Source: a virus
Taxonomy: Duplodnaviria; Heunggongvirae; Uroviricota; Caudoviricetes
Length of the DNA: 24,154 bases
Strand: one strand, 5' to 3'
IMG/VR virus record: IMGVR_UViG_2684622510_000004
Shown here: in pieces, positions 1 to 24,154 of the stretch
Layout of the letters: every line of letters begins with the position of its first letter
Position numbering within the stretch: the first letter of the stretch is position 1
Translations under genes and position numbers: made by a program
Notes under the pieces: generated by a model
What the model was told of the DNA's origin: nothing
Databases searched by the model: none
Seen by the model: the letters and a program-made list of their open reading frames with translations, nothing else

Positions 1-1203
1 ATGTCTCTTCGTTTCAGACAAACCTTTACTCTATTTCCTGGCGTTCGACTCAACATTGGCAAGCGTGGAATAAGTGCAAGCATTGGCGTGCCTGGCGCAA
101 CTGTCAATGTTGGTAAAAAAGGGGTTAGAGCAACTGTCGGATTACCGGGCACAGGCTTATCTTATACTACACCTACCTTGCCCTATGATGATGGATACTC
201 AGTTACCAATCCATTAAATCCAGCCCCTACAGAACCTCATTTGGGGTCTGGGTCATCTCCAGAAAATACACCATCGAACGCTAAAATATATATGCCTGTA
301 GCTGGCATGAATGAAATATCCAGCGCTTCGGTAGAAGTCCTTACAAGTACCTCCCTTTTACCTTTACGAGATTTGATTGCTAAAGCACGAGAACAAAGAG
401 CAGAAATAAAAGCAGATCTTCAAGAGGCTCTTGCCGAAGAATCAAAACAAAAAAGCGAGCTAGCTCGACGCAAATCAAGTCTATTCCGTTGGTTTTACAA
501 ACGACGCATCGCAGAACTTGAGACACTACTCCCCCTAACCCAAGCTGAGATATCTCGCCTAGTTTCATGGGAAGACAGCACAAAAATAGCCATAACATTC
601 GAGAGCAGTGATGCTTCACAGCGCGCATATGCAGCGATGGTCCATGCATTTGATATGTTAAAATCGAGTGTCAAAAAATGGGATATTACTGCAGATAAAG
701 CTACAGACCAGTTTGCTGAAAGAACATTAGCAACCCGGTCTGTTAATCGTCACCCAGTTACCTTTGATTTTAGTTCAACGGATCTCATTCAATTTACAGG
801 GCGTGCGATGAGGTTTGAAAATGTGAATGGAGACGATATTTTGCTTTATCCTGGAGTTGCAGTCATACCACGAGCTGATGGAGCATTCGCTCTGATTGAT
901 TTACGCGAATTACAAATTAGTTCAGAATATCTAAGATTCCATGAGGAAGAAGGTGTTCCCAGTGACTCACGCATAGATGGTTATACATGGGCGAAAACGA
1001 ATAAGAATGGCTCACCAGACCGTCGTTTTAAAGATAACTACCAAATCCCTATTTGCATTTATGGAAATATTACTTTCCATTCTCAAACAGGGGTAACTGA
1101 AGAATATATGGTATCAAATGCAGATGCCGCGCACGCCTTTGCTGAGGCAGTAAAACGCTATCAGATTTCACTCACAGAAACAGAAGCGTTGGTACAGGCC
1201 TGA
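1..1203 (+). CDS. DUF4236-domain protein, function unknown
   Basis: 400-aa ORF beginning with ATG at window nt 1. N-terminal ~55 aa (MSLRFRQTFTLFPGVRLNIGKRGISASIGVPGATVNVGKKG...GLPGTGLSYT) matches the glycine-rich DUF4236 signature as I recall it; the rest is unrecognised. Confidence 0.6.
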   Translation: MSLRFRQTFTLFPGVRLNIGKRGISASIGVPGATVNVGKKGVRATVGLPGTGLSYTTPTLPYDDGYSVTNPLNPAPTEPHLGSGSSPENTPSNAKIYMPVAGMNEISSASVEVLTSTSLLPLRDLIAKAREQRAEIKADLQEALAEESKQKSELARRKSSLFRWFYKRRIAELETLLPLTQAEISRLVSWEDSTKIAITFESSDASQRAYAAMVHAFDMLKSSVKKWDITADKATDQFAERTLATRSVNRHPVTFDFSSTDLIQFTGRAMRFENVNGDDILLYPGVAVIPRADGAFALIDLRELQISSEYLRFHEEEGVPSDSRIDGYTWAKTNKNGSPDRRFKDNYQIPICIYGNITFHSQTGVTEEYMVSNADAAHAFAEAVKRYQISLTETEALVQA

Positions 1204-1466
1204 TTTATCGCCGATATGGGGACGAATCGTAGGTAACCCGTTACTTTATTCGTACCCCTTATAATGGGGTGTTAGCCAGCCAGACCCGGCATGATTACTG
1301 CCCCCAGTCGTCCATGATCCGGGGGGTGATGTCACCGGGTCTGGTGGGGCGCTGGTAACCGCTAATAGGGGTCAGGTCAGGCACTTTTGCCGGGACCGTC
1401 TGTAACGTGGATGCCGGTACCTGCTCCCCGTGGTTATCTGGTTAACCCATATACAAGGGAGACAGA
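1204..1466 (+). ncRNA. candidate IS110-family bridge (guide) RNA in the 5' noncoding end of the IS
   Basis: 263-nt GC-rich noncoding stretch upstream of the recombinase with short hairpins (e.g. ccccttataatgggg). In the IS110 subgroup the bridge RNA is encoded at this position (established knowledge, not demonstrated here). Confidence 0.3.
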
Positions 1467-2680
1467 ATGACCGAATCCAGCGATTACGAATCCGTCCAGG
1501 TCTTTATCGGCGTTGATGTCGGTAAAGATACGCATCACGCTGTAGCCATTAATCGTTCAGGTAAACGCCTGTTCGATAAAGCATTACCCAACGACGAAAA
1601 CAAACTCAGGTCGCTAATATCTGACCTGAAACAACATGGTCAGATACTGCTGGTTGTTGATCAGCCAGCTACCATCGGTGCGTTACCTGTCGCCGTTGCC
1701 CGCTCAGAAGGAGTCCTTGTCGGATACCTCCCTGGACTGGCCATGCGCCGCATAGCCGACTTACACGCCGGTGAAGCTAAAACTGATGCTCGTGACGCTG
1801 CCATCATTGCCGAAGCTGCCCGTACCCTGCCTCACGCGCTACGCACGCTGAAACTGGCTGACGAGCAAATCGCCGAACTCTCCATGCTCTGCGGCTTCGA
1901 TGATGATCTTGCCGCACAGACAACGCAGGCCAGCAACCGTATCCGCGGCCTTCTGACCCAGATACATCCGGCACTGGAGCGCGTTCTCGGTCCGAGACTT
2001 GATCACCCGGCGGTACTCGATCTTCTCCAGCGATATCCCTCACCAGAAAAACTCGCTTCGCTGGGTGAGAAGAAGCTGGCAGCCCAGCTCTGCAAACTTG
2101 CGCCTCGTCTGGGTAAACGCCTTGCAGCAGACATAGCTCAGGCACTGGCCGAACAAACCGTCGTCGTTCCCGGCACGAATGCCGCTGCCGTAGTACTGCC
2201 ACGTCTGGCACTCCAGCTCATCACGCTGCGTAAGCAAAGAGACGAGGTGGCGCTTGCGGTAGAACAGCGAGTTCTTGCTCACCCTCTTTACCCGGTCCTG
2301 ACCAGTATGCCCGGAGTCGGTGTCAGGACCGCAGCCAGACTCCTCACCGAGGTCGCCTGCCGCGCCTTCGCCTCTGCCGCGCCTTCGCCTCTGCCGCACA
2401 TCTCGCTGCTTATGCTGGCCTTGCGCCGGTAACTCGGCGATCCGGCTCGTCAATACGCGGTGAGCATCCCTCGCGACGGGGTAATAAAGCTCTCAAACGG
2501 GCGTTGTTCCTGTCGGCCTTCGCCGCGCTCAGGGATCCGCTCTCCAGGGCTTACTACACCCGCAAAATGAGTCAGGGAAAACGACACAATCAGGCGCTTA
2601 TCGCCCTGGCGAGACGACGCTGCGACGTTCTGTTCGCCATGATGCGCGACGGGACTTTTTATACCCCGCAGGCGTCATAA
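1467..2680 (+). pseudogene. IS110-family DEDD transposase/recombinase, frameshifted
   Basis: N-terminal MTESSDYESVQVFIGVDVGKDTHHAVAI... is a typical IS110 DEDD start. The ORF terminates prematurely at 2432. Removing one copy of the 17-bp duplication at 2361-2394 restores the conserved C-terminus ...AFASAAHLAAYAGLAPVTRRSGSS... running to the stop at 2678-2680. Confidence 0.7.
2361..2394. repeat. perfect 17-bp tandem duplication (cgcgccttcgcctctgc x2) inside the transposase gene
   Basis: Read directly: 2361-2377 is identical to 2378-2394. Length is not a multiple of 3, so it frameshifts the gene. Confidence 0.9.
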
Positions 2681-2717
2681 CATGCTTGACAACTTAATAG
2701 GGGCACCCCCCTAGAAC

Positions 2718-2757
2718 AAAAAAAACCTTAAGAACCAGACTATTATGGCTGGTTCTT
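2718..2757 (-). terminator. terminator-like hairpin (stem aagaaccag/ctggttctt) followed by a T8 run on the minus strand
   Basis: Stem 2730-2738 pairs with 2749-2757; A8 run at 2718-2725 on the plus strand gives a U-run after the hairpin on the minus strand. Could be the IS right end or a relic terminator. Confidence 0.35.
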
Positions 2758-2883
2758 GTACGGAGGATTTGTTATTGTACAACTCTTCTATCTGGTATAT
2801 TTACGGATAGAACTGTTCAGGCTACTCAATCCTTTTTAAGTACAAATGAACAGATAGAAATAGTTATATTGCAAGGAGCTATC

Positions 2884-3672
2884 ATGCACACTGAGTATAT
2901 ATGGCGATACCTTGACATAGAGAAATTCTCTATGTTACTCGAACAAAATGCTTTATTTTTTTGCTCAGCAAAAAATTTTGAAGATCCGTTCGAAGGTGAA
3001 TTTGCTTGGGGACATACTGGCTATAAAAAATTCATTGAGACACAGGAAAAACTATGCGCTACTTATGGTGCCGGCATGGACTTAGATCCTTTCATTGCAT
3101 TCAATTTAAAGACACTTAAGGAAATAAGCGAGAGGACATATATAAGTTGCTGGCATTGTAACGAACATGAATCTGAAGCTATGTGGAAGCTGTATTGTAA
3201 AAACCCCGCTAAAGGCGTTGTCATAAAATCAAAGAAAAAAAACCTCCAAAGCCAACTTGAAAATAATAATCTAAACAAACTACAATTAAAACACGTAAAA
3301 TACGTCAAAAATTTCTGGATAAAACAATACAATCCAGAATCAGATGTATTCTTTAACAAGAGACCATCTTTCGAATACGAAAAAGAGTTTAGAGCTATTT
3401 TTCAAGAGAATACCTTTAACACTCCACCTGTAAAGGGAAAACTAGTCCCTGTATCTCTTAATAATCTGTTGGAAGAAATAAGGATTTCACCTTTCGCAGA
3501 TAAGGATTTCAAAAATGAAGTTTTACAAATTTCAAAAAAACATGGACTAGATCTGAAAGTCAAAAACTCTGAAATTGAAATGCATCCCATCATGCATGTT
3601 GAGGAAGAAATAATTGCAGAAGGCCCCAATTGGTATCAGTCAAAAATCAGATTGGCAATACGTGATGCTTAA
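2884..3672 (+). CDS. DUF2971-like hypothetical protein (AT-rich accessory gene)
   Basis: AAGGAG at 2873-2878 with a 5-nt spacer to ATG 2884. N-terminal motif ...LFFCSAKNFEDPFEGEF resembles the DUF2971 'FxDPFE' signature. Visibly AT-rich compared with flanking genes, convergent with tfa. Confidence 0.55.
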   Translation: MHTEYIWRYLDIEKFSMLLEQNALFFCSAKNFEDPFEGEFAWGHTGYKKFIETQEKLCATYGAGMDLDPFIAFNLKTLKEISERTYISCWHCNEHESEAMWKLYCKNPAKGVVIKSKKKNLQSQLENNNLNKLQLKHVKYVKNFWIKQYNPESDVFFNKRPSFEYEKEFRAIFQENTFNTPPVKGKLVPVSLNNLLEEIRISPFADKDFKNEVLQISKKHGLDLKVKNSEIEMHPIMHVEEEIIAEGPNWYQSKIRLAIRDA

Positions 3673-3775
3673 TCTTATATTGAAGTTTTTTATGTCTCCT
3701 GCTGAAACTAGCTAAAATTTACCAAGCCGCAGCACGTTATTGCATACAACGTGTATGCGGCGTATCTCAAAACGA

Positions 3776-4360
3776 TTACTCCATAACAGGGACAGCAGGC
3801 CACTCAATATCAGGTGCAGTTGATGTATCAACACGGTTCAGCAACACCCGATACTTTTTCCAGGCTTCCAGCAACGAGGTTTCTCCCTCCGTTGCGATTT
3901 CCAGATCTGCAGCATCCTGAAGTGGCGCAATATGCTCACTGGCTACCTGCATCAGGCTATTTTTTGTTTCTTCCGCCTCCCGGATCCGGAACAGTTTTTC
4001 TGCTTCTGCATCTTTCACCCAGGTTGTGCCGTTCCACTTCTGAAACTCCCCTTCCGGGGATAACCAGGTGACATTTTCCGGTAATGAGCCGAGTTCAGAA
4101 ATAAATAACGCGTCGCCGGAAGCCACGTCATAGACGGTTTTACCCCGATGGTCTTCAACGAGATGCCACGATGCCTCATCACTGTTGAAAACAGCCACAA
4201 AGCCAGCCGGAATATCTGGCGGTTCAATATCGGTACTGTTTGCTGGCAGACCTGTATGAGGCGGAATATATGCGTCACCTTCACCAATAAATTCATTAGT
4301 TCCGGCCAGCAGATTATAAATTTTTATGGTCCGTGGTTGTTCACTCATTCTGAATGCCAT
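3776..4360 (-). CDS. tfa: tail fiber assembly protein (Tfa family)
   Basis: 194-aa product [34 protein letters not shown]... typical of lambdoid Tfa chaperones. ATG overlaps the stf stop (TAATG) at 4358-4362. Confidence 0.85.
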
Positions 4361-7125
4361 TATGCAAGCCTCACAATGTAGTTAAATGCGATGTTTTTGA
4401 CGGTGTTTTCCGCGTTACCAGCAGCGTTAACGGTGATGGTGTGTCCATGTGAGCCAATCGCAACAGAGTGCGTATGAGCACCAATACCGACAGTATGTGC
4501 GTGAGCACCTGCAGATGCAGCTGTGCCGCTGACACTATGAGTGTGCGCTCCTGCAGCACTTGTATTCACACTGGCCGCAGACACTACCTTATGTACTGAC
4601 CCATTTTGTGACCACTGGCTGACTGCTGATGCGCCTGTGACACTATGAGTATGGTTTCCGGCACTTGCGGCTGTACCGCTCACACTGTGCGTATGCGCCC
4701 CGGTGTTATTCGTGGATTTAGTGCCGTAATCAAACGACGATGTGGTTTTCGTCCCCAAATCCGTACTGGATGCGCTGGCGCTGTGGGTGTGCGATTTAAT
4801 GCCGTCCTGTTCCTGAGACAATACGGCCCGACCACTGGCAGGTTTGCCCTTAATCGTCCAGCCACGCATATCAGGGATCACGCCTGACGGATAAGCGGTT
4901 GCAAGTTTCGGGTAAGCAGATTTGTCAAAAGTCTGCCCCTGCATCAGGGCATAACCAGACGGAACGGTATCTGATGGCCACGGGATTGGTGCGCCAGGCG
5001 GATAAAACTGCTCTGATGGCGTATAGAGTGAATAAACTGTACCGTCCGTTAACCCTTCCGGCTTATTAGCAGAATATGCTGGTGACGTATGAATAGTCAC
5101 GCTGGCATTACTGGTATAATCCCATTGAATATTTACACCAGTCGCATAATTTCCGATTGCAACGTAAATATCGTAAGTATCACCAGATGTATTGACCCAG
5201 GCAAAATTTGTAAACCCTGTCGATGTGCGCTGCCATAAAGCACCAGTAATCCCCTTCGGATTACCATTACCTGCACGCAAAACAAGTTCAGATATACCTG
5301 CCTGTTGAGGTGACCCCACGTTAAATCCCGCGCCACCAATCAACGTAATTGAAACAACAGAACTCGCCTGTGGCATGGTTACCGTTGCTAATTTGAACCA
5401 ACCAGCACCACCGCTGAATGACATTGTTGTTGAGTTAAGCGTACCAATATCTTTCGGCGTCAGTGTTATATCCGCTGAAAGCGCCTTACCATTCACCTTA
5501 CGGGCAGAAGGTACCCGACCATTCGCATTATCATTAGCTGCTTTCACTGCTTTCGGTGTCGCGGCAAGCGTTTCAGATGCGCTGTTGGTTGCACTACTGA
5601 GCTGGACAATTCCTTTTTGTGCTGTCGTAGCGTCCTGAGCGGTATATTTCCCGTTAGCAAGGTCATAGGCTGCCTTTACCGACTTTGGCGTTGCCGCCAG
5701 CATTTCAGATGTGCTGTTGGTCGCGCTGCTGAGCTGAACTATCCCTTTCTGTGCTGTCGTTGCATCCTGTGCGGTGTATTTCCCGTTAGCCAGGTCATAC
5801 GCGGCCTTAACGGCTTTTGGCGTTGCCGCCAGTGACTCGGAAGTGCTGTTAGTCGCACTGCTGAGCTGTACTATCCCCTTTTTCGTCGTGCTCGCATCCT
5901 CAAGCGCCACGGCGGATGCAATATCCTCTGCCCGTTTTGCCGCTGTCTCAGCGCGCGTTGCTGCGGATTCTGCCGTACTTTTGCTCTGTGCTGCCGCTGC
6001 CGCACTGCCAGCAGCCTCTGTCGCCTTCGTGGATGCCGTCGTGGCGCTGCCCCTCGCTGCTGACGCCTGTCTGGTCGCCTCATCTTTTGAAGCAGACGCC
6101 GATGAGGCCGATGACGCCGCCGAACTGGCGGACGATGCGGCAGCCGTTTTTGAGGATTCTGCGCTGGTTTCCGACGCTTTCGCGTTCGTTTCGGATGTCT
6201 TCGCTGCGGAAGCTGACCTCGCTGCTGCGCTGGCCTGTTCAGTGGCTTCGCCAGCCTTCGTTGTGGCTGTTGAAGCGGATGATGCGGCGCTTTCTGCCGA
6301 TTTTCCGGCGGCGATGGCACTGGCTGAGGCCTGTCCGGCACTTGTTGACGCGGCACTGGCAGACGACGCAGCCGCTGTTTTTGAGCCTGCCGCAGCTGAG
6401 GCGCTCTGTCCCGCTGCCGTCTCAGAAGACCTGGCGTTTGTCTCAGACGTCCTTGCCGCCTTCGCGGAATTTCCTGCCGCCGTTGCCGAGGAAGCTGCAC
6501 TACTGGCGCTTGATGATGCGTTCGTTTCTGATGATTTTGCCGCCTCTTTTGAAGCCGACGCATCCCAGGCTGAGGTGGCAGCTTCTGACGCTTTCGTGGT
6601 CGCGGTGGATGCAGAAGTGGCGGCTGATTGTTCTGACGCTGCCGCATTCGTTTCTGACGTTTTCGCCGCACCGGCACTGGTAGCCGCCGCGCTTTTTGAG
6701 GACTCTGCAGCGGCAGCACTTTTTGAGGCTTCAGTGGCCTTTGTTGATGCCGTTCCTGCGCTGGAAGACGCTGACTGAGCCGACGACGCGGCCTGTCCGG
6801 CTGACGTGCTGGCTGCACGTGCTGAATCTGCAGCATCAGTCGCACGGGTTGCCGCCTCACTGGCAGATGTGCTGGCATCACTGGCTGACTTCTTTGCGGC
6901 TGCCGTGTTCTGTGCCACCACGGACGCGTTACGCGCCACCTCTTCCACCATCAGTTCAAAACGACGCAGTGCCTCCGGACGGGCATCATCCTCCGTCATG
7001 GCACCGAGAAAATCATTCAGCGTACCGGGTTGAGAATCTTCATACACGGTGATGGTCCCGGCATGTGACGGCGGGAATCCCTCCACCAACAGAATAACGC
7101 TGTACTGACCGTACTCAACGTCCAT
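4360..7125 (-). CDS. stf: side tail fiber protein (Stf-like), N-terminally truncated remnant
   Basis: 921-aa Ala/Ser-rich product with three 44-aa tail-fibre repeats ([37 protein letters not shown]) and a His-rich [10 protein letters not shown]-terminus. The first in-frame Met (MDVEYGQYS) corresponds to an internal position of full-length Stf, and an in-frame stop lies 5 codons upstream. Confidence 0.8.
5500..5895. repeat. three tandem ~132-bp repeats inside stf
   Basis: Period 132 bp read directly (e.g. gctgttgg at 5581-5588 and 5713-5720; gtgctgtt at 5711-5718 and 5843-5850). These encode the repeated 44-aa tail-fibre units. Confidence 0.75.
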
Positions 7126-7625
7126 GCTGTAACGCCCGGCTTCTCAATAGCTGCCAGCAGCGGGCTAATCCACAGAATGGCCTGACAATACGTTATTGAG
7201 CGGGTGGTAACGGCGCTATCACTGGCTGCGTCAACGTTCCTGGAATCGGTGTGCATTGCGCTGGCACGTAAACGGTTCGCGTAGTTGAGCAGCCCACCAG
7301 CGACATCAGCAGGAACAGGCATATCACAGGTTTTTTCACGACGGAGAATCTCTCGGTATTCGATAACAGTTTTCTCGGTGCCGGTATCAATCAGCGAGTT
7401 AAGACGGTTGGTGTTCTCTGCTACCAGGTTAAACCGGTTGAAGTTGAAGGCTTGGGTAGCTATGACGGTCGCCTGTAGCGCGTTGTCGCTGCGCAGTACC
7501 CGGATGTCACTTTCAGATATGGTCAGTGCTGCATTGCTGCGTGCCAGCAGAACACAGAGCACCGCGATGATAATTACGACAACCACCAGCAGAACCGCAA
7601 TAATCGCAATTTTGTTGGGTTTCAT
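7017..7625 (-). CDS. Rz-like i-spanin; 3' end reads into stf-derived sequence in another frame
   Basis: N-terminal TM anchor ([27 protein letters not shown]) followed by a coiled-coil periplasmic region. Start overlaps the endolysin stop (TGATG). After about codon 160 the ORF is translating the stf junction region. Confidence 0.5.
7193..7339 (-). CDS. Rz1-like o-spanin lipoprotein embedded in the +1 frame of Rz
   Basis: GTG start gives [17 protein letters not shown] (lipobox LVGC) followed by a Pro-rich mature peptide ending ...APLPPAQ, entirely inside Rz. The start codon choice is my inference. Confidence 0.5.
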   Translation of the reverse strand: MKKPVICLFLLMSLVGCSTTRTVYVPAQCTPIPGTLTQPVIAPLPPAQ

Positions 7626-8191
7626 CAGAACACTCCCGGCGTTGTTGCAGGCGTTCCAGGGTTAAGTGGCCCAAATCCATCGTTGAGATTTTGCGGATTC
7701 TCACCCCACAGGCAAACTTCGCGCTCAATCTCGCGGCGGGTGATCAGTCCTTTCCACTGCTTACCGCCAGCGTATGTCCAGCGACGTAGCTGGTCACATG
7801 CGCCTTTGATATCACCCTGGTTTATTTTGCGAAGAAGCGTCGATGTTCTGAAATTGCCAGCACCCACGTTGTAAACGAACGAGTAAAGAGCGCCGCGCGT
7901 TGTTTCCGGTATATCGACTTTGATGTACGGGTTAATTTGTCTGGCGACAGTGGCAAGGTCTTTATTCAGGAGGGCTTTGCATTCTGCTTCGGTATACGTT
8001 TTACCGAGCATAATGTCTTTTCCGGTGTGCCCGTAACATACAGTCCATACGCCAACGATATCTTTATATGGTATGTAGCTGACACCTTCCAGACCATCGT
8101 CACCACTCGGACCAGTGATGAGCACAGACGCTATGGCAACAGCCCCACCACCAATAGCAGCTGCAACAGCCTTGCGTAATGATGGCGACAT
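7625..8191 (-). CDS. SAR endolysin (T4-lysozyme type, GH24; phage 21 R-like)
   Basis: N-terminal signal-anchor-release segment ([18 protein letters not shown]) and the E-x8-D-x5-T catalytic triad ([17 protein letters not shown]). Start overlaps the holin stop (TAATG). Confidence 0.85.
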
Positions 8192-8406
8192 TATTCACCT
8201 CTCGCAGCCTTACGCTTATCTTCTTTAATCTTGAAATAAAGGTTTGTCAGGTACGTCAGCAGGCCAAATACCAGACTACCCAGCACACCTATTGCCGCCC
8301 ACTGTGATGGCGTGACTTTATCGAGCAACTGTAAAAACCAGTAGCCAGCACTGCCTGCAGAGGTGCCATAGGCGACACCTGTTGTTAACTTATCCATTGA
8401 TTTCAT
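8191..8406 (-). CDS. class II pinholin (phage 21 S21-like, dual-start MKSM motif)
   Basis: 71-aa product [71 protein letters not shown] closely resembles S21 as I remember it. RBS GAGGTGG lies upstream of ATG 8406. Confidence 0.8.
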
Positions 8407-8473
8407 AACCCCACCTCGCAGATGCGGGTGCTGTGTAATGGAAATAAAAAGGCCACCTGACGTGGCCACCAGA

Positions 8474-9526
8474 TTATTTCCCCACCAGCTCGTTTATCTC
8501 TTTCACCGTCTGGTTAAACCGCTCTGACTCAAGCTCAACACCTAAGGCCCGACGCCCCAGCGCCATTGCTGCTTTTATTGTGGAACCGGATCCCATAAAA
8601 AAATCAGCAACCAGATCACCAGGTCGACTACTGGCATTGATTATTTGCCGGAGCATATTCGCAGGTTTCTCACACGGATGTTTACCCGGGTAGAACTGAA
8701 CGGGTTTATGCATCCAGACATCGGTATAAGGCACGGAGACTGATACGGAGAAATAGCGCCGGAGAGATTTAAACTCATCCAGCAATTCAGAATATTTGCG
8801 ATTCAGTGAATTATAAGATGCCACCAGTTGGTGGTGTGGTTGTTCCAGTTGTTGTTCCTGAAACTTCTCTGCCGCTATACGGGAAAACAGTGCCTGTAAC
8901 TTCCGGTAGTCAGCCTCATTCGGCAACTGCCACTGACTGGCACCAAACCAGTGGGAAACCATATTTTTCTTACCTGTGGCTTCGGCAATCTGTTTTGCCG
9001 TTATACCCAGTTCGGCACGAGCATCCCTGAAATACGATATCAGCGGTGCCATTATGTGCTGTTTGAGTTCCCTTTCTTTTGCCGCATAGCCGTCACTTTT
9101 GCCGCGATATGGCCCCTGGTAATGTTCAGCAAACAGAACGCGCTCTGTGGCAGGAAAATATGCGCGCAAACTTTCTTTATTACACCCATTCCAACGTCCG
9201 GACGGCTTCGCCCAGATGATATGGTTAAGCACATTGAAACGTTCACGCATCATGATCTCGATATCAGATGCCAGGCGATGTCCACAGAACAGGTAAAGGC
9301 TTCCGGCAGGTTTCAACACCCGCCAGAACTGGGCCAGACAGTGGTCCAGCCACTTAAGGTAATCTTCGTCCCCTTTCCACTGATTGTCCCAGCCGTTGGG
9401 CTTCACTTTGAAGTACGGTGGATCGGTAACAATCAGATCAATGGAGTCATCAGGCAGGGACTGAATAAAATGCAGGCAATCAGCGTTGATTAAATCAACA
9501 CTGTTTATTTTTACAGTATTTTTCAT
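8474..9526 (-). CDS. DNA N6-adenine methyltransferase (orphan, phage-type)
   Basis: 350 aa with a DPPY catalytic motif near the N-terminus (VTDPPYF) and an AdoMet-binding FxGxG motif near the C-terminus (DFFMGSGST). Confidence 0.85.
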
Positions 9527-9660
9527 GGATCAGTAAGCGTAACTCTGGTAGGCTCACTCTGCTTTTGCGCTAAAGCAGTGGGCCATGGTTCGCTTGTGAC
9601 CAGTAAGCATGAGCGAATGGCTGGCAAGTGCTACCAACACCCACCAGCCGCCCATTTTCA

Positions 9661-9688
9661 CAAATTAAAAGCCCTTCATTGCTGAAGG
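9661..9688 (-). terminator. rho-independent terminator-like hairpin (ccttc-agcaat-gaagg followed by GCTTTTAATTT on the minus strand)
   Basis: Read directly; the stop codon of the small ORF lies within the stem. Confidence 0.4.
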
Positions 9689-9870
9689 CGTCTGTAACAG
9701 CCGAACTGGTAATCTGCCAGCCCCGCCATAACCAGCTGGGTCAGTATTAACTGACAGCGTTCGCGTGAAAGGTATGTGTTTTGTGCAATCTCCCCGACTG
9801 TTGCCGGTTCGATGCTTAATTCATTAAAAACAACTTTCGCCGTTTCTGTCATATCTTGCTGTTTTAGCAT
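9676..9870 (-). CDS. small hypothetical protein, possible winged-helix fold
   Basis: 64-72 aa ORF (start at 9870 or 9894, weak RBS either way); product ...ATVGEIAQNTYLSRERCQLILTQLVMAGLADY. Lies between two minus-strand terminators; coding status uncertain. Confidence 0.35.
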   Translation of the reverse strand: MLKQQDMTETAKVVFNELSIEPATVGEIAQNTYLSRERCQLILTQLVMAGLADYQFGCYRRLQQ

Positions 9871-9990
9871 GTCTTTTTCCCTTCTGGTTAACATGACATA
9901 CCAATAACTCTTGTCTAAAAAGCCAGCAAGATAAAAAGTCAGTATTCACGACCACCAGCGTGTTTACCGTACTGCTCTTGGTTTACAGGT

Positions 9991-10017
9991 ACAAAAAACC
10001 CGCTCGACGGCGGGTTT
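9991..10017 (-). terminator. rho-independent terminator (8-bp stem aaacccgc/gcgggttt followed by T-run on the minus strand)
   Basis: Stem 9996-10003 pairs with 10010-10017, loop tcgacg; A-run on the plus strand upstream gives a U-tail on the minus strand. Possibly the late-operon tR'-type terminator. Confidence 0.5.
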
Positions 10018-10062
10018 AAGCTGTGTGGCGAAGTAACCACTCTTAACACGATACAATTTTTT

Positions 10063-10091
10063 TTGCGTACGCGTTAGTTTTTTATTATTTT
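10063..10091 (+). promoter_or_regulatory. candidate sigma70 promoter for the moron operon (-35 TTGCGT, 17-bp spacer, -10 TATTTT)
   Basis: Hexamers read directly in the AT-rich region about 45 nt upstream of ATG 10136; not validated. Confidence 0.3.
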
Positions 10092-10135
10092 ACTTTTTGA
10101 TACTATCGGCGTGGTTACAAACAAGGAGAACAGCA

Positions 10136-10399
10136 ATGAGTAACTACTTGGAAGTTAAGAGAAAAATTGGTCAATATGCATGTGTTACTCGGTGGGGTTT
10201 CCCCTGTGCCGAGCGTGAAATCACTTTGATACAAAATGACATTAACTCCGCGATTCAAAGTGGTAAAGTTATAAGTCGTAGCATGCTCCAAGGCATTATC
10301 AGCCGTCATGTTCCCAATACCCATTTCTTAATCACCGACAGTGTCGACAACTCTGATCTTAACACTGCATTAAGAATGCTGGCGCCAAAACAAAAATGA
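10136..10399 (+). CDS. hypothetical 87-aa protein (moron gene 1)
   Basis: AAGGAGAA RBS 5 nt upstream of ATG 10136. Stop overlaps the next start (ATGA at 10396-10399). AT-rich; no family recognised. Confidence 0.5.
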   Translation: MSNYLEVKRKIGQYACVTRWGFPCAEREITLIQNDINSAIQSGKVISRSMLQGIISRHVPNTHFLITDSVDNSDLNTALRMLAPKQK

Positions 10400-11136
10400 A
10401 TAATGATGTGTTTCAGATCAGCCCCGACGAAGTAACGTCGGAGCTGATTTCTGCAAAGGAAAGATTTTTACGTGGTATTCAGCCATACTTGTGTAATGGT
10501 ATATCAAACCTTGCTGACCTACATGAAATTCAGCAGCACGCTTCAAAATATTTTAATACCGCTGTTAAATTAGTTCAAAAAGTAGATTTATGTAAACTGG
10601 ATGACAATAAGACATTTGCCATTTCCTTAGTTGGAGACTGTCGAGCGGTTCTGGAAACTTATTTAGAATACTACGACATGATGGTGTCAAACATTAAATG
10701 CCTAGAAATTGATCCAAACAATATTGTACTGTATAGCAAAGATGGTCTATCAAACCTCCAAAGAATCATTAAAAAGTATTCATCAAAAGATATTTACACA
10801 CCTATTATTGCTGAATTTGAGTCTCGAAATTTGCCAATCGATGGATTTACTATAGGTACACCAATGAATTGGAAATTAATTGTCACTGCCATTATTGGAT
10901 TTTTAAGTTTTTGTATTTTTTTATCAATTACGCTGCTAATACCAGATTTGAATGAATTTCAAAAGAAAATGATTTTCTCTTTATATTTCATGAGTGCGGC
11001 CGTTGGAATCTCGCCATTCATTGCAAATAATATAAAGGTCAATGGGAAGATGGCATTTCGTGGTTCGGAATTCAAAGTATCTGCTGTTGGTGGTTTAGCA
11101 GCATTGATTGTTTCTTTCATCATCCAAGTAATTTAG
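10396..11136 (+). CDS. hypothetical membrane protein, ~160-aa soluble N-domain plus three predicted C-terminal TM helices (moron gene 2)
   Basis: Translationally coupled to gene 1. Hydrophobic stretches WKLIVTAIIGFLSFCIFLSITLLI, MIFSLYFMSAAVGISPFIA and VSAVGGLAALIVSFIIQVI. AT-rich; followed by a hairpin terminator. Confidence 0.55.
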   Translation: MNNDVFQISPDEVTSELISAKERFLRGIQPYLCNGISNLADLHEIQQHASKYFNTAVKLVQKVDLCKLDDNKTFAISLVGDCRAVLETYLEYYDMMVSNIKCLEIDPNNIVLYSKDGLSNLQRIIKKYSSKDIYTPIIAEFESRNLPIDGFTIGTPMNWKLIVTAIIGFLSFCIFLSITLLIPDLNEFQKKMIFSLYFMSAAVGISPFIANNIKVNGKMAFRGSEFKVSAVGGLAALIVSFIIQVI

Positions 11137-11137
11137 C

Positions 11138-11159
11138 AAAGAGGCCCTAAGGCCTCTTA
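11138..11159. terminator. hairpin (aagaggcc-ctaa-ggcctctt) between the convergent moron operon and Q
   Basis: Perfect 8-bp inverted repeat read directly between the stop at 11136 and the Q stop at 11163; could act bidirectionally. Confidence 0.4.
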
Positions 11160-11162
11160 TAA

Positions 11163-11504
11163 TCATAGCATTGATAGCACACCACTAACAAAACCTAATG
11201 CTGTTTGCATATCTTTTCTAATTGTCCCATCAGAACACTTACGCTTCTTCGCAATGGTGCGTAATGAAATACCAATAACAAAGTGGGCAATAATTAACTC
11301 ATATTCTTCTTGTTTATATTTACGTAACCGTGCGACACAACCGTCTATCATGATCCCTTCATCATCATCACACTGGAGACGTGTTTTTTTACCATGAGGT
11401 AAAAGCCCCTTGAAGCCTGCTGCTATCGGCTGCCAATCCACACTACTGTTATCTGCTGCAGCCCATGCTCCCCAGCGGTCCAAAACTTCATACATGTCAC
11501 GCAT
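11163..11504 (-). CDS. late-gene antiterminator Q (QuuD/Phage_antitermQ-like)
   Basis: Product MRDMYEVLDRWGAWAAADNSSVDWQPIAAGFKGLL...QCDDD...C resembles the small Q proteins of DLP12/P22 type as I recall them. GGAG RBS upstream of ATG 11504. Position upstream of the lysis genes fits. Confidence 0.6.
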   Translation of the reverse strand: MRDMYEVLDRWGAWAAADNSSVDWQPIAAGFKGLLPHGKKTRLQCDDDEGIMIDGCVARLRKYKQEEYELIIAHFVIGISLRTIAKKRKCSDGTIRKDMQTALGFVSGVLSML

Positions 11505-11521
11505 CAACTTTCTCCACAAAA

Positions 11522-12517
11522 TCAGGCCAGCACGCCAATTGCCAGCGCACGATCGATAAAACGAAATATCAACTCCAGCTGGGAGCCATACTTCTCTTCA
11601 AATGCCACGGTATCCGCATGCAGCTCGTCGTGATGCTTTCTGCACAAAGGCAACACAAAGAGGTCATGTGCTTTTGTACCCATTCCACCCTGACCGTGGC
11701 CTATCAGGTGGTGGGGATCATCAGCAGGCTTTCCACAACATGCACACGGCTGAGTCTTAACCCAGCGCGTGTACTTTTCATTAACCCAACGGCGACGTTT
11801 GGGGCGTAACATAAAAGACTCCGGCGACTCCGGATCCACTTCCAGCGCCAGCACCTTTTTCGCTTTATCCTGGATGATGCTGGTGGCAGGAACCGAAGGA
11901 ACAAGGTCACTTTCCCGGGTGACAGACGGCAGAACAGGCTTCGGTAATCTCAGTGCCTTACGGGCTGCACTTTCCGGTAAGGCATCCGCCAGGTCATTAC
12001 GAACCAGCCACCAGCACAGTTCCGGCATTGTCACAACGTGACTATCATCAAAACCGAGATCACGGCGCACAACAGATAAAACCCAGCGGGCACAGTTATC
12101 CGTTGCCATTGATTCCAGCCGTTCCGTGAACTGGTCACGCAACTGGTTATCGCAGTGCCAGCACAGACGGATTGCGCCCGGCGCATGGCGCGTTGTGGTC
12201 ATGTTTTCGCTGTGCCAGTCGGAGTGAGGCCACTGACAGCCTTTTTCACGAAGTAACCAGCTTTCAAGACATTCCACGCCACCAGCACGACGGATCACTG
12301 CCTCATTGCGGAACACGGCCCGAACGGCAGGATCATCCGCCAGCGGTTGTGATGCTGCCGGAACGGCACCACTGGCGAAACATGAATAACGTTCCGGCTC
12401 AGGCTCCAGCAGGACACGCCCCTGCATAAACAGGGGCATCAGCTCTGAACCTGGTCTGAACAATACGATCCCCATACGCGGGGCAATTTCAGGGGTCAGT
12501 AGTGCTCTCACGGTCAC
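11522..12517 (-). CDS. DUF968-like nin-region protein with C-terminal Cys/His (HNH-like) motif
   Basis: 331 aa (GTG start); C-terminus ...CACCGKPADDPHHLIGHGQGG...LCRKHHDELH. Family assignment from memory. Confidence 0.45.
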   Translation of the reverse strand: MTVRALLTPEIAPRMGIVLFRPGSELMPLFMQGRVLLEPEPERYSCFASGAVPAASQPLADDPAVRAVFRNEAVIRRAGGVECLESWLLREKGCQWPHSDWHSENMTTTRHAPGAIRLCWHCDNQLRDQFTERLESMATDNCARWVLSVVRRDLGFDDSHVVTMPELCWWLVRNDLADALPESAARKALRLPKPVLPSVTRESDLVPSVPATSIIQDKAKKVLALEVDPESPESFMLRPKRRRWVNEKYTRWVKTQPCACCGKPADDPHHLIGHGQGGMGTKAHDLFVLPLCRKHHDELHADTVAFEEKYGSQLELIFRFIDRALAIGVLA

Positions 12518-12518
12518 C

Positions 12519-13316
12519 TCAATGAACGGTATCGAGCAGCTTTAACAGCTCAGGGAATCGGGATTCGAAGAAATGCGGCTGCGTCTCGCGCGGATTTGCG
12601 GGACTGGTGATGTTCTTGCCGAACATGCAGCCTTTCGCTGTCAGCGACCAGAATTTTTTGATGTTGTTAATCGCGGTACGGCTGTATCGTTCGCGTTGTT
12701 CAACGATCCCCAGCTTCACCATCTGGTGATATGCCTGATTAGCCGTCAGGCGGATACCATACTGCTTCAGCAGTGCACTCAGCGACAGCGTGGGGCGACT
12801 TGAGCCATCGTGTGCATCAGCAGGAGCATCAATGGCATAGCGCGGTGCCAGATTCGGTAAGCCAACAGCCTCCTGGAGTTTCTGACAGGCCCCAAGCACA
12901 GATGAGTTAGACAGGTTTAACTCCCGACGCATAAAGTCCAGCAGAATCACTCCAGCCTGCATCTTGTCAGCAGCCTGTCCGGATAATTTTTCCGGTGCGC
13001 TGGTTACCATGTCGAAAGTACGGATCACCTTCAGATGGAATGACGGGCTGATCCACATTGCATAGGCATACACCAGTTCCTTACAGACATACGTCCCCTG
13101 ATTATTTCCGCCGCGAATAACGTTAACTGGCTCTATATTGACCGAGTTGCAAATCTGCAACTCGCTTATTAAACGTTCAGTTTGCTCATTGCGGAGCCAG
13201 AATGCAGGCTTATGCTTATCCAGAGAACCGGCAGCCCTGTGCAGATCGTTCAGGCTGTAACGCCCATAAGCATCACGACGAACTTCAATACCATCAATGA
13301 CCATCAGATTATTCAT
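12519..13316 (-). CDS. KilA-N domain protein
   Basis: N-terminal MNNLMVIDGIEVRRDAYGRYSLNDLHRAAG...KPAFWLRNEQTERLI...GGNNQGTYVCKELVYAYAMWISPSFHLKVI is a typical KilA-N fold sequence. GAGGAG RBS upstream of ATG 13316. Confidence 0.6.
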   Translation of the reverse strand: MNNLMVIDGIEVRRDAYGRYSLNDLHRAAGSLDKHKPAFWLRNEQTERLISELQICNSVNIEPVNVIRGGNNQGTYVCKELVYAYAMWISPSFHLKVIRTFDMVTSAPEKLSGQAADKMQAGVILLDFMRRELNLSNSSVLGACQKLQEAVGLPNLAPRYAIDAPADAHDGSSRPTLSLSALLKQYGIRLTANQAYHQMVKLGIVEQRERYSRTAINNIKKFWSLTAKGCMFGKNITSPANPRETQPHFFESRFPELLKLLDTVH

Positions 13317-13335
13317 ACTTCGTTTCTCCTCTTGA

Positions 13336-13725
13336 TCAGGCGGCTGCACCCGCCGTTTTCTCGTACTTACTGATAGTGATCTCGACCTTCCCTTCCGGGA
13401 TAACCGGTCCCCACTCCACCAACATTCTTTTCACCTGGCTGTCGTCTTCCCACACACCCGCGTGGGTCAGGGCGTCAAACAGCGCCTTGTTATAGTTGTC
13501 CAGATCGCGGATCCGGTTATCCGGAGGAAACAACACGATCTCCACTGAAGCAGGTGCCGACGTTGGTTTCGGCAGACGACGTAACTGCTCAACTATTGCT
13601 GCACACGCCGCGCTCTGGAATTTTCGCCCCGCCGCGCTTATCAGGCTCTTACCAGCAAACGCCCCTTTGTTGGGGTGTCGCCAGTACGTGTTCACGCTGG
13701 GCGGAAAAGGCAGGATCAGCTTCAT
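13336..13725 (-). CDS. rusA: RusA-family Holliday junction resolvase
   Basis: 129 aa with the conserved RDLDN and ALFDALTHAGVWEDDSQV motifs. Confidence 0.8.
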   Translation of the reverse strand: MKLILPFPPSVNTYWRHPNKGAFAGKSLISAAGRKFQSAACAAIVEQLRRLPKPTSAPASVEIVLFPPDNRIRDLDNYNKALFDALTHAGVWEDDSQVKRMLVEWGPVIPEGKVEITISKYEKTAGAAA

Positions 13726-14048
13726 ACTTTCAGGCCCCTCTCATGTAACCAGTAGGTTGCACGCAGCCTTGCGTTTTCCTCACCGGCAAGCAGTGCGCGG
13801 ATAATCCCGACCGCCTCGCTGTCGTCGTCCTTCACCGCAGTATGAAGCGTTATCCCCCGGGCCACGCCACGCTTTATCGTGATGACGCCTTTTTTCTCCA
13901 GTGCGCGAAGATGCTCTACCGCTGCATTCACTGAACGGTATCCCAGCATGGTTGCCACCTCCTGATTGGTTGGCGGAAAGCCACGCTCTTTCTGATAAGA
14001 AATCAGCATATCCAGCACCTGCTGCTGGCATTGAGTTAACGTCGTCAT
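13722..14048 (-). CDS. LexA N-terminal-domain-like winged-helix DNA-binding protein (no peptidase domain)
   Basis: Product MTTLTQCQQQVLDMLISYQKERGFPPTNQEVATMLGYRSVNAAVEHLRALEKKGVITI...GITL parallels the LexA DNA-binding domain. Start overlaps the upstream stop (TAATG). Confidence 0.5.
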   Translation of the reverse strand: MTTLTQCQQQVLDMLISYQKERGFPPTNQEVATMLGYRSVNAAVEHLRALEKKGVITIKRGVARGITLHTAVKDDDSEAVGIIRALLAGEENARLRATYWLHERGLKV

Positions 14049-14536
14049 TACGCCCCCACGTAATTCCCTGACAGATACCACTCATCACCCGATACAGCGC
14101 GCTTGCTGCTTTTCCGTAAACACTGCTCACGACGCGCCAGAAAATTGTTTCGTTCTGGCTGGGAGTGGCTTTCACGGAATGCCGCCATCCACACCGTTGC
14201 AGCACGACGGTATAAGCCCCTGGACTCCAGTTTTTCAGCCTGGCGGGTCAGGCACAAAATCACCCGGGGATCGTTAGTGCCGACATAGAAATTGCGCACA
14301 GATCTGGTTTCTCGAACTGGTTGTGGTTCCAGTTCCTGCGCTCTCTCAGTCAGGCGCGGGAAATGTCTGCGTGTATCCCCTTCACAACGGTGAGCCACAC
14401 GCCCACTCTGACGTAACTTGCTTGCTGACTGCAGAACGCGCTGCCGTGAGTAACCAGCAAAAGCATCCGCAATGTCTCCGGAAGTACACCCCGGATGGGC
14501 TTCAATGAATTTCTGAACGTCATTCAAAAGACTCAT
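14048..14536 (-). CDS. PerC-family (Pch-like) putative transcriptional activator
   Basis: C-terminal motif AEKLESRGLYRRAATVWMAAF...ARREQCL matches the PerC hallmark (LE.KGLYRRAA..W) as I recall it; the N-terminal ~60 aa look like a winged helix. Confidence 0.45.
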   Translation of the reverse strand: MSLLNDVQKFIEAHPGCTSGDIADAFAGYSRQRVLQSASKLRQSGRVAHRCEGDTRRHFPRLTERAQELEPQPVRETRSVRNFYVGTNDPRVILCLTRQAEKLESRGLYRRAATVWMAAFRESHSQPERNNFLARREQCLRKSSKRAVSGDEWYLSGNYVGA

Positions 14537-14538
14537 GA

Positions 14539-15480
14539 TCACCCCCTGAATCCTGCCGGGATCTGGCTGTAGTCCACGTTGTCGTAACTGGATTTGAAGT
14601 ACGGGTCTTCGCGTTTTTCGGTGTACGTGCTTACGGACGGCGATAAGCGCAGGGAAAGCTCATCCCATTTTTCCCGCAGCTTCGACGGGCTGAGCACGTT
14701 ACGGCACCAGAACGGATCGCGGCTGACGCGGCTGTACATCTCGCAGATTTGTTTGTGAGTACGACCATCCTGCACACACATCAGGCGAATTTCGTTTGCC
14801 CAGGCTGTCCAGTTCGGTTCTTTGGGACGAACCACCTCGCCGTCACATTCGGCAGCCTGCTCGTACAGGGCGATGATTTTTTTCCAGAGCCACTGTGCGC
14901 AGGTCAAATCATCCTGCGTCCCCCACTGGCGCTTTTTAGGGCTGAATACAACCGCATCAGGATGGCGAGTTAAAAAATCCTGTTCATCCATCTGCGTGTC
15001 CGGTTGCGAAGCGTCCGGACGAGAGGGTTTTTTATCTGACGGATCATGTTTTGATTTTACTGACGGATCCCCGCCAGATTCTGACGGGTGAAAACCCGCT
15101 TTTTTGCCAGATTTCGACGCATCAAATTTTGACGGGTCAGATTTTGATGCGTCAGATTTTGACGGGTCAGAATCTGACAGTTGAGAAAATGCCGCTGCCT
15201 GAAGCTTCGCAACGTTAAGCTGATAAACATTCGACGCATTGCGGTTACCCTGGCGACGCGCCTTACGAGTTAACCAGCCTTCTGCTTCCAGCCGTGCGAT
15301 AGCCGTTCTGACGGTGCTCATCCCCGCGCCAATCTGGCGGGCAATGGTTTCAATTGATGGCCAGCACACACCTTCGTCATTACTGAAATCAGCCAGGCGG
15401 GCCATAATTGCCACGCTGGATAACTTCATGCCTGACGCAGCGCAACCATCCCATACATAGCCGGTTAATTTAGTGCTCAT
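14539..15480 (-). CDS. replication initiator: N-terminal HTH domain, iteron-encoded repeat linker, C-terminal DnaT-like domain
   Basis: N-terminus ...SVAIMARLADFSNDEGVCWPSIETIARQIGAGMSTVRTAIARLEAEGWL. C-terminus ends ...YSQIPAGFRG, like E. coli DnaT (...SQIPPGFRG). Central DPSKSDASKSDPSKFD repeats correspond to the DNA iterons. Confidence 0.7.
   Translation of the reverse strand: MSTKLTGYVWDGCAASGMKLSSVAIMARLADFSNDEGVCWPSIETIARQIGAGMSTVRTAIARLEAEGWLTRKARRQGNRNASNVYQLNVAKLQAAAFSQLSDSDPSKSDASKSDPSKFDASKSGKKAGFHPSESGGDPSVKSKHDPSDKKPSRPDASQPDTQMDEQDFLTRHPDAVVFSPKKRQWGTQDDLTCAQWLWKKIIALYEQAAECDGEVVRPKEPNWTAWANEIRLMCVQDGRTHKQICEMYSRVSRDPFWCRNVLSPSKLREKWDELSLRLSPSVSTYTEKREDPYFKSSYDNVDYSQIPAGFRG
15034..15185. 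repeat. iteron array (putative prophage replication origin) inside the initiator gene
   Basis: About 8 copies of (a)ttttGACGGgtcag-like units, the last four at a strict 15-bp period (15126, 15141, 15156, 15171). Analogous to the lambda ori inside gene O. Confidence 0.6.
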
Positions 15481-15489
15481 GACCGACCT

Positions 15490-15828
15490 CTATTTCCCTG
15501 AATTTACGACGAAACTGTTCGAGCGGGCTGAAGCACTCATGCTCATAGCCTTCGCGGAGGTAGATAACCCGTTGTGTTTCCGGCTCCCAACGAATGACTC
15601 TGACGGGCACTCCGTAGTGATCTTTGAACCAGCGGTTAACTTGTCGCAAAGGACTGTCTCCTTTTGCCGGTTGAAATCGCCCACAGCCCACTCTGCAAAG
15701 CTGTGGGTTACAATTTCCCTGTCACCTGGTACATTCACTGCATAGCAATACTCCACCTTCGCTTTTCCACCCGGTACAGGAAGTGCAATCAGTTGCGAGC
15801 GACGGTAGTGTGTTGTTAAACTGTTCAT
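15490..15828 (-). CDS. hypothetical protein (frame choice uncertain)
   Basis: ATG 15828 with GGAGAAA RBS, overlapping the upstream stop (ATGA), supports this frame. The product is low-complexity at its C-terminus, and the alternative frame (15470-15691) gives a more protein-like sequence, so a frameshift is possible. Confidence 0.3.
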
Positions 15829-16376
15829 GCGTTAGTTTCTCCACAGTCACGACACGCCACGGCGCCCGGAGCTGCACACTCGCGGGCGTCATTACTTTCT
15901 GAAATGCAAAAAATTTTGTAGACCAGTGCTGCATGCTCCTGCAGCTTCGAAATTGAGAGGTACAGCTCGTCATTAATTGCTGTCTTCTCATGCGGTTCCA
16001 CTACACCGTCTTCGATTGCTGAACGAATCTGTTTTGAATAACTGCCGATCTGTTCAATGACTTCCAGCAGACGCTGGTTAATATCGGCGTTGTCCACATC
16101 CTCGACGTCAGGAAGAGACACAAAGACGCCATTTGCAGACTGCGCCACAGCATCAGCAATGAAGTGAGTTCCACCAGCACGTTGCAAAATCATTGCCCAT
16201 CCCAGCGGGAAAATCTGATCGCCATCGGCACGAAGGCGGTTAAATAATGCGTTCTCTGTTACATCCAGCCAGTCAGCAGCTTCAGCGTAACCCCCCGGTA
16301 ACGCTGCGATAGTTTTTCTGACAGCTTTCACGTACCACTCAGGCTGTTTGTCTACTTTCCAGTGATGCTTACCCAC
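15825..16376 (-). CDS. CII-like regulatory protein (phage 186 CII / CP76-family-like)
   Basis: 183 aa, GTG start with a strong GGAGGTG RBS. Position immediately after cro and overall resemblance to the 186-type CII family; assignment tentative. Confidence 0.4.
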
Positions 16377-16629
16377 GGTTCACCTCCTGTTCCTGTGGTT
16401 TAAACCCATTCTGGTTTTGGCTAGATTGAAAACGTGCCGGATAAAGAATCTGCATTTCGCTGATTTCACCCTTAAAAAAATTGGCTAAACGTTCTGCAAG
16501 CTCGATAGATGGAATCTGTTCCAGCCTCTCAATACGACTCAACGTCGCTGGATTGACTTGAACACCCGCAGCAACATGCTGCAAAGTGAAACCATGCGCC
16601 TTACGCACATTTCGTAATTGTGATTGCAT
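16369..16629 (-). CDS. cro: Cro-like HTH (XRE-family) repressor
   Basis: 86 aa with an HTH (GFTLQHVAAGVQVNPATLSRIER). GGAGG RBS; divergent from cI across an operator region. Confidence 0.7.
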   Translation of the reverse strand: MQSQLRNVRKAHGFTLQHVAAGVQVNPATLSRIERLEQIPSIELAERLANFFKGEISEMQILYPARFQSSQNQNGFKPQEQEVNRG

Positions 16630-16726
16630 ATAACCTCCAAATATTGCGCGTTATGCATGTTATTTCACGCAAGTATTTTGCGCAAGTTGATTTGCTTATC
16701 ACGCAATAAAGAAATGTAATAAACGC
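16630..16726. promoter_or_regulatory. OR region: divergent PR/PRM promoters with TTGCG/CGCAA operator half-sites
   Basis: Plus strand (cI): -35 TTGCTT 16692-16697, 17-bp spacer, -10 TGTAAT 16715-16720, leaderless at ATG 16727. Minus strand (cro): -35 TTGCGC (plus-strand 16680-16685), 17-bp spacer, -10 TAACAT (16657-16662). Operator-like TTGCTTATCACGCAA at 16692-16706, plus further ACGCAA/TTGCG half-sites. Confidence 0.5.
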
Positions 16727-17419
16727 ATGAACATAGGAAACCGAGTCAGACAACTTCGCCAAGCGAAGAACATGAAAATCGCCGATCTCGCTGAAGCAAT
16801 AGGAGTAGATGCGGCGAACATCTCGCGCTTAGAAACGGGTAAGCAGAAACAATTTACCGAACAAACACTGAGTAATATTGCCAAGAGCTTAGGTGTTGAT
16901 ATTGCTGATCTCTTTACCTCTGCCCTCAAAAGTAATACTGTATATAAAAACAGTAATAATGAGGATGTTGCGCAGGTGAAGGATGTGTTCCGTATTGAAA
17001 TGCTGGATATCAGTGCCAGTGCGGGAAATGGCCTTATCCAGGGCGGTGATGTCATTGATGTGATTCATGCCATCGAATACAGAACTGATAATGCTGTATC
17101 AATGTTCGGCGGACGACCAGCCAATCACATCAAAGTTATCAACGTTCGTGGGGACAGTATGTGTCCAACCATTGAGCCAGGAGATCTCATCTTCGTTGAT
17201 GTCAGCATCAATCAGTTTGATGGTGATGGTATATATGTCTTTGGTTTTGATGACAAAATATACGTTAAAAGACTTCAAATGATTCCTGACAAACTGCTGG
17301 TGATTTCTGATAACCAGATTTACCGTGAATGGGGAATTACTAGCGAAAACGAACACCGATTCATGGTCTTTGGAAAGGTCTTAATCAGTCAGTCGCAAAC
17401 CCTTAAGAGACATAATTAA
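16727..17419 (+). CDS. cI: CI-type prophage repressor (N-terminal HTH_XRE, C-terminal S24 LexA-like autopeptidase)
   Basis: 230 aa; HTH IADLAEAIGVDAANISRLETGK; C-terminal peptidase domain with GDSMCPTI (Ser) and VKRL (Lys). No SD before the ATG, consistent with a leaderless PRM-type transcript. Confidence 0.85.
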   Translation: MNIGNRVRQLRQAKNMKIADLAEAIGVDAANISRLETGKQKQFTEQTLSNIAKSLGVDIADLFTSALKSNTVYKNSNNEDVAQVKDVFRIEMLDISASAGNGLIQGGDVIDVIHAIEYRTDNAVSMFGGRPANHIKVINVRGDSMCPTIEPGDLIFVDVSINQFDGDGIYVFGFDDKIYVKRLQMIPDKLLVISDNQIYREWGITSENEHRFMVFGKVLISQSQTLKRHN

Positions 17420-17438
17420 CTTCAATATCCCATCCATC

Positions 17439-17461
17439 GGCCACCGAAAGGTGGCTTTTTA
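17439..17461 (+). terminator. rho-independent terminator after cI (ggccacc-gaaa-ggtggc followed by TTTTT)
   Basis: Read directly, 20 nt after the cI stop. Confidence 0.6.
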
Positions 17462-17473
17462 TCACCCATCATT

Positions 17474-17525
17474 TTGCACATCTCGCAAAATATCACTTGC
17501 GCATCTCGCATTTTAATTTTATCTT
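17474..17525 (+). promoter_or_regulatory. OL/pL candidate: two 15-bp operator-like sites and a rightward promoter
   Basis: TTGCACATCTCGCAA (17474-17488) and TTGCGCATCTCGCAT (17497-17511) share the TTGC-N6-CGCAA form of the OR site. Candidate -35 TTGCGC 17497-17502, 17-bp spacer, -10 TATCTT 17520-17525. Confidence 0.4.
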
Positions 17526-17684
17526 TTGTTCCAGACCAACTACAGGATTACAACAAAATCTGGTTGCAACACGGTGCATGGTGCATGTGTCGTAAGCGGT
17601 CAGTAAATGTCAAAAACGAACAGTCAGGACGACCAAGAAGTAGCCGCCTTGGGCATATGAAGTCCAAGATGATTCGTTAGCAAC

Positions 17685-17708
17685 AAAAAAGCGCCCTATA
17701 GGACGCTT
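17685..17708 (-). terminator. terminator-like hairpin downstream of the antisense gene (gcgccc-tata-ggacgc, U-run on the minus strand)
   Basis: Imperfect stem with an A6 run on the plus strand at 17685-17690. Confidence 0.35.

Positions 17709-24154: not shown

Follow-up and report, generated by a model that had tools for sequence, protein, structure and literature searches.

Proteins of the DUF2971 family are ART-like and related to DarT and AbiGi, and a Tyr as well as an ExE-type motif have been described for them (PMC12522546). Aristaios, a single-gene DUF2971 system, has been shown experimentally to act as an antiphage / abortive-infection system in Lactococcus (PMC11381338). The DUF4236 family is known from catalogues: Pfam DUF4236 (PF14020) and phrog_17982 are both entries without function. 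The literature on DUF4236 consists of one incidental mention with nothing functional published, a search under PF14020 retrieved Plasmodium gene identifiers only, and on the candidate defence system PDC-S31, which the DUF2971 protein treated here matches, nothing was found.

We analyzed a stretch of 24,154 nucleotides (IMG/VR virus record IMGVR_UViG_2684622510_000004), referred to here as the window, which begins with a DUF4236 gene followed by an insertion sequence and a DUF2971 gene. A previous inspection of the letters and reading frames of the window (here referred to as the sequence-only reading) had proposed that the two genes may once have formed a single cargo cassette at the distal end of a prophage and that the insertion sequence had split it. 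The features discussed below are the following:

1 to 1203, plus strand: intact ORF of the DUF4236 / phrog_17982 family, 400 aa, stop codon at 1201–1203
7 to 168, plus strand: DUF4236 domain (residues 3–56), glycine-rich and basic, with repeats of about nine residues, Pfam E 3e-21
169 to 330, plus strand: variable linker, predicted to be disordered (residues ~57–110), pLDDT below 50 at residues 63–92
349 to 579, plus strand: long antiparallel helical hairpin (residues 117–193) in the AlphaFold model
583 to 1200, plus strand: conserved C-terminal domain (residues 195–400), pLDDT above 90
1204 to 1234, plus strand: the 31 nt of the original 3' flank nearest the stop codon, forming the left portion of a degenerate scar that is similar to the 3' half of a tRNA, from the alignment with Klebsiella/Pseudenterobacter flanks
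1235 to 2704, plus strand: ISEc20 (IS110 family), bounds ± 3 nt, from comparison with IS-free alleles
2705 to 2883, plus strand: rest of the original intergenic region, with the ISEc20 target ACCCCCCTA at 2705–2713, a hairpin at 2730–2757 and a Shine-Dalgarno sequence AAGGAG at 2873–2878
2884 to 3672, plus strand: DUF2971 (ART-like) gene, 262 aa, matching Pfam DUF2971 and PADLOC PDC-S31
3776 to 4360, minus strand: tail-fibre assembly gene (tfa), Pfam Caudo_TAP E 1e-43, convergent with the cargo genes
22711 to 22786, minus strand: tRNA-Thr gene (thrW), the integration site of the prophage, with proA beyond it

Comparison of the loci showed ORF 1–1203 to be an intact and apparently autonomous accessory unit ('moron') in an att-proximal position beyond the tail-fibre genes. 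As a whole we favor, with some reservation, the reading that an autonomous DUF4236 moron of a thrW prophage was stacked with a DUF2971 gene, became separated from it by an IS and would have a role of its own in phage conflict.

Prophage setting and boundaries of the island

The window represents a defective lambdoid prophage integrated at thrW, with its integrase at 21533–22696. Its early genes are of the cII, O and Q-region type. Lysis genes and an orphan type II-like methyltransferase were also found, and no head or tail genes were present in the window. An Rz-like ORF runs directly into an N-terminally truncated tail-fibre gene (4360–7125). The adjacent tfa is the right-hand part of a mosaic module common to prophages at thrW, icd and proL.

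The left edge of the window is the ATG of the DUF4236 gene, leaving the upstream region and the end of the prophage outside. Since many IMG/VR provirus records likewise begin exactly at this ATG, the edge is probably a boundary set by the provirus caller and not the prophage end. The sequence-only reading had suggested looking for this end further to the left, and it was located in the 99.9% identical, IS-free allele of NZ_CP126934 (locus L001). Here the 3' end of thrW is repeated over 64 bp at a distance of 5.7 kb leftward of the DUF4236 gene, and this repeat adjoins a yagP remnant and paoDCBA. The DUF4236 gene of this allele therefore lies inside the thrW att-bounded island, beyond the structural genes. 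Three items are encoded in the 5.7-kb interval up to the distal att: a 604-aa protein matching PADLOC PDC-S71 (E 9e-218), an HNH (type IV restriction-like) fragment and a DUF6602 protein with a PD-(D/E)xK match. The proposed status of the gene as distal prophage cargo was further borne out by its distribution, since only 122 of the 5,426 complete E. coli genomes carry it, in prophages at three or more integration sites, among them thrW, icd and proL.

Family, conservation and predicted structure of the DUF4236 protein

The ORF starts with the ATG at window position 1 and comprises 400 uninterrupted codons on the plus strand. Pfam DUF4236 matched residues 3–56 over the full length of the model (E 3e-21, 76.1 bits at a cut-off of 27), and phrog_17982 aligned with residues 1–400 over positions 1–390 of its 390-position profile (E 3.4e-194). 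The counterpart in the IS-free allele, RefSeq WP_001616129.1, is 99.9% identical and is already labelled 'DUF4236 domain-containing protein'. For residues 57–400 no Pfam match was obtained, also when searched as residues 106–400. The earlier description of a 400-aa protein with a DUF4236-type N-terminus and an unrecognised remainder was thus accurate. The Pfam entry covers 14% of the protein; its helical hairpin and conserved C-terminal domain are without a family model. Furthermore, there was no match in NCBIfam, none of the PADLOC-DB 2.0 defence models reached E <= 0.01, and a profile search against the PDB returned coiled-coil noise only.

In total, 915 homologues were scored at E <= 1e-5, with identities of 87–93% among Enterobacterales genera and 65–70% in Rhodobacterales. 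The C-terminal domain alone (residues 195–400) as query retrieved 2,906 clusters at 50% identity. The family is distributed over Proteobacteria, Bacteroidota, Chlorobiota and a cyanophage. Comparison with orthologues gave dN/dS ratios of 0.05–0.11, which held where dS was about 1–2 and which indicate strong purifying selection on the family. Based on these ratios and the number of homologues, ORF 1–1203 is considered a genuine gene rather than a frame that is open by chance. The ORF was intact in 35 of the 36 copies on viral contigs (IMG/VR full-length loci).

Relatives carried extra C-terminal modules, namely SH3_3/SH3_4, a zinc ribbon, HIRAN or DnaJ together with FtsK-gamma. The N-terminal DUF4236 segment alone was common to at least 10 PHROG families whose C-termini are unrelated, and it appears to behave as a portable module.

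An earlier structural model from 19 close homologues was too poor (pLDDT 56) and was replaced by an AlphaFold model from an alignment of 80 sequences (pLDDT 85, pTM 0.73). In this model the DUF4236 segment forms a six-strand beta-meander (strands within residues 7–60, pLDDT 63–74). The linker (residues ~57–110) is the sole poorly conserved stretch in both alignments (A1 and A2). Residues 195–400 were modelled as an alpha/beta subdomain followed by a beta-rich domain with a long C-terminal helix as a cap. The 80-sequence alignment, reaching down to 30% identity, contained 18 invariant residues: W227, R250, D279, P284, F313, E315, P320, D322, W330, N334, K335, G337, D340, R342, N346, Y354, G364 and S372. 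Several of them are part of the motif TWAKxNKNGSPDRRF within the C-terminal domain.

The structure prediction which had been proposed for the C-terminal domain thus yielded a model with pLDDT above 90 that is still without a match among solved structures: Foldseek against the PDB gave no significant match (best E 0.088). The best matches with the full-length query were weak and PH-like (IQSEC2, Sin1, Rtt106 and MTMR6; E 0.09–0.5, probability <=0.77). By eye, no convincing HKD or PD-(D/E)xK motif was seen in the domain.

Arrangement and linkage of the DUF4236 and DUF2971 genes

The DUF4236 gene is preceded by a leader of about 100–145 nt which was conserved in all Enterobacterales contexts compared. 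It contains a conserved promoter-like sequence, TTCACC-16-TATCAT, in which TATCAT is -10-like, and a near-invariant stretch 5' of the ribosome-binding site. Neither a convincing conserved RNA structure (-1.5 kcal/mol) in the leader nor a conserved small ORF upstream of the gene was found.

In Klebsiella and Pseudenterobacter the stop codon is followed by a hairpin and then U7 (-19 and -16.5 kcal/mol, z about -5), which corresponds to a predicted canonical intrinsic terminator. The 3' flank is common to E. coli, Klebsiella and Pseudenterobacter through the hairpin, and homology stops directly after it; this end of homology looks like the point at which the DUF2971 module was joined. The E. coli version has retained the stem (window positions 2730–2757, -15.6 kcal/mol) and lost the U-tract. 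Due to this loss, read-through transcription from DUF4236 into DUF2971 and some functional coupling of both genes may be possible in E. coli.

The GC content was 43.0% for the DUF4236 gene, 34.2% for the DUF2971 gene and 49.2% for the remainder of the window. In every host examined the DUF4236 gene was lower in GC (42–46%) than its flanks (48–58%). Additionally, a degenerate ssrA 3' end is located 145–185 nt upstream of the DUF4236 ATG in the E. coli modules, and in Klebsiella and Pseudenterobacter the gene follows a real ssrA at a distance of about 290 nt. The ssrA remnant, together with the ssrA-adjacent position elsewhere, suggests that the E. coli module probably derived from the att-adjacent end of an ssrA-integrating phage. 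As to the scar downstream of the stop codon, an identity as a tRNA was dismissed (a tRNA model gave only 16 bits for the Klebsiella version), and its assignment as an ssrA att copy was rejected.

ISEc20 was inserted into this scar, 31 nt past the DUF4236 stop codon and immediately 5' of ACCCCCCTA. The same flank is found at the reference ISEc20 copy in O111:H- 11128, likewise beside a tail-fibre gene. No target duplication was obvious at the copy in the window. The transposase ORF (1467–2432) contains the DEDD transposase domain (E 5e-49), and identity to annotated ISEc20 copies amounts to 98.8% over the whole element. The element shares with these the domain and the near-identity, but differs in that a 17-bp tandem duplication (2357–2373) cuts the transposase to 321 aa instead of 398 aa; the truncation makes it a defective member of the IS110 family. 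At this site ISEc20 was present in none of the 5,426 complete E. coli genomes. The element separates the DUF2971 gene from its upstream sequence by 1.47 kb. The IS110-family element described before between two genes of the same strand is thereby identified as ISEc20, and its insertion as such is ordinary prophage mosaicism.

The start of the DUF2971 gene is likely the ATG at 2884, which follows AAGGAG and gives a protein of 262 aa, in agreement with database clusters. Pfam DUF2971 matched with 30.9 bits (cut-off 22) and the PADLOC candidate single-gene system PDC-S31 with E 1.4e-16. A Tyr in TYISCW and an ExE-type stretch FEYEKEF were assigned by eye. The protein shares the family and the PDC-S31 match with Aristaios, but is only a distant relative of the Lactococcus protein, and in several E. 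coli alleles the gene is frameshifted. The closest relative, with 80% identity, was found in Enterobacter soli, where a P2-like prophage ends with ogr followed by this solitary gene. Relatives in Pseudomonas (50–54% identity) also had no DUF4236 gene alongside.

IS-free alleles had been proposed as a check on the former arrangement of both genes. Such alleles exist, and at 99.7–99.9% identity they carry the DUF4236 and DUF2971 genes adjacent and on the same strand with a gap of 261–280 nt. A simple scan of this gap gave no sigma-70-like promoter. The pair, 2.2 kb in size, was present at >=95% identity in ~2% of the complete E. coli genomes, and all 122 matching genomes covered at least 80% of it. 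At the megablast level no genome among the 5,426 carried just one of the two genes. Three integration sites were verified, namely thrW (L001), icd (L002 and L004) and proL (L003). In all of these the pair was located beside tfa, and the left neighbours were always different. The shared segment extends from 277–365 nt upstream of the ATG through DUF4236, DUF2971 and tfa to the 3' part of stf, and can be regarded as a typical recombining module of the tail-fibre end.

Outside E. coli the arrangement differed. Among about 50 DUF4236 homologues examined there (51–96% identity) none had a DUF2971 gene beside it, nor was one found next to the DUF4236 gene in about 20 species-representative genomes. 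In the 36 full-length IMG/VR loci DUF2971 was located downstream in only six, all of them from E. coli and three of these six frameshifted; it was absent from all 30 non-E. coli loci. Thus, co-occurrence of both genes was confined to a single clade of >=95% identity. Wherever full-length DUF4236 homologues (65–93% identity) were examined, they were solitary. Klebsiella and Raoultella carry the gene between ssrA and a Peptidase_S74 tail fibre with gpJ, and Pectobacterium carries it in an integrase island with a PifA homologue. In Edwardsiella it occupies the opposite strand in the interval from the antiterminator Q to the holins. The interval from Q to the lysis genes carries stx in Stx phages. 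One-gene islets were found in Serratia, between lptG and a DUF6434 / beta-lactamase-family pair, and in Paracoccus, between an Impact_N gene and recJ. In a Microcystis phage the homologue follows terL inside the packaging/structural block. All-against-all clustering of the neighbours yielded no conserved partner gene. A small serine recombinase located upstream in 3 loci was read as phage invertase context and not as a partner.

Within E. coli the two genes also differ in their integrity. DUF2971 is frameshifted in L003, where its ORF is split, and in L065–L067, and DUF4236 is intact in these loci. Of the 122 genomes 40 were sampled: DUF4236 was annotated as intact in 40/40, and DUF2971 was missing or annotated as 'hypothetical protein' in 13/40.

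According to these comparisons, the DUF4236 and DUF2971 genes are best described as independent single-gene cargo units stacked in one hotspot, and not as an obligate two-gene system. This fits with the existence of a single-gene system, Aristaios, within the ART-like family. The idea of a single cargo cassette split by the IS therefore has to be divided. The genes were formerly contiguous, as the IS-free alleles indicate, and they form a linked block in 122/122 E. coli genomes. A single functional unit is not supported, given the ~50 homologues without DUF2971, the solitary DUF2971 relatives, the different GC content, the hairpin between the genes and the alleles in which only DUF2971 is broken.

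Proposed history and role compared with prophage morons

The following history would account for the locus. The DUF4236 unit travels with a conserved leader and a predicted hairpin terminator that belong to it, and in the E. coli lineage it would have been stacked beside a separately acquired DUF2971/ART-like gene. The resulting block, comprising the leader, DUF4236, DUF2971, tfa and the 3' end of stf, would then have spread among lambdoid prophages by recombination. In the lineage of the window an ISEc20 copy, now defective, inserted 31 nt after the DUF4236 stop codon and recently separated both genes.

With respect to function, we tentatively propose that the DUF4236 protein takes part in phage conflict, by exclusion or defence, that it does so on its own in the lysogen and that it has no need of DUF2971. 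The proposal was drawn from its solo mobility, its moron and hotspot positions, the foreign GC content, purifying selection, modularity and defence-type neighbours. The basic, glycine-rich beta-meander might be a common module for targeting or oligomerisation, the helical hairpin (residues 117–193) a dimerising stalk, and the C-terminal domain, rich in invariant residues, a sensing or effector module. By analogy, the C-terminal add-ons (SH3_3, zinc ribbon, HIRAN, DnaJ with FtsK-gamma) resemble an architecture typical of conflict proteins. The defence-type neighbours in the E. coli thrW island are PDC-S71, the PD-(D/E)xK DUF6602 protein, the HNH fragment and PDC-S31, and in Pectobacterium PifA is such a neighbour. 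Across the family, 149 non-redundant neighbours, a raw tally with no matched background, included PDC-M11A, PDC-S15, LmuA/B, mad3 and RdrB; some weak matches among the neighbours, namely PtuA and perhaps one LmuB, could instead represent SMC proteins of the RecN type.

Two further observations concern single genomic contexts. The solitary copies among housekeeping genes of Serratia and Paracoccus would also fit a cellular role apart from defence. The copy inside the packaging/structural block of the Microcystis phage counts against a conflict factor.

Three other explanations have to be weighed. Both genes could form one co-transcribed two-gene system, with a sensor or regulator and an ART toxin or as a toxin-antitoxin pair, which was broken by the IS. 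The same-strand neighbourhood in 122/122 E. coli genomes with either gene is what such a system would show, and the gap that lacks a sigma-70-like promoter (simple scan) as well as the hairpin that lacks a U-tract in E. coli point in the same direction. However, the linkage does not extend beyond one clade of >=95% identity and is seen neither in other genera nor on 30 non-E. coli viral contigs; DUF2971 relatives at 80% and ~52% identity are solitary, and in Lactococcus a protein of this family is active by itself (PMC11381338). Together with the GC difference (43% vs 34%) and the frameshifted DUF2971 genes beside intact DUF4236 genes in L003 and L065–L067, this makes a two-gene system improbable. 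Even less credible is a core or host gene outside the prophage, which the sequence-only reading had named as an outcome that would refute it, or a decaying hitch-hiker without function. The window begins at the ATG, so on its own it gives no proof of a prophage location. Against this stand the occurrence in only ~2% of the complete E. coli genomes, the three different prophage sites, the position inside thrW direct repeats in the 99.9% identical allele, the dN/dS of 0.05–0.11 and the intact ORF in 35/36 viral-contig copies. As far as sequence data can tell, this explanation is refuted.

A role other than defence, for example as a regulator associated with DNA or the envelope, as a factor in lysogenic conversion or as an adaptor linked to chaperones, is not what we would expect foremost, yet it is nearly as likely as the conflict role. 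Fusions of the relatives to the DNA-binding HIRAN and FtsK-gamma modules, and also to DnaJ and SH3_3, are compatible with it, as are the chromosomal copies in Serratia and Paracoccus, the copy in the packaging region of the Microcystis phage and the fact that the protein matches no defence-model library. On the other hand, the gene recurs at moron and defence hotspots with established or candidate defence genes next to it, it is patchily distributed and horizontally transferred (122/5,426 E. coli genomes), and its GC content is foreign to its hosts. The more far-reaching version of the conflict reading must be regarded as less likely than not, namely that the family combining DUF4236, hairpin and C-terminal domain would be an unrecognised and widespread single-protein anti-phage/conflict system with a new effector or sensor fold, moving between genomes as a self-contained moron that brings its conserved leader along.

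The DUF4236 protein is already catalogued, very widespread, phage-borne, functionally blank and unmatched in its fold. It belongs to the more widespread and better conserved phage-borne proteins without function or structural relative and with nearly no literature, and it sits where prophages keep defence and exclusion genes. Should it turn out to serve defence or exclusion, the known phage-conflict proteins would be extended by a new fold and, with DUF4236, by an N-terminal module that is very common. Since the unit consists of one gene together with its regulatory region, cloning and testing are easy, and the protein is a reasonable candidate for experiments.

Among known systems, the unit is most readily compared with lambdoid morons and other att-proximal (b-region) cargo. 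In contrast to lambdoid morons it is also found outside prophages as a one-gene islet, and it is known from sequence alone. Like them it is a single gene of lower GC content with its own leader and a predicted terminator. It is orientated opposite to the late operon and lies either in the interval from the tail fibre to att or in that from Q to the lysis genes. Furthermore, it is comparable to prophage defence hotspots such as the P2 ogr-att region, since the unit can be exchanged between phages and lies next to defence genes.

Sequences flanking the DUF4236 gene

Several features upstream of the DUF4236 gene were located in the IS-free allele of genome NZ_CP126934 (L001), which extends to the left of the window. 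These were:
L001 7019-11373, left of the window: stretch situated between the distal thrW repeat and the DUF4236 gene
L001 about 11820-11858, outside the window: remnant of an ssrA 3' end, 145-185 nt 5' of the DUF4236 ATG
L001 11895-12000 and equivalents: leader of approximately 100 nt, 5' of the DUF4236 ATG (alignment A5)

Upstream of the DUF4236 gene, the E. coli modules contained the 3' end of ssrA (tmRNA) as a degenerate copy, together with the ATCATGATTGG junction. Klebsiella and Pseudenterobacter carried a real ssrA, followed by the DUF4236 gene approximately 290 nt further on. An ssrA-integrating phage was thus the probable source of the E. coli module, which would derive from the phage end next to att.

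In alignment A5, conservation across genera of the Enterobacterales was higher in the leader than at synonymous positions of the ORF. The approximately 100 nt of this alignment showed no convincing conserved RNA fold, so the leader may serve as an operator or promoter.

A fragment resembling the 3' half of a tRNA was located directly 3' of the DUF4236 stop codon, both in the window (1204-1234 and 2705-2715) and in the Klebsiella locus (L037 7225-7262). The Klebsiella version comprised the T-arm GGTTCAAATCC followed further on by CCGACCA, and reached a tRNA model score of only 16 bits. In E. coli the fragment was degenerate; it may represent an old att scar.

Three items were encoded in the stretch at L001 7019-11373: a protein matching PDC-S71 (E 9e-218), an HNH fragment resembling type IV restriction proteins, and a DUF6602 protein of PD-(D/E)xK type. 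Taken together, they make up a small defence island within this end of the prophage.

ISEc20 and the DUF2971 genes

Compared with the reference ISEc20, the copy in the window (1235-2704) contained a 17-bp tandem duplication (CTGCCGCGCCTTCGCCT twice) at 2357-2373. It led to a frameshift of the transposase, with 321 aa versus 398 aa. Unless it reflects an assembly error, the duplication has probably left this copy unable to move. For IS110-family elements a sequence-specific target is expected. Directly 3' of ISEc20, ACCCCCCTA was present both in the window (2705-2713) and in E. coli O111:H- 11128 (L061 1554-1562), and this common flank suggests such a target for ISEc20. Phage tail-fibre genes adjoined both copies.

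In the proL-site prophage the DUF2971 gene was split into two ORFs (L003 10479-11203) next to an intact DUF4236 gene, and the same state was found in three (L065-L067) of the six E. coli proviruses from IMG/VR. The DUF2971 gene was not annotated as such in 13 of 40 sampled genomes.

In the prophage remnant at the proL site, a second, different DUF2971 gene of 318 aa (L003 17933-18889) adjoined the integrase; it is another solitary DUF2971 cargo gene.

Further genes of the prophage

The entire head and tail module was deleted from the window prophage, which is therefore defective. Two ORFs overlapped at the start of the truncated tail-fibre gene:
4360-7125 (-): tail-fibre gene, N-terminally truncated
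7017-7625 (-): Rz-like spanin ORF

A match to Rfam IS009 (RF02111; 225 bits) lay inside the tail-fibre assembly gene at 3819-4017 (-).

The prophage also carried an N6/N4 DNA methyltransferase at 8474-9526 (-), matching a PADLOC type II MTase model (E 2e-151). As no restriction partner was seen nearby, an orphan methylase that protects the phage is likely.

Recombinases next to DUF4236 homologues

In Citrobacter, Cypionkella and Tabrizicola, a small serine recombinase (resolvase/invertase, ~195 aa) was located upstream of and divergent from the DUF4236 homologue:
L008 6923-7507, L011 7050-7640 and L013 3477-4064 (DUF4236-homologue loci): small serine recombinase

A DUF4236 gene is also present in a prophage remnant of Salmonella 4,[5],12:i:- that adjoins hin (PMC8049487).

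What the first reader, a model, noticed from the sequence alone, without database searches (positions are those of the whole stretch)
1204..2760. IS110-family element with a candidate bridge RNA leader, inactivated by a perfect 17-bp tandem duplication
The transposase ORF stops early at 2432 because a 17-bp unit (cgcgccttcgcctctgc) is exactly duplicated at 2361-2394. Deleting one copy restores the conserved IS110 C-terminus through to the stop at 2680. The 263-nt GC-rich noncoding leader upstream is where IS110-type elements encode their bridge RNA. A perfect short duplication suggests a recent slippage event, or possibly a sequencing or assembly artefact.
Basis: partly seen in the sequence, partly recalled or inferred. 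Interest (0 to 1): 0.5.

Follow-up and report, generated by a model that had tools for sequence, protein, structure and literature searches.

The report
Frameshifted ISEc20 copy with intact bridge RNA
This is a copy of the known E. coli insertion sequence ISEc20 whose RNA-guided recombinase gene was broken by a real, inherited 17-base duplication while its guide ("bridge") RNA gene stayed intact; it is an ordinary decayed mobile element.

Summary
A 17-bp unit is exactly duplicated at 2361-2377/2378-2394. It ends the ORF at 2432, and removing one copy restores a 398-aa IS110-family recombinase ending at 2680.

The element is ISEc20 (IS110 family), present in 1,561 of 5,426 complete E. coli genomes. 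Apart from the duplication, this copy differs from the common copy by one SNP. Its true limits are about 1240-2705 plus flanking C runs, not 1204-2760.

The duplication is not an artefact. The exact truncated protein and identical DNA occur in at least five independent assemblies at the same locus, and the protein is deposited as OAC06722.1. The duplication lies between pre-existing 7-bp repeats (CTGCCGC) spaced 17 bp apart, a classic slippage substrate. The frameshift removes the catalytic serine (S320, equivalent to IS621 S241).

The leader encodes a genuine bridge RNA of about 177 nt (about 1254-1430):
- Nineteen base pairs show compensatory change across 59 relatives.
- A covariance model built without any E. 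coli sequence hits 1278-1430 (E = 4e-27).
- The loops carry sequences matching the element's ends and its poly-C target.

Everything here belongs to a known kind, so interest is low. The exact core dinucleotide remains unresolved.

The parts
1..1203 (+). Host (prophage) gene for a DUF4236 protein. It forms the left flank and is not part of the element.
   Evidence: ORF listed. Pfam PF14020 match, E = 3e-21. RefSeq annotation of the empty site.
1237..1239 (+). The CCC run abutting the left end. It is the target-derived left half-site and holds the left copy of the crossover (core) dinucleotide under either reading.
   Evidence: In 76 related elements the left flank ends in C(1-8) directly before GTTAC.
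1240..2705 (+). ISEc20 body, GTTAC...AATAGGGGCA. It is 1,466 bp here and 1,449 bp without the duplication.
   Evidence: Megablast to 1,582 E. coli records annotated as ISEc20. The ends were defined by comparing copies in about 25 different contexts. The copy differs from common copies by 1 SNP plus the duplication.
1242..1247 (+). TACTTT, a candidate -10 hexamer of the promoter that is completed only in the excised circle. This is inferred, not shown.
   Evidence: It would lie 17-18 nt from TTGACA (2686-2691) across the RE-LE junction. Both hexamer positions are conserved in relatives. By analogy with IS621 (PMC11208160).
1254..1270 (+). The 5' stem-loop of the bridge RNA (ACCCC-UUAUAAU-GGGGU).
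   Evidence: Predicted by the single-sequence fold. Relatives show compensatory variants: GCCUC/GAGGC, ACCUU/AAGGU and UCCUC/GAGGA.
1278..1346 (+). Target-binding stem-loop. The outer stem is 1280-1289 paired with 1335-1344. The left target guide is about 1295-1307 (UUACUGCCCCCAG). The right target guide is 1321-1328 (GGGGGGUG).
   Evidence: A 10-bp perfect inverted repeat, I3. Seven of 15 stem pairs show compensatory changes. The C5 and G6 runs match the poly-C flanks of all copies. The guide triplet covaries with the left flank.
1347..1430 (+). Donor-binding stem-loop. The outer stem is about 1347-1362 paired with 1407-1428. The left donor guide is 1363-1374 (UAAUAGGGGUCA). The inner hairpin is 1375-1397. 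The right donor guide is 1402-1409 (GUAACGUG).
   Evidence: TAATAGGGG at 1363-1371 equals the right end at 2695-2703 (D8). GTAACG is the reverse complement of CGTTAC at 1239-1244. The G/A guide position covaries with the right end: 29 G:G, 7 A:A, 0 discordant. Eight of 12 outer-stem pairs show compensatory changes.
1467..2432 (+). Truncated recombinase ORF of 321 aa. It keeps the RuvC-like DEDD domain and the coiled coil, then reads 16 out-of-frame residues after A305.
   Evidence: ORF. PF01548 matches residues 14-168 and PF02371 is absent. NF033542 is covered only over positions 1-249 of 343.
2357..2397 (+). The slippage site: three copies of the 7-bp repeat CTGCCGC (2357, 2374, 2391) framing the 17-bp tandem duplication at 2361-2377/2378-2394.
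   Evidence: Intact copies carry two CTGCCGC repeats 17 bp apart and a single unit.
2441..2443 (+). Codon of the catalytic serine S320 (the SGS motif), now out of frame.
   Evidence: BLASTP alignment to IS621 places S241 opposite S320. The role of S241 is from PMC11208158. The codon position was computed.
2433..2680 (+). The orphaned 3' part of the recombinase gene (rest of the Tnp domain), readable only in the original frame. The original stop is at 2678-2680.
   Evidence: The repaired translation. PF02371 matches residues 277-358 of the repaired protein.
2681..2705 (+). The right end (RE). It holds TTGACA (2686-2691, a candidate -35) and the terminal TAATAGGGGCA.
   Evidence: Conserved in ISEc20 copies and, as GCTTGAC(A/G)...ATAGGG(G/A)CA, in relatives.
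2706..2711 (+). The CCCCCC run abutting the right end. It is the target right half-site, complementary to the G6 of the right target guide.
   Evidence: The right flank begins with C5-C7 in nearly all copies. The same C run is present at empty sites.

Best explanation
Window positions about 1240-2705 hold one copy of the known IS110-family insertion sequence ISEc20. It sits in a poly-C tract between two prophage accessory genes.

Like IS621, the element encodes two things. The first is a bridge RNA of about 177 nt in its left end, with one loop that pairs with the target (a C run) and one loop that pairs with the element's own joined ends. The second is a DEDD/serine recombinase that uses that RNA to recombine the circularised element with the target.

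In this lineage, replication slippage between two 7-bp repeats (CTGCCGC) spaced 17 bp apart duplicated the 17 bp between them. That shifted the frame after residue 305 and removed the catalytic serine and the rest of the Tnp domain.

The copy therefore cannot make active recombinase. Its bridge RNA gene and both ends are unchanged. It is a recently inactivated, vertically inherited element.

Shown here:
- the identity of the element;
- the duplication and that it is real;
- the loss of the catalytic region;
- the conserved RNA fold and the guide matches.

Inferred:
- slippage as the cause;
- loss of activity, by analogy with the IS621 S241A mutant;
- the junction promoter;
- that the element is now immobile unless complemented in trans.
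For: Identity:
- Megablast finds ISEc20-annotated copies in 1,561 of 5,426 complete E. coli genomes.
- The copy differs from the common copy by one SNP (2257; E264A) plus the duplication.
- The repaired protein matches PF01548 and PF02371 and NF033542 at 237.8 bits.
- PDB hits are the IS621 and ISCro4 transposases.

Reality of the duplication:
- The exact 321-aa product is on 12 contigs: GCA_001282195.1 and Logan assemblies of SRR19178691, ERR4784018, ERR4790996 and ERR3649961.
- All are at the same locus.
- Their DNA is identical to the window including the duplication, and one carries a separate SNP.
- The protein is deposited as OAC06722.1.

Slippage substrate: the 7-bp repeats CTGCCGC lie at 2357, 2374 and 2391.

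Loss of the catalytic residue: S320 aligns with IS621 S241, and mutating S241 abolishes recombination (PMC11208158).

Bridge RNA:
- The leader is identical in 30 ISEc20 copies.
- In 59 distinct leaders from relatives, 98% of cells are paired, against 35-52% when partners are slid.
- Nineteen pairs show double changes, against 3-7 in slid controls, and 0 of 500 shuffles reach the observed values.
- A covariance model built only from non-E. coli relatives hits 1278-1430 at 144 bits, E = 3.9e-27.
- The left donor guide repeats the right end (D8), with G/A covariation of 29:0:0:7.
- The left-target-guide triplet covaries with left flanks (1 of 5,000 permutations).
- Durrant et al. already list ISEc20/ISSfl4 among IS110-group elements labelled 'LE'.
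Against: - No raw reads were inspected. Independence of the assemblies is inferred from different accessions, different contig ends and one SNP.
- Transcription of the bridge RNA from this integrated copy is not shown. No sigma-70-like promoter was found in 1000-2900, and the candidate junction -10 (TACTTT) matches the consensus at only 3 of 6 positions.
- Rfam has no matching family.
- The core dinucleotide could not be fixed (CC versus AC).
- No extant empty-site allele equals the allele predicted by strictly conservative insertion.
- This copy's left half-site (TAA+C3) matches the left target guide (CUG+C5) poorly.
Confidence: 0.93

Rival explanations
1. The 17-bp duplication is a sequencing or assembly artefact, and the real genome carries an intact ISEc20.
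For: The duplication junction is absent from all 5,426 complete E. coli genomes, from GTDB representative genomes and from IMG/VR. A perfect short tandem in GC-rich DNA is a pattern that artefacts can produce.
Against: The same duplication, in identical DNA, is present in at least five independently produced assemblies: one NCBI WGS and four Logan assemblies of different runs. Their contig ends differ and one has an additional SNP. The product is a deposited GenBank protein. An assembler error would not recur identically across different data sets.
Confidence: 0.02
2. The truncation is functional. The 321-aa RuvC-plus-coiled-coil protein would be a selected product, for example a dominant-negative regulator or an RNA-binding partner. 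Alternatively, the duplication would be a reversible on/off switch that reverts by slippage.
For: The truncated product keeps the whole DEDD domain and the dimerising coiled coil. Tandem duplications flanked by repeats can revert precisely, by established knowledge of slipped-strand mispairing. The bridge RNA gene and the ends are untouched.
Against: - The allele is confined to one locus in one lineage.
- No revertant at this locus was seen among the 12 contigs.
- Other truncated ISEc20 proteins in the same cluster break at different places, so this is not a recurrent switch point.
- The assemblies read straight through the IS in short-read contigs. This suggests no second ISEc20 copy for a regulator to act on (an inference).
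Confidence: 0.04
3. The structured leader is not a guide RNA. It would instead be a cis-regulatory 5' UTR (a translational or attenuation element) of the recombinase gene.
For: It lies directly upstream of the ORF, on the same strand, and ends 25 nt before the ribosome-binding site. No transcript ends were measured.
Against: - The two internal loops contain the element's own right-end sequence, the complement of its left end, and the C5 and G6 runs that match the target.
- The donor-guide position changes together with the right end in 36 of 36 elements.
- The target-guide triplet tracks the flanks.
- The architecture (5' hairpin followed by two stem-loops with internal loops, about 177 nt) equals that of the experimentally proven IS621 bridge RNA.
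- A UTR has no reason to copy the element's termini.
Confidence: 0.02

Closest known systems
ISEc20 (and its isoform ISSfl4 of Shigella), IS110 family, IS110 group
   Same: It is the same element. All 1,449 bp align, with 1 SNP relative to the common E. coli copy. The 398-aa recombinase is WP_001358663.1 apart from E264A. The leader, the ends and the poly-C target preference are identical.
   Different: This copy carries the 17-bp tandem duplication that truncates the recombinase. It sits at an insertion site not seen in any complete E. coli genome.
IS621 and its bridge RNA (Durrant et al. 2024, PMC11208160; Hiraizumi et al. 2024, PMC11208158)
   Same: - The recombinase has a DEDD RuvC domain, a coiled coil and a Tnp domain with an SG(S) nucleophile motif.
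- The RNA is encoded in the left end and is about 177 nt.
- The RNA has a 5' hairpin, a target-binding loop and a donor-binding loop.
- The -35 hexamer lies in the right end.
- There are no terminal inverted repeats.
   Different: - Identity is only 36% over the Tnp domain.
- The protein is longer: 398 versus 326 aa.
- The target is a C run rather than ATCGGGCCTACGCA.
- The core is not CT (it is CC or AC, unresolved).
- Donor and target guides are almost invariant across this clade.
ISBma3 (Burkholderia) and unnamed relatives in Burkholderiales and Microbacteriaceae
   Same: Protein identity is 73-82%. The leader fold is the same, the left end begins GTTAC, the right end ends ATAGGG(G/A)CA, and the flanks are poly-C.
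   Different: The hosts and stem sequences differ, with compensatory changes. The 5' hairpin is longer in the actinobacterial members. The left-target-guide triplet varies.
IS1111-group elements with seekRNA
   Same: They share the protein family and the principle of RNA-guided target and donor recognition. This rests on my own knowledge of Siddiquee et al. 2024; I did not read that paper here.
   Different: In the IS1111 group the guide RNA lies downstream of the recombinase gene. Here it lies upstream, in the left end.

Membership tests
IS110 family (IS110 group) insertion sequence | N-terminal DEDD RuvC-like domain (Pfam PF01548) | tested here: met
   PF01548 matches residues 14-168 at E = 5e-49 in both the truncated and the repaired protein. 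D17, D107 and D110 occupy the DEDD positions aligned with IS621. The second position is D65 where IS621 has E60.
IS110 family (IS110 group) insertion sequence | C-terminal Tnp domain (PF02371) with the conserved serine nucleophile, in one ORF with the RuvC domain | tested here: not met
   As the sequence stands, the ORF ends at 2432 and lacks both PF02371 and S320. After removing one 17-bp unit the feature is met: PF02371 matches residues 277-358 and S320 aligns with IS621 S241. Membership by descent is therefore clear, but the copy is a pseudogene.
IS110 family (IS110 group) insertion sequence | No terminal inverted repeats | tested here: met
   No inverted repeat links 1240-1270 with 2680-2705.
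IS110 family (IS110 group) insertion sequence | Sequence-specific insertion, with the same short core at both junctions | tested here: inconclusive
   Insertion into C runs is clear in about 25 ISEc20 sites and 50 relatives. The core could be CC (circle junction GGGGCA-CC-GTTAC) or AC (GGGGC-AC-GTTAC). The guide registers and odd junctions support different readings (note).
ISEc20 (named element) | Near-identity in DNA and protein to the reference element | tested here: met
   One SNP in 1,449 bp against copies that RefSeq annotates as 'IS110-like element ISEc20 family transposase'. The ISfinder reference entry itself could not be consulted.
Bridge RNA (IS110-group, left-end encoded) | Conserved fold: a 5' hairpin and two stem-loops with internal loops, upstream of the recombinase gene | tested here: met
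   RNAalifold and pair counts on 59 leaders give 98% of cells paired and 19 covarying pairs, with both controls far lower. A covariance model built from non-E. coli relatives hits 1278-1430 at E = 3.9e-27.
Bridge RNA (IS110-group, left-end encoded) | The donor-binding loop matches the element's own right end (same sense) and left end (antisense) | tested here: met
   UAAUAGGGG at 1363-1371 equals 2695-2703. GUAACG at 1402-1407 is the reverse complement of 1239-1244. Covariation is G:G 29, A:A 7, discordant 0.
Bridge RNA (IS110-group, left-end encoded) | The target-binding loop matches the left flank (same sense) and the right flank (antisense) | tested here: met
   C5 in the left guide and G6 in the right guide face the C runs on both flanks in all copies. 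The variable triplet tracks the flanks: 108 matches against 91.6 +/- 5.1 expected, 1 of 5,000 permutations. For this particular copy only the right half matches well.
Bridge RNA (IS110-group, left-end encoded) | Transcription from a promoter rebuilt across the RE-LE junction, and binding to the recombinase | not testable with these tools
   Only sequence hints are available: a conserved TTGAC(A/G) in the right end, and TACT(T/A)T in the left end that would lie 17-18 nt away in the circle. No promoter-like site exists in the integrated state.
Rfam families | A match to a curated RNA family | tested here: not met
   No hit at E <= 1 in 1100-2900. Rfam 15 appears to hold no model that recognises this RNA.

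The most novel reading that the evidence does not exclude
The copy would be not simply dead but parked. Its bridge RNA gene and both ends are intact, so it could still be moved, or could supply guide RNA, if an intact ISEc20 recombinase entered the cell. In addition, the 17-bp tandem duplication, framed by 7-bp repeats, could revert precisely by slippage. That would make the recombinase gene a reversible off-state rather than a fixed pseudogene.
Probability: 0.08. Interest if true: 0.35.

Novelty: already known. Interest (0 to 1): 0.14.

Why it matters
The finding matters little beyond bookkeeping.
- The ORF at 1467-2432 should be annotated as a frameshifted ISEc20 recombinase pseudogene, not as a 'transposase'.
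- The duplication and the insertion site are a clean clonal marker for this E. coli lineage.
- The locus is a worked natural example of a bridge-RNA element losing its enzyme while keeping its guide RNA. People who mine IS110 elements for genome-editing orthologues should expect this and filter for it.

The by-products may be of more use than the finding itself. These are the clade-wide poly-C targeting, the invariant guides shared across phyla, and the odd junctions.

Tried and rejected
- Rfam search of 1100-2900 at E <= 1: no hit.
- Sigma-70 promoter and intrinsic terminator scan of 1000-2900: no site.
- Search for the duplication junction in complete E. coli genomes, GTDB representatives and IMG/VR: none found. 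This would have favoured an artefact until the exact-protein look-up found independent assemblies.
- Fixing the core dinucleotide by counting C residues at filled versus empty sites (rtcB, terminase and this site): this failed. No extant empty allele equals the allele predicted by conservative recombination. In addition, C-run lengths differ between assemblies of the same site (C5, C6 and C7 at the GACAGACC site).
- Using covariation within ISEc20 itself: impossible, because the leader is invariant in 30 copies. I therefore used relatives at 73-82% protein identity.
- Looking for recurrent breakage at the same 7-bp repeats in other truncated ISEc20 proteins of the cluster: none of the six inspected breaks there.
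- Single-sequence folding alone (z = -2.55): this is weak. It also pairs the C5 and G6 guide runs with each other, so I did not use it as evidence for the loops.
- A programmed frameshift was considered and dropped, because more than 1,100 genomes carry the single uninterrupted ORF.
Full report
**Observation.**
The 17-mer CGCGCCTTCGCCTCTGC is present twice in perfect tandem at 2361-2377 and 2378-2394. The period-17 identity extends over 2357-2397, 41 bp or 2.4 copies (TRF score 82). The ORF starting at 1467 ends with TAA at 2430-2432 and encodes 321 aa. Removing one unit gives a 398-aa ORF ending at 2680. The truncated product matches only Pfam PF01548 (DEDD_Tnp_IS110). The repaired product also matches PF02371 at residues 277-358, and it matches NCBIfam NF033542, 'IS110 family RNA-guided transposase', over 342 of 343 positions at 237.8 bits.

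**Identity and limits of the element.**
Megablast of 1150-2800 against 5,426 complete E. coli genomes finds the sequence in 1,561 of them, median one copy and up to nine, annotated throughout as 'IS110-like element ISEc20 family transposase'. Matches start at window 1234-1237 and end at 2713-2726, and intact copies are 17 bp shorter.

I compared copies in about 25 different genomic contexts, four from E. coli loci and 30 from IMG/VR contigs. This shows a constant body GTTACTTTATTC...CTTAATAGGGGCA (window 1240-2705). It is preceded by a short C run and followed by C5-C7.

Apart from the duplication, this copy differs from the commonest E. coli copy at one base (2257, E264A). The element has 57.6% G+C against 43% in its flanks. 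Its nearest non-enteric relatives are ISBma3-type elements of Burkholderia, at about 80% protein identity.

**Real allele or artefact.**
The duplication junction is absent from every complete E. coli genome, from GTDB species representatives and from IMG/VR. However, an exact-sequence look-up of the 321-aa product finds it on 12 contigs. These are NCBI assembly GCA_001282195.1 and Logan assemblies of SRR19178691, ERR4784018, ERR4790996 and ERR3649961. The neighbouring genes are always the same.

The DNA of the five places returned is identical to the window through the duplication. One place has an unrelated SNP at window 3625, and the contigs break at different points. The protein is deposited as OAC06722.1, 'transposase [Escherichia coli]'. 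Independent data sets do not reproduce the same assembly error, so the duplication is a real allele inherited within one lineage. No complete genome carries ISEc20 at this site at all.

**How the duplication arose, and what it does.**
Intact ISEc20 already has two copies of CTGCCGC spaced 17 bp apart. The window has three, at 2357, 2374 and 2391. Slipped-strand mispairing between such repeats yields exactly this product. That mechanism is an inference from established knowledge.

The frame shifts after A305, and 16 foreign residues follow. Alignment with IS621 places its nucleophile S241 and G242 opposite S320 and G321 of ISEc20. In IS621, S241 forms the covalent 5'-phosphoserine link, and mutating it abolishes recombination (PMC11208158). 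The codon of S320 (2441-2443) is now out of frame. The product keeps the RuvC-like domain and the coiled coil but cannot cleave DNA. This last point is an inference by homology.

**The bridge RNA.**
The 227-nt leader (1240-1466) is identical in 30 ISEc20 copies, so I used relatives. A scan of species-representative genomes returned 80 loci encoding recombinases 73-99% identical to the query, in Enterobacterales, Burkholderiales and Microbacteriaceae. Their leaders align throughout.

- **Fold and covariation.** On 59 distinct leaders RNAalifold predicts two long stem-loops, and 19 of 52 pairs keep pairing through changes on both sides. With the same structure, 98.0% of cells are standard pairs, against 35-52% when partners are slid by 1-3 columns. 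Nineteen pairs show double changes, against 3-7 in the slid controls, and none of 500 shuffles reaches any observed measure. A 5' hairpin (1254-1270) also shows compensatory variants.
- **Covariance model.** A model built only from the 56 non-E. coli leaders hits window 1278-1430 on the + strand, full length, at 144.3 bits and E = 3.9e-27. Nothing else in the window scores above noise.
- **Donor guides.** In the second stem-loop, UAAUAGGGG (1363-1371) repeats the last bases of the right end (2695-2703). GUAACG (1402-1407) is the reverse complement of CGTTAC at the left junction. Among 36 distinct elements, the guide reads GGGG whenever the right end reads ATAGGGGCA (29 cases). It reads GGGA whenever the end reads ATAGGGACA (7 cases, in both Oxalobacteraceae and Actinobacteria). 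There are no exceptions.
- **Target guides.** In the first stem-loop, a C5 run preceded by a variable triplet (1295-1307) and a G6 run (1321-1326) face the C runs that flank every copy. The triplet matches the three bases before the flank's C run more often than permutation allows: 108 matches against 91.6 +/- 5.1, 1 of 5,000 permutations. With relatives alone the figures are 73 against 60.5, 28 of 5,000.

This is the anatomy of the IS621 bridge RNA: a 5' hairpin, a target-binding loop and a donor-binding loop, about 177 nt, encoded in the left end (PMC11208160). A supplementary table of Durrant et al. already lists 'ISSfl4 - LE - IS110 - ISEc20;ISSfl4'. Rfam has no matching family.

**Target of this copy.**
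The element sits 36 nt after the stop of a DUF4236 gene and about 160 nt before a DUF2971 gene, on the same strand as both. Other strains carry one of two forms at this site. One is CGTAGGTTAAACCCCCCTAGAAC. The other is CGTAG-C8/C9/C10-TCGAAC. The site is therefore a length-variable poly-C tract.

The right half-site of this copy (C6) matches the right target guide perfectly. The left half-site (TAA+C3) matches the left guide (CUG+C5) poorly. No complete genome has the exact allele predicted for the pre-insertion site.

**What stays unresolved.**
I could not fix the core dinucleotide.
- **Core CC.** The register of the G+C5 in the left guide and the G6 in the right guide fits core CC, with circle junction GGGGCA-CC-GTTAC.
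- **Core AC.** Several observations fit core AC, with circle junction GGGGC-AC-GTTAC. They are the 3' GU of both right-hand guides, six copies whose right flank reads GGGGCA|CGTTA(C/T), and copies whose left junction reads ...CCAC|GTTAC (L070, L072, L120) (note).

Filled and empty alleles at rtcB, at a phage terminase gene and at this site never differ by a strictly conservative insertion. C-run lengths also differ between assemblies of one site. This affects the element's limits by 1-2 bases and nothing else in the verdict.

**Expression.**
No sigma-70-like promoter or intrinsic terminator is predicted in 1000-2900 in the integrated state. TTGACA in the right end (2686-2691) and TACTTT in the left end (1242-1247) would lie 17-18 nt apart in the excised circle. 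Both positions are conserved in relatives, as TTGAC(A/G) and TACT(A/T)T. This follows the IS621 model of a junction promoter and is inferred, not shown. In the integrated copy, any bridge RNA would depend on read-through from the DUF4236 gene.

**Consequence.**
The copy has an intact guide RNA gene and intact ends but no active enzyme. Short-read assemblies read straight through it inside contigs of 7.6 to 88.6 kb. This suggests that it is the only ISEc20 copy in these genomes, since repeats normally break such assemblies. If so, nothing can complement it, and it is a stranded, decaying element.

**Comparison and verdict.**
The element is ISEc20 itself. The bridge RNA principle, the catalytic residues and the classification of this element among left-end-encoding IS110 elements are all published. 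The truncated protein is already in GenBank. The only new items are the explanation of that truncation (a 17-bp slippage duplication) and the explicit mapping of the ISEc20 guide loops. Novelty: already known. Interest: low (0.14).

Noticed in passing
Loci L048-L127 (leaders and both junctions); window 1295-1328 and 1363-1409: The whole ISEc20/ISBma3 clade shares several features. It spans recombinases of 73-82% identity in Enterobacterales, Burkholderiales and Microbacteriaceae. The donor ends are almost the same (GTTAC...ATAGGG(G/A)CA). The C5 and G6 target guides are the same, and so are the poly-C insertion sites. The guides appear to have stayed fixed while the element crossed phyla, unlike the variable target loops described for IS621 relatives.
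   Followed up: partly
L013, L021, L037, L054/L055, L091 (right junctions); L070, L072, L120 (left junctions): Six copies have a right flank reading GGGGCA|CGTTA(C/T)..., that is, a sequence like the element's own left end in place of the usual C run. Their left flanks are normal C runs. Three copies have ...CCAC|GTTAC on the left. These look like insertions into sites recognised by the donor-type right guide, perhaps 'half-match' events as in bioRxiv 10.64898/2026.08.31.748434. They also bear on the core assignment.
   Followed up: partly
Junctions of all 76 elements: The dinucleotide before GTTAC on the left varies (CC mostly, also TC and AC). The corresponding position on the right is almost always the donor-type CA/AC, with exceptions in L005, L057, L065 and L100. 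Such asymmetry would fit inheritance of the top-strand product only. I did not test this.
   Followed up: no
Window 1225-1239 and 2706-2717; empty sites L001, L044-L047: In other E. coli strains the intergenic insertion site is a length-variable poly-C tract. The alleles seen are CGTAG-C8, CGTAG-C9 and CGTAG-C10 followed by TCGAAC, and CGTAGGTTAAAC6TAGAAC.
   Followed up: partly
L042 (NZ_CP027591.1) versus L043 and L004: A prophage terminase large-subunit gene is annotated as frameshifted in strains closely related to one that carries ISEc20 at that spot. Its sequence there is CCCGCCCCAGCAAC. The intact gene reads CCCGACCACCCCCAGCAAC, and the filled site reads CCCGCCCC|IS|CCCCCCAGCAAC. It may be an excision scar or a pre-insertion deletion allele.
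   Followed up: no
Window 2869-3672 (+): The DUF2971 gene about 160 nt downstream of the IS matches the PADLOC candidate defence family PDC-S31 (E = 1e-20). The IS now separates it from the upstream DUF4236 gene on the same strand, which could change its expression.
   Followed up: partly
Window 3776-7125 (-), 21533-22696 (+), 22711-22786 (-), 22901-24154 (-): The window is the end of a lambdoid-type prophage integrated at tRNA-Thr(CGT) next to proA. It holds a tail-fibre assembly gene, a 921-aa tail fibre with a long Ala/Ser-rich low-complexity stretch and three near-identical repeats of about 40 aa, and an integrase beside the tRNA. In strain APEC E19057 the same prophage is heavily degraded.
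   Followed up: partly
Proteins P0002 (530 aa) and P0129 (720 aa) in the ISEc20 protein cluster: Some database entries fuse the ISEc20 recombinase to neighbouring sequence. One carries an added PF05930 AlpA-type domain. Another is named 'mechanosensitive channel protein' in Shigella boydii. They are probably read-through or annotation fusions at insertion sites.
   Followed up: no

Follow-up and report, generated by a model that had tools for sequence, protein, structure and literature searches.

What might an AT-rich gene of 262 codons do in a decayed E. coli prophage, at whose cargo end it faces the tail fibre assembly gene tfa? We examined this question in the window, i.e. the whole stretch of 24,154 nucleotides that was analysed, in which an earlier note had singled out the gene as DUF2971-like and possibly anti-phage. 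From the evidence given below, the gene most likely constitutes, by itself, an anti-phage system of an already catalogued kind.

An intact, foreign-looking gene in a decayed prophage

The open reading frame lies on the plus strand at 2884-3672 and is intact, with an ATG start, a TAA stop and 262 codons, and its product is a DUF2971/PDC-S31-like protein for which an ADP-ribosyltransferase (ART) fold is predicted. Given the gene's own base composition, the chance of 262 stop-free codons would be ~8e-10 per start. The program-made list of open reading frames put the start at TTG 2869, and the RefSeq/PGAP form of the gene is shorter (246 aa, start at window position 2932). On sequence comparison, the start at 2884 is better supported than that at 2932, because homologues of 262 aa (78-82% identity) share its position and because W7, R8 and Y9 show conservation of at least 90% across the family. 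A Shine-Dalgarno sequence, AAGGAG, could be read directly at 2873-2878 (plus strand), 5 nt before this ATG, in agreement with the good ribosome-binding site and the length of 262 aa described earlier. The marked AT-richness was also borne out: GC content is 34.2% in the gene (GC3 31.6%) versus 48.8% in the window, and every host examined is less AT-rich than the gene. It is thus a real, intact and foreign-looking gene.

The prophage itself is regarded as decayed because a truncated side tail fibre gene abuts the lysis genes. This gene, stf (4360-7125, minus strand), matches the phage_tail_N profile at positions 51-134 only, its N-terminal domain being cut short, and the tail and head genes are absent. 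The integrase and the thrW attachment site are found at 21533-22786. The previous placement of our gene at the distal end of the prophage therefore stands as far as the integrase and thrW are concerned, these being at the opposite end, but not in the strict sense, as more cargo lies further out, namely a gene for a DUF4236 protein of 400 aa (1-1203, plus strand).

Between the two cargo genes, ISEc20 of the IS110 family (1235-2704, plus strand) begins 31 nt after the DUF4236 stop codon and leaves 180 nt to the DUF2971 start. An insertion of 17 bp (2357-2373) has shifted the reading frame of its transposase, and the DUF4236/ISEc20 junction was detected in none of 5,426 complete genomes. Located 180 nt upstream, ISEc20 could alter the expression of the DUF2971 gene in the window. 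Downstream of the insertion, a terminator-like hairpin without a strong U-tract (2729-2758, plus strand) has been kept, and it is present in IS-free genomes as well; the segment 2705-2790 folds at -22.6 kcal/mol (z -3.2), with 0 of 200 shuffles as stable. Since this hairpin separates the DUF4236 and DUF2971 genes, the latter may well form a transcription unit of its own. A simple scan between ISEc20 and the DUF2971 start codon gave no consensus sigma-70 promoter. An extended -10-like TGGTATATT was spotted, by eye only, at about 2793-2801.

Membership in the DUF2971 family

The assignment to DUF2971, suggested by the earlier note from a single motif, is confirmed by Pfam PF11185, which scores 30.8 bits against a curated gathering threshold of 22 (E 7.7e-7) and aligns protein residues 100-170 with profile positions 1-88 of 89. 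In RefSeq, the protein is likewise named 'DUF2971 domain-containing protein'. The motif in question, FEDPFE (residues 32-37), is situated outside the stretch covered by the Pfam model, and it is nevertheless real and conserved, with D34 invariant and E37 at least 90% conserved among 148 representatives. The protein also matches PHROG 34615 (7e-28), while NCBIfam has no model for it. The family is very large, as 26,086 representative clusters match the profile of the clade to which the window protein belongs. The GenBank phage collection yielded one distant match only, in an Acinetobacter phage (26% identity), and the gene is thus not present in any sequenced free coliphage.

The proposed anti-phage function is backed by a defence classifier. 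All four PADLOC models of PDC-S31 match the protein (PDLC04993 2.7e-20, PDLC04994 4.9e-11, PDLC04991 1.9e-8 and PDLC04990 8.2e-8), these being E-values taken without PADLOC's per-model score and coverage thresholds. The best match spans residues 80-233, and for two of the models the alignment begins as early as residue 5-7. PDC-S31 has a single-gene architecture, as does the gene in the window, but it is a computational candidate system only; we found no phenotype for it, and a literature search for 'PDC-S31' gave no mention.

A published precedent exists in Aristaios, a DUF2971 protein of 316 aa with an ART fold, encoded on the Lactococcus plasmid pUCCL641 (Grafakou et al. 2024, PMC11381338). 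It has been validated as an Abi-like system of one gene, under which phage transcription is impaired (PMC11381338, PMC13064643). In a published prediction, DUF2971 is a DarT/AbiGi-like ART (PMC12522546). Compared by description, Aristaios and the window protein have in common the Pfam family, an ART-like predicted fold, single-gene organization and carriage on a mobile element. To our knowledge, Aristaios is the only member of the family with a phenotype. The two proteins differ in that Aristaios is 54 residues longer and comes from a Gram-positive plasmid, whereas the window gene comes from an enterobacterial prophage. When the window protein was compared with the plasmid collection by tblastn, no Lactococcus match was obtained at E<=0.01, which suggests that their relationship is a remote one in this family of over 26,000 clusters.

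Predicted fold and conserved residues

The AlphaFold2 model of the protein (pLDDT 93.7, pTM 0.85) points to an ART fold that is closest to DarT: the top six Foldseek matches in the PDB are all DarT, with E-values from 2e-4 to 1e-2 and probabilities of 0.97-1.0. A search of viral folds in BFVD returned uncharacterised proteins only, at TM ~0.39 or below. In the model, both features by which the ART superfamily is recognised were found, i.e. the split beta-sheet fold and an acidic ExE at the start of the motif III strand; E166-x-E168 is placed exactly at the beginning of strand 168-174, as is the ExE motif in ARTs.

Conservation was assessed in the 148 representatives, with pairwise identity of at most 50%. 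Nine residues (D34, W90, W101, Y140, K159, E166, E168, R170 and P203) are invariant in 148/148, and C89, H91, E96, S97 and Y104 reach at least 90%, as do W7, R8, Y9 and E37. All motifs outside the Pfam envelope are present, namely the N-terminal W-R-Y, F-x-D-P-F-E-G, C-W-H, E-S-x-A-M-W-x-x-Y and E-x-E-x-R. Candidate active-site residues are accordingly R8 (WRY, strand 1), S88-C89-W90-H91, E96-S97...Y104 and E166-K-E168-F-R170. The putative NAD+ pocket was assigned by strand order, not by superposition. The motif I position in strand 1 is occupied by R8, and not by the His of DarT-type enzymes; strand order and a non-significant alignment are suggestive of R8 being the equivalent of DarT H13. 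We infer that the DUF2971 protein would be catalytically active and would use NAD+.

Comparison with DarT

DarT (PF14487), the toxin of DarTG, provides the nearest solved fold. By eye, some likeness is visible between the N-terminal I-W-R-Y-L-D-I-E-K-F..LL of the window protein and I-Y-H-I-T-H-I-D-N-L..IL of DarT, and in both proteins an acidic residue of catalytic type opens a late strand. Apart from the Arg that stands in place of the motif I His, the window protein differs from DarT in having ExE instead of a single catalytic Glu, a large insert of two helices (residues 44-83) and, at its C-terminus, an additional region (175-262) that includes a clade-specific beta-hairpin (237-259). At the level of sequence, no link to DarT was found: neither the Pfam model (PF14487, DUF4433) at E<=10 nor the PADLOC models of DarT at E<=0.1 gave a match, and a sequence search of the PDB, with the protein or with a 50-sequence profile, gave none at E<=10 either. 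Using hhalign in four settings against 36 DarT N-terminal fragments (the N-terminus of Thermus DarT from the PDB together with homologue fragments of 149 aa or less), we obtained E 0.3-0.9 and probability below 1%, in an alignment that omits the C-terminal third.

DarTG defends against phages by ADP-ribosylating phage DNA (LeRoux et al. 2022, cited in PMC11381338). It is equipped with the macrodomain antitoxin DarG, whereas nothing of the kind is situated near the window gene. No antitoxin or ADP-ribose hydrolase was recognised among its neighbours (the DUF4236 protein, ISEc20 and tfa), nor is there a partner gene in the related P2-like prophage of Enterobacter described below.

An exchangeable cargo site beside tfa

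The conserved anchor of the locus is tfa (3776-4360, minus strand; Caudo_TAP, 1.2e-43), towards which the DUF2971 gene is convergent, as had been noted. A hairpin of ~13 bp (3726-3761) separates the two genes; the minus-strand segment folds at -28.4 kcal/mol (z -2.6), and the structure is probably a bidirectional terminator. As it falls inside the segment (from ~3722) that is common to prophages with other cargo, the exchangeable cargo has its tfa-side boundary here.

The position just past tfa is an exchangeable cargo site which elsewhere holds a known defence system. Homology to other prophages breaks off at window positions ~3722-3798, which is level with the tfa stop codon or slightly past it. 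Of the 5,426 complete E. coli genomes, 5,248 have homologues of tfa/stf (14,241 places in all), against 122 with the DUF2971 gene. In other E. coli prophages, the same site, again convergent to tfa, is occupied by an RT_UG17+SLATT DRT system (PADLOC DRT models, 8e-159 and 3e-57) or by a class I SAM methyltransferase, and the wider island contains PDC-S71 and a PD-DExK protein. This presence/absence pattern and the alternative occupants substantiate the earlier suspicion of a tfa-distal hotspot for accessory and anti-phage genes.

Cargo hotspots of temperate phages consist of a variable slot at a fixed position adjoining conserved late genes, as is the case here. Such hotspots are reportedly found in P2 and P4 phages (Rousset et al. 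2022), and other cargo sites of temperate phages are the lambda b-region morons and the effector loci that follow tail fibre genes in EHEC prophages. The present slot, which in lambdoid prophages of the Rac/Qin type lies downstream of tfa and convergent to it, was characterised from a few loci only.

Mobility, selection and frameshifted copies

Homologues of the gene were found in a variety of contexts. One with 81% identity is the last gene, after gpD and ogr, of an Enterobacter P2-like prophage, where it is not accompanied by DUF4236; another (82%) belongs to an integrase island in which Mrr-like and MTase-HD genes are also found, and a third (50%) to a Pseudomonas prophage. A distant homologue is situated just upstream of terminase in the Acinetobacter phage, and others are plasmid-borne, in Bacillus, haloarchaea and elsewhere. 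The contexts examined have no conserved neighbour in common, and the gene thus moves singly between unrelated prophage types. In comparisons with the Enterobacter and island homologues (81-82%), dN/dS is 0.10-0.11 at dS of about 1, which indicates long-term purifying selection.

Within E. coli, some copies have been disrupted. The coding sequence includes an A8 homopolymer (3235-3242, plus strand), which is in frame in the window. In other E. coli carriers, this tract is A7, A9 or A6, so that the truncated protein stops at about residue 125-129, short of the ExE motif. Length changes were present in 12 of 40 E. coli carriers in a spread sample, and the three that were inspected are frameshifts in or near the A8 tract. 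From these changes, it follows that the gene is dispensable and often lost.

Alternative explanations

The reading that we favour, with moderate confidence, is that of an antitoxin-less, NAD+-dependent anti-phage enzyme. An enzyme of the same fold might instead serve the phage itself, by modifying a host component during lytic growth or lysogeny in the way that Alt, ModA and ModB of T4 modify host proteins, or it might be a factor of lysogenic conversion or virulence. The predicted ART fold agrees with this, and so does the moron position at the end of the prophage, where the gene is expressed independently since it is convergent to the late genes. However, homologues also reside on Bacillus and haloarchaeal plasmids and in non-phage islands, for which a generic cell-autonomous function fits better, and the gene is still intact in a prophage that has lost its structural genes. 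As for an effector, about 18% of DUF2971 proteins are predicted effectors (PMC12522546), which agrees with the proposal of an 'effector' role for DUF2971 proteins of Legionella and with the EHEC loci mentioned above. Against it, the N-terminus does not resemble a signal peptide, as it has charged residues (E4, R8, D11, E13 and K14) within the conserved first beta-strand and helix, and the carriers come from chicken, pig, mouse, soil and water without any pathotype pattern. We therefore consider a phage-serving or effector function improbable.

The absence of a recognised antitoxin raises the question of whether the gene could be one part of a larger module, i.e. a toxin partnered by DUF4236, by the DUF6602 PD-DExK protein or by an unannotated small antitoxin. 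DarT-like toxins normally need an antitoxin; moreover, the DUF4236 gene occurs in 122 E. coli genomes, the same number as the DUF2971 gene, the two are adjacent in every E. coli locus examined, and in the two IS-free loci that were examined DUF6602, which gives a PD-DExK match, adjoins the pair (DUF6602 and other genes are part of the outer cargo in related genomes). Nevertheless, since the copies represent one module with at least 98% identity, this co-occurrence amounts to a single evolutionary event, and the 81%, 82% and more distant homologues have no DUF4236, DUF6602 or any common neighbour. The two genes are further set apart by the stable hairpin and, in the window, physically by ISEc20, with the DUF2971 frame remaining intact, and both PDC-S31 and Aristaios are single-gene systems. 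The DUF4236 protein has a 55-aa N-terminal DUF as its only recognisable domain and has no recognisable partner domain or PADLOC match. DUF4236 was also considered as an obligatory partner, hidden antitoxin or hydrolase and was rejected, as it gave no macro, NADAR or ARH domain and no PDB or PADLOC signal, and as its linkage to DUF2971 is absent in other hosts and in Microcystis phages; a literature search for DUF4236 found nothing relevant. A multi-gene module is thus, in our estimation, slightly more improbable still.

Least probable of all is that the gene has no function, whether as silenced, AT-rich xenogeneic baggage kept by hitch-hiking or as a catalytically dead ART-like protein. The degraded state of the prophage, with its truncated stf and missing head and tail genes, would be compatible with baggage, as would the length changes among carriers; the motif I Arg in place of His may be taken as a sign of a dead enzyme, and silencing would accord with the failure of the simple scan to detect a consensus promoter upstream. 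DNA of 34% GC is a typical H-NS target. Still, purifying selection at dN/dS ~0.1 has acted over the long term, the nine invariant columns, ExE-R included, persist in 148 diverse representatives, a family of 26,086 representative clusters is evidently maintained, and in the window the frame is intact and preceded by a strong ribosome-binding site.

Proposed role and implications

An anti-phage role of the gene is thus suggested by its likeness to Aristaios and by its status as a PADLOC candidate. Concerning the nature of the target, the trigger and the avoidance of self-toxicity without an antitoxin, we propose the following course of events for such an NAD+-dependent enzyme. The gene would act as self-contained, horizontally mobile prophage cargo encoding a cytoplasmic ART-fold enzyme of ~31 kDa, which would be kept in the lysogen at a low level, inactive or harmless. 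Upon infection by a heterologous phage, the protein would ADP-ribosylate, at the expense of NAD+, a target on which phage gene expression or replication depends. Due to the DarT/Tpt1-like fold, this target is more likely to be nucleic acid than protein. The infection would be aborted and the lysogen population protected, and therefore the prophage as well.

A more specific version can be put forward as a tentative and rather unlikely possibility. According to it, the WRY...ExE clade of DUF2971 would constitute a distinct antitoxin-less nucleic-acid ART with a DarT-like fold and a catalytic set of the R-S-E type (R8, S88 or S97, E166xE168), autoinhibited by its C-terminal region (175-262) until a phage cue is received and then marking phage DNA or RNA, not protein. 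In this version, the A8 tract could additionally operate as an on/off switch in E. coli populations. If true, such an autoinhibited clade would represent a new answer to the problem of self-toxicity, for which DarTG relies on a macrodomain.

With regard to annotation, the gain is modest, as the RefSeq label DUF2971 and the PADLOC candidate status already exist. Through the comparison of prophages, the tfa-distal junction is put on record as a cargo slot in which defence genes are exchanged among lambdoid prophages of the Rac/Qin type. The E. coli member, an intact single gene with a confident model and clear candidate catalytic residues, would make the DUF2971 family tractable with standard coliphage panels and genetics. 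If the DarT-like fold does mean nucleic-acid ADP-ribosylation without an antitoxin, the repertoire of NAD+-dependent immunity would be widened.

The DUF2971 reading frame and its prophage

The DUF2971 gene runs from ATG to TAA at window positions 2884-3672 on the plus strand (262 codons), and an AAGGAG ribosome-binding site (2873-2878, plus strand) stands five bases 5' of the ATG. GC content is 34.2% in the gene (31.6% at third codon positions) and 48.8% in the window, and a 400-base composition profile falls to 0.32-0.36 across exactly the gene interval. Stop codons are common in DNA as AT-rich as this. Given the gene's own base frequencies, the chance of 262 stop-free codons is about 8e-10, which indicates that the frame is not a chance feature. 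The earlier note had described an AT-rich 262-aa gene with a good ribosome-binding site, convergent to the tail fibre assembly gene tfa; both points were borne out, as tfa occupies 3776-4360 on the minus strand. The RefSeq product is shorter (246 aa, start at 2932). We prefer the start at 2884, since the ribosome-binding site stands just before it, since homologues of exactly 262 aa (78-82% identity) begin at the equivalent position, and since the N-terminal W7-R8-Y9 ranks with the most strongly conserved segments of the family.

The window contains a lambdoid prophage in a state of decay, inserted at thrW (tRNA-Thr(CGT), 22711-22786), with the integrase at 21533-22696. Adjoining the tRNA gene is a 417-aa aldehyde-dehydrogenase-family gene (22901-24154), which we take to be proA in view of its length, its family and its place beside thrW. 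The tfa gene (Caudo_TAP, 1.2e-43) comes after the side tail fibre gene stf (4360-7125). The N-terminal part of stf is missing, and the gene abuts Rz-like, lysozyme and holin genes (7017-8469), overlapping a 202-aa ORF beside the latter two. The window prophage has lost all its head and tail shaft genes. The cargo and a DNA methyltransferase gene (8474-9526; Type II MTase model, 6e-152) are still intact in this heavily decayed element. The DUF2971 gene lies at the prophage end opposite the integrase, the distal position claimed for it, and outward of it are the insertion sequence ISEc20 (1235-2704) and a DUF4236 gene (1-1203).

Family membership and conserved residues

Both database checks that had been proposed were positive: the Pfam DUF2971 match (30.8 bits) exceeds the curated threshold of 22, and PDC-S31, a single-gene phage defence candidate in PADLOC, has four models that all match the protein (best 2.7e-20). 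PHROG 34615, a group with no assigned function, also matches (7e-28), while no NCBIfam model does. RefSeq already labels the gene DUF2971, and PADLOC captures it as a candidate. DUF2971 is a very large family: a 50-homologue profile, run against a library with clustering at 50% identity, retrieved 26,086 representative clusters at E<=1e-3, including 5,699 at E<=1e-30. Among 148 mutually divergent representatives, D34, W90, W101, Y140, K159, E166, E168, R170 and P203 are invariant, and W7, R8, Y9, D11, K14, E37, G38, C89, H91, E96, S97, A99, M100 and Y104 are conserved in at least 90%. From conservation across this set it follows that the FEDPFE motif, which the earlier note had tied to DUF2971, is a true hallmark of the family, even though the 89-position Pfam model does not reach it.

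Predicted fold

An AlphaFold2 model from a 50-sequence alignment (pLDDT 93.7, pTM 0.85) has no segment of low confidence. The six best Foldseek matches in the PDB were DarT structures (Thermus sp. 2.9 and M. tuberculosis, E 2e-4 to 1e-2), and nothing apart from DarT was significant. Next in the list were the RNA 2'-phosphotransferase Tpt1 (6.2) and a Salmonella NAD-bound effector (5.5), followed by a long tail consisting for the most part of ADP-ribosylating toxins and PARPs. In the model, strand 168-174 opens with the invariant E166-x-E168, R8 is part of the first strand, and S88-C89-W90-H91 and E96-S97...Y104 lie on the strand and helix that follow a large two-helix insert (44-83). In ADP-ribosyltransferases (ARTs), a catalytic (E/Q)xE occupies the strand start equivalent to the E166-x-E168 site, and the motif I His or Arg is on the first strand. 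Judged from strand order, these residues would therefore be assigned to the pocket. A published bioinformatic study placed DUF2971 in the ART superfamily near DarT and AbiGi, with a poorly conserved motif I His, a conserved Tyr, an ExE motif and helical inserts, in agreement with the fold found here (PMC12522546).

At the sequence level, the protein matched DarT neither in Pfam (even at E<=10) nor in PADLOC, and PDB sequence and profile searches were empty. Comparisons by hhalign at several settings with a DarT N-terminal alignment, built from database fragments of at most 149 aa, were non-significant (E 0.3-0.9). One of these alignments paired IWRYxDxxKFxxLL with IYHITHIDNLxxIL, which is suggestive of R8 as the counterpart of DarT H13. 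Furthermore, no macrodomain or other ADP-ribose hydrolase gene adjoins the DUF2971 gene. Because there is neither a sequence link nor a hydrolase alongside, we rejected filing the protein as DarT; the model indicates an ART-like protein with DarT as its nearest solved fold.

Neighbouring cargo

Compared with two IS-free E. coli genomes, APEC E19057 (L001, NZ_CP126934.1) and ETEC B7A (L002), ISEc20 (IS110 family, RNA-guided type) is inserted between DUF4236, whose stop lies 31 nt before it, and DUF2971, whose start lies 180 nt after it. Among 5,426 complete E. coli genomes, not one has the DUF4236-ISEc20 junction, and in the window copy the transposase is frameshifted by a 17-bp insertion at 2357-2373. 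The right flank, ACCCCCCTA, is identical in the ISEc20 copy of O111:H- 11128, which likewise sits beside a phage tail fibre gene. The flank and setting common to both copies suggest that ISEc20 has a preferred target motif in tail fibre-distal regions of prophages.

The 400-aa DUF4236 product has a recognisable domain only in its 55 N-terminal residues, and matches PHROG 17982 over its full length (3e-194). Its Microcystis phage homologues (32% identical) are sited after the large terminase gene, among neighbours annotated as hypothetical only, none named DUF2971. In E. coli, DUF4236 is found in 122 genomes, the same number as DUF2971; the copies form one module at least 98% identical, so this co-occurrence reflects a single event. 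A role as obligatory partner was rejected: a stable hairpin (2729-2758, z -3.2) lies between the DUF4236 and DUF2971 genes, the DUF4236 protein shows no further domain and no defence-model match, and the gene is missing beside every non-E. coli DUF2971 homologue examined. We treat it as neighbouring cargo. In both IS-free relatives the island runs outward with a DUF6602 protein whose N-terminus matches a PD-DExK nuclease model, and L001 also has a 604-aa PDC-S71 candidate (9e-218); the loci listed are 2782-4596 and 5820-7136 in L001 and 5833-7212 in L002. The DUF2971 gene is thus part of a small island of defence-like character at the end of the prophage.

The tfa-distal site in E. coli

Homologues of tfa/stf occupy 14,241 places in 5,248 of the 5,426 genomes, whereas the DUF2971 gene is present in 122 (2.2%), in one copy each, always chromosomal and 98.2-99.9% identical. 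The module occurs at two or more chromosomal sites, thrW/pao (window, APEC E19057) and near torT (B7A). Matches of other prophages to the B7A locus start at the equivalents of window 3722, 54 nt past the tfa stop, or 3795-3798, just inside tfa; the common 54 nt include a hairpin of about 13 bp (3726-3761). In other prophages the cargo beyond this edge, likewise convergent to tfa, is an RT_UG17 reverse transcriptase gene paired with one for a SLATT protein (PADLOC DRT models, 8e-159 and 3e-57; 3009-4908 in the lambdoid prophage locus L003, NZ_OW968277.1) or a class I SAM methyltransferase gene. Direct comparison of a handful of loci thus upholds the idea of a recurrent cargo site next to tail fibre genes. 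The L003 prophage also encodes a 300-aa macro-domain protein between stf and tfa (5614-6516 listed for the locus), an unusual spot for an ADP-ribose-binding or hydrolase domain.

The gene contains an A8 tract (3235-3242) that is in frame in the window. In a spread sample of 40 E. coli carriers, about 12 showed a length change (11 matches span 788 nt and one 790). In three fetched carriers (L017, L018, L019), A7, A9 or A6 replaces A8, and the frameshift ends the protein before the ExE motif. Several SNPs of the A7 allele are common to multiple strains, indicating that the variation is at least partly inherited pseudogenisation and not homopolymer read error. From these frameshifts, the gene is dispensable and has been lost repeatedly. 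Repeated loss is common for costly defence genes; the pattern is compatible with neutrality in E. coli too. The tract variation could represent plain decay or a slipped-strand on/off switch.

Mobility of the gene

In Enterobacter, an 81%-identical homologue closes a P2-like prophage: it follows gpD and ogr, host genes adjoin it and DUF4236 is absent. An 82% homologue adjoins an integrase fragment, and its island also encodes Mrr-like and MTase-HD proteins. A Pseudomonas prophage has a 50% homologue in its early region, with a second DUF2971 paralogue nearby, and a 53% homologue is close both to a colicin-type bacteriocin gene and to genes for phage packaging (portal, terminase). In Pseudomonas nitroreducens (CP101034.1), paralogues of 220 and 259 aa (4248-4910 and 8001-8780) lie 3 kb apart in a prophage early region, beside an SMC_N/AAA_15 ATPase gene. 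In an Acinetobacter phage, a distant homologue directly precedes the gene for the small terminase, and plasmid-borne homologues occur in Bacillus, haloarchaea, Alteromonas and Bradyrhizobium. No neighbour recurs across the contexts examined, and in every host the homologues are markedly AT-richer than their surroundings (0.34-0.45 versus 0.40-0.65). As dN/dS is 0.10-0.11 against the 81-82% homologues (at dS ~1) and the contexts differ, the coding sequence is under purifying selection while moving among unrelated mobile elements. By its homologue contexts, it is an autonomous cargo gene.

Predicted function

R/ExE residue sets are more typical of arginine-specific protein ARTs; the proximity to DarT and Tpt1 weakly favours a nucleic-acid substrate for the predicted enzyme. 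Self-toxicity might be avoided if the C-terminal 90 residues are autoinhibitory, if the substrate is specific to phage, or if expression is low or limited by H-NS. A precedent exists in Aristaios, a single DUF2971 gene of a lactococcal plasmid that confers Abi-like protection, is a predicted ART and interferes with phage transcription (PMC11381338, PMC13064643); its escape mutants were not selectable (PMC12184496). Within the family, one member has thus already been validated against phage, and an ART prediction has been published. Taken together with the results on the window gene, this precedent makes a single-gene, NAD+-dependent abortive-infection or defence enzyme the best-supported model of the predicted function, and by carrying such a candidate the prophage would protect its lysogen. 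The observation in the earlier note was real and its interpretation is supported. The gene offers a tractable E. coli entry to a very large, uncharacterised family of ART-like defence proteins.

Follow-up and report, generated by a model that had tools for sequence, protein, structure and literature searches.

Morphogenesis genes missing from an Escherichia coli thrW prophage were very probably removed by one recent deletion of about 20.9 kb

The stretch of DNA analysed here in full, hereafter the window (24,154 nt; IMG/VR record IMGVR_UViG_2684622510_000004), contains an Escherichia coli lambda-like prophage integrated at the tRNA-Thr gene thrW (22711–22786), beside proA (22901–24154). The prophage retains genes for a tyrosine integrase (21533–22696, plus strand; PF00589) and for a CI-like repressor with HTH and S24 peptidase domains (16727–17419, plus strand). 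On the minus strand, it retains a Q-family antiterminator gene, the late gene activator (11163–11504; PF06530, with an annotated homologue), followed by a DNA methyltransferase gene at the head of the late region (8474–9526), a P21-type holin gene (8191–8469), whose 71-aa product begins at 8406, and an endolysin gene of the phage lysozyme family (7625–8191). The overall order is lambdoid and is preserved on both sides of the gap described below: int, early genes, CI-like repressor, cro-like gene, replication region, RusA, Q and methylase, then S, R and Rz/Rz1, and finally stf and tfa. The right arm runs stf, tfa, DUF2971, DUF4236, DUF6602, a gene for a 604-aa protein, attR and paoD, and its cargo includes an IS110-family insertion (1235–2706, plus strand; PF01548) as well as matches to the PADLOC candidate systems PDC-S31 (DUF2971) and PDC-S71 (the 604-aa protein). 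The same right arm occurs at thrW/paoD in many genomes with full tails upstream, including the undeleted relative L027.

A 48-bp att core lies within the tRNA-Thr gene, at 22709–22756, and marks the prophage end adjoining proA, the right end of the window reading attL, thrW, proA. The second core, attR, was found in L027, a relative 100% identical over window positions 1–7143, where it lies 5.7 kb to the left of the point corresponding to position 1; no second copy was found in the window or in the compared stretch of the source contig (L004), which ends 2.7 kb short of it. An integrase and a duplicated att core, with its second copy taken from L027, indicate integration at an att site. Left of the window, the source contig and the 100%-identical relative contain only DUF6602, HNH and 604-aa genes, with attR following in the relative. 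The original prediction was of a cryptic prophage that keeps immunity, replication, lysis and accessory genes, and it depended on there being no structural genes elsewhere in the same prophage; none lie between the att-defined ends, and the gene content supports reading the element as a defective lambdoid prophage derived by deletion.

The lysis cassette continues, after holin and endolysin, with an ORF of 202 aa (7017–7625, minus strand) that is a chimera of the i-spanin gene Rz and of stf DNA. Its residues 1–162, encoded at 7140–7625, are native, and residues 163–202 correspond to stf DNA (7020–7139) read out of frame up to a stop codon at 7017–7019, as had been predicted for a frame running across the junction. 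Compared with the native 178-aa Rz of relatives (P0003, L015), the last 16 of 178 residues, ANSQLAGIRDIENSRL, are swapped for 40 unrelated ones. Pfam returned no family for either Rz or Rz1, and PHROGs were therefore needed to confirm both identities. The chimeric ORF matches PHROG 214 ('Rz-like spanin', 1e-43) over profile positions 10–162 of 176 only, and the native 178-aa relative covers positions 10–175; the C-terminus of the window product, through which an i-spanin contacts the o-spanin, is thus incomplete. The gene for the o-spanin, the lipoprotein Rz1 (lipobox LVGC; PHROG 456, 4e-6), is intact at 7193–7342 on the minus strand, embedded in Rz in another frame. Its stop codon at 7193–7195 is where the original prediction had placed the end of Rz1, and its start appears to be a GTG at about 7342/7339. 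The pair has the architecture of an embedded two-component spanin, comprising an i-spanin with an N-terminal transmembrane segment and a lipoprotein o-spanin gene inside it.

Lambda Rz (153 residues) can dispense with its last residue only, and lysis is abolished by stop codons at positions 151/152 (PMC5295617). By analogy with this protein, which belongs to a different Rz family, the fusion i-spanin is probably inactive, because its 16 C-terminal residues are replaced by 40 unrelated ones. The endolysin, for its part, is probably of the signal-anchor-release type, judging from its hydrophobic N-terminal segment and its pairing with a P21-type holin. The database entry for the fusion, WP_435653508.1, annotated as 'hypothetical protein', therefore represents a chimeric, truncated i-spanin.

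Alignment to relatives places the junction at 7140–7143: lysis-cassette homology begins exactly at 7140 and stf homology stops exactly at 7143, so that the two parental sequences share four bases (CTTC on the plus strand, GAAG on the minus strand) and no filler lies between them. On the minus strand, Rz is fused at these four bases to codon 45 of stf and, in a three-way comparison, the bases beside GAAG were unrelated between the Rz-side and stf-side parents. The original prediction had stf homology begin around 7143 after an in-frame stop, which is now refined to this 4-bp microhomology; the stop is a TGA in the stf frame at 7144–7146, directly upstream and derived from Rz DNA.

The side tail fibre gene stf (4360–7143, minus strand) is truncated at its 5' end, keeping codons 45–971 but not codons 1–44 or its own start. 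Its open frame begins at the internal Met51 (ATG at 7123–7125) and encodes 921 aa, identical to residues 51–971 of the full-length 971-aa Stf of L027. The tail fibre N-terminal domain (PF08400) is incomplete, with profile positions 51–134 of 134 present, and the fibre repeats and collar (PF03406, PF07484 and PF03335) are all found. Lacking a start codon, a ribosome-binding site and part of the N-terminal domain, as it appears to, the annotated 921-aa 'tail fibre' is a gene fragment. The tail fibre assembly gene tfa (3776–4360, minus strand; PF02413) is intact and encodes 194 aa; the exact Tfa protein is widespread beside full-length stf.

The end points were mapped, as had been proposed, by alignment to intact relatives. 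Prophages without the deletion match both flanks up to the junction and run colinearly with them: L015 and L032 cover the left flank, L027 covers the right one, and strain Z1323HEC0477 covers the whole prophage. L015 is 99.99% identical to window positions 7140–17625, with one mismatch in 10,486 bp (at 11932), and continues beyond the junction into the Rz 3' end, a 162-aa ORF, cos, Nu1, A, W, B, C, D, E, FI, FII, Z and U. L027 is 100% identical to positions 1–7143, with no mismatches in 7,143 bp and with the IS110 insertion included, and continues in the other direction into stf codons 1–44, lom, J, I, K, L, M and H; the source contig L004 is likewise 100% identical to L027 over 10,127 bp, again including the insertion. 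In the undeleted relatives V, G and T lie between U and H, completing the content of the gap. Because the IS110 insertion is common to undeleted L027, it is older than the deletion, and the undeleted L032 and L034 carry the V194L allele otherwise specific to the window. None of the contigs compared carries both parental flanks at about 100%, and the parent was pieced together as a composite, with its left part from L015/L032, its right part from L027 and a relative of 95–98% identity spanning the middle. From this composite, the missing DNA is estimated at about 20.9 kb, in line with the predicted loss of roughly 20 kb or more; the intact, colinear prophage of Z1323HEC0477, at the same thrW site, has 20.5 kb from the Rz stop to the stf start.

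None of this segment was detected in the window: no 20-mer was shared with either of the two parts compared, one reaching from the Rz 3' end as far as U and the other from H as far as the stf 5' end. Among the called genes of the window, only stf and tfa have a recorded Pfam family of terminase, portal, capsid or tail proteins. The closest parent, L015, has a variant in place of the canonical lambda cosN 12-mer, and 20-mers of the parental segment were therefore used to look for cos; the window lacks the parental cos region, all of which falls within the missing segment. Terminase, portal, capsid, tail and cos sequences are thus all lacking between the lysis genes and stf/tfa, as originally claimed, and Rz and stf are directly adjacent.

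The junction is rare. The exact fusion protein WP_435653508.1 occurs on only five draft contigs, from at least two assemblies, and the Rz-stf junction was found in 0 of 5,426 complete E. coli genomes. A scan of the GTDB species-representative genomes for the exact junction pattern returned no match, which is uninformative because each species has one genome there. Sister prophages at the thrW locus have undergone other, independent deletions, many of them being in partial, multi-piece states (L001, L002, L028–L031). In this prophage family, the morphogenesis genes have been lost, with tfa and the right-arm cargo kept, at three or more independent junctions (that of the window, that of L017 and that of the Res13 strains); the L017 deletion begins right of cos and keeps cos.

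We consider it very likely that a single, recent, microhomology-mediated illegitimate deletion of about 20.9 kb in the thrW prophage produced this structure. The parent would have been a lambda-like prophage of about 49 kb in an E. coli lineage, inserted at thrW with proA and paoD on either side. Breaks 16 codons before the end of Rz and at stf codon 45 would have been joined at the shared GAAG, in a homology-independent, illegitimate event. This would have removed the Rz 3' end, the 162-aa ORF with its terminator, cos, both terminase genes, every head and tail gene, lom and the start of stf. A defective prophage of about 28 kb would be left, keeping the integrase, the CI-like repressor, the early genes, Q, the methylase, holin, endolysin, Rz1, tfa and the right-arm cargo. 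The deletion must be very recent, because near-identical undeleted siblings persist.

With its short shared sequence, no filler and no long repeat, the junction has the features of a microhomology deletion. A shared sequence of at least 4 bp is expected by chance at 1.6–1.9% of random breakpoint pairs, and we take the microhomology as suggestive of mechanism, short of proof. Other routes to a deletion were considered and rejected. Homologous recombination between repeats does not fit a junction that shares 4 bp only, without a long repeat. No IS element or IS end is present at 7140–7143, where the parental sequences abut directly, and the nearest IS, the IS110-family element at 1235–2706, lies at a distance of 4.4 kb and is shared with undeleted L027, which argues against an IS-mediated deletion. 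A double-strand break from cos cleavage was dropped as a general explanation for the trigger because the independent L017 deletion begins right of cos and retains it. The element was also considered as a PICI-like phage satellite, a candidate that was discarded: cos is absent from the window, and the flanks are 99.9–100% identical to a full prophage.

Several alternative accounts of the junction, and of its survival, have to be weighed against a single deletion. Three observations would be compatible with an assembly artefact, a chimeric join of two draft contigs: the sequence comes from a draft assembly (LJGG01000015.1), part of stf consists of repetitive DNA (Ala/Ser-rich and fibre-repeat), and L005, one of the junction contigs, breaks off inside stf. 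Nevertheless, the two sides share only 4 bp, far under any assembler overlap or k-mer length, the junction is at least 750 bp from the repetitive part of stf, and the exact fusion protein recurs on five contigs from at least two assemblies, making an artefact highly improbable. An origin of the stf-tfa arm in a second prophage, moved beside the lysis genes by recombination or rearrangement, might be suspected from the mosaic nature of lambdoid phages and from the conservation of the stf N-terminal DNA, which is found in many E. coli prophages and matches thousands of genomes at 95–100%. Homologous exchange is excluded, however, because the join shares 4 bp only, and the right arm lies at this very thrW/paoD locus in many full-tail genomes, the 100%-identical L027 among them; we accordingly give a foreign arm hardly any credence. 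The flanks bear in turn on stepwise decay, through several successive deletions instead of one. They differ from those of undeleted relatives by 0–1 substitutions in 7–10 kb, and the IS110 marker and the V194L allele are common to undeleted forms, leaving very little time for several events; the join is also a single clean one, with no filler. On the other hand, sister prophages at this locus are in many partial, multi-piece states of decay, and a later, larger deletion would wipe out earlier junctions, so that nested deletions would look the same as a single step. Overall, we regard stepwise decay as improbable.

The remaining alternative is selected domestication rather than neutral decay, in which immunity, lysis and candidate defence genes are kept and costly particle genes are shed. 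The thrW prophage would have been repeatedly and independently stripped of its morphogenesis module, with hosts selected to keep both arms; this proposition, like domestication as a whole, seems to us unlikely, though it deserves some weight. The arms concerned would be the immunity and early genes with holin and endolysin, on one side, and tfa with the PDC-S31-like DUF2971, PDC-S71-like 604-aa, DUF4236 and DUF6602 genes, on the other. In its favour, the three or more independent junctions all keep tfa and a right-arm cargo with matches to PADLOC candidates, and lysis modules kept in defective prophages can serve the host, as in DLP12 (PMC7918800). Against it, the junction is rare (five contigs, and none of the 5,426 complete genomes) and very young, and there has therefore been little time for selection; furthermore, the damage to Rz would not be expected if an intact lysis module were under selection, and large genes are simply the biggest target for deletions. 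Domestication concerns why the deletion persists and is compatible with the deletion itself. If true, the junction would represent prophage domestication caught in the act, with isogenic genomes available from before and after.

A single recent deletion would have consequences for the element. From its gene content, it is predicted to be unable to package DNA or to build particles, and Q-dependent late transcription would pass from the lysis genes directly into truncated stf and tfa. The locus could serve to test whether fitness is lost or gained by a lysogen with genes for repressor, Q, holin and endolysin but none for the virion. It is textbook knowledge that prophages become cryptic by losing structural genes through internal deletion, and the finding therefore leaves understanding unchanged: the window deletion is a fresh example of ordinary, well-understood prophage decay. 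Its breakpoints are mapped to the base, however, the microhomology is visible, and near-isogenic relatives and independent sister deletions exist, which makes the locus a usable natural series for studying the rate and mechanism of decay.

The K-12 prophages DLP12, Rac and Qin contain an integrase, regulatory genes, P21-type holin, endolysin and Rz-Rz1 genes and stf/tfa remnants, their head, tail and packaging genes having been deleted. The window prophage resembles them in having kept its integrase, regulatory and lysis genes and fibre remnants and in having lost head, tail and packaging genes by internal deletion. Unlike them, it sits at thrW beside proA, its deletion is very recent and it is represented by few sequenced isolates. 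The lysis module of DLP12 is retained and reported to be fully conserved (PMC7918800), whereas in the window prophage the single clean junction truncates Rz. As in lambda Rz/Rz1, the gene directly after that of the endolysin encodes an inner-membrane protein whose transmembrane segment is N-terminal, and the gene for an outer-membrane lipoprotein is nested inside it in another frame; the pair differs in that the window Rz belongs to a different family (PHROG 214, with no Pfam match) and has its C-terminus replaced. E. coli is known to join DNA ends at microhomologies independently of RecA, and microhomologies of around 9 bp are described for the lambda Spi- assay (PMC11372144). The window junction resembles such illegitimate recombination in its very short shared sequence, its lack of filler and its occurrence in a lambda-type prophage, although its microhomology is 4 bp. 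Finally, the closest counterparts are the intact thrW prophages (Z1323HEC0477, JAGJVX010000016.1 and ABGEDZ010000004.1), which have the same att site and share with the window, at 95–100% identity, the integrase, early region, Q, methylase, holin, endolysin, stf, tfa and cargo, but which carry in addition the roughly 21 kb from the Rz 3' end to the stf 5' end.

The lambda-like prophage in the window carries its late genes on the minus strand, and its lysis cassette is joined directly to the interior of stf. In BLAST searches of 5,426 complete E. coli genomes and phage records, stf-homologous DNA stops exactly at 7143 and lysis-cassette homology starts exactly at 7140. To read the join, we aligned the sequences three ways and displayed the closest relatives directly: the minus strand is ...GCAGCTATTGA-GAAG-CCGGGCGTTACAGCATGGAC... 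in the window, ...GCAGCTATTGA-GAAG-GCGAATAGTCAG... in the Rz parent and ...AAATCCGGAT-GAAG-CCGGGCGTTACAGCATGGAC... in the stf parent. The junction is thus a 4-bp microhomology, GAAG (CTTC at 7140-7143 on the plus strand), with zero inserted bases.

The 202-aa ORF at 7017-7625 is an Rz-type i-spanin, with an N-terminal transmembrane segment and a match to PHROG 214 ('Rz-like spanin'); this Rz family has no Pfam model. Native sequence makes up residues 1-162, and residues 163-202 are stf DNA translated out of frame, as expected from the original prediction that the Rz frame crosses into stf DNA in another frame. Native Rz has 178 aa, ends in ...IEKANSQLAGIRDIENSRL and covers profile positions 10-175/176, as compared with 10-162 for the window protein. 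Rz1, a lipoprotein ORF embedded in Rz in another frame (lipobox LVGC), is untouched by the deletion, and its stop codon at 7193-7195 agrees with the predicted end at 7193. Homology to stf had also been correctly placed from about 7143 after an in-frame stop: the BLAST edge lies at 7143, and the stop upstream of the stf fragment comes from Rz DNA. Within stf (4360-7125), the Pfam match to the tail-fibre N-terminal domain begins at profile position 51 of 134, the Stf fragment lacking part of this domain; the 921-aa frame, which opens at an internal methionine (Met51), has the exact sequence of residues 51-971 of a full-length 971-aa Stf, with no evident ribosome-binding site before Met51. The annotation of both gene fragments, the chimeric Rz and the truncated stf, is hereby corrected. 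The Ala/Ser-rich repeats of stf (ca. 5770-6880) generate long spurious ORFs in several frames and on both strands (for instance, 5774-6778 and 5916-6683 on the plus strand and 5871-6881 on the minus strand), which should not be annotated as genes.

Exact-protein look-ups identified undeleted siblings. Contig JAGJVX010000016.1 (L015) differs from window 7140-17625 by one mismatch in 10,486 bp and continues beyond 7140 with the last 16 Rz codons, a 162-aa ORF, a lambda-like cos region, Nu1, A, W and portal genes, followed by the S49 protease, D, E, FI, FII, Z and U. Conversely, contig ABGEDZ010000004.1 (L027) shows no mismatches to window 1-7143, IS110 insertion included, and continues beyond 7143 with stf codons 1-44, lom, J, I, K, L, M and H. 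Strain Z1323HEC0477 contains a complete colinear prophage at thrW, with 20.5 kb from the Rz stop to the stf start, 98.8% identity to the window in the early region and 95-98% identity to L015 and L027 in the structural region. Stitching L015, the Z1323HEC0477 bridge and L027 into a composite parent yields a missing segment of ca. 20.9 kb, so the alignment mapped both end points and bears out a predicted loss of about 20 kb or more. The predicted lack of morphogenesis and cos DNA between the lysis genes and stf was equally borne out, since 20-mers of the missing segment (Rz 3' end to U, and H to stf 5' end) had no occurrences in the window. All factual points of the original prediction hold. 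The cos region of L015 (11103-11860) is clearly lambda-like, with conserved cosB and flanking sequence, and its 12-base cohesive-end sequence is a variant, not GGGCGGCGACCT.

The junction is rare, being covered by none of the 5,426 complete E. coli genomes examined by BLAST and not found in species-representative genomes (one per species). An assembly artefact is very unlikely, because only 4 bp are common to both sides, an overlap that no assembler would collapse, and because the exact chimeric protein (WP_435653508.1, 'hypothetical protein') occurs on five contigs, which belong to at least two assemblies. The single clean junction lacks an IS end, long repeat or filler; the share of random joins expected to have a microhomology of at least 4 bp is 1.6% from a formula and 1.9% from sampling of the parental sequences. 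The deletion probably arose by RecA-independent illegitimate recombination, through either microhomology end joining or replication slippage. Recombination of this kind has been documented in E. coli using lambda prophage assays, there at microhomologies of around 9 bp (PMC11372144), as compared with 4 bp here.

The IS110-family element (1235-2706; 321-aa transposase at 1467-2432), inserted between the DUF4236 (1-1203) and DUF2971 (2869-3672) genes, is absent from most relatives but present in L027 at 100% identity, indicating that its insertion is older than the 21-kb deletion and serves as a lineage marker. The sole L015 mismatch, at window 11932, is a non-synonymous V194L change in the DUF968 protein, an allele common to 12 contigs, including the undeleted L032 and L034. 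Near-zero divergence from undeleted relatives, together with the shared IS110 and V194L, shows the deletion to be very recent and favours a single step as the most economical reading; nested deletions are a formal possibility.

Window 1-17625 is 100% identical to E. coli draft contig LJGG01000015.1 (GCA_001282195.1). Host DNA makes up the right end of the window and includes proA (22901-24154) and the tRNA-Thr gene thrW (22711-22786); a 48-bp att core (22709-22756) adjoins the tyrosine integrase gene (21533-22696). Leftwards follow yfdP/Q/R-type early genes, a CI-like repressor with an S24 peptidase domain (16727-17419), cro-like, CP76-type, HTH_36, PerC, LexA-like, RusA, KilA-N and DUF968 genes, and the Q antiterminator (11163-11504). 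The yfdP/yfdQ-like genes (18701-20000) are missing from the otherwise near-identical contigs L032, L034 and L035, a second, separate indel in this lineage. Between Q and a DNA methyltransferase gene (8474-9526), two moron-like genes of unassigned function (87 and 246 aa; 10136-11136, on the opposite, plus strand) have no Pfam or PADLOC match; a P21-type holin (8191-8469) and a lysozyme-family endolysin (7625-8191) precede Rz, and tfa (3776-4360) follows stf. To the left of the window, the source contig, 100% identical to L027 across 10,127 bp, contains DUF6602 and HNH genes; L027 continues with just one more gene, for a 604-aa protein, and then, at a distance of 5.7 kb from position 1 of the window, has a second copy of the 48-bp att core, which in other genomes is followed by paoD and paoC. 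The att-to-att content indicates an element of ca. 28 kb and a parent of ca. 49 kb. Structural genes elsewhere in the prophage, which would contradict a deletion, were found neither to the right, in host DNA, nor to the left, in the source contig and L027.

With cos and the genes for terminase, head and tail gone, the element would neither form particles nor undergo packaging. SOS induction might nonetheless lead to excision and lysis, given that integrase, Q, holin, endolysin and a cleavable CI-type repressor are all intact. The deletion removed a parental terminator-like hairpin 3' of the 162-aa ORF, and a simple scan of the minus strand found no terminator-like site in 7000-7625; Q-dependent late transcription should therefore run on into truncated stf and tfa. 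In lambda Rz, whose C-terminal residues contact Rz1, only the very last residue is dispensable, and stop codons placed two or three residues before the end eliminate lysis (PMC5295617). By analogy, and with the caveat that its Rz family differs from lambda's, the window i-spanin is most likely inactivated by the exchange of 16 residues for 40 unrelated ones.

The same prophage family shows many forms of decay at the same thrW/paoD locus. Sister prophage L017 carries an independent deletion from terminase A (ca. codon 186) to stf (ca. codon 722), with a 2-bp overlap at 12939-12940; in six Canadian pig isolates (L036, 5585-5612), another independent deletion joins the endolysin gene end to the lom interior, and other genomes contain even smaller remnants. 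Of these remnants, most retain tfa, and part of the right-arm cargo is present in every one; the L008 remnant has lost both tfa and the DUF2971 gene. DUF2971 matches the PADLOC candidate PDC-S31 (1e-20), the 604-aa protein (L009, 5019-6833; just beyond the window) matches the candidate PDC-S71 (1e-218) and DUF6602 (18253-19569 of the source contig) matches a PD-(D/E)xK nuclease, whereas DUF4236 had no match in the same defence look-up. The tfa-to-attR cargo looks like a small defence island of candidate families. The DUF4236-DUF2971 pair also closes Rac-site prophages (L007, L010 and L011). Selection for retention of the arms would fit this pattern, but it would be fitted equally well by the structural module being simply the largest deletion target.

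Internal loss of structural genes is a classical route to cryptic lambdoid prophages, such as DLP12, Rac and Qin of E. coli K-12. The deletion follows this already known route and is of low general interest, its main use being that of a precisely mapped, recent event with near-isogenic parents. The lysis module is conserved in DLP12 (PMC7918800). Compared with DLP12, Rac and Qin, the prophage in the window differs only in its site, its very young deletion and its clipped Rz.

Follow-up and report, generated by a model that had tools for sequence, protein, structure and literature searches.

The window, by which we mean the whole stretch of 24,154 nucleotides that was analyzed, belongs to a defective lambda-like (lambdoid) prophage remnant of E. 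coli. Between its antiterminator gene Q and its late genes lies a cassette with two genes that are oriented against their neighbors. The features needed to describe this locus are listed in window coordinates.

7625-8191, minus strand: lysozyme
8191-8469, minus strand: P21-type holin
8474-9526, minus strand: DNA methylase
9994..10079, minus strand (read 10079->9994): conserved late-leader element with intrinsic terminator, the other fixed boundary of the slot that holds the cassette
10086..11168, plus strand: whole variable cassette (cargo DNA), consisting of promoter region, gene 1, gene 2 and hairpin, about 1.08 kb
10094..10106, plus strand: predicted promoter of the cassette, in which an extended -10 comes after a T-tract (TTTTTGATACTAT)
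10123..10129, plus strand: Shine-Dalgarno sequence AAGGAGA of gene 1, located 6 nt before the ATG (10136), as read in the sequence
10136..10399, plus strand: gene 1; translation from the ATG gives 87 aa, a soluble, helical and basic (pI 9.4) protein with the invariant motif SVDNSDLNTALR at its C-terminus
10396..11136, plus strand: gene 2, 246 aa; a predicted 27-kDa protein of the inner membrane, composed of a helical, acidic domain in the cytoplasm (about residues 1-155) and three transmembrane (TM) helices
11139..11158, no strand assigned: GC-rich 8-bp hairpin AGAGGCC-CTAA-GGCCTCT, situated where gene 2 and Q converge, between their stop codons
11163..11519, minus strand: antiterminator Q of the Q21 family (PF06530, E 3e-45), a fixed neighbor of the cassette that lies outside it

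The small soluble protein of gene 1 and the membrane protein of gene 2 are encoded by a translationally coupled pair, in which the stop codon of the first gene and the start codon of the second overlap in the sequence ATGA (10396-10399). Q, which distantly matches the solved Q21 structures 6P18 and 6JNX (E 3e-4), is convergent to gene 2. On the far side of the cassette are a 72-aa ORF, the DNA methylase, the P21-type holin and the lysozyme, all on the minus strand. GC content is 0.31-0.41 over positions 10000-11200, which include the cassette, versus 0.45-0.57 in the flanks. A preliminary description of this DNA had claimed two overlapping plus-strand genes, placed in opposite orientation between Q and the methylase and lysis genes, in a region more AT-rich than its neighbors. 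The sequence and ORF coordinates, the assignment of the neighboring genes and the composition agree with all of this. The edges of the cassette were defined as the points at which homology to phage mEp460_4F5, which carries a Q of the same family, breaks off (10085/10086 and 11168/11169). Several E. coli chromosomes match a region of 1.3 kb around the gene pair at 100% identity, and in these both genes are annotated as "hypothetical protein."

The cassette's own promoter is probably the combination of T-tract and extended -10 at 10094-10106. The extended -10 itself (TGATACTAT) occupies positions 10098-10106, is preceded by the T-tract, and is kept in the versions of the cassette found in Citrobacter and Klebsiella. 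In the E. coli, Citrobacter and Klebsiella versions, the element TTTTTTG(A/T)TA(C/A/T)(T/A)(A/G)T stands at a constant distance from a CGCGTTAG block, and it has been retained despite divergence of the surrounding sequence. At the other end of the cassette, the hairpin at 11139-11158 has a predicted folding energy of -14.6 kcal/mol (z = -3.1), and a GC-rich hairpin occupies the equivalent position in the Klebsiella and Citrobacter loci. This hairpin is likely a bidirectional terminator or a transcript-stabilizing element. The earlier claim that the region has a candidate promoter and a hairpin terminator shared with Q stands in part: a promoter-like extended -10 and a hairpin are present and conserved, but a canonical -35/-10 pair and a T-run are missing. 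Accordingly, a simple -35/-10 scan of the cassette did not call the extended -10 site, and a terminator scan did not call the hairpin because it lacks a proper T-run (the U-tract is weak). We interpret the cassette as an accessory ("moron") unit that the lambdoid prophage carries and that is autonomous.

The late-leader element that forms the other boundary consists of a CTAACGCGTACGCAAAAA-N11-TGTTAAGAGTGGTTACTTCGCCACACAGCTTAA block followed by a hairpin and a T-run, and is common to the window, mEp460_4F5, a prophage with an empty site, DLP12, and the Citrobacter and Klebsiella loci. We found the element in about 3000 E. coli genomes, and its predicted fold has a z-score of -2.7. In the region around the cassette, no Rfam family reached its gathering score, and the only match was a sub-threshold, isrK-like one of 17 bits on the late leader. 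The conserved block probably holds pR', the Q-binding element (QBE) and tR'.

Comparison with other prophages indicates what the interval between Q and this leader is. In the prophage of E. coli Combat2C1, the site is empty and both flanks adjoin directly: the conserved block begins within about 20 nt of Q, and after it come the intrinsic terminator and then late-oriented cargo, an ArtAB-like toxin pair. In mEp460_4F5, whose Q is 90% identical to that of the window, the interval holds different cargo, an AT-rich 308-aa ORF convergent to Q. In DLP12, the porin gene nmpC and an IS5 lie between quuD and the leader block, nmpC is convergent to quuD, and the conserved block and terminator are located upstream of essD. 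Because the interval is empty in Combat2C1 and holds other cargo in mEp460_4F5 and DLP12, we conclude that it is a variable slot. The variable presence of the pair at this position, which the preliminary description had proposed to look for, is thus apparent from both the empty site and the alternative cargo, and only 21 of 5426 complete E. coli genomes (about 0.4%) carry the pair.

The position had also been described as the hotspot in which stx genes reside in Stx phages, and this proved imprecise. The stx and ArtAB-type morons do occupy the same general interval between Q and the lysis genes. However, they lie downstream of pR'/tR', run in the direction of the late genes and require read-through by Q (as exemplified by Combat2C1), whereas the cassette is upstream of the late terminator, on the opposite strand, and has its own predicted promoter. 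Alignment with the empty-site prophage of Combat2C1 and with DLP12 led us to reject the assignment to the stx slot. Since the cassette sits between Q and the late leader and terminator, convergent to Q, we assign it instead to the slot occupied by nmpC in DLP12 and lc in PA-2, which equally extends from a Q of the Q21 family to the late leader and terminator and whose porin gene is likewise convergent to Q. The product of nmpC or lc is a single outer-membrane porin, whereas the cassette encodes a soluble protein and an inner-membrane protein. Expression of the lc/nmpC porin alters receptor availability for superinfecting phage.

In lambdoid prophages of E. coli, Citrobacter and Klebsiella, the pair is always found in the slot between Q and the late leader, and is always convergent to the Q family and next to the late leader (11 of 11 lambdoid viral contigs plus the Klebsiella and Citrobacter prophages). 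Such constancy would be expected if the pair served the phage's own late-gene control or lysis timing, for example as an anti-Q protein, as a holin modulator or through antisense interference with late transcription. Antisense transcripts through the cassette could start from a promoter-like site (11191-11162) at the stop codon of Q. As a late promoter this site is unlikely, because in mEp460_4F5 the end of Q is immediately followed by a strong terminator, and because the leader travels with the late genes. Moreover, homologous pairs occur in P2-like phages and in chromosomal and plasmid contexts that lack Q, and prophages with the same Q and leader lack the cassette, which shows that it is dispensable. 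We therefore regard a role in late control as very improbable.

The gene 1 protein is predicted to be mainly helical (pLDDT 80). An alternative TTG start at 10097 would yield a 100-aa form. Its family comprises at least 307 clusters, whose members are 80-90 aa long and in all cases lack annotation, and is defined by the C-terminal motif [GS][VLI]DNSDLNT[LA]L. At the loci with an intact pair described below, the small genes end in an invariant SVDNSDLNT motif. Fold and family searches with gene 1 found neither a DNA-binding fold typical of antitoxins nor a recognizable regulator fold. To our knowledge, this family of small SVDNSDLNT partners, which is duplicated in the ancestral versions of the pair (see below), has no counterpart in known defense systems.

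The AlphaFold2 model of the gene 2 protein (pLDDT 71) comprises a helical domain at residues 10-143 (pLDDT 85-90) and hydrophobic helices at residues 159-181, 187-209 and 230-245. The loop at 182-188 has a net charge of -2 and that at 210-229 has charges of +4/-1. Together with hydropathy, these loop charges fit an N-in/C-out topology with three TM helices. The claim of a small soluble protein paired with one in which about 150 cytoplasmic residues precede three TM helices is thus upheld by hydropathy, loop charges and AlphaFold2. A full HMMER scan of 1.8 billion representatives recovered a gene 2 family of 79 clusters at E <= 1e-3. Most homologues have 245-270 aa and the same domain layout, and conservation is found in YFN, C82, QR122-123 and LPxxGF motifs and in the TM region. 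A few homologues have extra or replacement C-terminal domains, either a PGAP1/DUF676 alpha/beta-hydrolase or DUF3298 (RsiV-like). Replacement or extension of the TM module in these rare homologues resembles the modularity typical of effector swapping, and we counted it in favor of a role in defense. The gene 1 protein (pI 9.4) and the N-terminal domain of the gene 2 protein (pI 5.0) are complementary in charge, which argues weakly for the model of their interaction presented below.

Neither window protein had a match in Pfam, NCBIfam or PADLOC, and no informative match was found among 41 and 12 family members. The only matches of genes 1 and 2 were to PHROGs of unknown function, one for each gene. 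In PADLOC-DB v2.0.0, searched with both window proteins and 41 family members, no match was credible, the best being to DndH (E 0.003 over 59 aa). Solved structures yielded no match for either protein, and fold searches were uninformative. The Pfam, NCBIfam, PADLOC and structure searches therefore agree with the earlier impression that neither protein is in a known family, and no homology to a housekeeping family or to any other family of known function was detected. In the literature that we searched, the RefSeq accessions of the pair and the DNSDLN motif are not mentioned, and papers on phage hotspots that were searched do not describe the pair. In every homology-based comparison that we ran, the pair fell outside known systems; it is built from two unannotated protein families.

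The two genes are inherited together. At 44 of 45 loci, which range over Enterobacteriaceae, Burkholderiaceae, Methylococcales and an Ignavibacteriales MAG, the gene 2 homologue is directly preceded by one or two ORFs of the gene 1 family. Loci retrieved through gene 1 all have a gene 2 homologue immediately downstream, and loci retrieved through gene 2 have one or two gene 1-family ORFs immediately upstream in all cases but one. This sole exception is a copy on a P. aeruginosa plasmid, in which an IS30 has inserted upstream of the membrane gene. The co-occurrence in other genomes that would be expected of a functional pair thus holds across phyla. In intact loci, the genes overlap by 1-13 nt or are separated by gaps of about 10 nt or less, except at one locus (L028, up to about 245 nt). 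Outside enteric prophages, the membrane gene is usually preceded by two small genes that are paralogues of each other, and we take this form as the ancestral version of the pair.

When the window allele was compared with a 94%-identical E. coli allele, dN/dS was lowest for Q (0.07), followed by gene 2 (0.24) and gene 1 (0.45). The pair is under purifying selection. Between genera, Q remains 85-90% identical, the gene 2 protein about 57% and the gene 1 protein 45-54%; the cassette proteins evolve fast relative to the neighboring Q. We considered chance ORFs as an explanation for the two genes and rejected it because both are conserved across phyla, show no frameshifts and have dN/dS values below 1.

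The family is rare. A scan for the gene 1 motif identified it in 14 of 2.9 million IMG/VR contigs and in 9 of 185,579 species representatives, and both counts are lower bounds. Apart from lambdoid prophages, a distant homologous pair (45% and 27% identity) occurs in P2-like phages between the tail-fiber gene G and the sheath gene FI. This is the locus at which P2 carries fun(Z), annotated as "blocks growth of T5," and is known as the Z/fun exclusion hotspot. Like the cassette, P2 fun(Z) and old/tin are AT-rich, nonessential cargo transcribed against the neighboring structural genes. However, fun(Z) is a single large protein that is unrelated to the pair, with no homology detected between them. 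One P2-like phage that carries a distant homologue of the pair is DC1. In the study that isolated DC1, lysogens of the P2-like phages obtained there were tested on a panel of eight phages, and only that of AC1 was reported as protective, DC1 not being highlighted (Rousset et al. 2022, PMC9122126). We regard this as a weak negative for anti-phage function.

Several distant homologues have defense genes as neighbors. Zorya genes (ZorC and ZorD) adjoin one of them (L031), and a Gabija GajB gene adjoins another (L016) on a contig that bears KfrA. The copy on the P. aeruginosa plasmid has Hachiman HamA next door, a type III methyltransferase lies 6 kb from the homologue at a further locus (L026), and a CHAT-domain protein is the neighbor at yet another (L033). 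Matches to PD-Lambda-1 and PtuB were also present in the pooled set of neighbors, that to PD-Lambda-1 not being assigned to a locus. The same pooled set includes many housekeeping or ordinary metabolic genes, and the sample of about 10 loci is too small for a statistical test of enrichment. The pair in the P2 Z/fun hotspot and the Zorya, Gabija and Hachiman neighbors lend circumstantial support, from genomic context, to the exclusion or abortive-infection function that the preliminary description had raised.

Other copies are isolated two-gene islets amid housekeeping genes, as between guaB and guaA in Haemophilus, after sucD in Aeromonas, and in Marinomonas. The Haemophilus and Aeromonas islets are without defense neighbors, and islets of this kind would therefore fit a selfish toxin-antitoxin element equally well. 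According to this explanation, a membrane toxin would be neutralized by the co-translated small protein, and the module would stabilize a prophage, plasmid or islet with no need for phage defense. Type II toxin-antitoxin operons similarly have a small upstream gene that overlaps a larger downstream gene (here by 4 nt), are mobile and occur in isolated islets. Also compatible are the plasmid-like context with KfrA, another copy that adjoins a VapB antitoxin gene, and the retention of the pair in a defective prophage. However, no type II toxin-antitoxin family was detected for either protein, although the gene order and overlap do fit. Also, gene 1 lacks the DNA-binding fold typical of antitoxins, the putative toxin would be a 27-kDa polytopic membrane protein, and the two paralogous small genes that are often present, as in the ancestral versions, are unusual for toxin-antitoxin pairs. 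Taken together, we consider an addiction module rather unlikely; it would not be mutually exclusive with abortive infection, and so overlaps the explanation that we favor.

The ordinary metabolic genes among many neighbors also bear on the possibility that the pair is a lysogenic-conversion factor unrelated to phage. The two proteins might form a membrane complex that alters host envelope physiology, such as stress tolerance, colonization, transport or signaling, and the cytosolic domain might sequester and release the small protein in the manner of an anti-sigma factor. A porin gene in the equivalent slot of phages of the DLP12/PA-2 type is consistent with such a role, and the extra C-terminal, presumably periplasmic, domains of some homologues (DUF3298/RsiV-like) hint at sensing outside the cytoplasm. 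Yet the small protein has no recognizable regulator fold, and the patchy and rare distribution, the fast divergence, and the location in hotspots and defense islands are a better fit to conflict systems. We judge a conversion factor of this type to be unlikely.

In both its anatomy and its distribution, the cassette resembles a mobile conflict element: AT-rich, with a predicted promoter of its own, variably present, fast-evolving and strictly co-inherited, and found at two independent phage exclusion hotspots and in defense islands. We put at about even the chance that it is a lysogen-expressed exclusion or abortive-infection module in which a membrane effector is controlled by a small partner. 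In such a module, the extended -10 promoter of the cassette would drive its transcription in the lysogen, with no dependence on the early and late operons of the phage. Through the invariant SVDNSDLNT helix cap at its C-terminus, the small protein would bind the cytosolic domain of the gene 2 protein, and so hold or tune it. An infection cue would then alter the interaction of the two proteins, upon which the TM module would either perturb the inner membrane (with depolarization leading to abortive infection) or block genome entry. The outcome would be a lysogen protected against other phages, through superinfection exclusion or abortive infection. In this model, the promoter activity, the interaction of the two proteins, the membrane action and the anti-phage phenotype are all inferred.

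An exclusion or abortive-infection module of this design would have partial parallels among known systems. RexAB is a two-component abortive-infection system expressed from the lambda prophage. Like the proposed module, RexA/RexB is encoded by a prophage, expressed in the lysogen, and pairs a soluble protein with a polytopic protein of the inner membrane, and by analogy the logic would be similar, in that the soluble partner would control the membrane effector. However, neither Pfam nor PADLOC yielded a match to RexA or RexB, and the architectures and sizes differ: the soluble partner has 87 aa here, versus 279 aa for RexA; the membrane protein carries a large cytosolic domain, unlike RexB; and the pair occupies the slot between Q and the late leader, as opposed to the immunity region that houses RexAB. 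Kiwa KwaAB, gp30/gp31 of mycobacteriophage Butters, and the 2TM-4TM effectors of retrons, CBASS and Pycsar also combine a membrane protein with a soluble partner and are patchily distributed in prophages and defense islands. In contrast to these systems with small TM effectors, the pair has no homology to any PADLOC model.

A broader and more tentative proposal, to which we assign somewhat less confidence than to the module in the window, concerns the family as a whole. The pair, or the ancestral trio, may represent an undescribed and widely scattered anti-phage family in which one or two small SVDNSDLNT proteins act as infection sensors or locks on a cytosolic receiver domain that gates interchangeable effectors (in most members a 3-TM pore, in some an alpha/beta-hydrolase). 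Members would shuttle between the lambdoid slot next to Q, the P2 Z/fun hotspot, plasmids and defense islands.

As yet, nothing in the cassette contradicts current understanding, and it is one candidate among many hotspot cargoes. If it turns out to be no more than an addiction module or an envelope factor, it would be one more hypothetical moron. If it excludes phages, it would add an unannotated two- or three-component system to the defenses of E. coli, Klebsiella and Citrobacter, with a new sensor/lock motif and receiver domain. In this case, the slot between Q and the late leader in lambdoid prophages of the Q21 family would be a defense hotspot comparable to those of P2 and P4, and the region from Q to the conserved leader would provide a simple genomic handle for mining more systems. 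The pair is also of relevance to phage therapy and typing, given that about 0.4% of complete E. coli genomes carry it, here within a prophage remnant.

Distant homologues of the cassette, the AT-rich two-gene unit convergent to antiterminator Q, were found beside defence genes at three of the retrieved comparison loci. One directly adjoins the Zorya genes ZorC and ZorD (locus L031, 773-6897), and another lies directly beside a GajB gene (L016, 1901-4308). The third, on a Pseudomonas aeruginosa plasmid, directly adjoins the Hachiman gene HamA (L049, 5845-8008); in this copy, the small-gene region is replaced by IS30. Some relatives of the membrane protein encoded by gene 2 (P0090, P0070, P0056 and P0072) keep the N-terminal domain and have added or swapped C-terminal domains, which include a PGAP1/DUF676 alpha/beta-hydrolase, DUF3298/RsiV-like domains, as well as unknown domains roughly 170 aa in length.

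The late-leader block and its terminator (window 9994-10079 (-)) are conserved, being common to about 3000 E. coli genomes, DLP12, and Citrobacter and Klebsiella prophages. The block gives an isrK-like Rfam match that is below threshold, and no clear sigma-70 hexamers were found within it. It probably holds pR', QBE and tR' for the Q21-family Q of the window. Overlapping the stop codon of Q is a sequence that resembles a promoter, TTGTTA-18-(TG)TATGAT (11162-11191 (-)); if active, this candidate promoter would drive antisense transcription through the cassette.

The true stx-type slot, from the leader terminator to the holin (8474-9894 (-)), is occupied by a 72-aa ORF that is winged-helix-like (PHROG 331) and by an N6/N4 DNA methylase, an arrangement also present in phages Ayreon and mEp460. 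At the Q-late leader slot, where the cassette resides in the window, phage mEp460_4F5 carries different cargo: a convergent 308-aa ORF (L009, 2737-3663 (+)) that is very AT-rich and N/K-rich, and that may be another exclusion candidate. The prophage of E. coli Combat2C1, whose cassette site is empty, encodes an ArtAB-like toxin comprising an ADP-ribosyltransferase related to scabin and a B subunit of the subtilase family (L023, 1069-2355 (-)); these genes are at the stx position, downstream of the late terminator.

Features toward both ends of the window are as follows (strand where assigned).
1-1203, DUF4236 protein
1467-2432, IS110-family transposase
2869-3672, DUF2971 protein
3776-4360, tail-fibre assembly gene
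4360-7125, tail-fibre gene
21533-22696 (+), tyrosine integrase
22714-22786 (-), tRNA gene

The prophage looks defective: its lysis genes run directly into tail-fibre genes, and terminase, head and tail-tube genes are absent among the window genes. Specifically, a P21-type holin, a lysozyme and a 202-aa Rz-like ORF are followed immediately by the tail-fibre gene and then the tail-fibre assembly gene, the whole stretch spanning 3776-8469. The integrase adjoins the tRNA gene, and this junction (21533-22786) is likely the prophage attachment site. Past the tail-fibre genes lie the DUF4236, IS110-family transposase and DUF2971 genes; this region (1-3672) may be a second patch of accessory or defence-like genes, located at the end of the prophage. 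The tail-fibre assembly gene also contains a strong match (225 bits) to Rfam IS009 (RF02111) at 3819-4017 (-).

Follow-up and report, generated by a model that had tools for sequence, protein, structure and literature searches.

Five residues of LexA, namely S39, N41, A42, E44 and E45, are known to contact operator bases (PMC3091678), and contacts made by the wing have been credited with the fixed spacing of the SOS box (PMC8565304). [quoted passage not shown] A further known counterpart of the phage protein described below is the N-terminal cleavage fragment of LexA (residues 1-84). The monomeric DNA-binding domain of LexA reportedly binds operators weakly.

PerC, from the EPEC plasmid pEAF, and PchA-C of EHEC each consist of a single domain and are roughly 90-104 aa long. 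The latter activate LEE1/ler by relieving H-NS silencing (PMC4764244, PMC5931665); PchA did not co-precipitate with H-NS (PMC4764244), and the less Pch-like homologues PchD and PchE affect ler two-fold at most (PMC5931665). Members of the ANR family (Aar-type AraC negative regulators) are also small helical proteins. As for YfdN, the two-domain relative considered here, the K-12 protein is still annotated as an 'uncharacterized protein', its gene was deleted merely as a precaution in one study (PMC5931665), and over-expression of a UTI89 fragment containing yfdN2 and four neighbours led to filamentation which was not assigned to a single gene (PMC6206680). A literature search revealed no functional study of YfdN or of the present LexA-like protein, papers on the replication region of Stx phages made no mention of either, and activation of LEE1/ler by YfdN was not reported in any of the papers searched.

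The window analyzed here, the whole stretch of 24,154 nucleotides, harbors a defective E. coli prophage of the SfII/SfV/mEp460/Stx2-type lambdoid group, integrated at thrW next to proA. The prophage in which the initial annotation had placed the locus needs one correction: it is a deletion remnant, from which head and tail genes are absent. Two overlapping minus-strand genes had been described, and they were found as such: positions 14048-14536 encode 162 aa and positions 13722-14048 encode 108 aa, and the catta on the plus strand at 14046-14050 corresponds to TAATG on the coding strand, stop and start sharing one base. In RefSeq the upstream gene, of the yfdN type, begins at a GTG at 14542, yielding 164 aa. 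As read from the sequence, a GGGGG Shine-Dalgarno motif is located 4-5 nt 5' of both starts, the preceding O-like gene ends 2 nt ahead of the yfdN ATG, and further downstream the LexA-like gene and the RusA gene overlap by their stop and start (ATGA).

The early-right operon runs in the order cro, cII, DUF4222, O-like initiator, YfdN, LexA-like, RusA, KilA-N, DUF968/HNH and Q, and all of its genes, from cro through Q, are translationally coupled. The O-like replication initiator (14539-15480, minus strand) matched phrog_391 with an E-value of 1.3e-135 as well as HTH_36 and DnaD_N; it contains 15-bp iteron-like tandem repeats at 15108-15171, and positions 14539-14613 encode its conserved C-terminal tail, REDPYFKSSYDNVDYSQIPAGFRG. 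After O, neither a helicase nor a loader gene (P, DnaC or DnaB) was found. The RusA Holliday-junction resolvase gene (13336-13725, minus strand; Pfam RusA, 6.1e-15) follows the LexA-like gene in 80 out of 80 related IMG/VR loci. Intergenic space for a promoter is nearly nil in the operon, and a promoter scan reported no sigma-70-like site beside yfdN, the LexA-like gene or the SOS box in cI described below. Since the two genes are part of a CI-repressed early-right operon, gene order suggests that both would be expressed only once CI repression is lifted, i.e. in the course of lytic development rather than in the lysogen. Late control in this prophage is exerted by Q. Comparison with orthologues from Hafnia, Citrobacter and Salmonella yielded Ka/Ks values of 0.12-0.25 for the two genes (0.16-0.25 for yfdN, 0.12 for the LexA-like gene), indicating that both are real and under purifying selection.

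The 108-aa protein (13722-14048, minus strand) is a genuine LexA DNA-binding domain, in which the S24 peptidase/dimerization domain has been replaced by a conserved 35-residue helical hairpin. This is indicated by a match to LexA_DNA_bind (PF01726) over profile positions 1-65 of 65 (69 bits, 3e-19), by a match to phrog_362 (1e-58) and by the AF2 model, while the same Pfam search found no Peptidase_S24 domain (PF00717). The initial annotation had proposed a LexA N-terminal winged helix devoid of the autopeptidase domain as well as a PerC-like partner, and had suggested a profile search as a check; both domains were detected by Pfam. TIGR00498 aligned only over positions 1-91 of 203, and its 70.6 bits fall below the equivalog cutoff of 110.95. 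Searched against PDB sequences with phmmer, the protein matched the LexA N-terminal domain without gaps over residues 2-70 (6e-16), with approximately 50% identity to E. coli LexA, and in Foldseek its model lay 0.8 Å rmsd from DNA-bound LexA (3jso) at 51% identity. The model comprises a winged helix (residues 1-68) followed by the hairpin (75-87 and 93-103), whose conservation equals that of the DNA-binding domain even among homologues with as little as 40-47% identity. In contrast to E. coli LexA, the protein contains neither Ser119 nor Lys156 of the S24 catalytic/dimerization domain and has a helical tail of its own. The linker 'VAAGEP' of LexA nonetheless aligns with 'LLAGEE' of the phage protein; A88-G89 stands opposite the A84-G85 of LexA, but it varies among orthologues (LLANEEN, LLVGEEN) and is accompanied by no catalytic domain, so that it does not count as an Ala-Gly self-cleavage site used under RecA*.

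With respect to DNA specificity, an alignment of the recognition helices (SVNAAVEHLRAL in the phage protein, SPNAAEEHLKAL in LexA) revealed that four of the five base-contact residues (S39, N41, A42 and E45) are retained together with the wing motif RGI, whereas the fifth, E44, is replaced by V, as is P40. In the Citrobacter orthologue the helix reads SVNTIAGHLRAL, E45 has become G and two of the five contacts are kept; in the Klebsiella orthologue it reads SSKAVLLHLRAL. These changes, along with E44V, suggest that SOS-box specificity is not conserved across the LexA-like family. Pairs of CTGT and ACAG at spacings of 0-16 occurred at chance level except at N8, and no conserved non-SOS palindrome was found. 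With four of five contacts kept and no peptidase domain, the protein is plausibly a RecA-insensitive DNA binder of the LexA type.

GIL01 gp6 resembles this protein in being phage-encoded, in comprising little more than the winged helix of LexA and lacking a peptidase domain, and in being the product of an early gene located beside replication functions in a temperate phage tied to the host LexA (PMC6182141). The two share about 35% identity, through the common LexA fold only. They differ in that gp6 is 66 aa long and has no C-terminal hairpin, compared to the 35-residue conserved tail observed here; in that its recognition helix has diverged (SHKTAHRY, with K38 replacing N41), whereas the E. 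coli phage protein keeps four of the five contacts; and in that gp6 activates a late promoter, while the present protein is encoded in a Q-controlled lambdoid phage.

The 162-aa protein (14048-14536, minus strand), YfdN, is a distant, profile-level relative of PerC/Pch to which an N-terminal winged helix has been added. The PerC hallmark that had been read from its sequence was substantiated: PF06069 scored 39.2 bits against a cutoff of 22.6 (8.4e-10), over residues 98-151 only and covering positions 5-58 of the 90 in the profile, a region which includes the hallmark LE..GL.RRAA..W and, at residues 103-116, the stretch LESRGLYRRAATVW. The protein also matched phrog_1324 (3.4e-77). In the AF2 model a winged helix (residues 3-59) is joined by a disordered linker (60-89) to a PerC/ANR-like three-helix bundle (90-147); a conserved C-terminal peptide, WYLSGNYVGA, completes the protein. 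PerC and Pch lack the winged helix, the linker and the peptide. Like the pch genes, yfdN is prophage-borne. The resemblance to the ANR family was weak, residues 96-142 matching NF033650 with an E-value of 1.2e-4 and 21.9 bits, below the curated cutoff of 32. Foldseek related the N-terminal domain to wHTH proteins of the ArsR/MarR/BlaI type, yielding generic winged-helix matches only and nothing specific to the helical bundle, and a tblastn search of plasmids with the C-terminal domain did not reach the PerC of pEAF. Both domains of the family and a LAGxFxG tail persist in homologues with identities as low as 25-47%; short members of 55-104 aa align to the YfdN profile at positions 98-146 only. 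Among 1.84 billion representatives a profile search found only 153 matches, and a species-level genome scan yielded only 5 loci. The family is small and restricted to the Enterobacteriaceae.

Neither gene is new, as both are already annotated in RefSeq and in PHROGs, under the names 'PerC family transcriptional regulator (yfdN)' and 'LexA family transcriptional regulator'. Of 5426 complete E. coli genomes, 2745 carry the module; it also occurs in 52 phage records, was seen in SfII, SfV, mEp460 and Stx2 phages, and retains its synteny in Citrobacter and Hafnia. The two genes are adjacent in about 25 of 80 related IMG/VR loci, and in about 49 of the 80 (approximately 60%) a dam gene is inserted between them. 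The LexA-like gene occurs without yfdN in mEp390 and in Klebsiella, Edwardsiella and Proteus phages, as well as in cdtI, from which yfdN has been deleted; in distant phages it keeps its place immediately before RusA or NinG, DUF968 and Q. Conversely, yfdN occurs without the LexA-like gene in ST64B and in K-12 CPS-53. The CPS-53 gene is an orthologue which matches both in its 164-aa annotation and in its position behind the O remnant yfdO; there, the dam gene downstream of yfdN is truncated (yfdM), and everything from the LexA-like gene through to the tail fibre is deleted. An obligate pair is rejected on account of the dam insertion in the 80 IMG/VR loci and by the presence of either gene alone in distant phages. 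The two genes are real, separately inherited accessory genes of the nin-like part of the early-right operon, and their proteins probably act independently and not as a pair.

What is new here is the presence of two consensus SOS boxes in the prophage, one of them inside cI. The cI gene occupies positions 16727-17419 on the plus strand, and its box, TACTGTATATAAAAACAGTA (16936-16955; PWM score 26.9 bits), is located in the part encoding the linker. It matches base for base the 20-mer that precedes umuD in K-12 (the umuDC operator), was found in every one of 80 loci that have this cI, and is kept in 93%-identical cI alleles even though the flanks vary. The second, CACTGTTTATTTTTACAGTA (9499-9518; 22.3 bits), covers codons 3-9 of an N6/N4 DNA methyltransferase gene (8474-9526, minus strand), and in 22 related loci a box likewise occurs where this methyltransferase gene begins. 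In the PWM control, two sites of at least 15 bits were found in none of 300 random windows. The cI box is a candidate target for both the host LexA and the LexA-like protein, and the box in the methyltransferase gene is likewise a candidate. The LexA-like gene is present in 58 of 63 loci with a box-bearing cI and missing in 5, in a sample whose members are not independent. Among 47 LexA-like-gene loci with at least 7 kb of flank on both sides, 20 contain no phage-borne SOS box, and the boxes travel with mosaic modules of their own (the cI allele, the methyltransferase gene and a KilA-N variant). A dependence of the LexA-like gene on phage-borne boxes is rejected on these two observations.

The whole is best explained, tentatively and with somewhat less than even confidence, by two accessory lytic genes, one encoding a RecA-proof LexA-type DNA binder and the other an independently acting PerC/winged-helix protein. 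Having no catalytic domain, the LexA-like protein would not be inactivated by RecA*; it most likely dimerizes by way of its hairpin and/or, when on DNA, by way of its wing, and binds CTGT-type palindromes, which would be those in host SOS operators and in the two prophage boxes; it would then re-occupy sites which cleaved LexA has left. The winged helix of YfdN, in turn, most likely anchors to DNA a PerC/Pch-like module with an anti-silencing or protein-binding role, so that YfdN would modulate DNA bound by nucleoid proteins of the H-NS type during phage development. That the LexA-like protein specifically constitutes a RecA-proof 'mini-LexA', a hairpin dimer which re-occupies the SOS operators of both host and phage following induction, is unlikely. 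Such a protein would shut down the host SOS response again and silence LexA-controlled competitors (antirepressor-driven prophages, colicins), and its phage targets would be the cI and methyltransferase boxes, where it might, for instance, block renewed cI transcription. The proposal of a non-cleavable LexA mimic in the initial annotation gains from the missing peptidase domain, the four retained contacts and the two boxes, and loses from the box-free loci and from the use of a non-SOS site by gp6. The latter is the precedent (PMC6182141) for a somewhat unlikely alternative, according to which the protein binds a phage-specific site other than the SOS boxes and activates or times a phage promoter, e.g. 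a late or nin-region one. The variation of recognition-helix residues among orthologues, the many loci with no SOS box and the position near RusA/NinG, DUF968 and Q held in distant phages all agree with this; however, gp6 has changed the contacts which the present protein keeps, no conserved palindrome emerged from the CTGT/ACAG search, and the operon offers hardly any room for a promoter and leaves late control to Q. RusA itself acts without partners. A role for the LexA-like protein as a DNA-binding accessory of the neighboring RusA/NinG and DUF968/HNH proteins, in the manner of lambda NinH next to NinG and not as a transcription factor, is judged highly improbable: its gene does adjoin RusA (NinG in the Proteus phage) and lies near DUF968 in all distant homologues examined, but the nin-region order is conserved for many unrelated genes, and neither a domain fusion nor co-variation favors such a role.

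An equally slight probability is assigned to the functional pair put forward in the initial annotation, in which YfdN would activate virulence loci and the LexA mimic would uncouple lysogen induction from RecA as a form of prophage-to-host cross-talk. Both domain assignments are correct, the genes are translationally coupled here, and Pch proteins of prophage-like elements do activate LEE1 (PMC4764244, PMC5931665). Yet the pairing is not conserved, and both genes belong to a lytic operon repressed by CI, with no internal promoter predicted close to them. The prophage CI possesses an S24 domain of its own and is presumably RecA-cleavable, so that a LexA mimic would not block induction. Nothing links YfdN to the virulence loci; it is a distant two-domain relative of PerC, and the activation of ler by PchD and PchE is itself marginal (PMC5931665). 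The least probable reading, for which we see very little chance, is that YfdN is a replication accessory, a lambda-P-like adaptor docking on the C-terminal tail of the O-like protein. Its gene is situated right behind O, to which it is translationally coupled; genes for a helicase or a loader are absent, and upstream of YfdN the tail is shared by O proteins whose N-terminal domains are unrelated. The tail is, however, common to at least five N-terminal O variants, YfdN-less phages included; its retention in mEp390, which has no YfdN, and in cdtI, from which YfdN is deleted, shows that it is characteristic of the initiator family rather than a docking site for YfdN. In addition, yfdN is interrupted by an IS in Stx2a_WGPS2, and phage cdtI is reportedly both inducible and transmissible.

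At present, the finding chiefly confirms existing annotation. The module is nevertheless carried by about half of the complete E. coli genomes, by Shigella serotype-converting phages and by Stx2a, Stx2c and Stx2k phages. If the LexA-like protein is of the gp6 type, the idea of a captured LexA domain serving as a phage activator would extend from the tectiviruses of Gram-positive hosts to lambdoid phages. If it does bind SOS boxes, a large share of E. coli strains would carry a phage factor able to rewrite the SOS response during induction, which would have a bearing on the release of Shiga toxin, on mutagenesis induced by antibiotics and on how prophages compete with one another.

Two overlapping minus-strand genes encode the PerC-like protein YfdN (14048-14536; 162 aa from the ATG, stop codon TAA; RefSeq uses an alternative GTG start at 14542, giving 164 aa) and a LexA-like protein (13722-14048; 108 aa). 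The YfdN TAA and the LexA-like ATG share one base (plus strand 14046-14050, catta), GGGGG precedes both start codons by 4-5 nt, the stop codon of the O-like initiator gene lies 2 nt ahead of the YfdN ATG, and the LexA-like stop codon overlaps the start of RusA. Profile searches of the ORFs matched the LexA-like product to LexA_DNA_bind (PF01726) over the entire profile, at 3e-19, and YfdN to PerC (PF06069) at 8.4e-10, over residues 98-151 only (residues 103-116 being LESRGLYRRAATVW); no Peptidase_S24 domain was detected in either. The initial annotation, which had described an overlapping pair of PerC-like and LexA-like proteins, the latter without its autopeptidase, and had proposed profile searches as a check, was thus confirmed on these points. 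PHROGs placed YfdN in phrog_1324 ('transcriptional activator') and the LexA-like protein in phrog_362 ('transcriptional repressor'). Ka/Ks values of 0.12-0.25 against Hafnia, Citrobacter and Salmonella orthologues show that both genes are under purifying selection.

Residues 2-70 of the LexA-like protein align gap-free to E. coli LexA (phmmer, 6e-16). Its AlphaFold model (pLDDT about 80) displays a winged helix (helices 6-22, 28-35 and 40-52, and two strands), a hinge of low confidence (71-76) and a helical hairpin (75-87 and 93-103); by Foldseek, the winged helix lies 0.8 Å from DNA-complexed LexA, with 51% identity. Four of the five residues by which LexA contacts bases (S39, N41, A42, E44 and E45; PMC3091678) are retained (SVNAAVEHLRAL vs SPNAAEEHLKAL in LexA), as is the wing motif RGI. 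The LexA linker 'VAAGEP' lines up with 'LLAGEE', the Ala-Gly of which varies among orthologues; lacking both conservation of this dipeptide and a catalytic domain, the protein is ruled out as a RecA*-cleavable repressor. Its tail hairpin is conserved as strongly as the DNA-binding domain and is common to the mEp390 and Klebsiella phage homologues (40-47% identity), which suggests a role in dimerisation or partner binding. The recognition helix varies, reading SVNTIAGHLRAL in the Citrobacter orthologue and SSKAVLLHLRAL, SPNAAAEHVKAL and SPNAAEDHLKAL in the homologues from Klebsiella, mEp390 and Edwardsiella EPP-1, respectively.

The YfdN model has, at its N-terminus, a winged helix predicted with confidence (residues 3-59, pLDDT about 90), which superposes at about 2 Å on ArsR/MarR/BlaI-type winged helices. 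Next come a linker modelled as disordered (60-89) and a bundle of three helices (90-147) bearing the PerC match; the C-terminal tail, WYLSGNYVGA, is disordered in the model yet conserved. The fold search yielded no specific structural match for the bundle, and its match to ANR (Aar) was below threshold. Only 153 of 1.84 billion representative proteins matched the YfdN profile; the full two-domain architecture, including a C-terminal LAGxFxG motif, was found in about 25-30 clusters of 138-165 aa, and proteins of 55-104 aa, namely PerC and Pch proper, matched profile positions 98-146 only. A tblastn search of plasmids with the C-terminal domain did not reach pEAF PerC. The two-domain architecture and this miss place YfdN in a PerC subfamily of its own; it is no orthologue of PerC or Pch. 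Pch relieves H-NS/StpA/Hha silencing (PMC4764244), and PchD and PchE, which are less similar, have hardly any effect on ler (PMC5931665). No evidence emerged for the suggested prophage-to-host virulence cross-talk. YfdN may be a PerC/Pch-like modulator of nucleoid-protein complexes, tethered to DNA.

The pairing of the two genes had also been read as a hint of regulatory cross-talk from prophage to host. Among 80 IMG/VR loci chosen as carriers of the LexA-like gene, YfdN is upstream of it in 75; the two adjoin in about 25 (488 nt start-to-start) and are separated by a 650-bp dam gene in about 49 (1138 nt), an arrangement shared by SfII, Stx2a_1447 and 1720a-02. Citrobacter (66% identity) and Hafnia keep the synteny. 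More distant LexA-domain-only genes are found at this nin-like position too, with PerC genes absent, in mEp390 (O-like, LexA-like, RusA, DUF968, Q), Klebsiella ST846-OXA48phi9.1 (DinI, hypothetical, LexA-like, hypothetical, DUF968, Q), Edwardsiella EPP-1 and Proteus vB_BPM-V3, where the gene adjoins NinG. Salmonella ST64B carries YfdN, a Dam-like gene and RusA without the LexA-like gene; in cdtI just 26 codons of YfdN are left, and in WGPS2 an IS is inserted into it. With dam so often between them and either gene found alone, the two are not a functional pair but independent accessory genes, neighbours by chance, and the adjacency in the window is the variant without dam.

The window is a lambdoid prophage inserted at tRNA-Thr, adjoining proA; positions 7704-20646 share 99% identity with a prophage of E. 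coli Z1323HEC0477, and Shigella phage SfII is a close relative. The minus-strand order is cro, cII/YmfL, DUF4222, O-like (14539-15480), YfdN, LexA-like, RusA, KilA-N, DUF968/HNH and Q, with cI (16727-17419, +) divergent from this early-right operon. From their position within it, neither gene should be expressed in the lysogen, and both should be switched on after derepression. Deletion has left the prophage a defective remnant. Its lysis cassette (7017-8469) directly adjoins a tail-fibre gene truncated at the 5' end (4360-7125; the phage_tail_N match begins at profile position 51), next to which is a tail-fibre assembly gene (3776-4360); farther out within 1-8469 are genes for a DUF2971 protein, an IS110-family transposase (1467-2432) and a DUF4236 protein. 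The window has no terminase, packaging, head or tail genes left, a loss resembling the CPS-53 deletion in K-12. Two opposite-strand genes, 10097-11136 (+) between Q and the late region and 17747-18526 (-) just beyond cI, have no Pfam match, are each accompanied by terminator-like hairpins and are moron-like insertions.

O proteins whose N-terminal domains are unrelated (100, 66 and 31% identity, and a 353-aa Citrobacter form) all terminate in REDPYFKSSYDNVDYSQIPAGFRG before YfdN; this C-terminus, at 14539-14613 in the window, is also present in the related loci L003, L086, L095, L100 and L101. A replication role for YfdN, docking on this tail, was examined and downgraded: the tail is also conserved in cdtI and, at the protein level, in mEp390, both without YfdN, and so belongs to the initiator family and is not a YfdN docking site. 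As O is not followed by a P, DnaC or DnaB gene, REDPYFKSSYDNVDYSQIPAGFRG probably serves to dock a host replication factor. Inside the O-like gene, a 15-bp unit, CAGATTTTGACGGGT, is repeated in 4.3 tandem copies (15108-15171) that encode a low-complexity DPSKSDASKS linker; these are likely to be origin iterons. In lambda, too, the origin iterons sit inside the initiator gene.

Exactly two perfect CTGT-N8-ACAG sites occur in the window, each extending to a near-consensus SOS-box 20-mer: TACTGTATATAAAAACAGTA (16936-16955; 26.9 bits) within the linker-coding part of cI, and CACTGTTTATTTTTACAGTA (9499-9518; 22.3 bits) over codons 3-9 of a late-region N6/N4 DNA methyltransferase gene (8474-9526, -) located between Q and the holin gene. 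By the same weight matrix, built from E. coli SOS boxes in the literature, 300 Markov-1 random windows peaked at 18.6, and two sites of 15 bits or more never occurred in one of them; CTGT/ACAG pairs were not enriched at other spacings. The cI box is the same 20-mer as the umuDC operator, 20-39 nt upstream of K-12 umuD; it is kept in 93%-identical cI alleles despite differing flanks, and was found in all 80 loci having this cI. The region also holds a weak predicted promoter (TTTACC at 16913, a 17-nt spacer, TACTGT at 16936), followed by GAGGA at 16962 and, in frame, a GTG at 16976, from which an SOS-inducible C-terminal fragment of CI could be made.

A third box, TACTGTATTTATGAACAGTG (21.6 bits), is present in 10 related phages, where RusA and a KilA-N variant of 66% identity are some 160 nt apart and the box falls in the gap (about 10765 in locus L010; +764 from the LexA-like start in L051 and L052); the window has neither box nor gap, its RusA and KilA-N genes overlapping. 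This sequence suggests a LexA-controlled promoter for the antirepressor-like KilA-N gene, with control possibly extending to DUF968 and Q. Across loci each box goes with a module of its own (28 occurrences with the cI allele, 22 with the methyltransferase gene and 10 between RusA and the KilA-N variant). The LexA-like gene is present in 58 of 63 loci with the box-bearing cI, these being closely related to one another, and 20 of 47 fully flanked LexA-like loci have no SOS box; the gene is not dependent on phage-borne boxes. The boxes are credible candidate targets of host LexA, and possible ones of the phage protein.

We tentatively favor SOS-type DNA binding, in which the 108-aa protein would be a RecA-insensitive binder of LexA-type sites produced in lytic growth. 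The main rival, which we consider only slightly less likely, takes as its analogue gp6 of the Bacillus thuringiensis tectivirus GIL01, a truncated LexA homologue that recognises a non-SOS palindrome and activates the late promoter (PMC6182141). The variation in recognition helices among homologues and the loci carrying the gene but no box are in its favor; SOS-type binding is favored by the window protein's recognition helix, which is close to that of LexA, and by work attributing the constant spacing of SOS boxes to contacts of the wing (PMC8565304). What weight remains falls to other or no DNA-regulatory roles. The earlier reading stands in part: its domain assignments are correct and a non-cleavable LexA-like binder is plausible, but expression of the two genes in lysogens is unlikely.

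Of 5426 complete E. coli genomes, 2745 match the 2.2-kb module, 1541 of them over 80% or more of its length; it also occurs in 52 phage records, including SfII, SfIV, SfV, mEp460, cdtI and Stx2a, Stx2c and Stx2k phages. K-12 CPS-53 retains yfdO-yfdN-yfdM and has lost the LexA-like gene. RefSeq names the products 'PerC family transcriptional regulator (yfdN)' and 'LexA family transcriptional regulator/protein'; K-12 YfdN is still annotated as 'uncharacterized'. A literature search found no functional study of either protein. One ler-lacZ study removed YfdN, which it calls 'the K12 unique PerC homologue', as a precautionary measure (PMC5931665), and over-expression of a UTI89 fragment with yfdN2 and four neighbours caused filamentation, the responsible single gene not being pinned down (PMC6206680). 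Both proteins represent known kinds, are themselves uncharacterised, and belong to a prophage module that is very common and already annotated. The most useful new lead is the occurrence, in the same prophage, of a captured LexA DNA-binding domain and consensus SOS boxes in cI and the methyltransferase gene.
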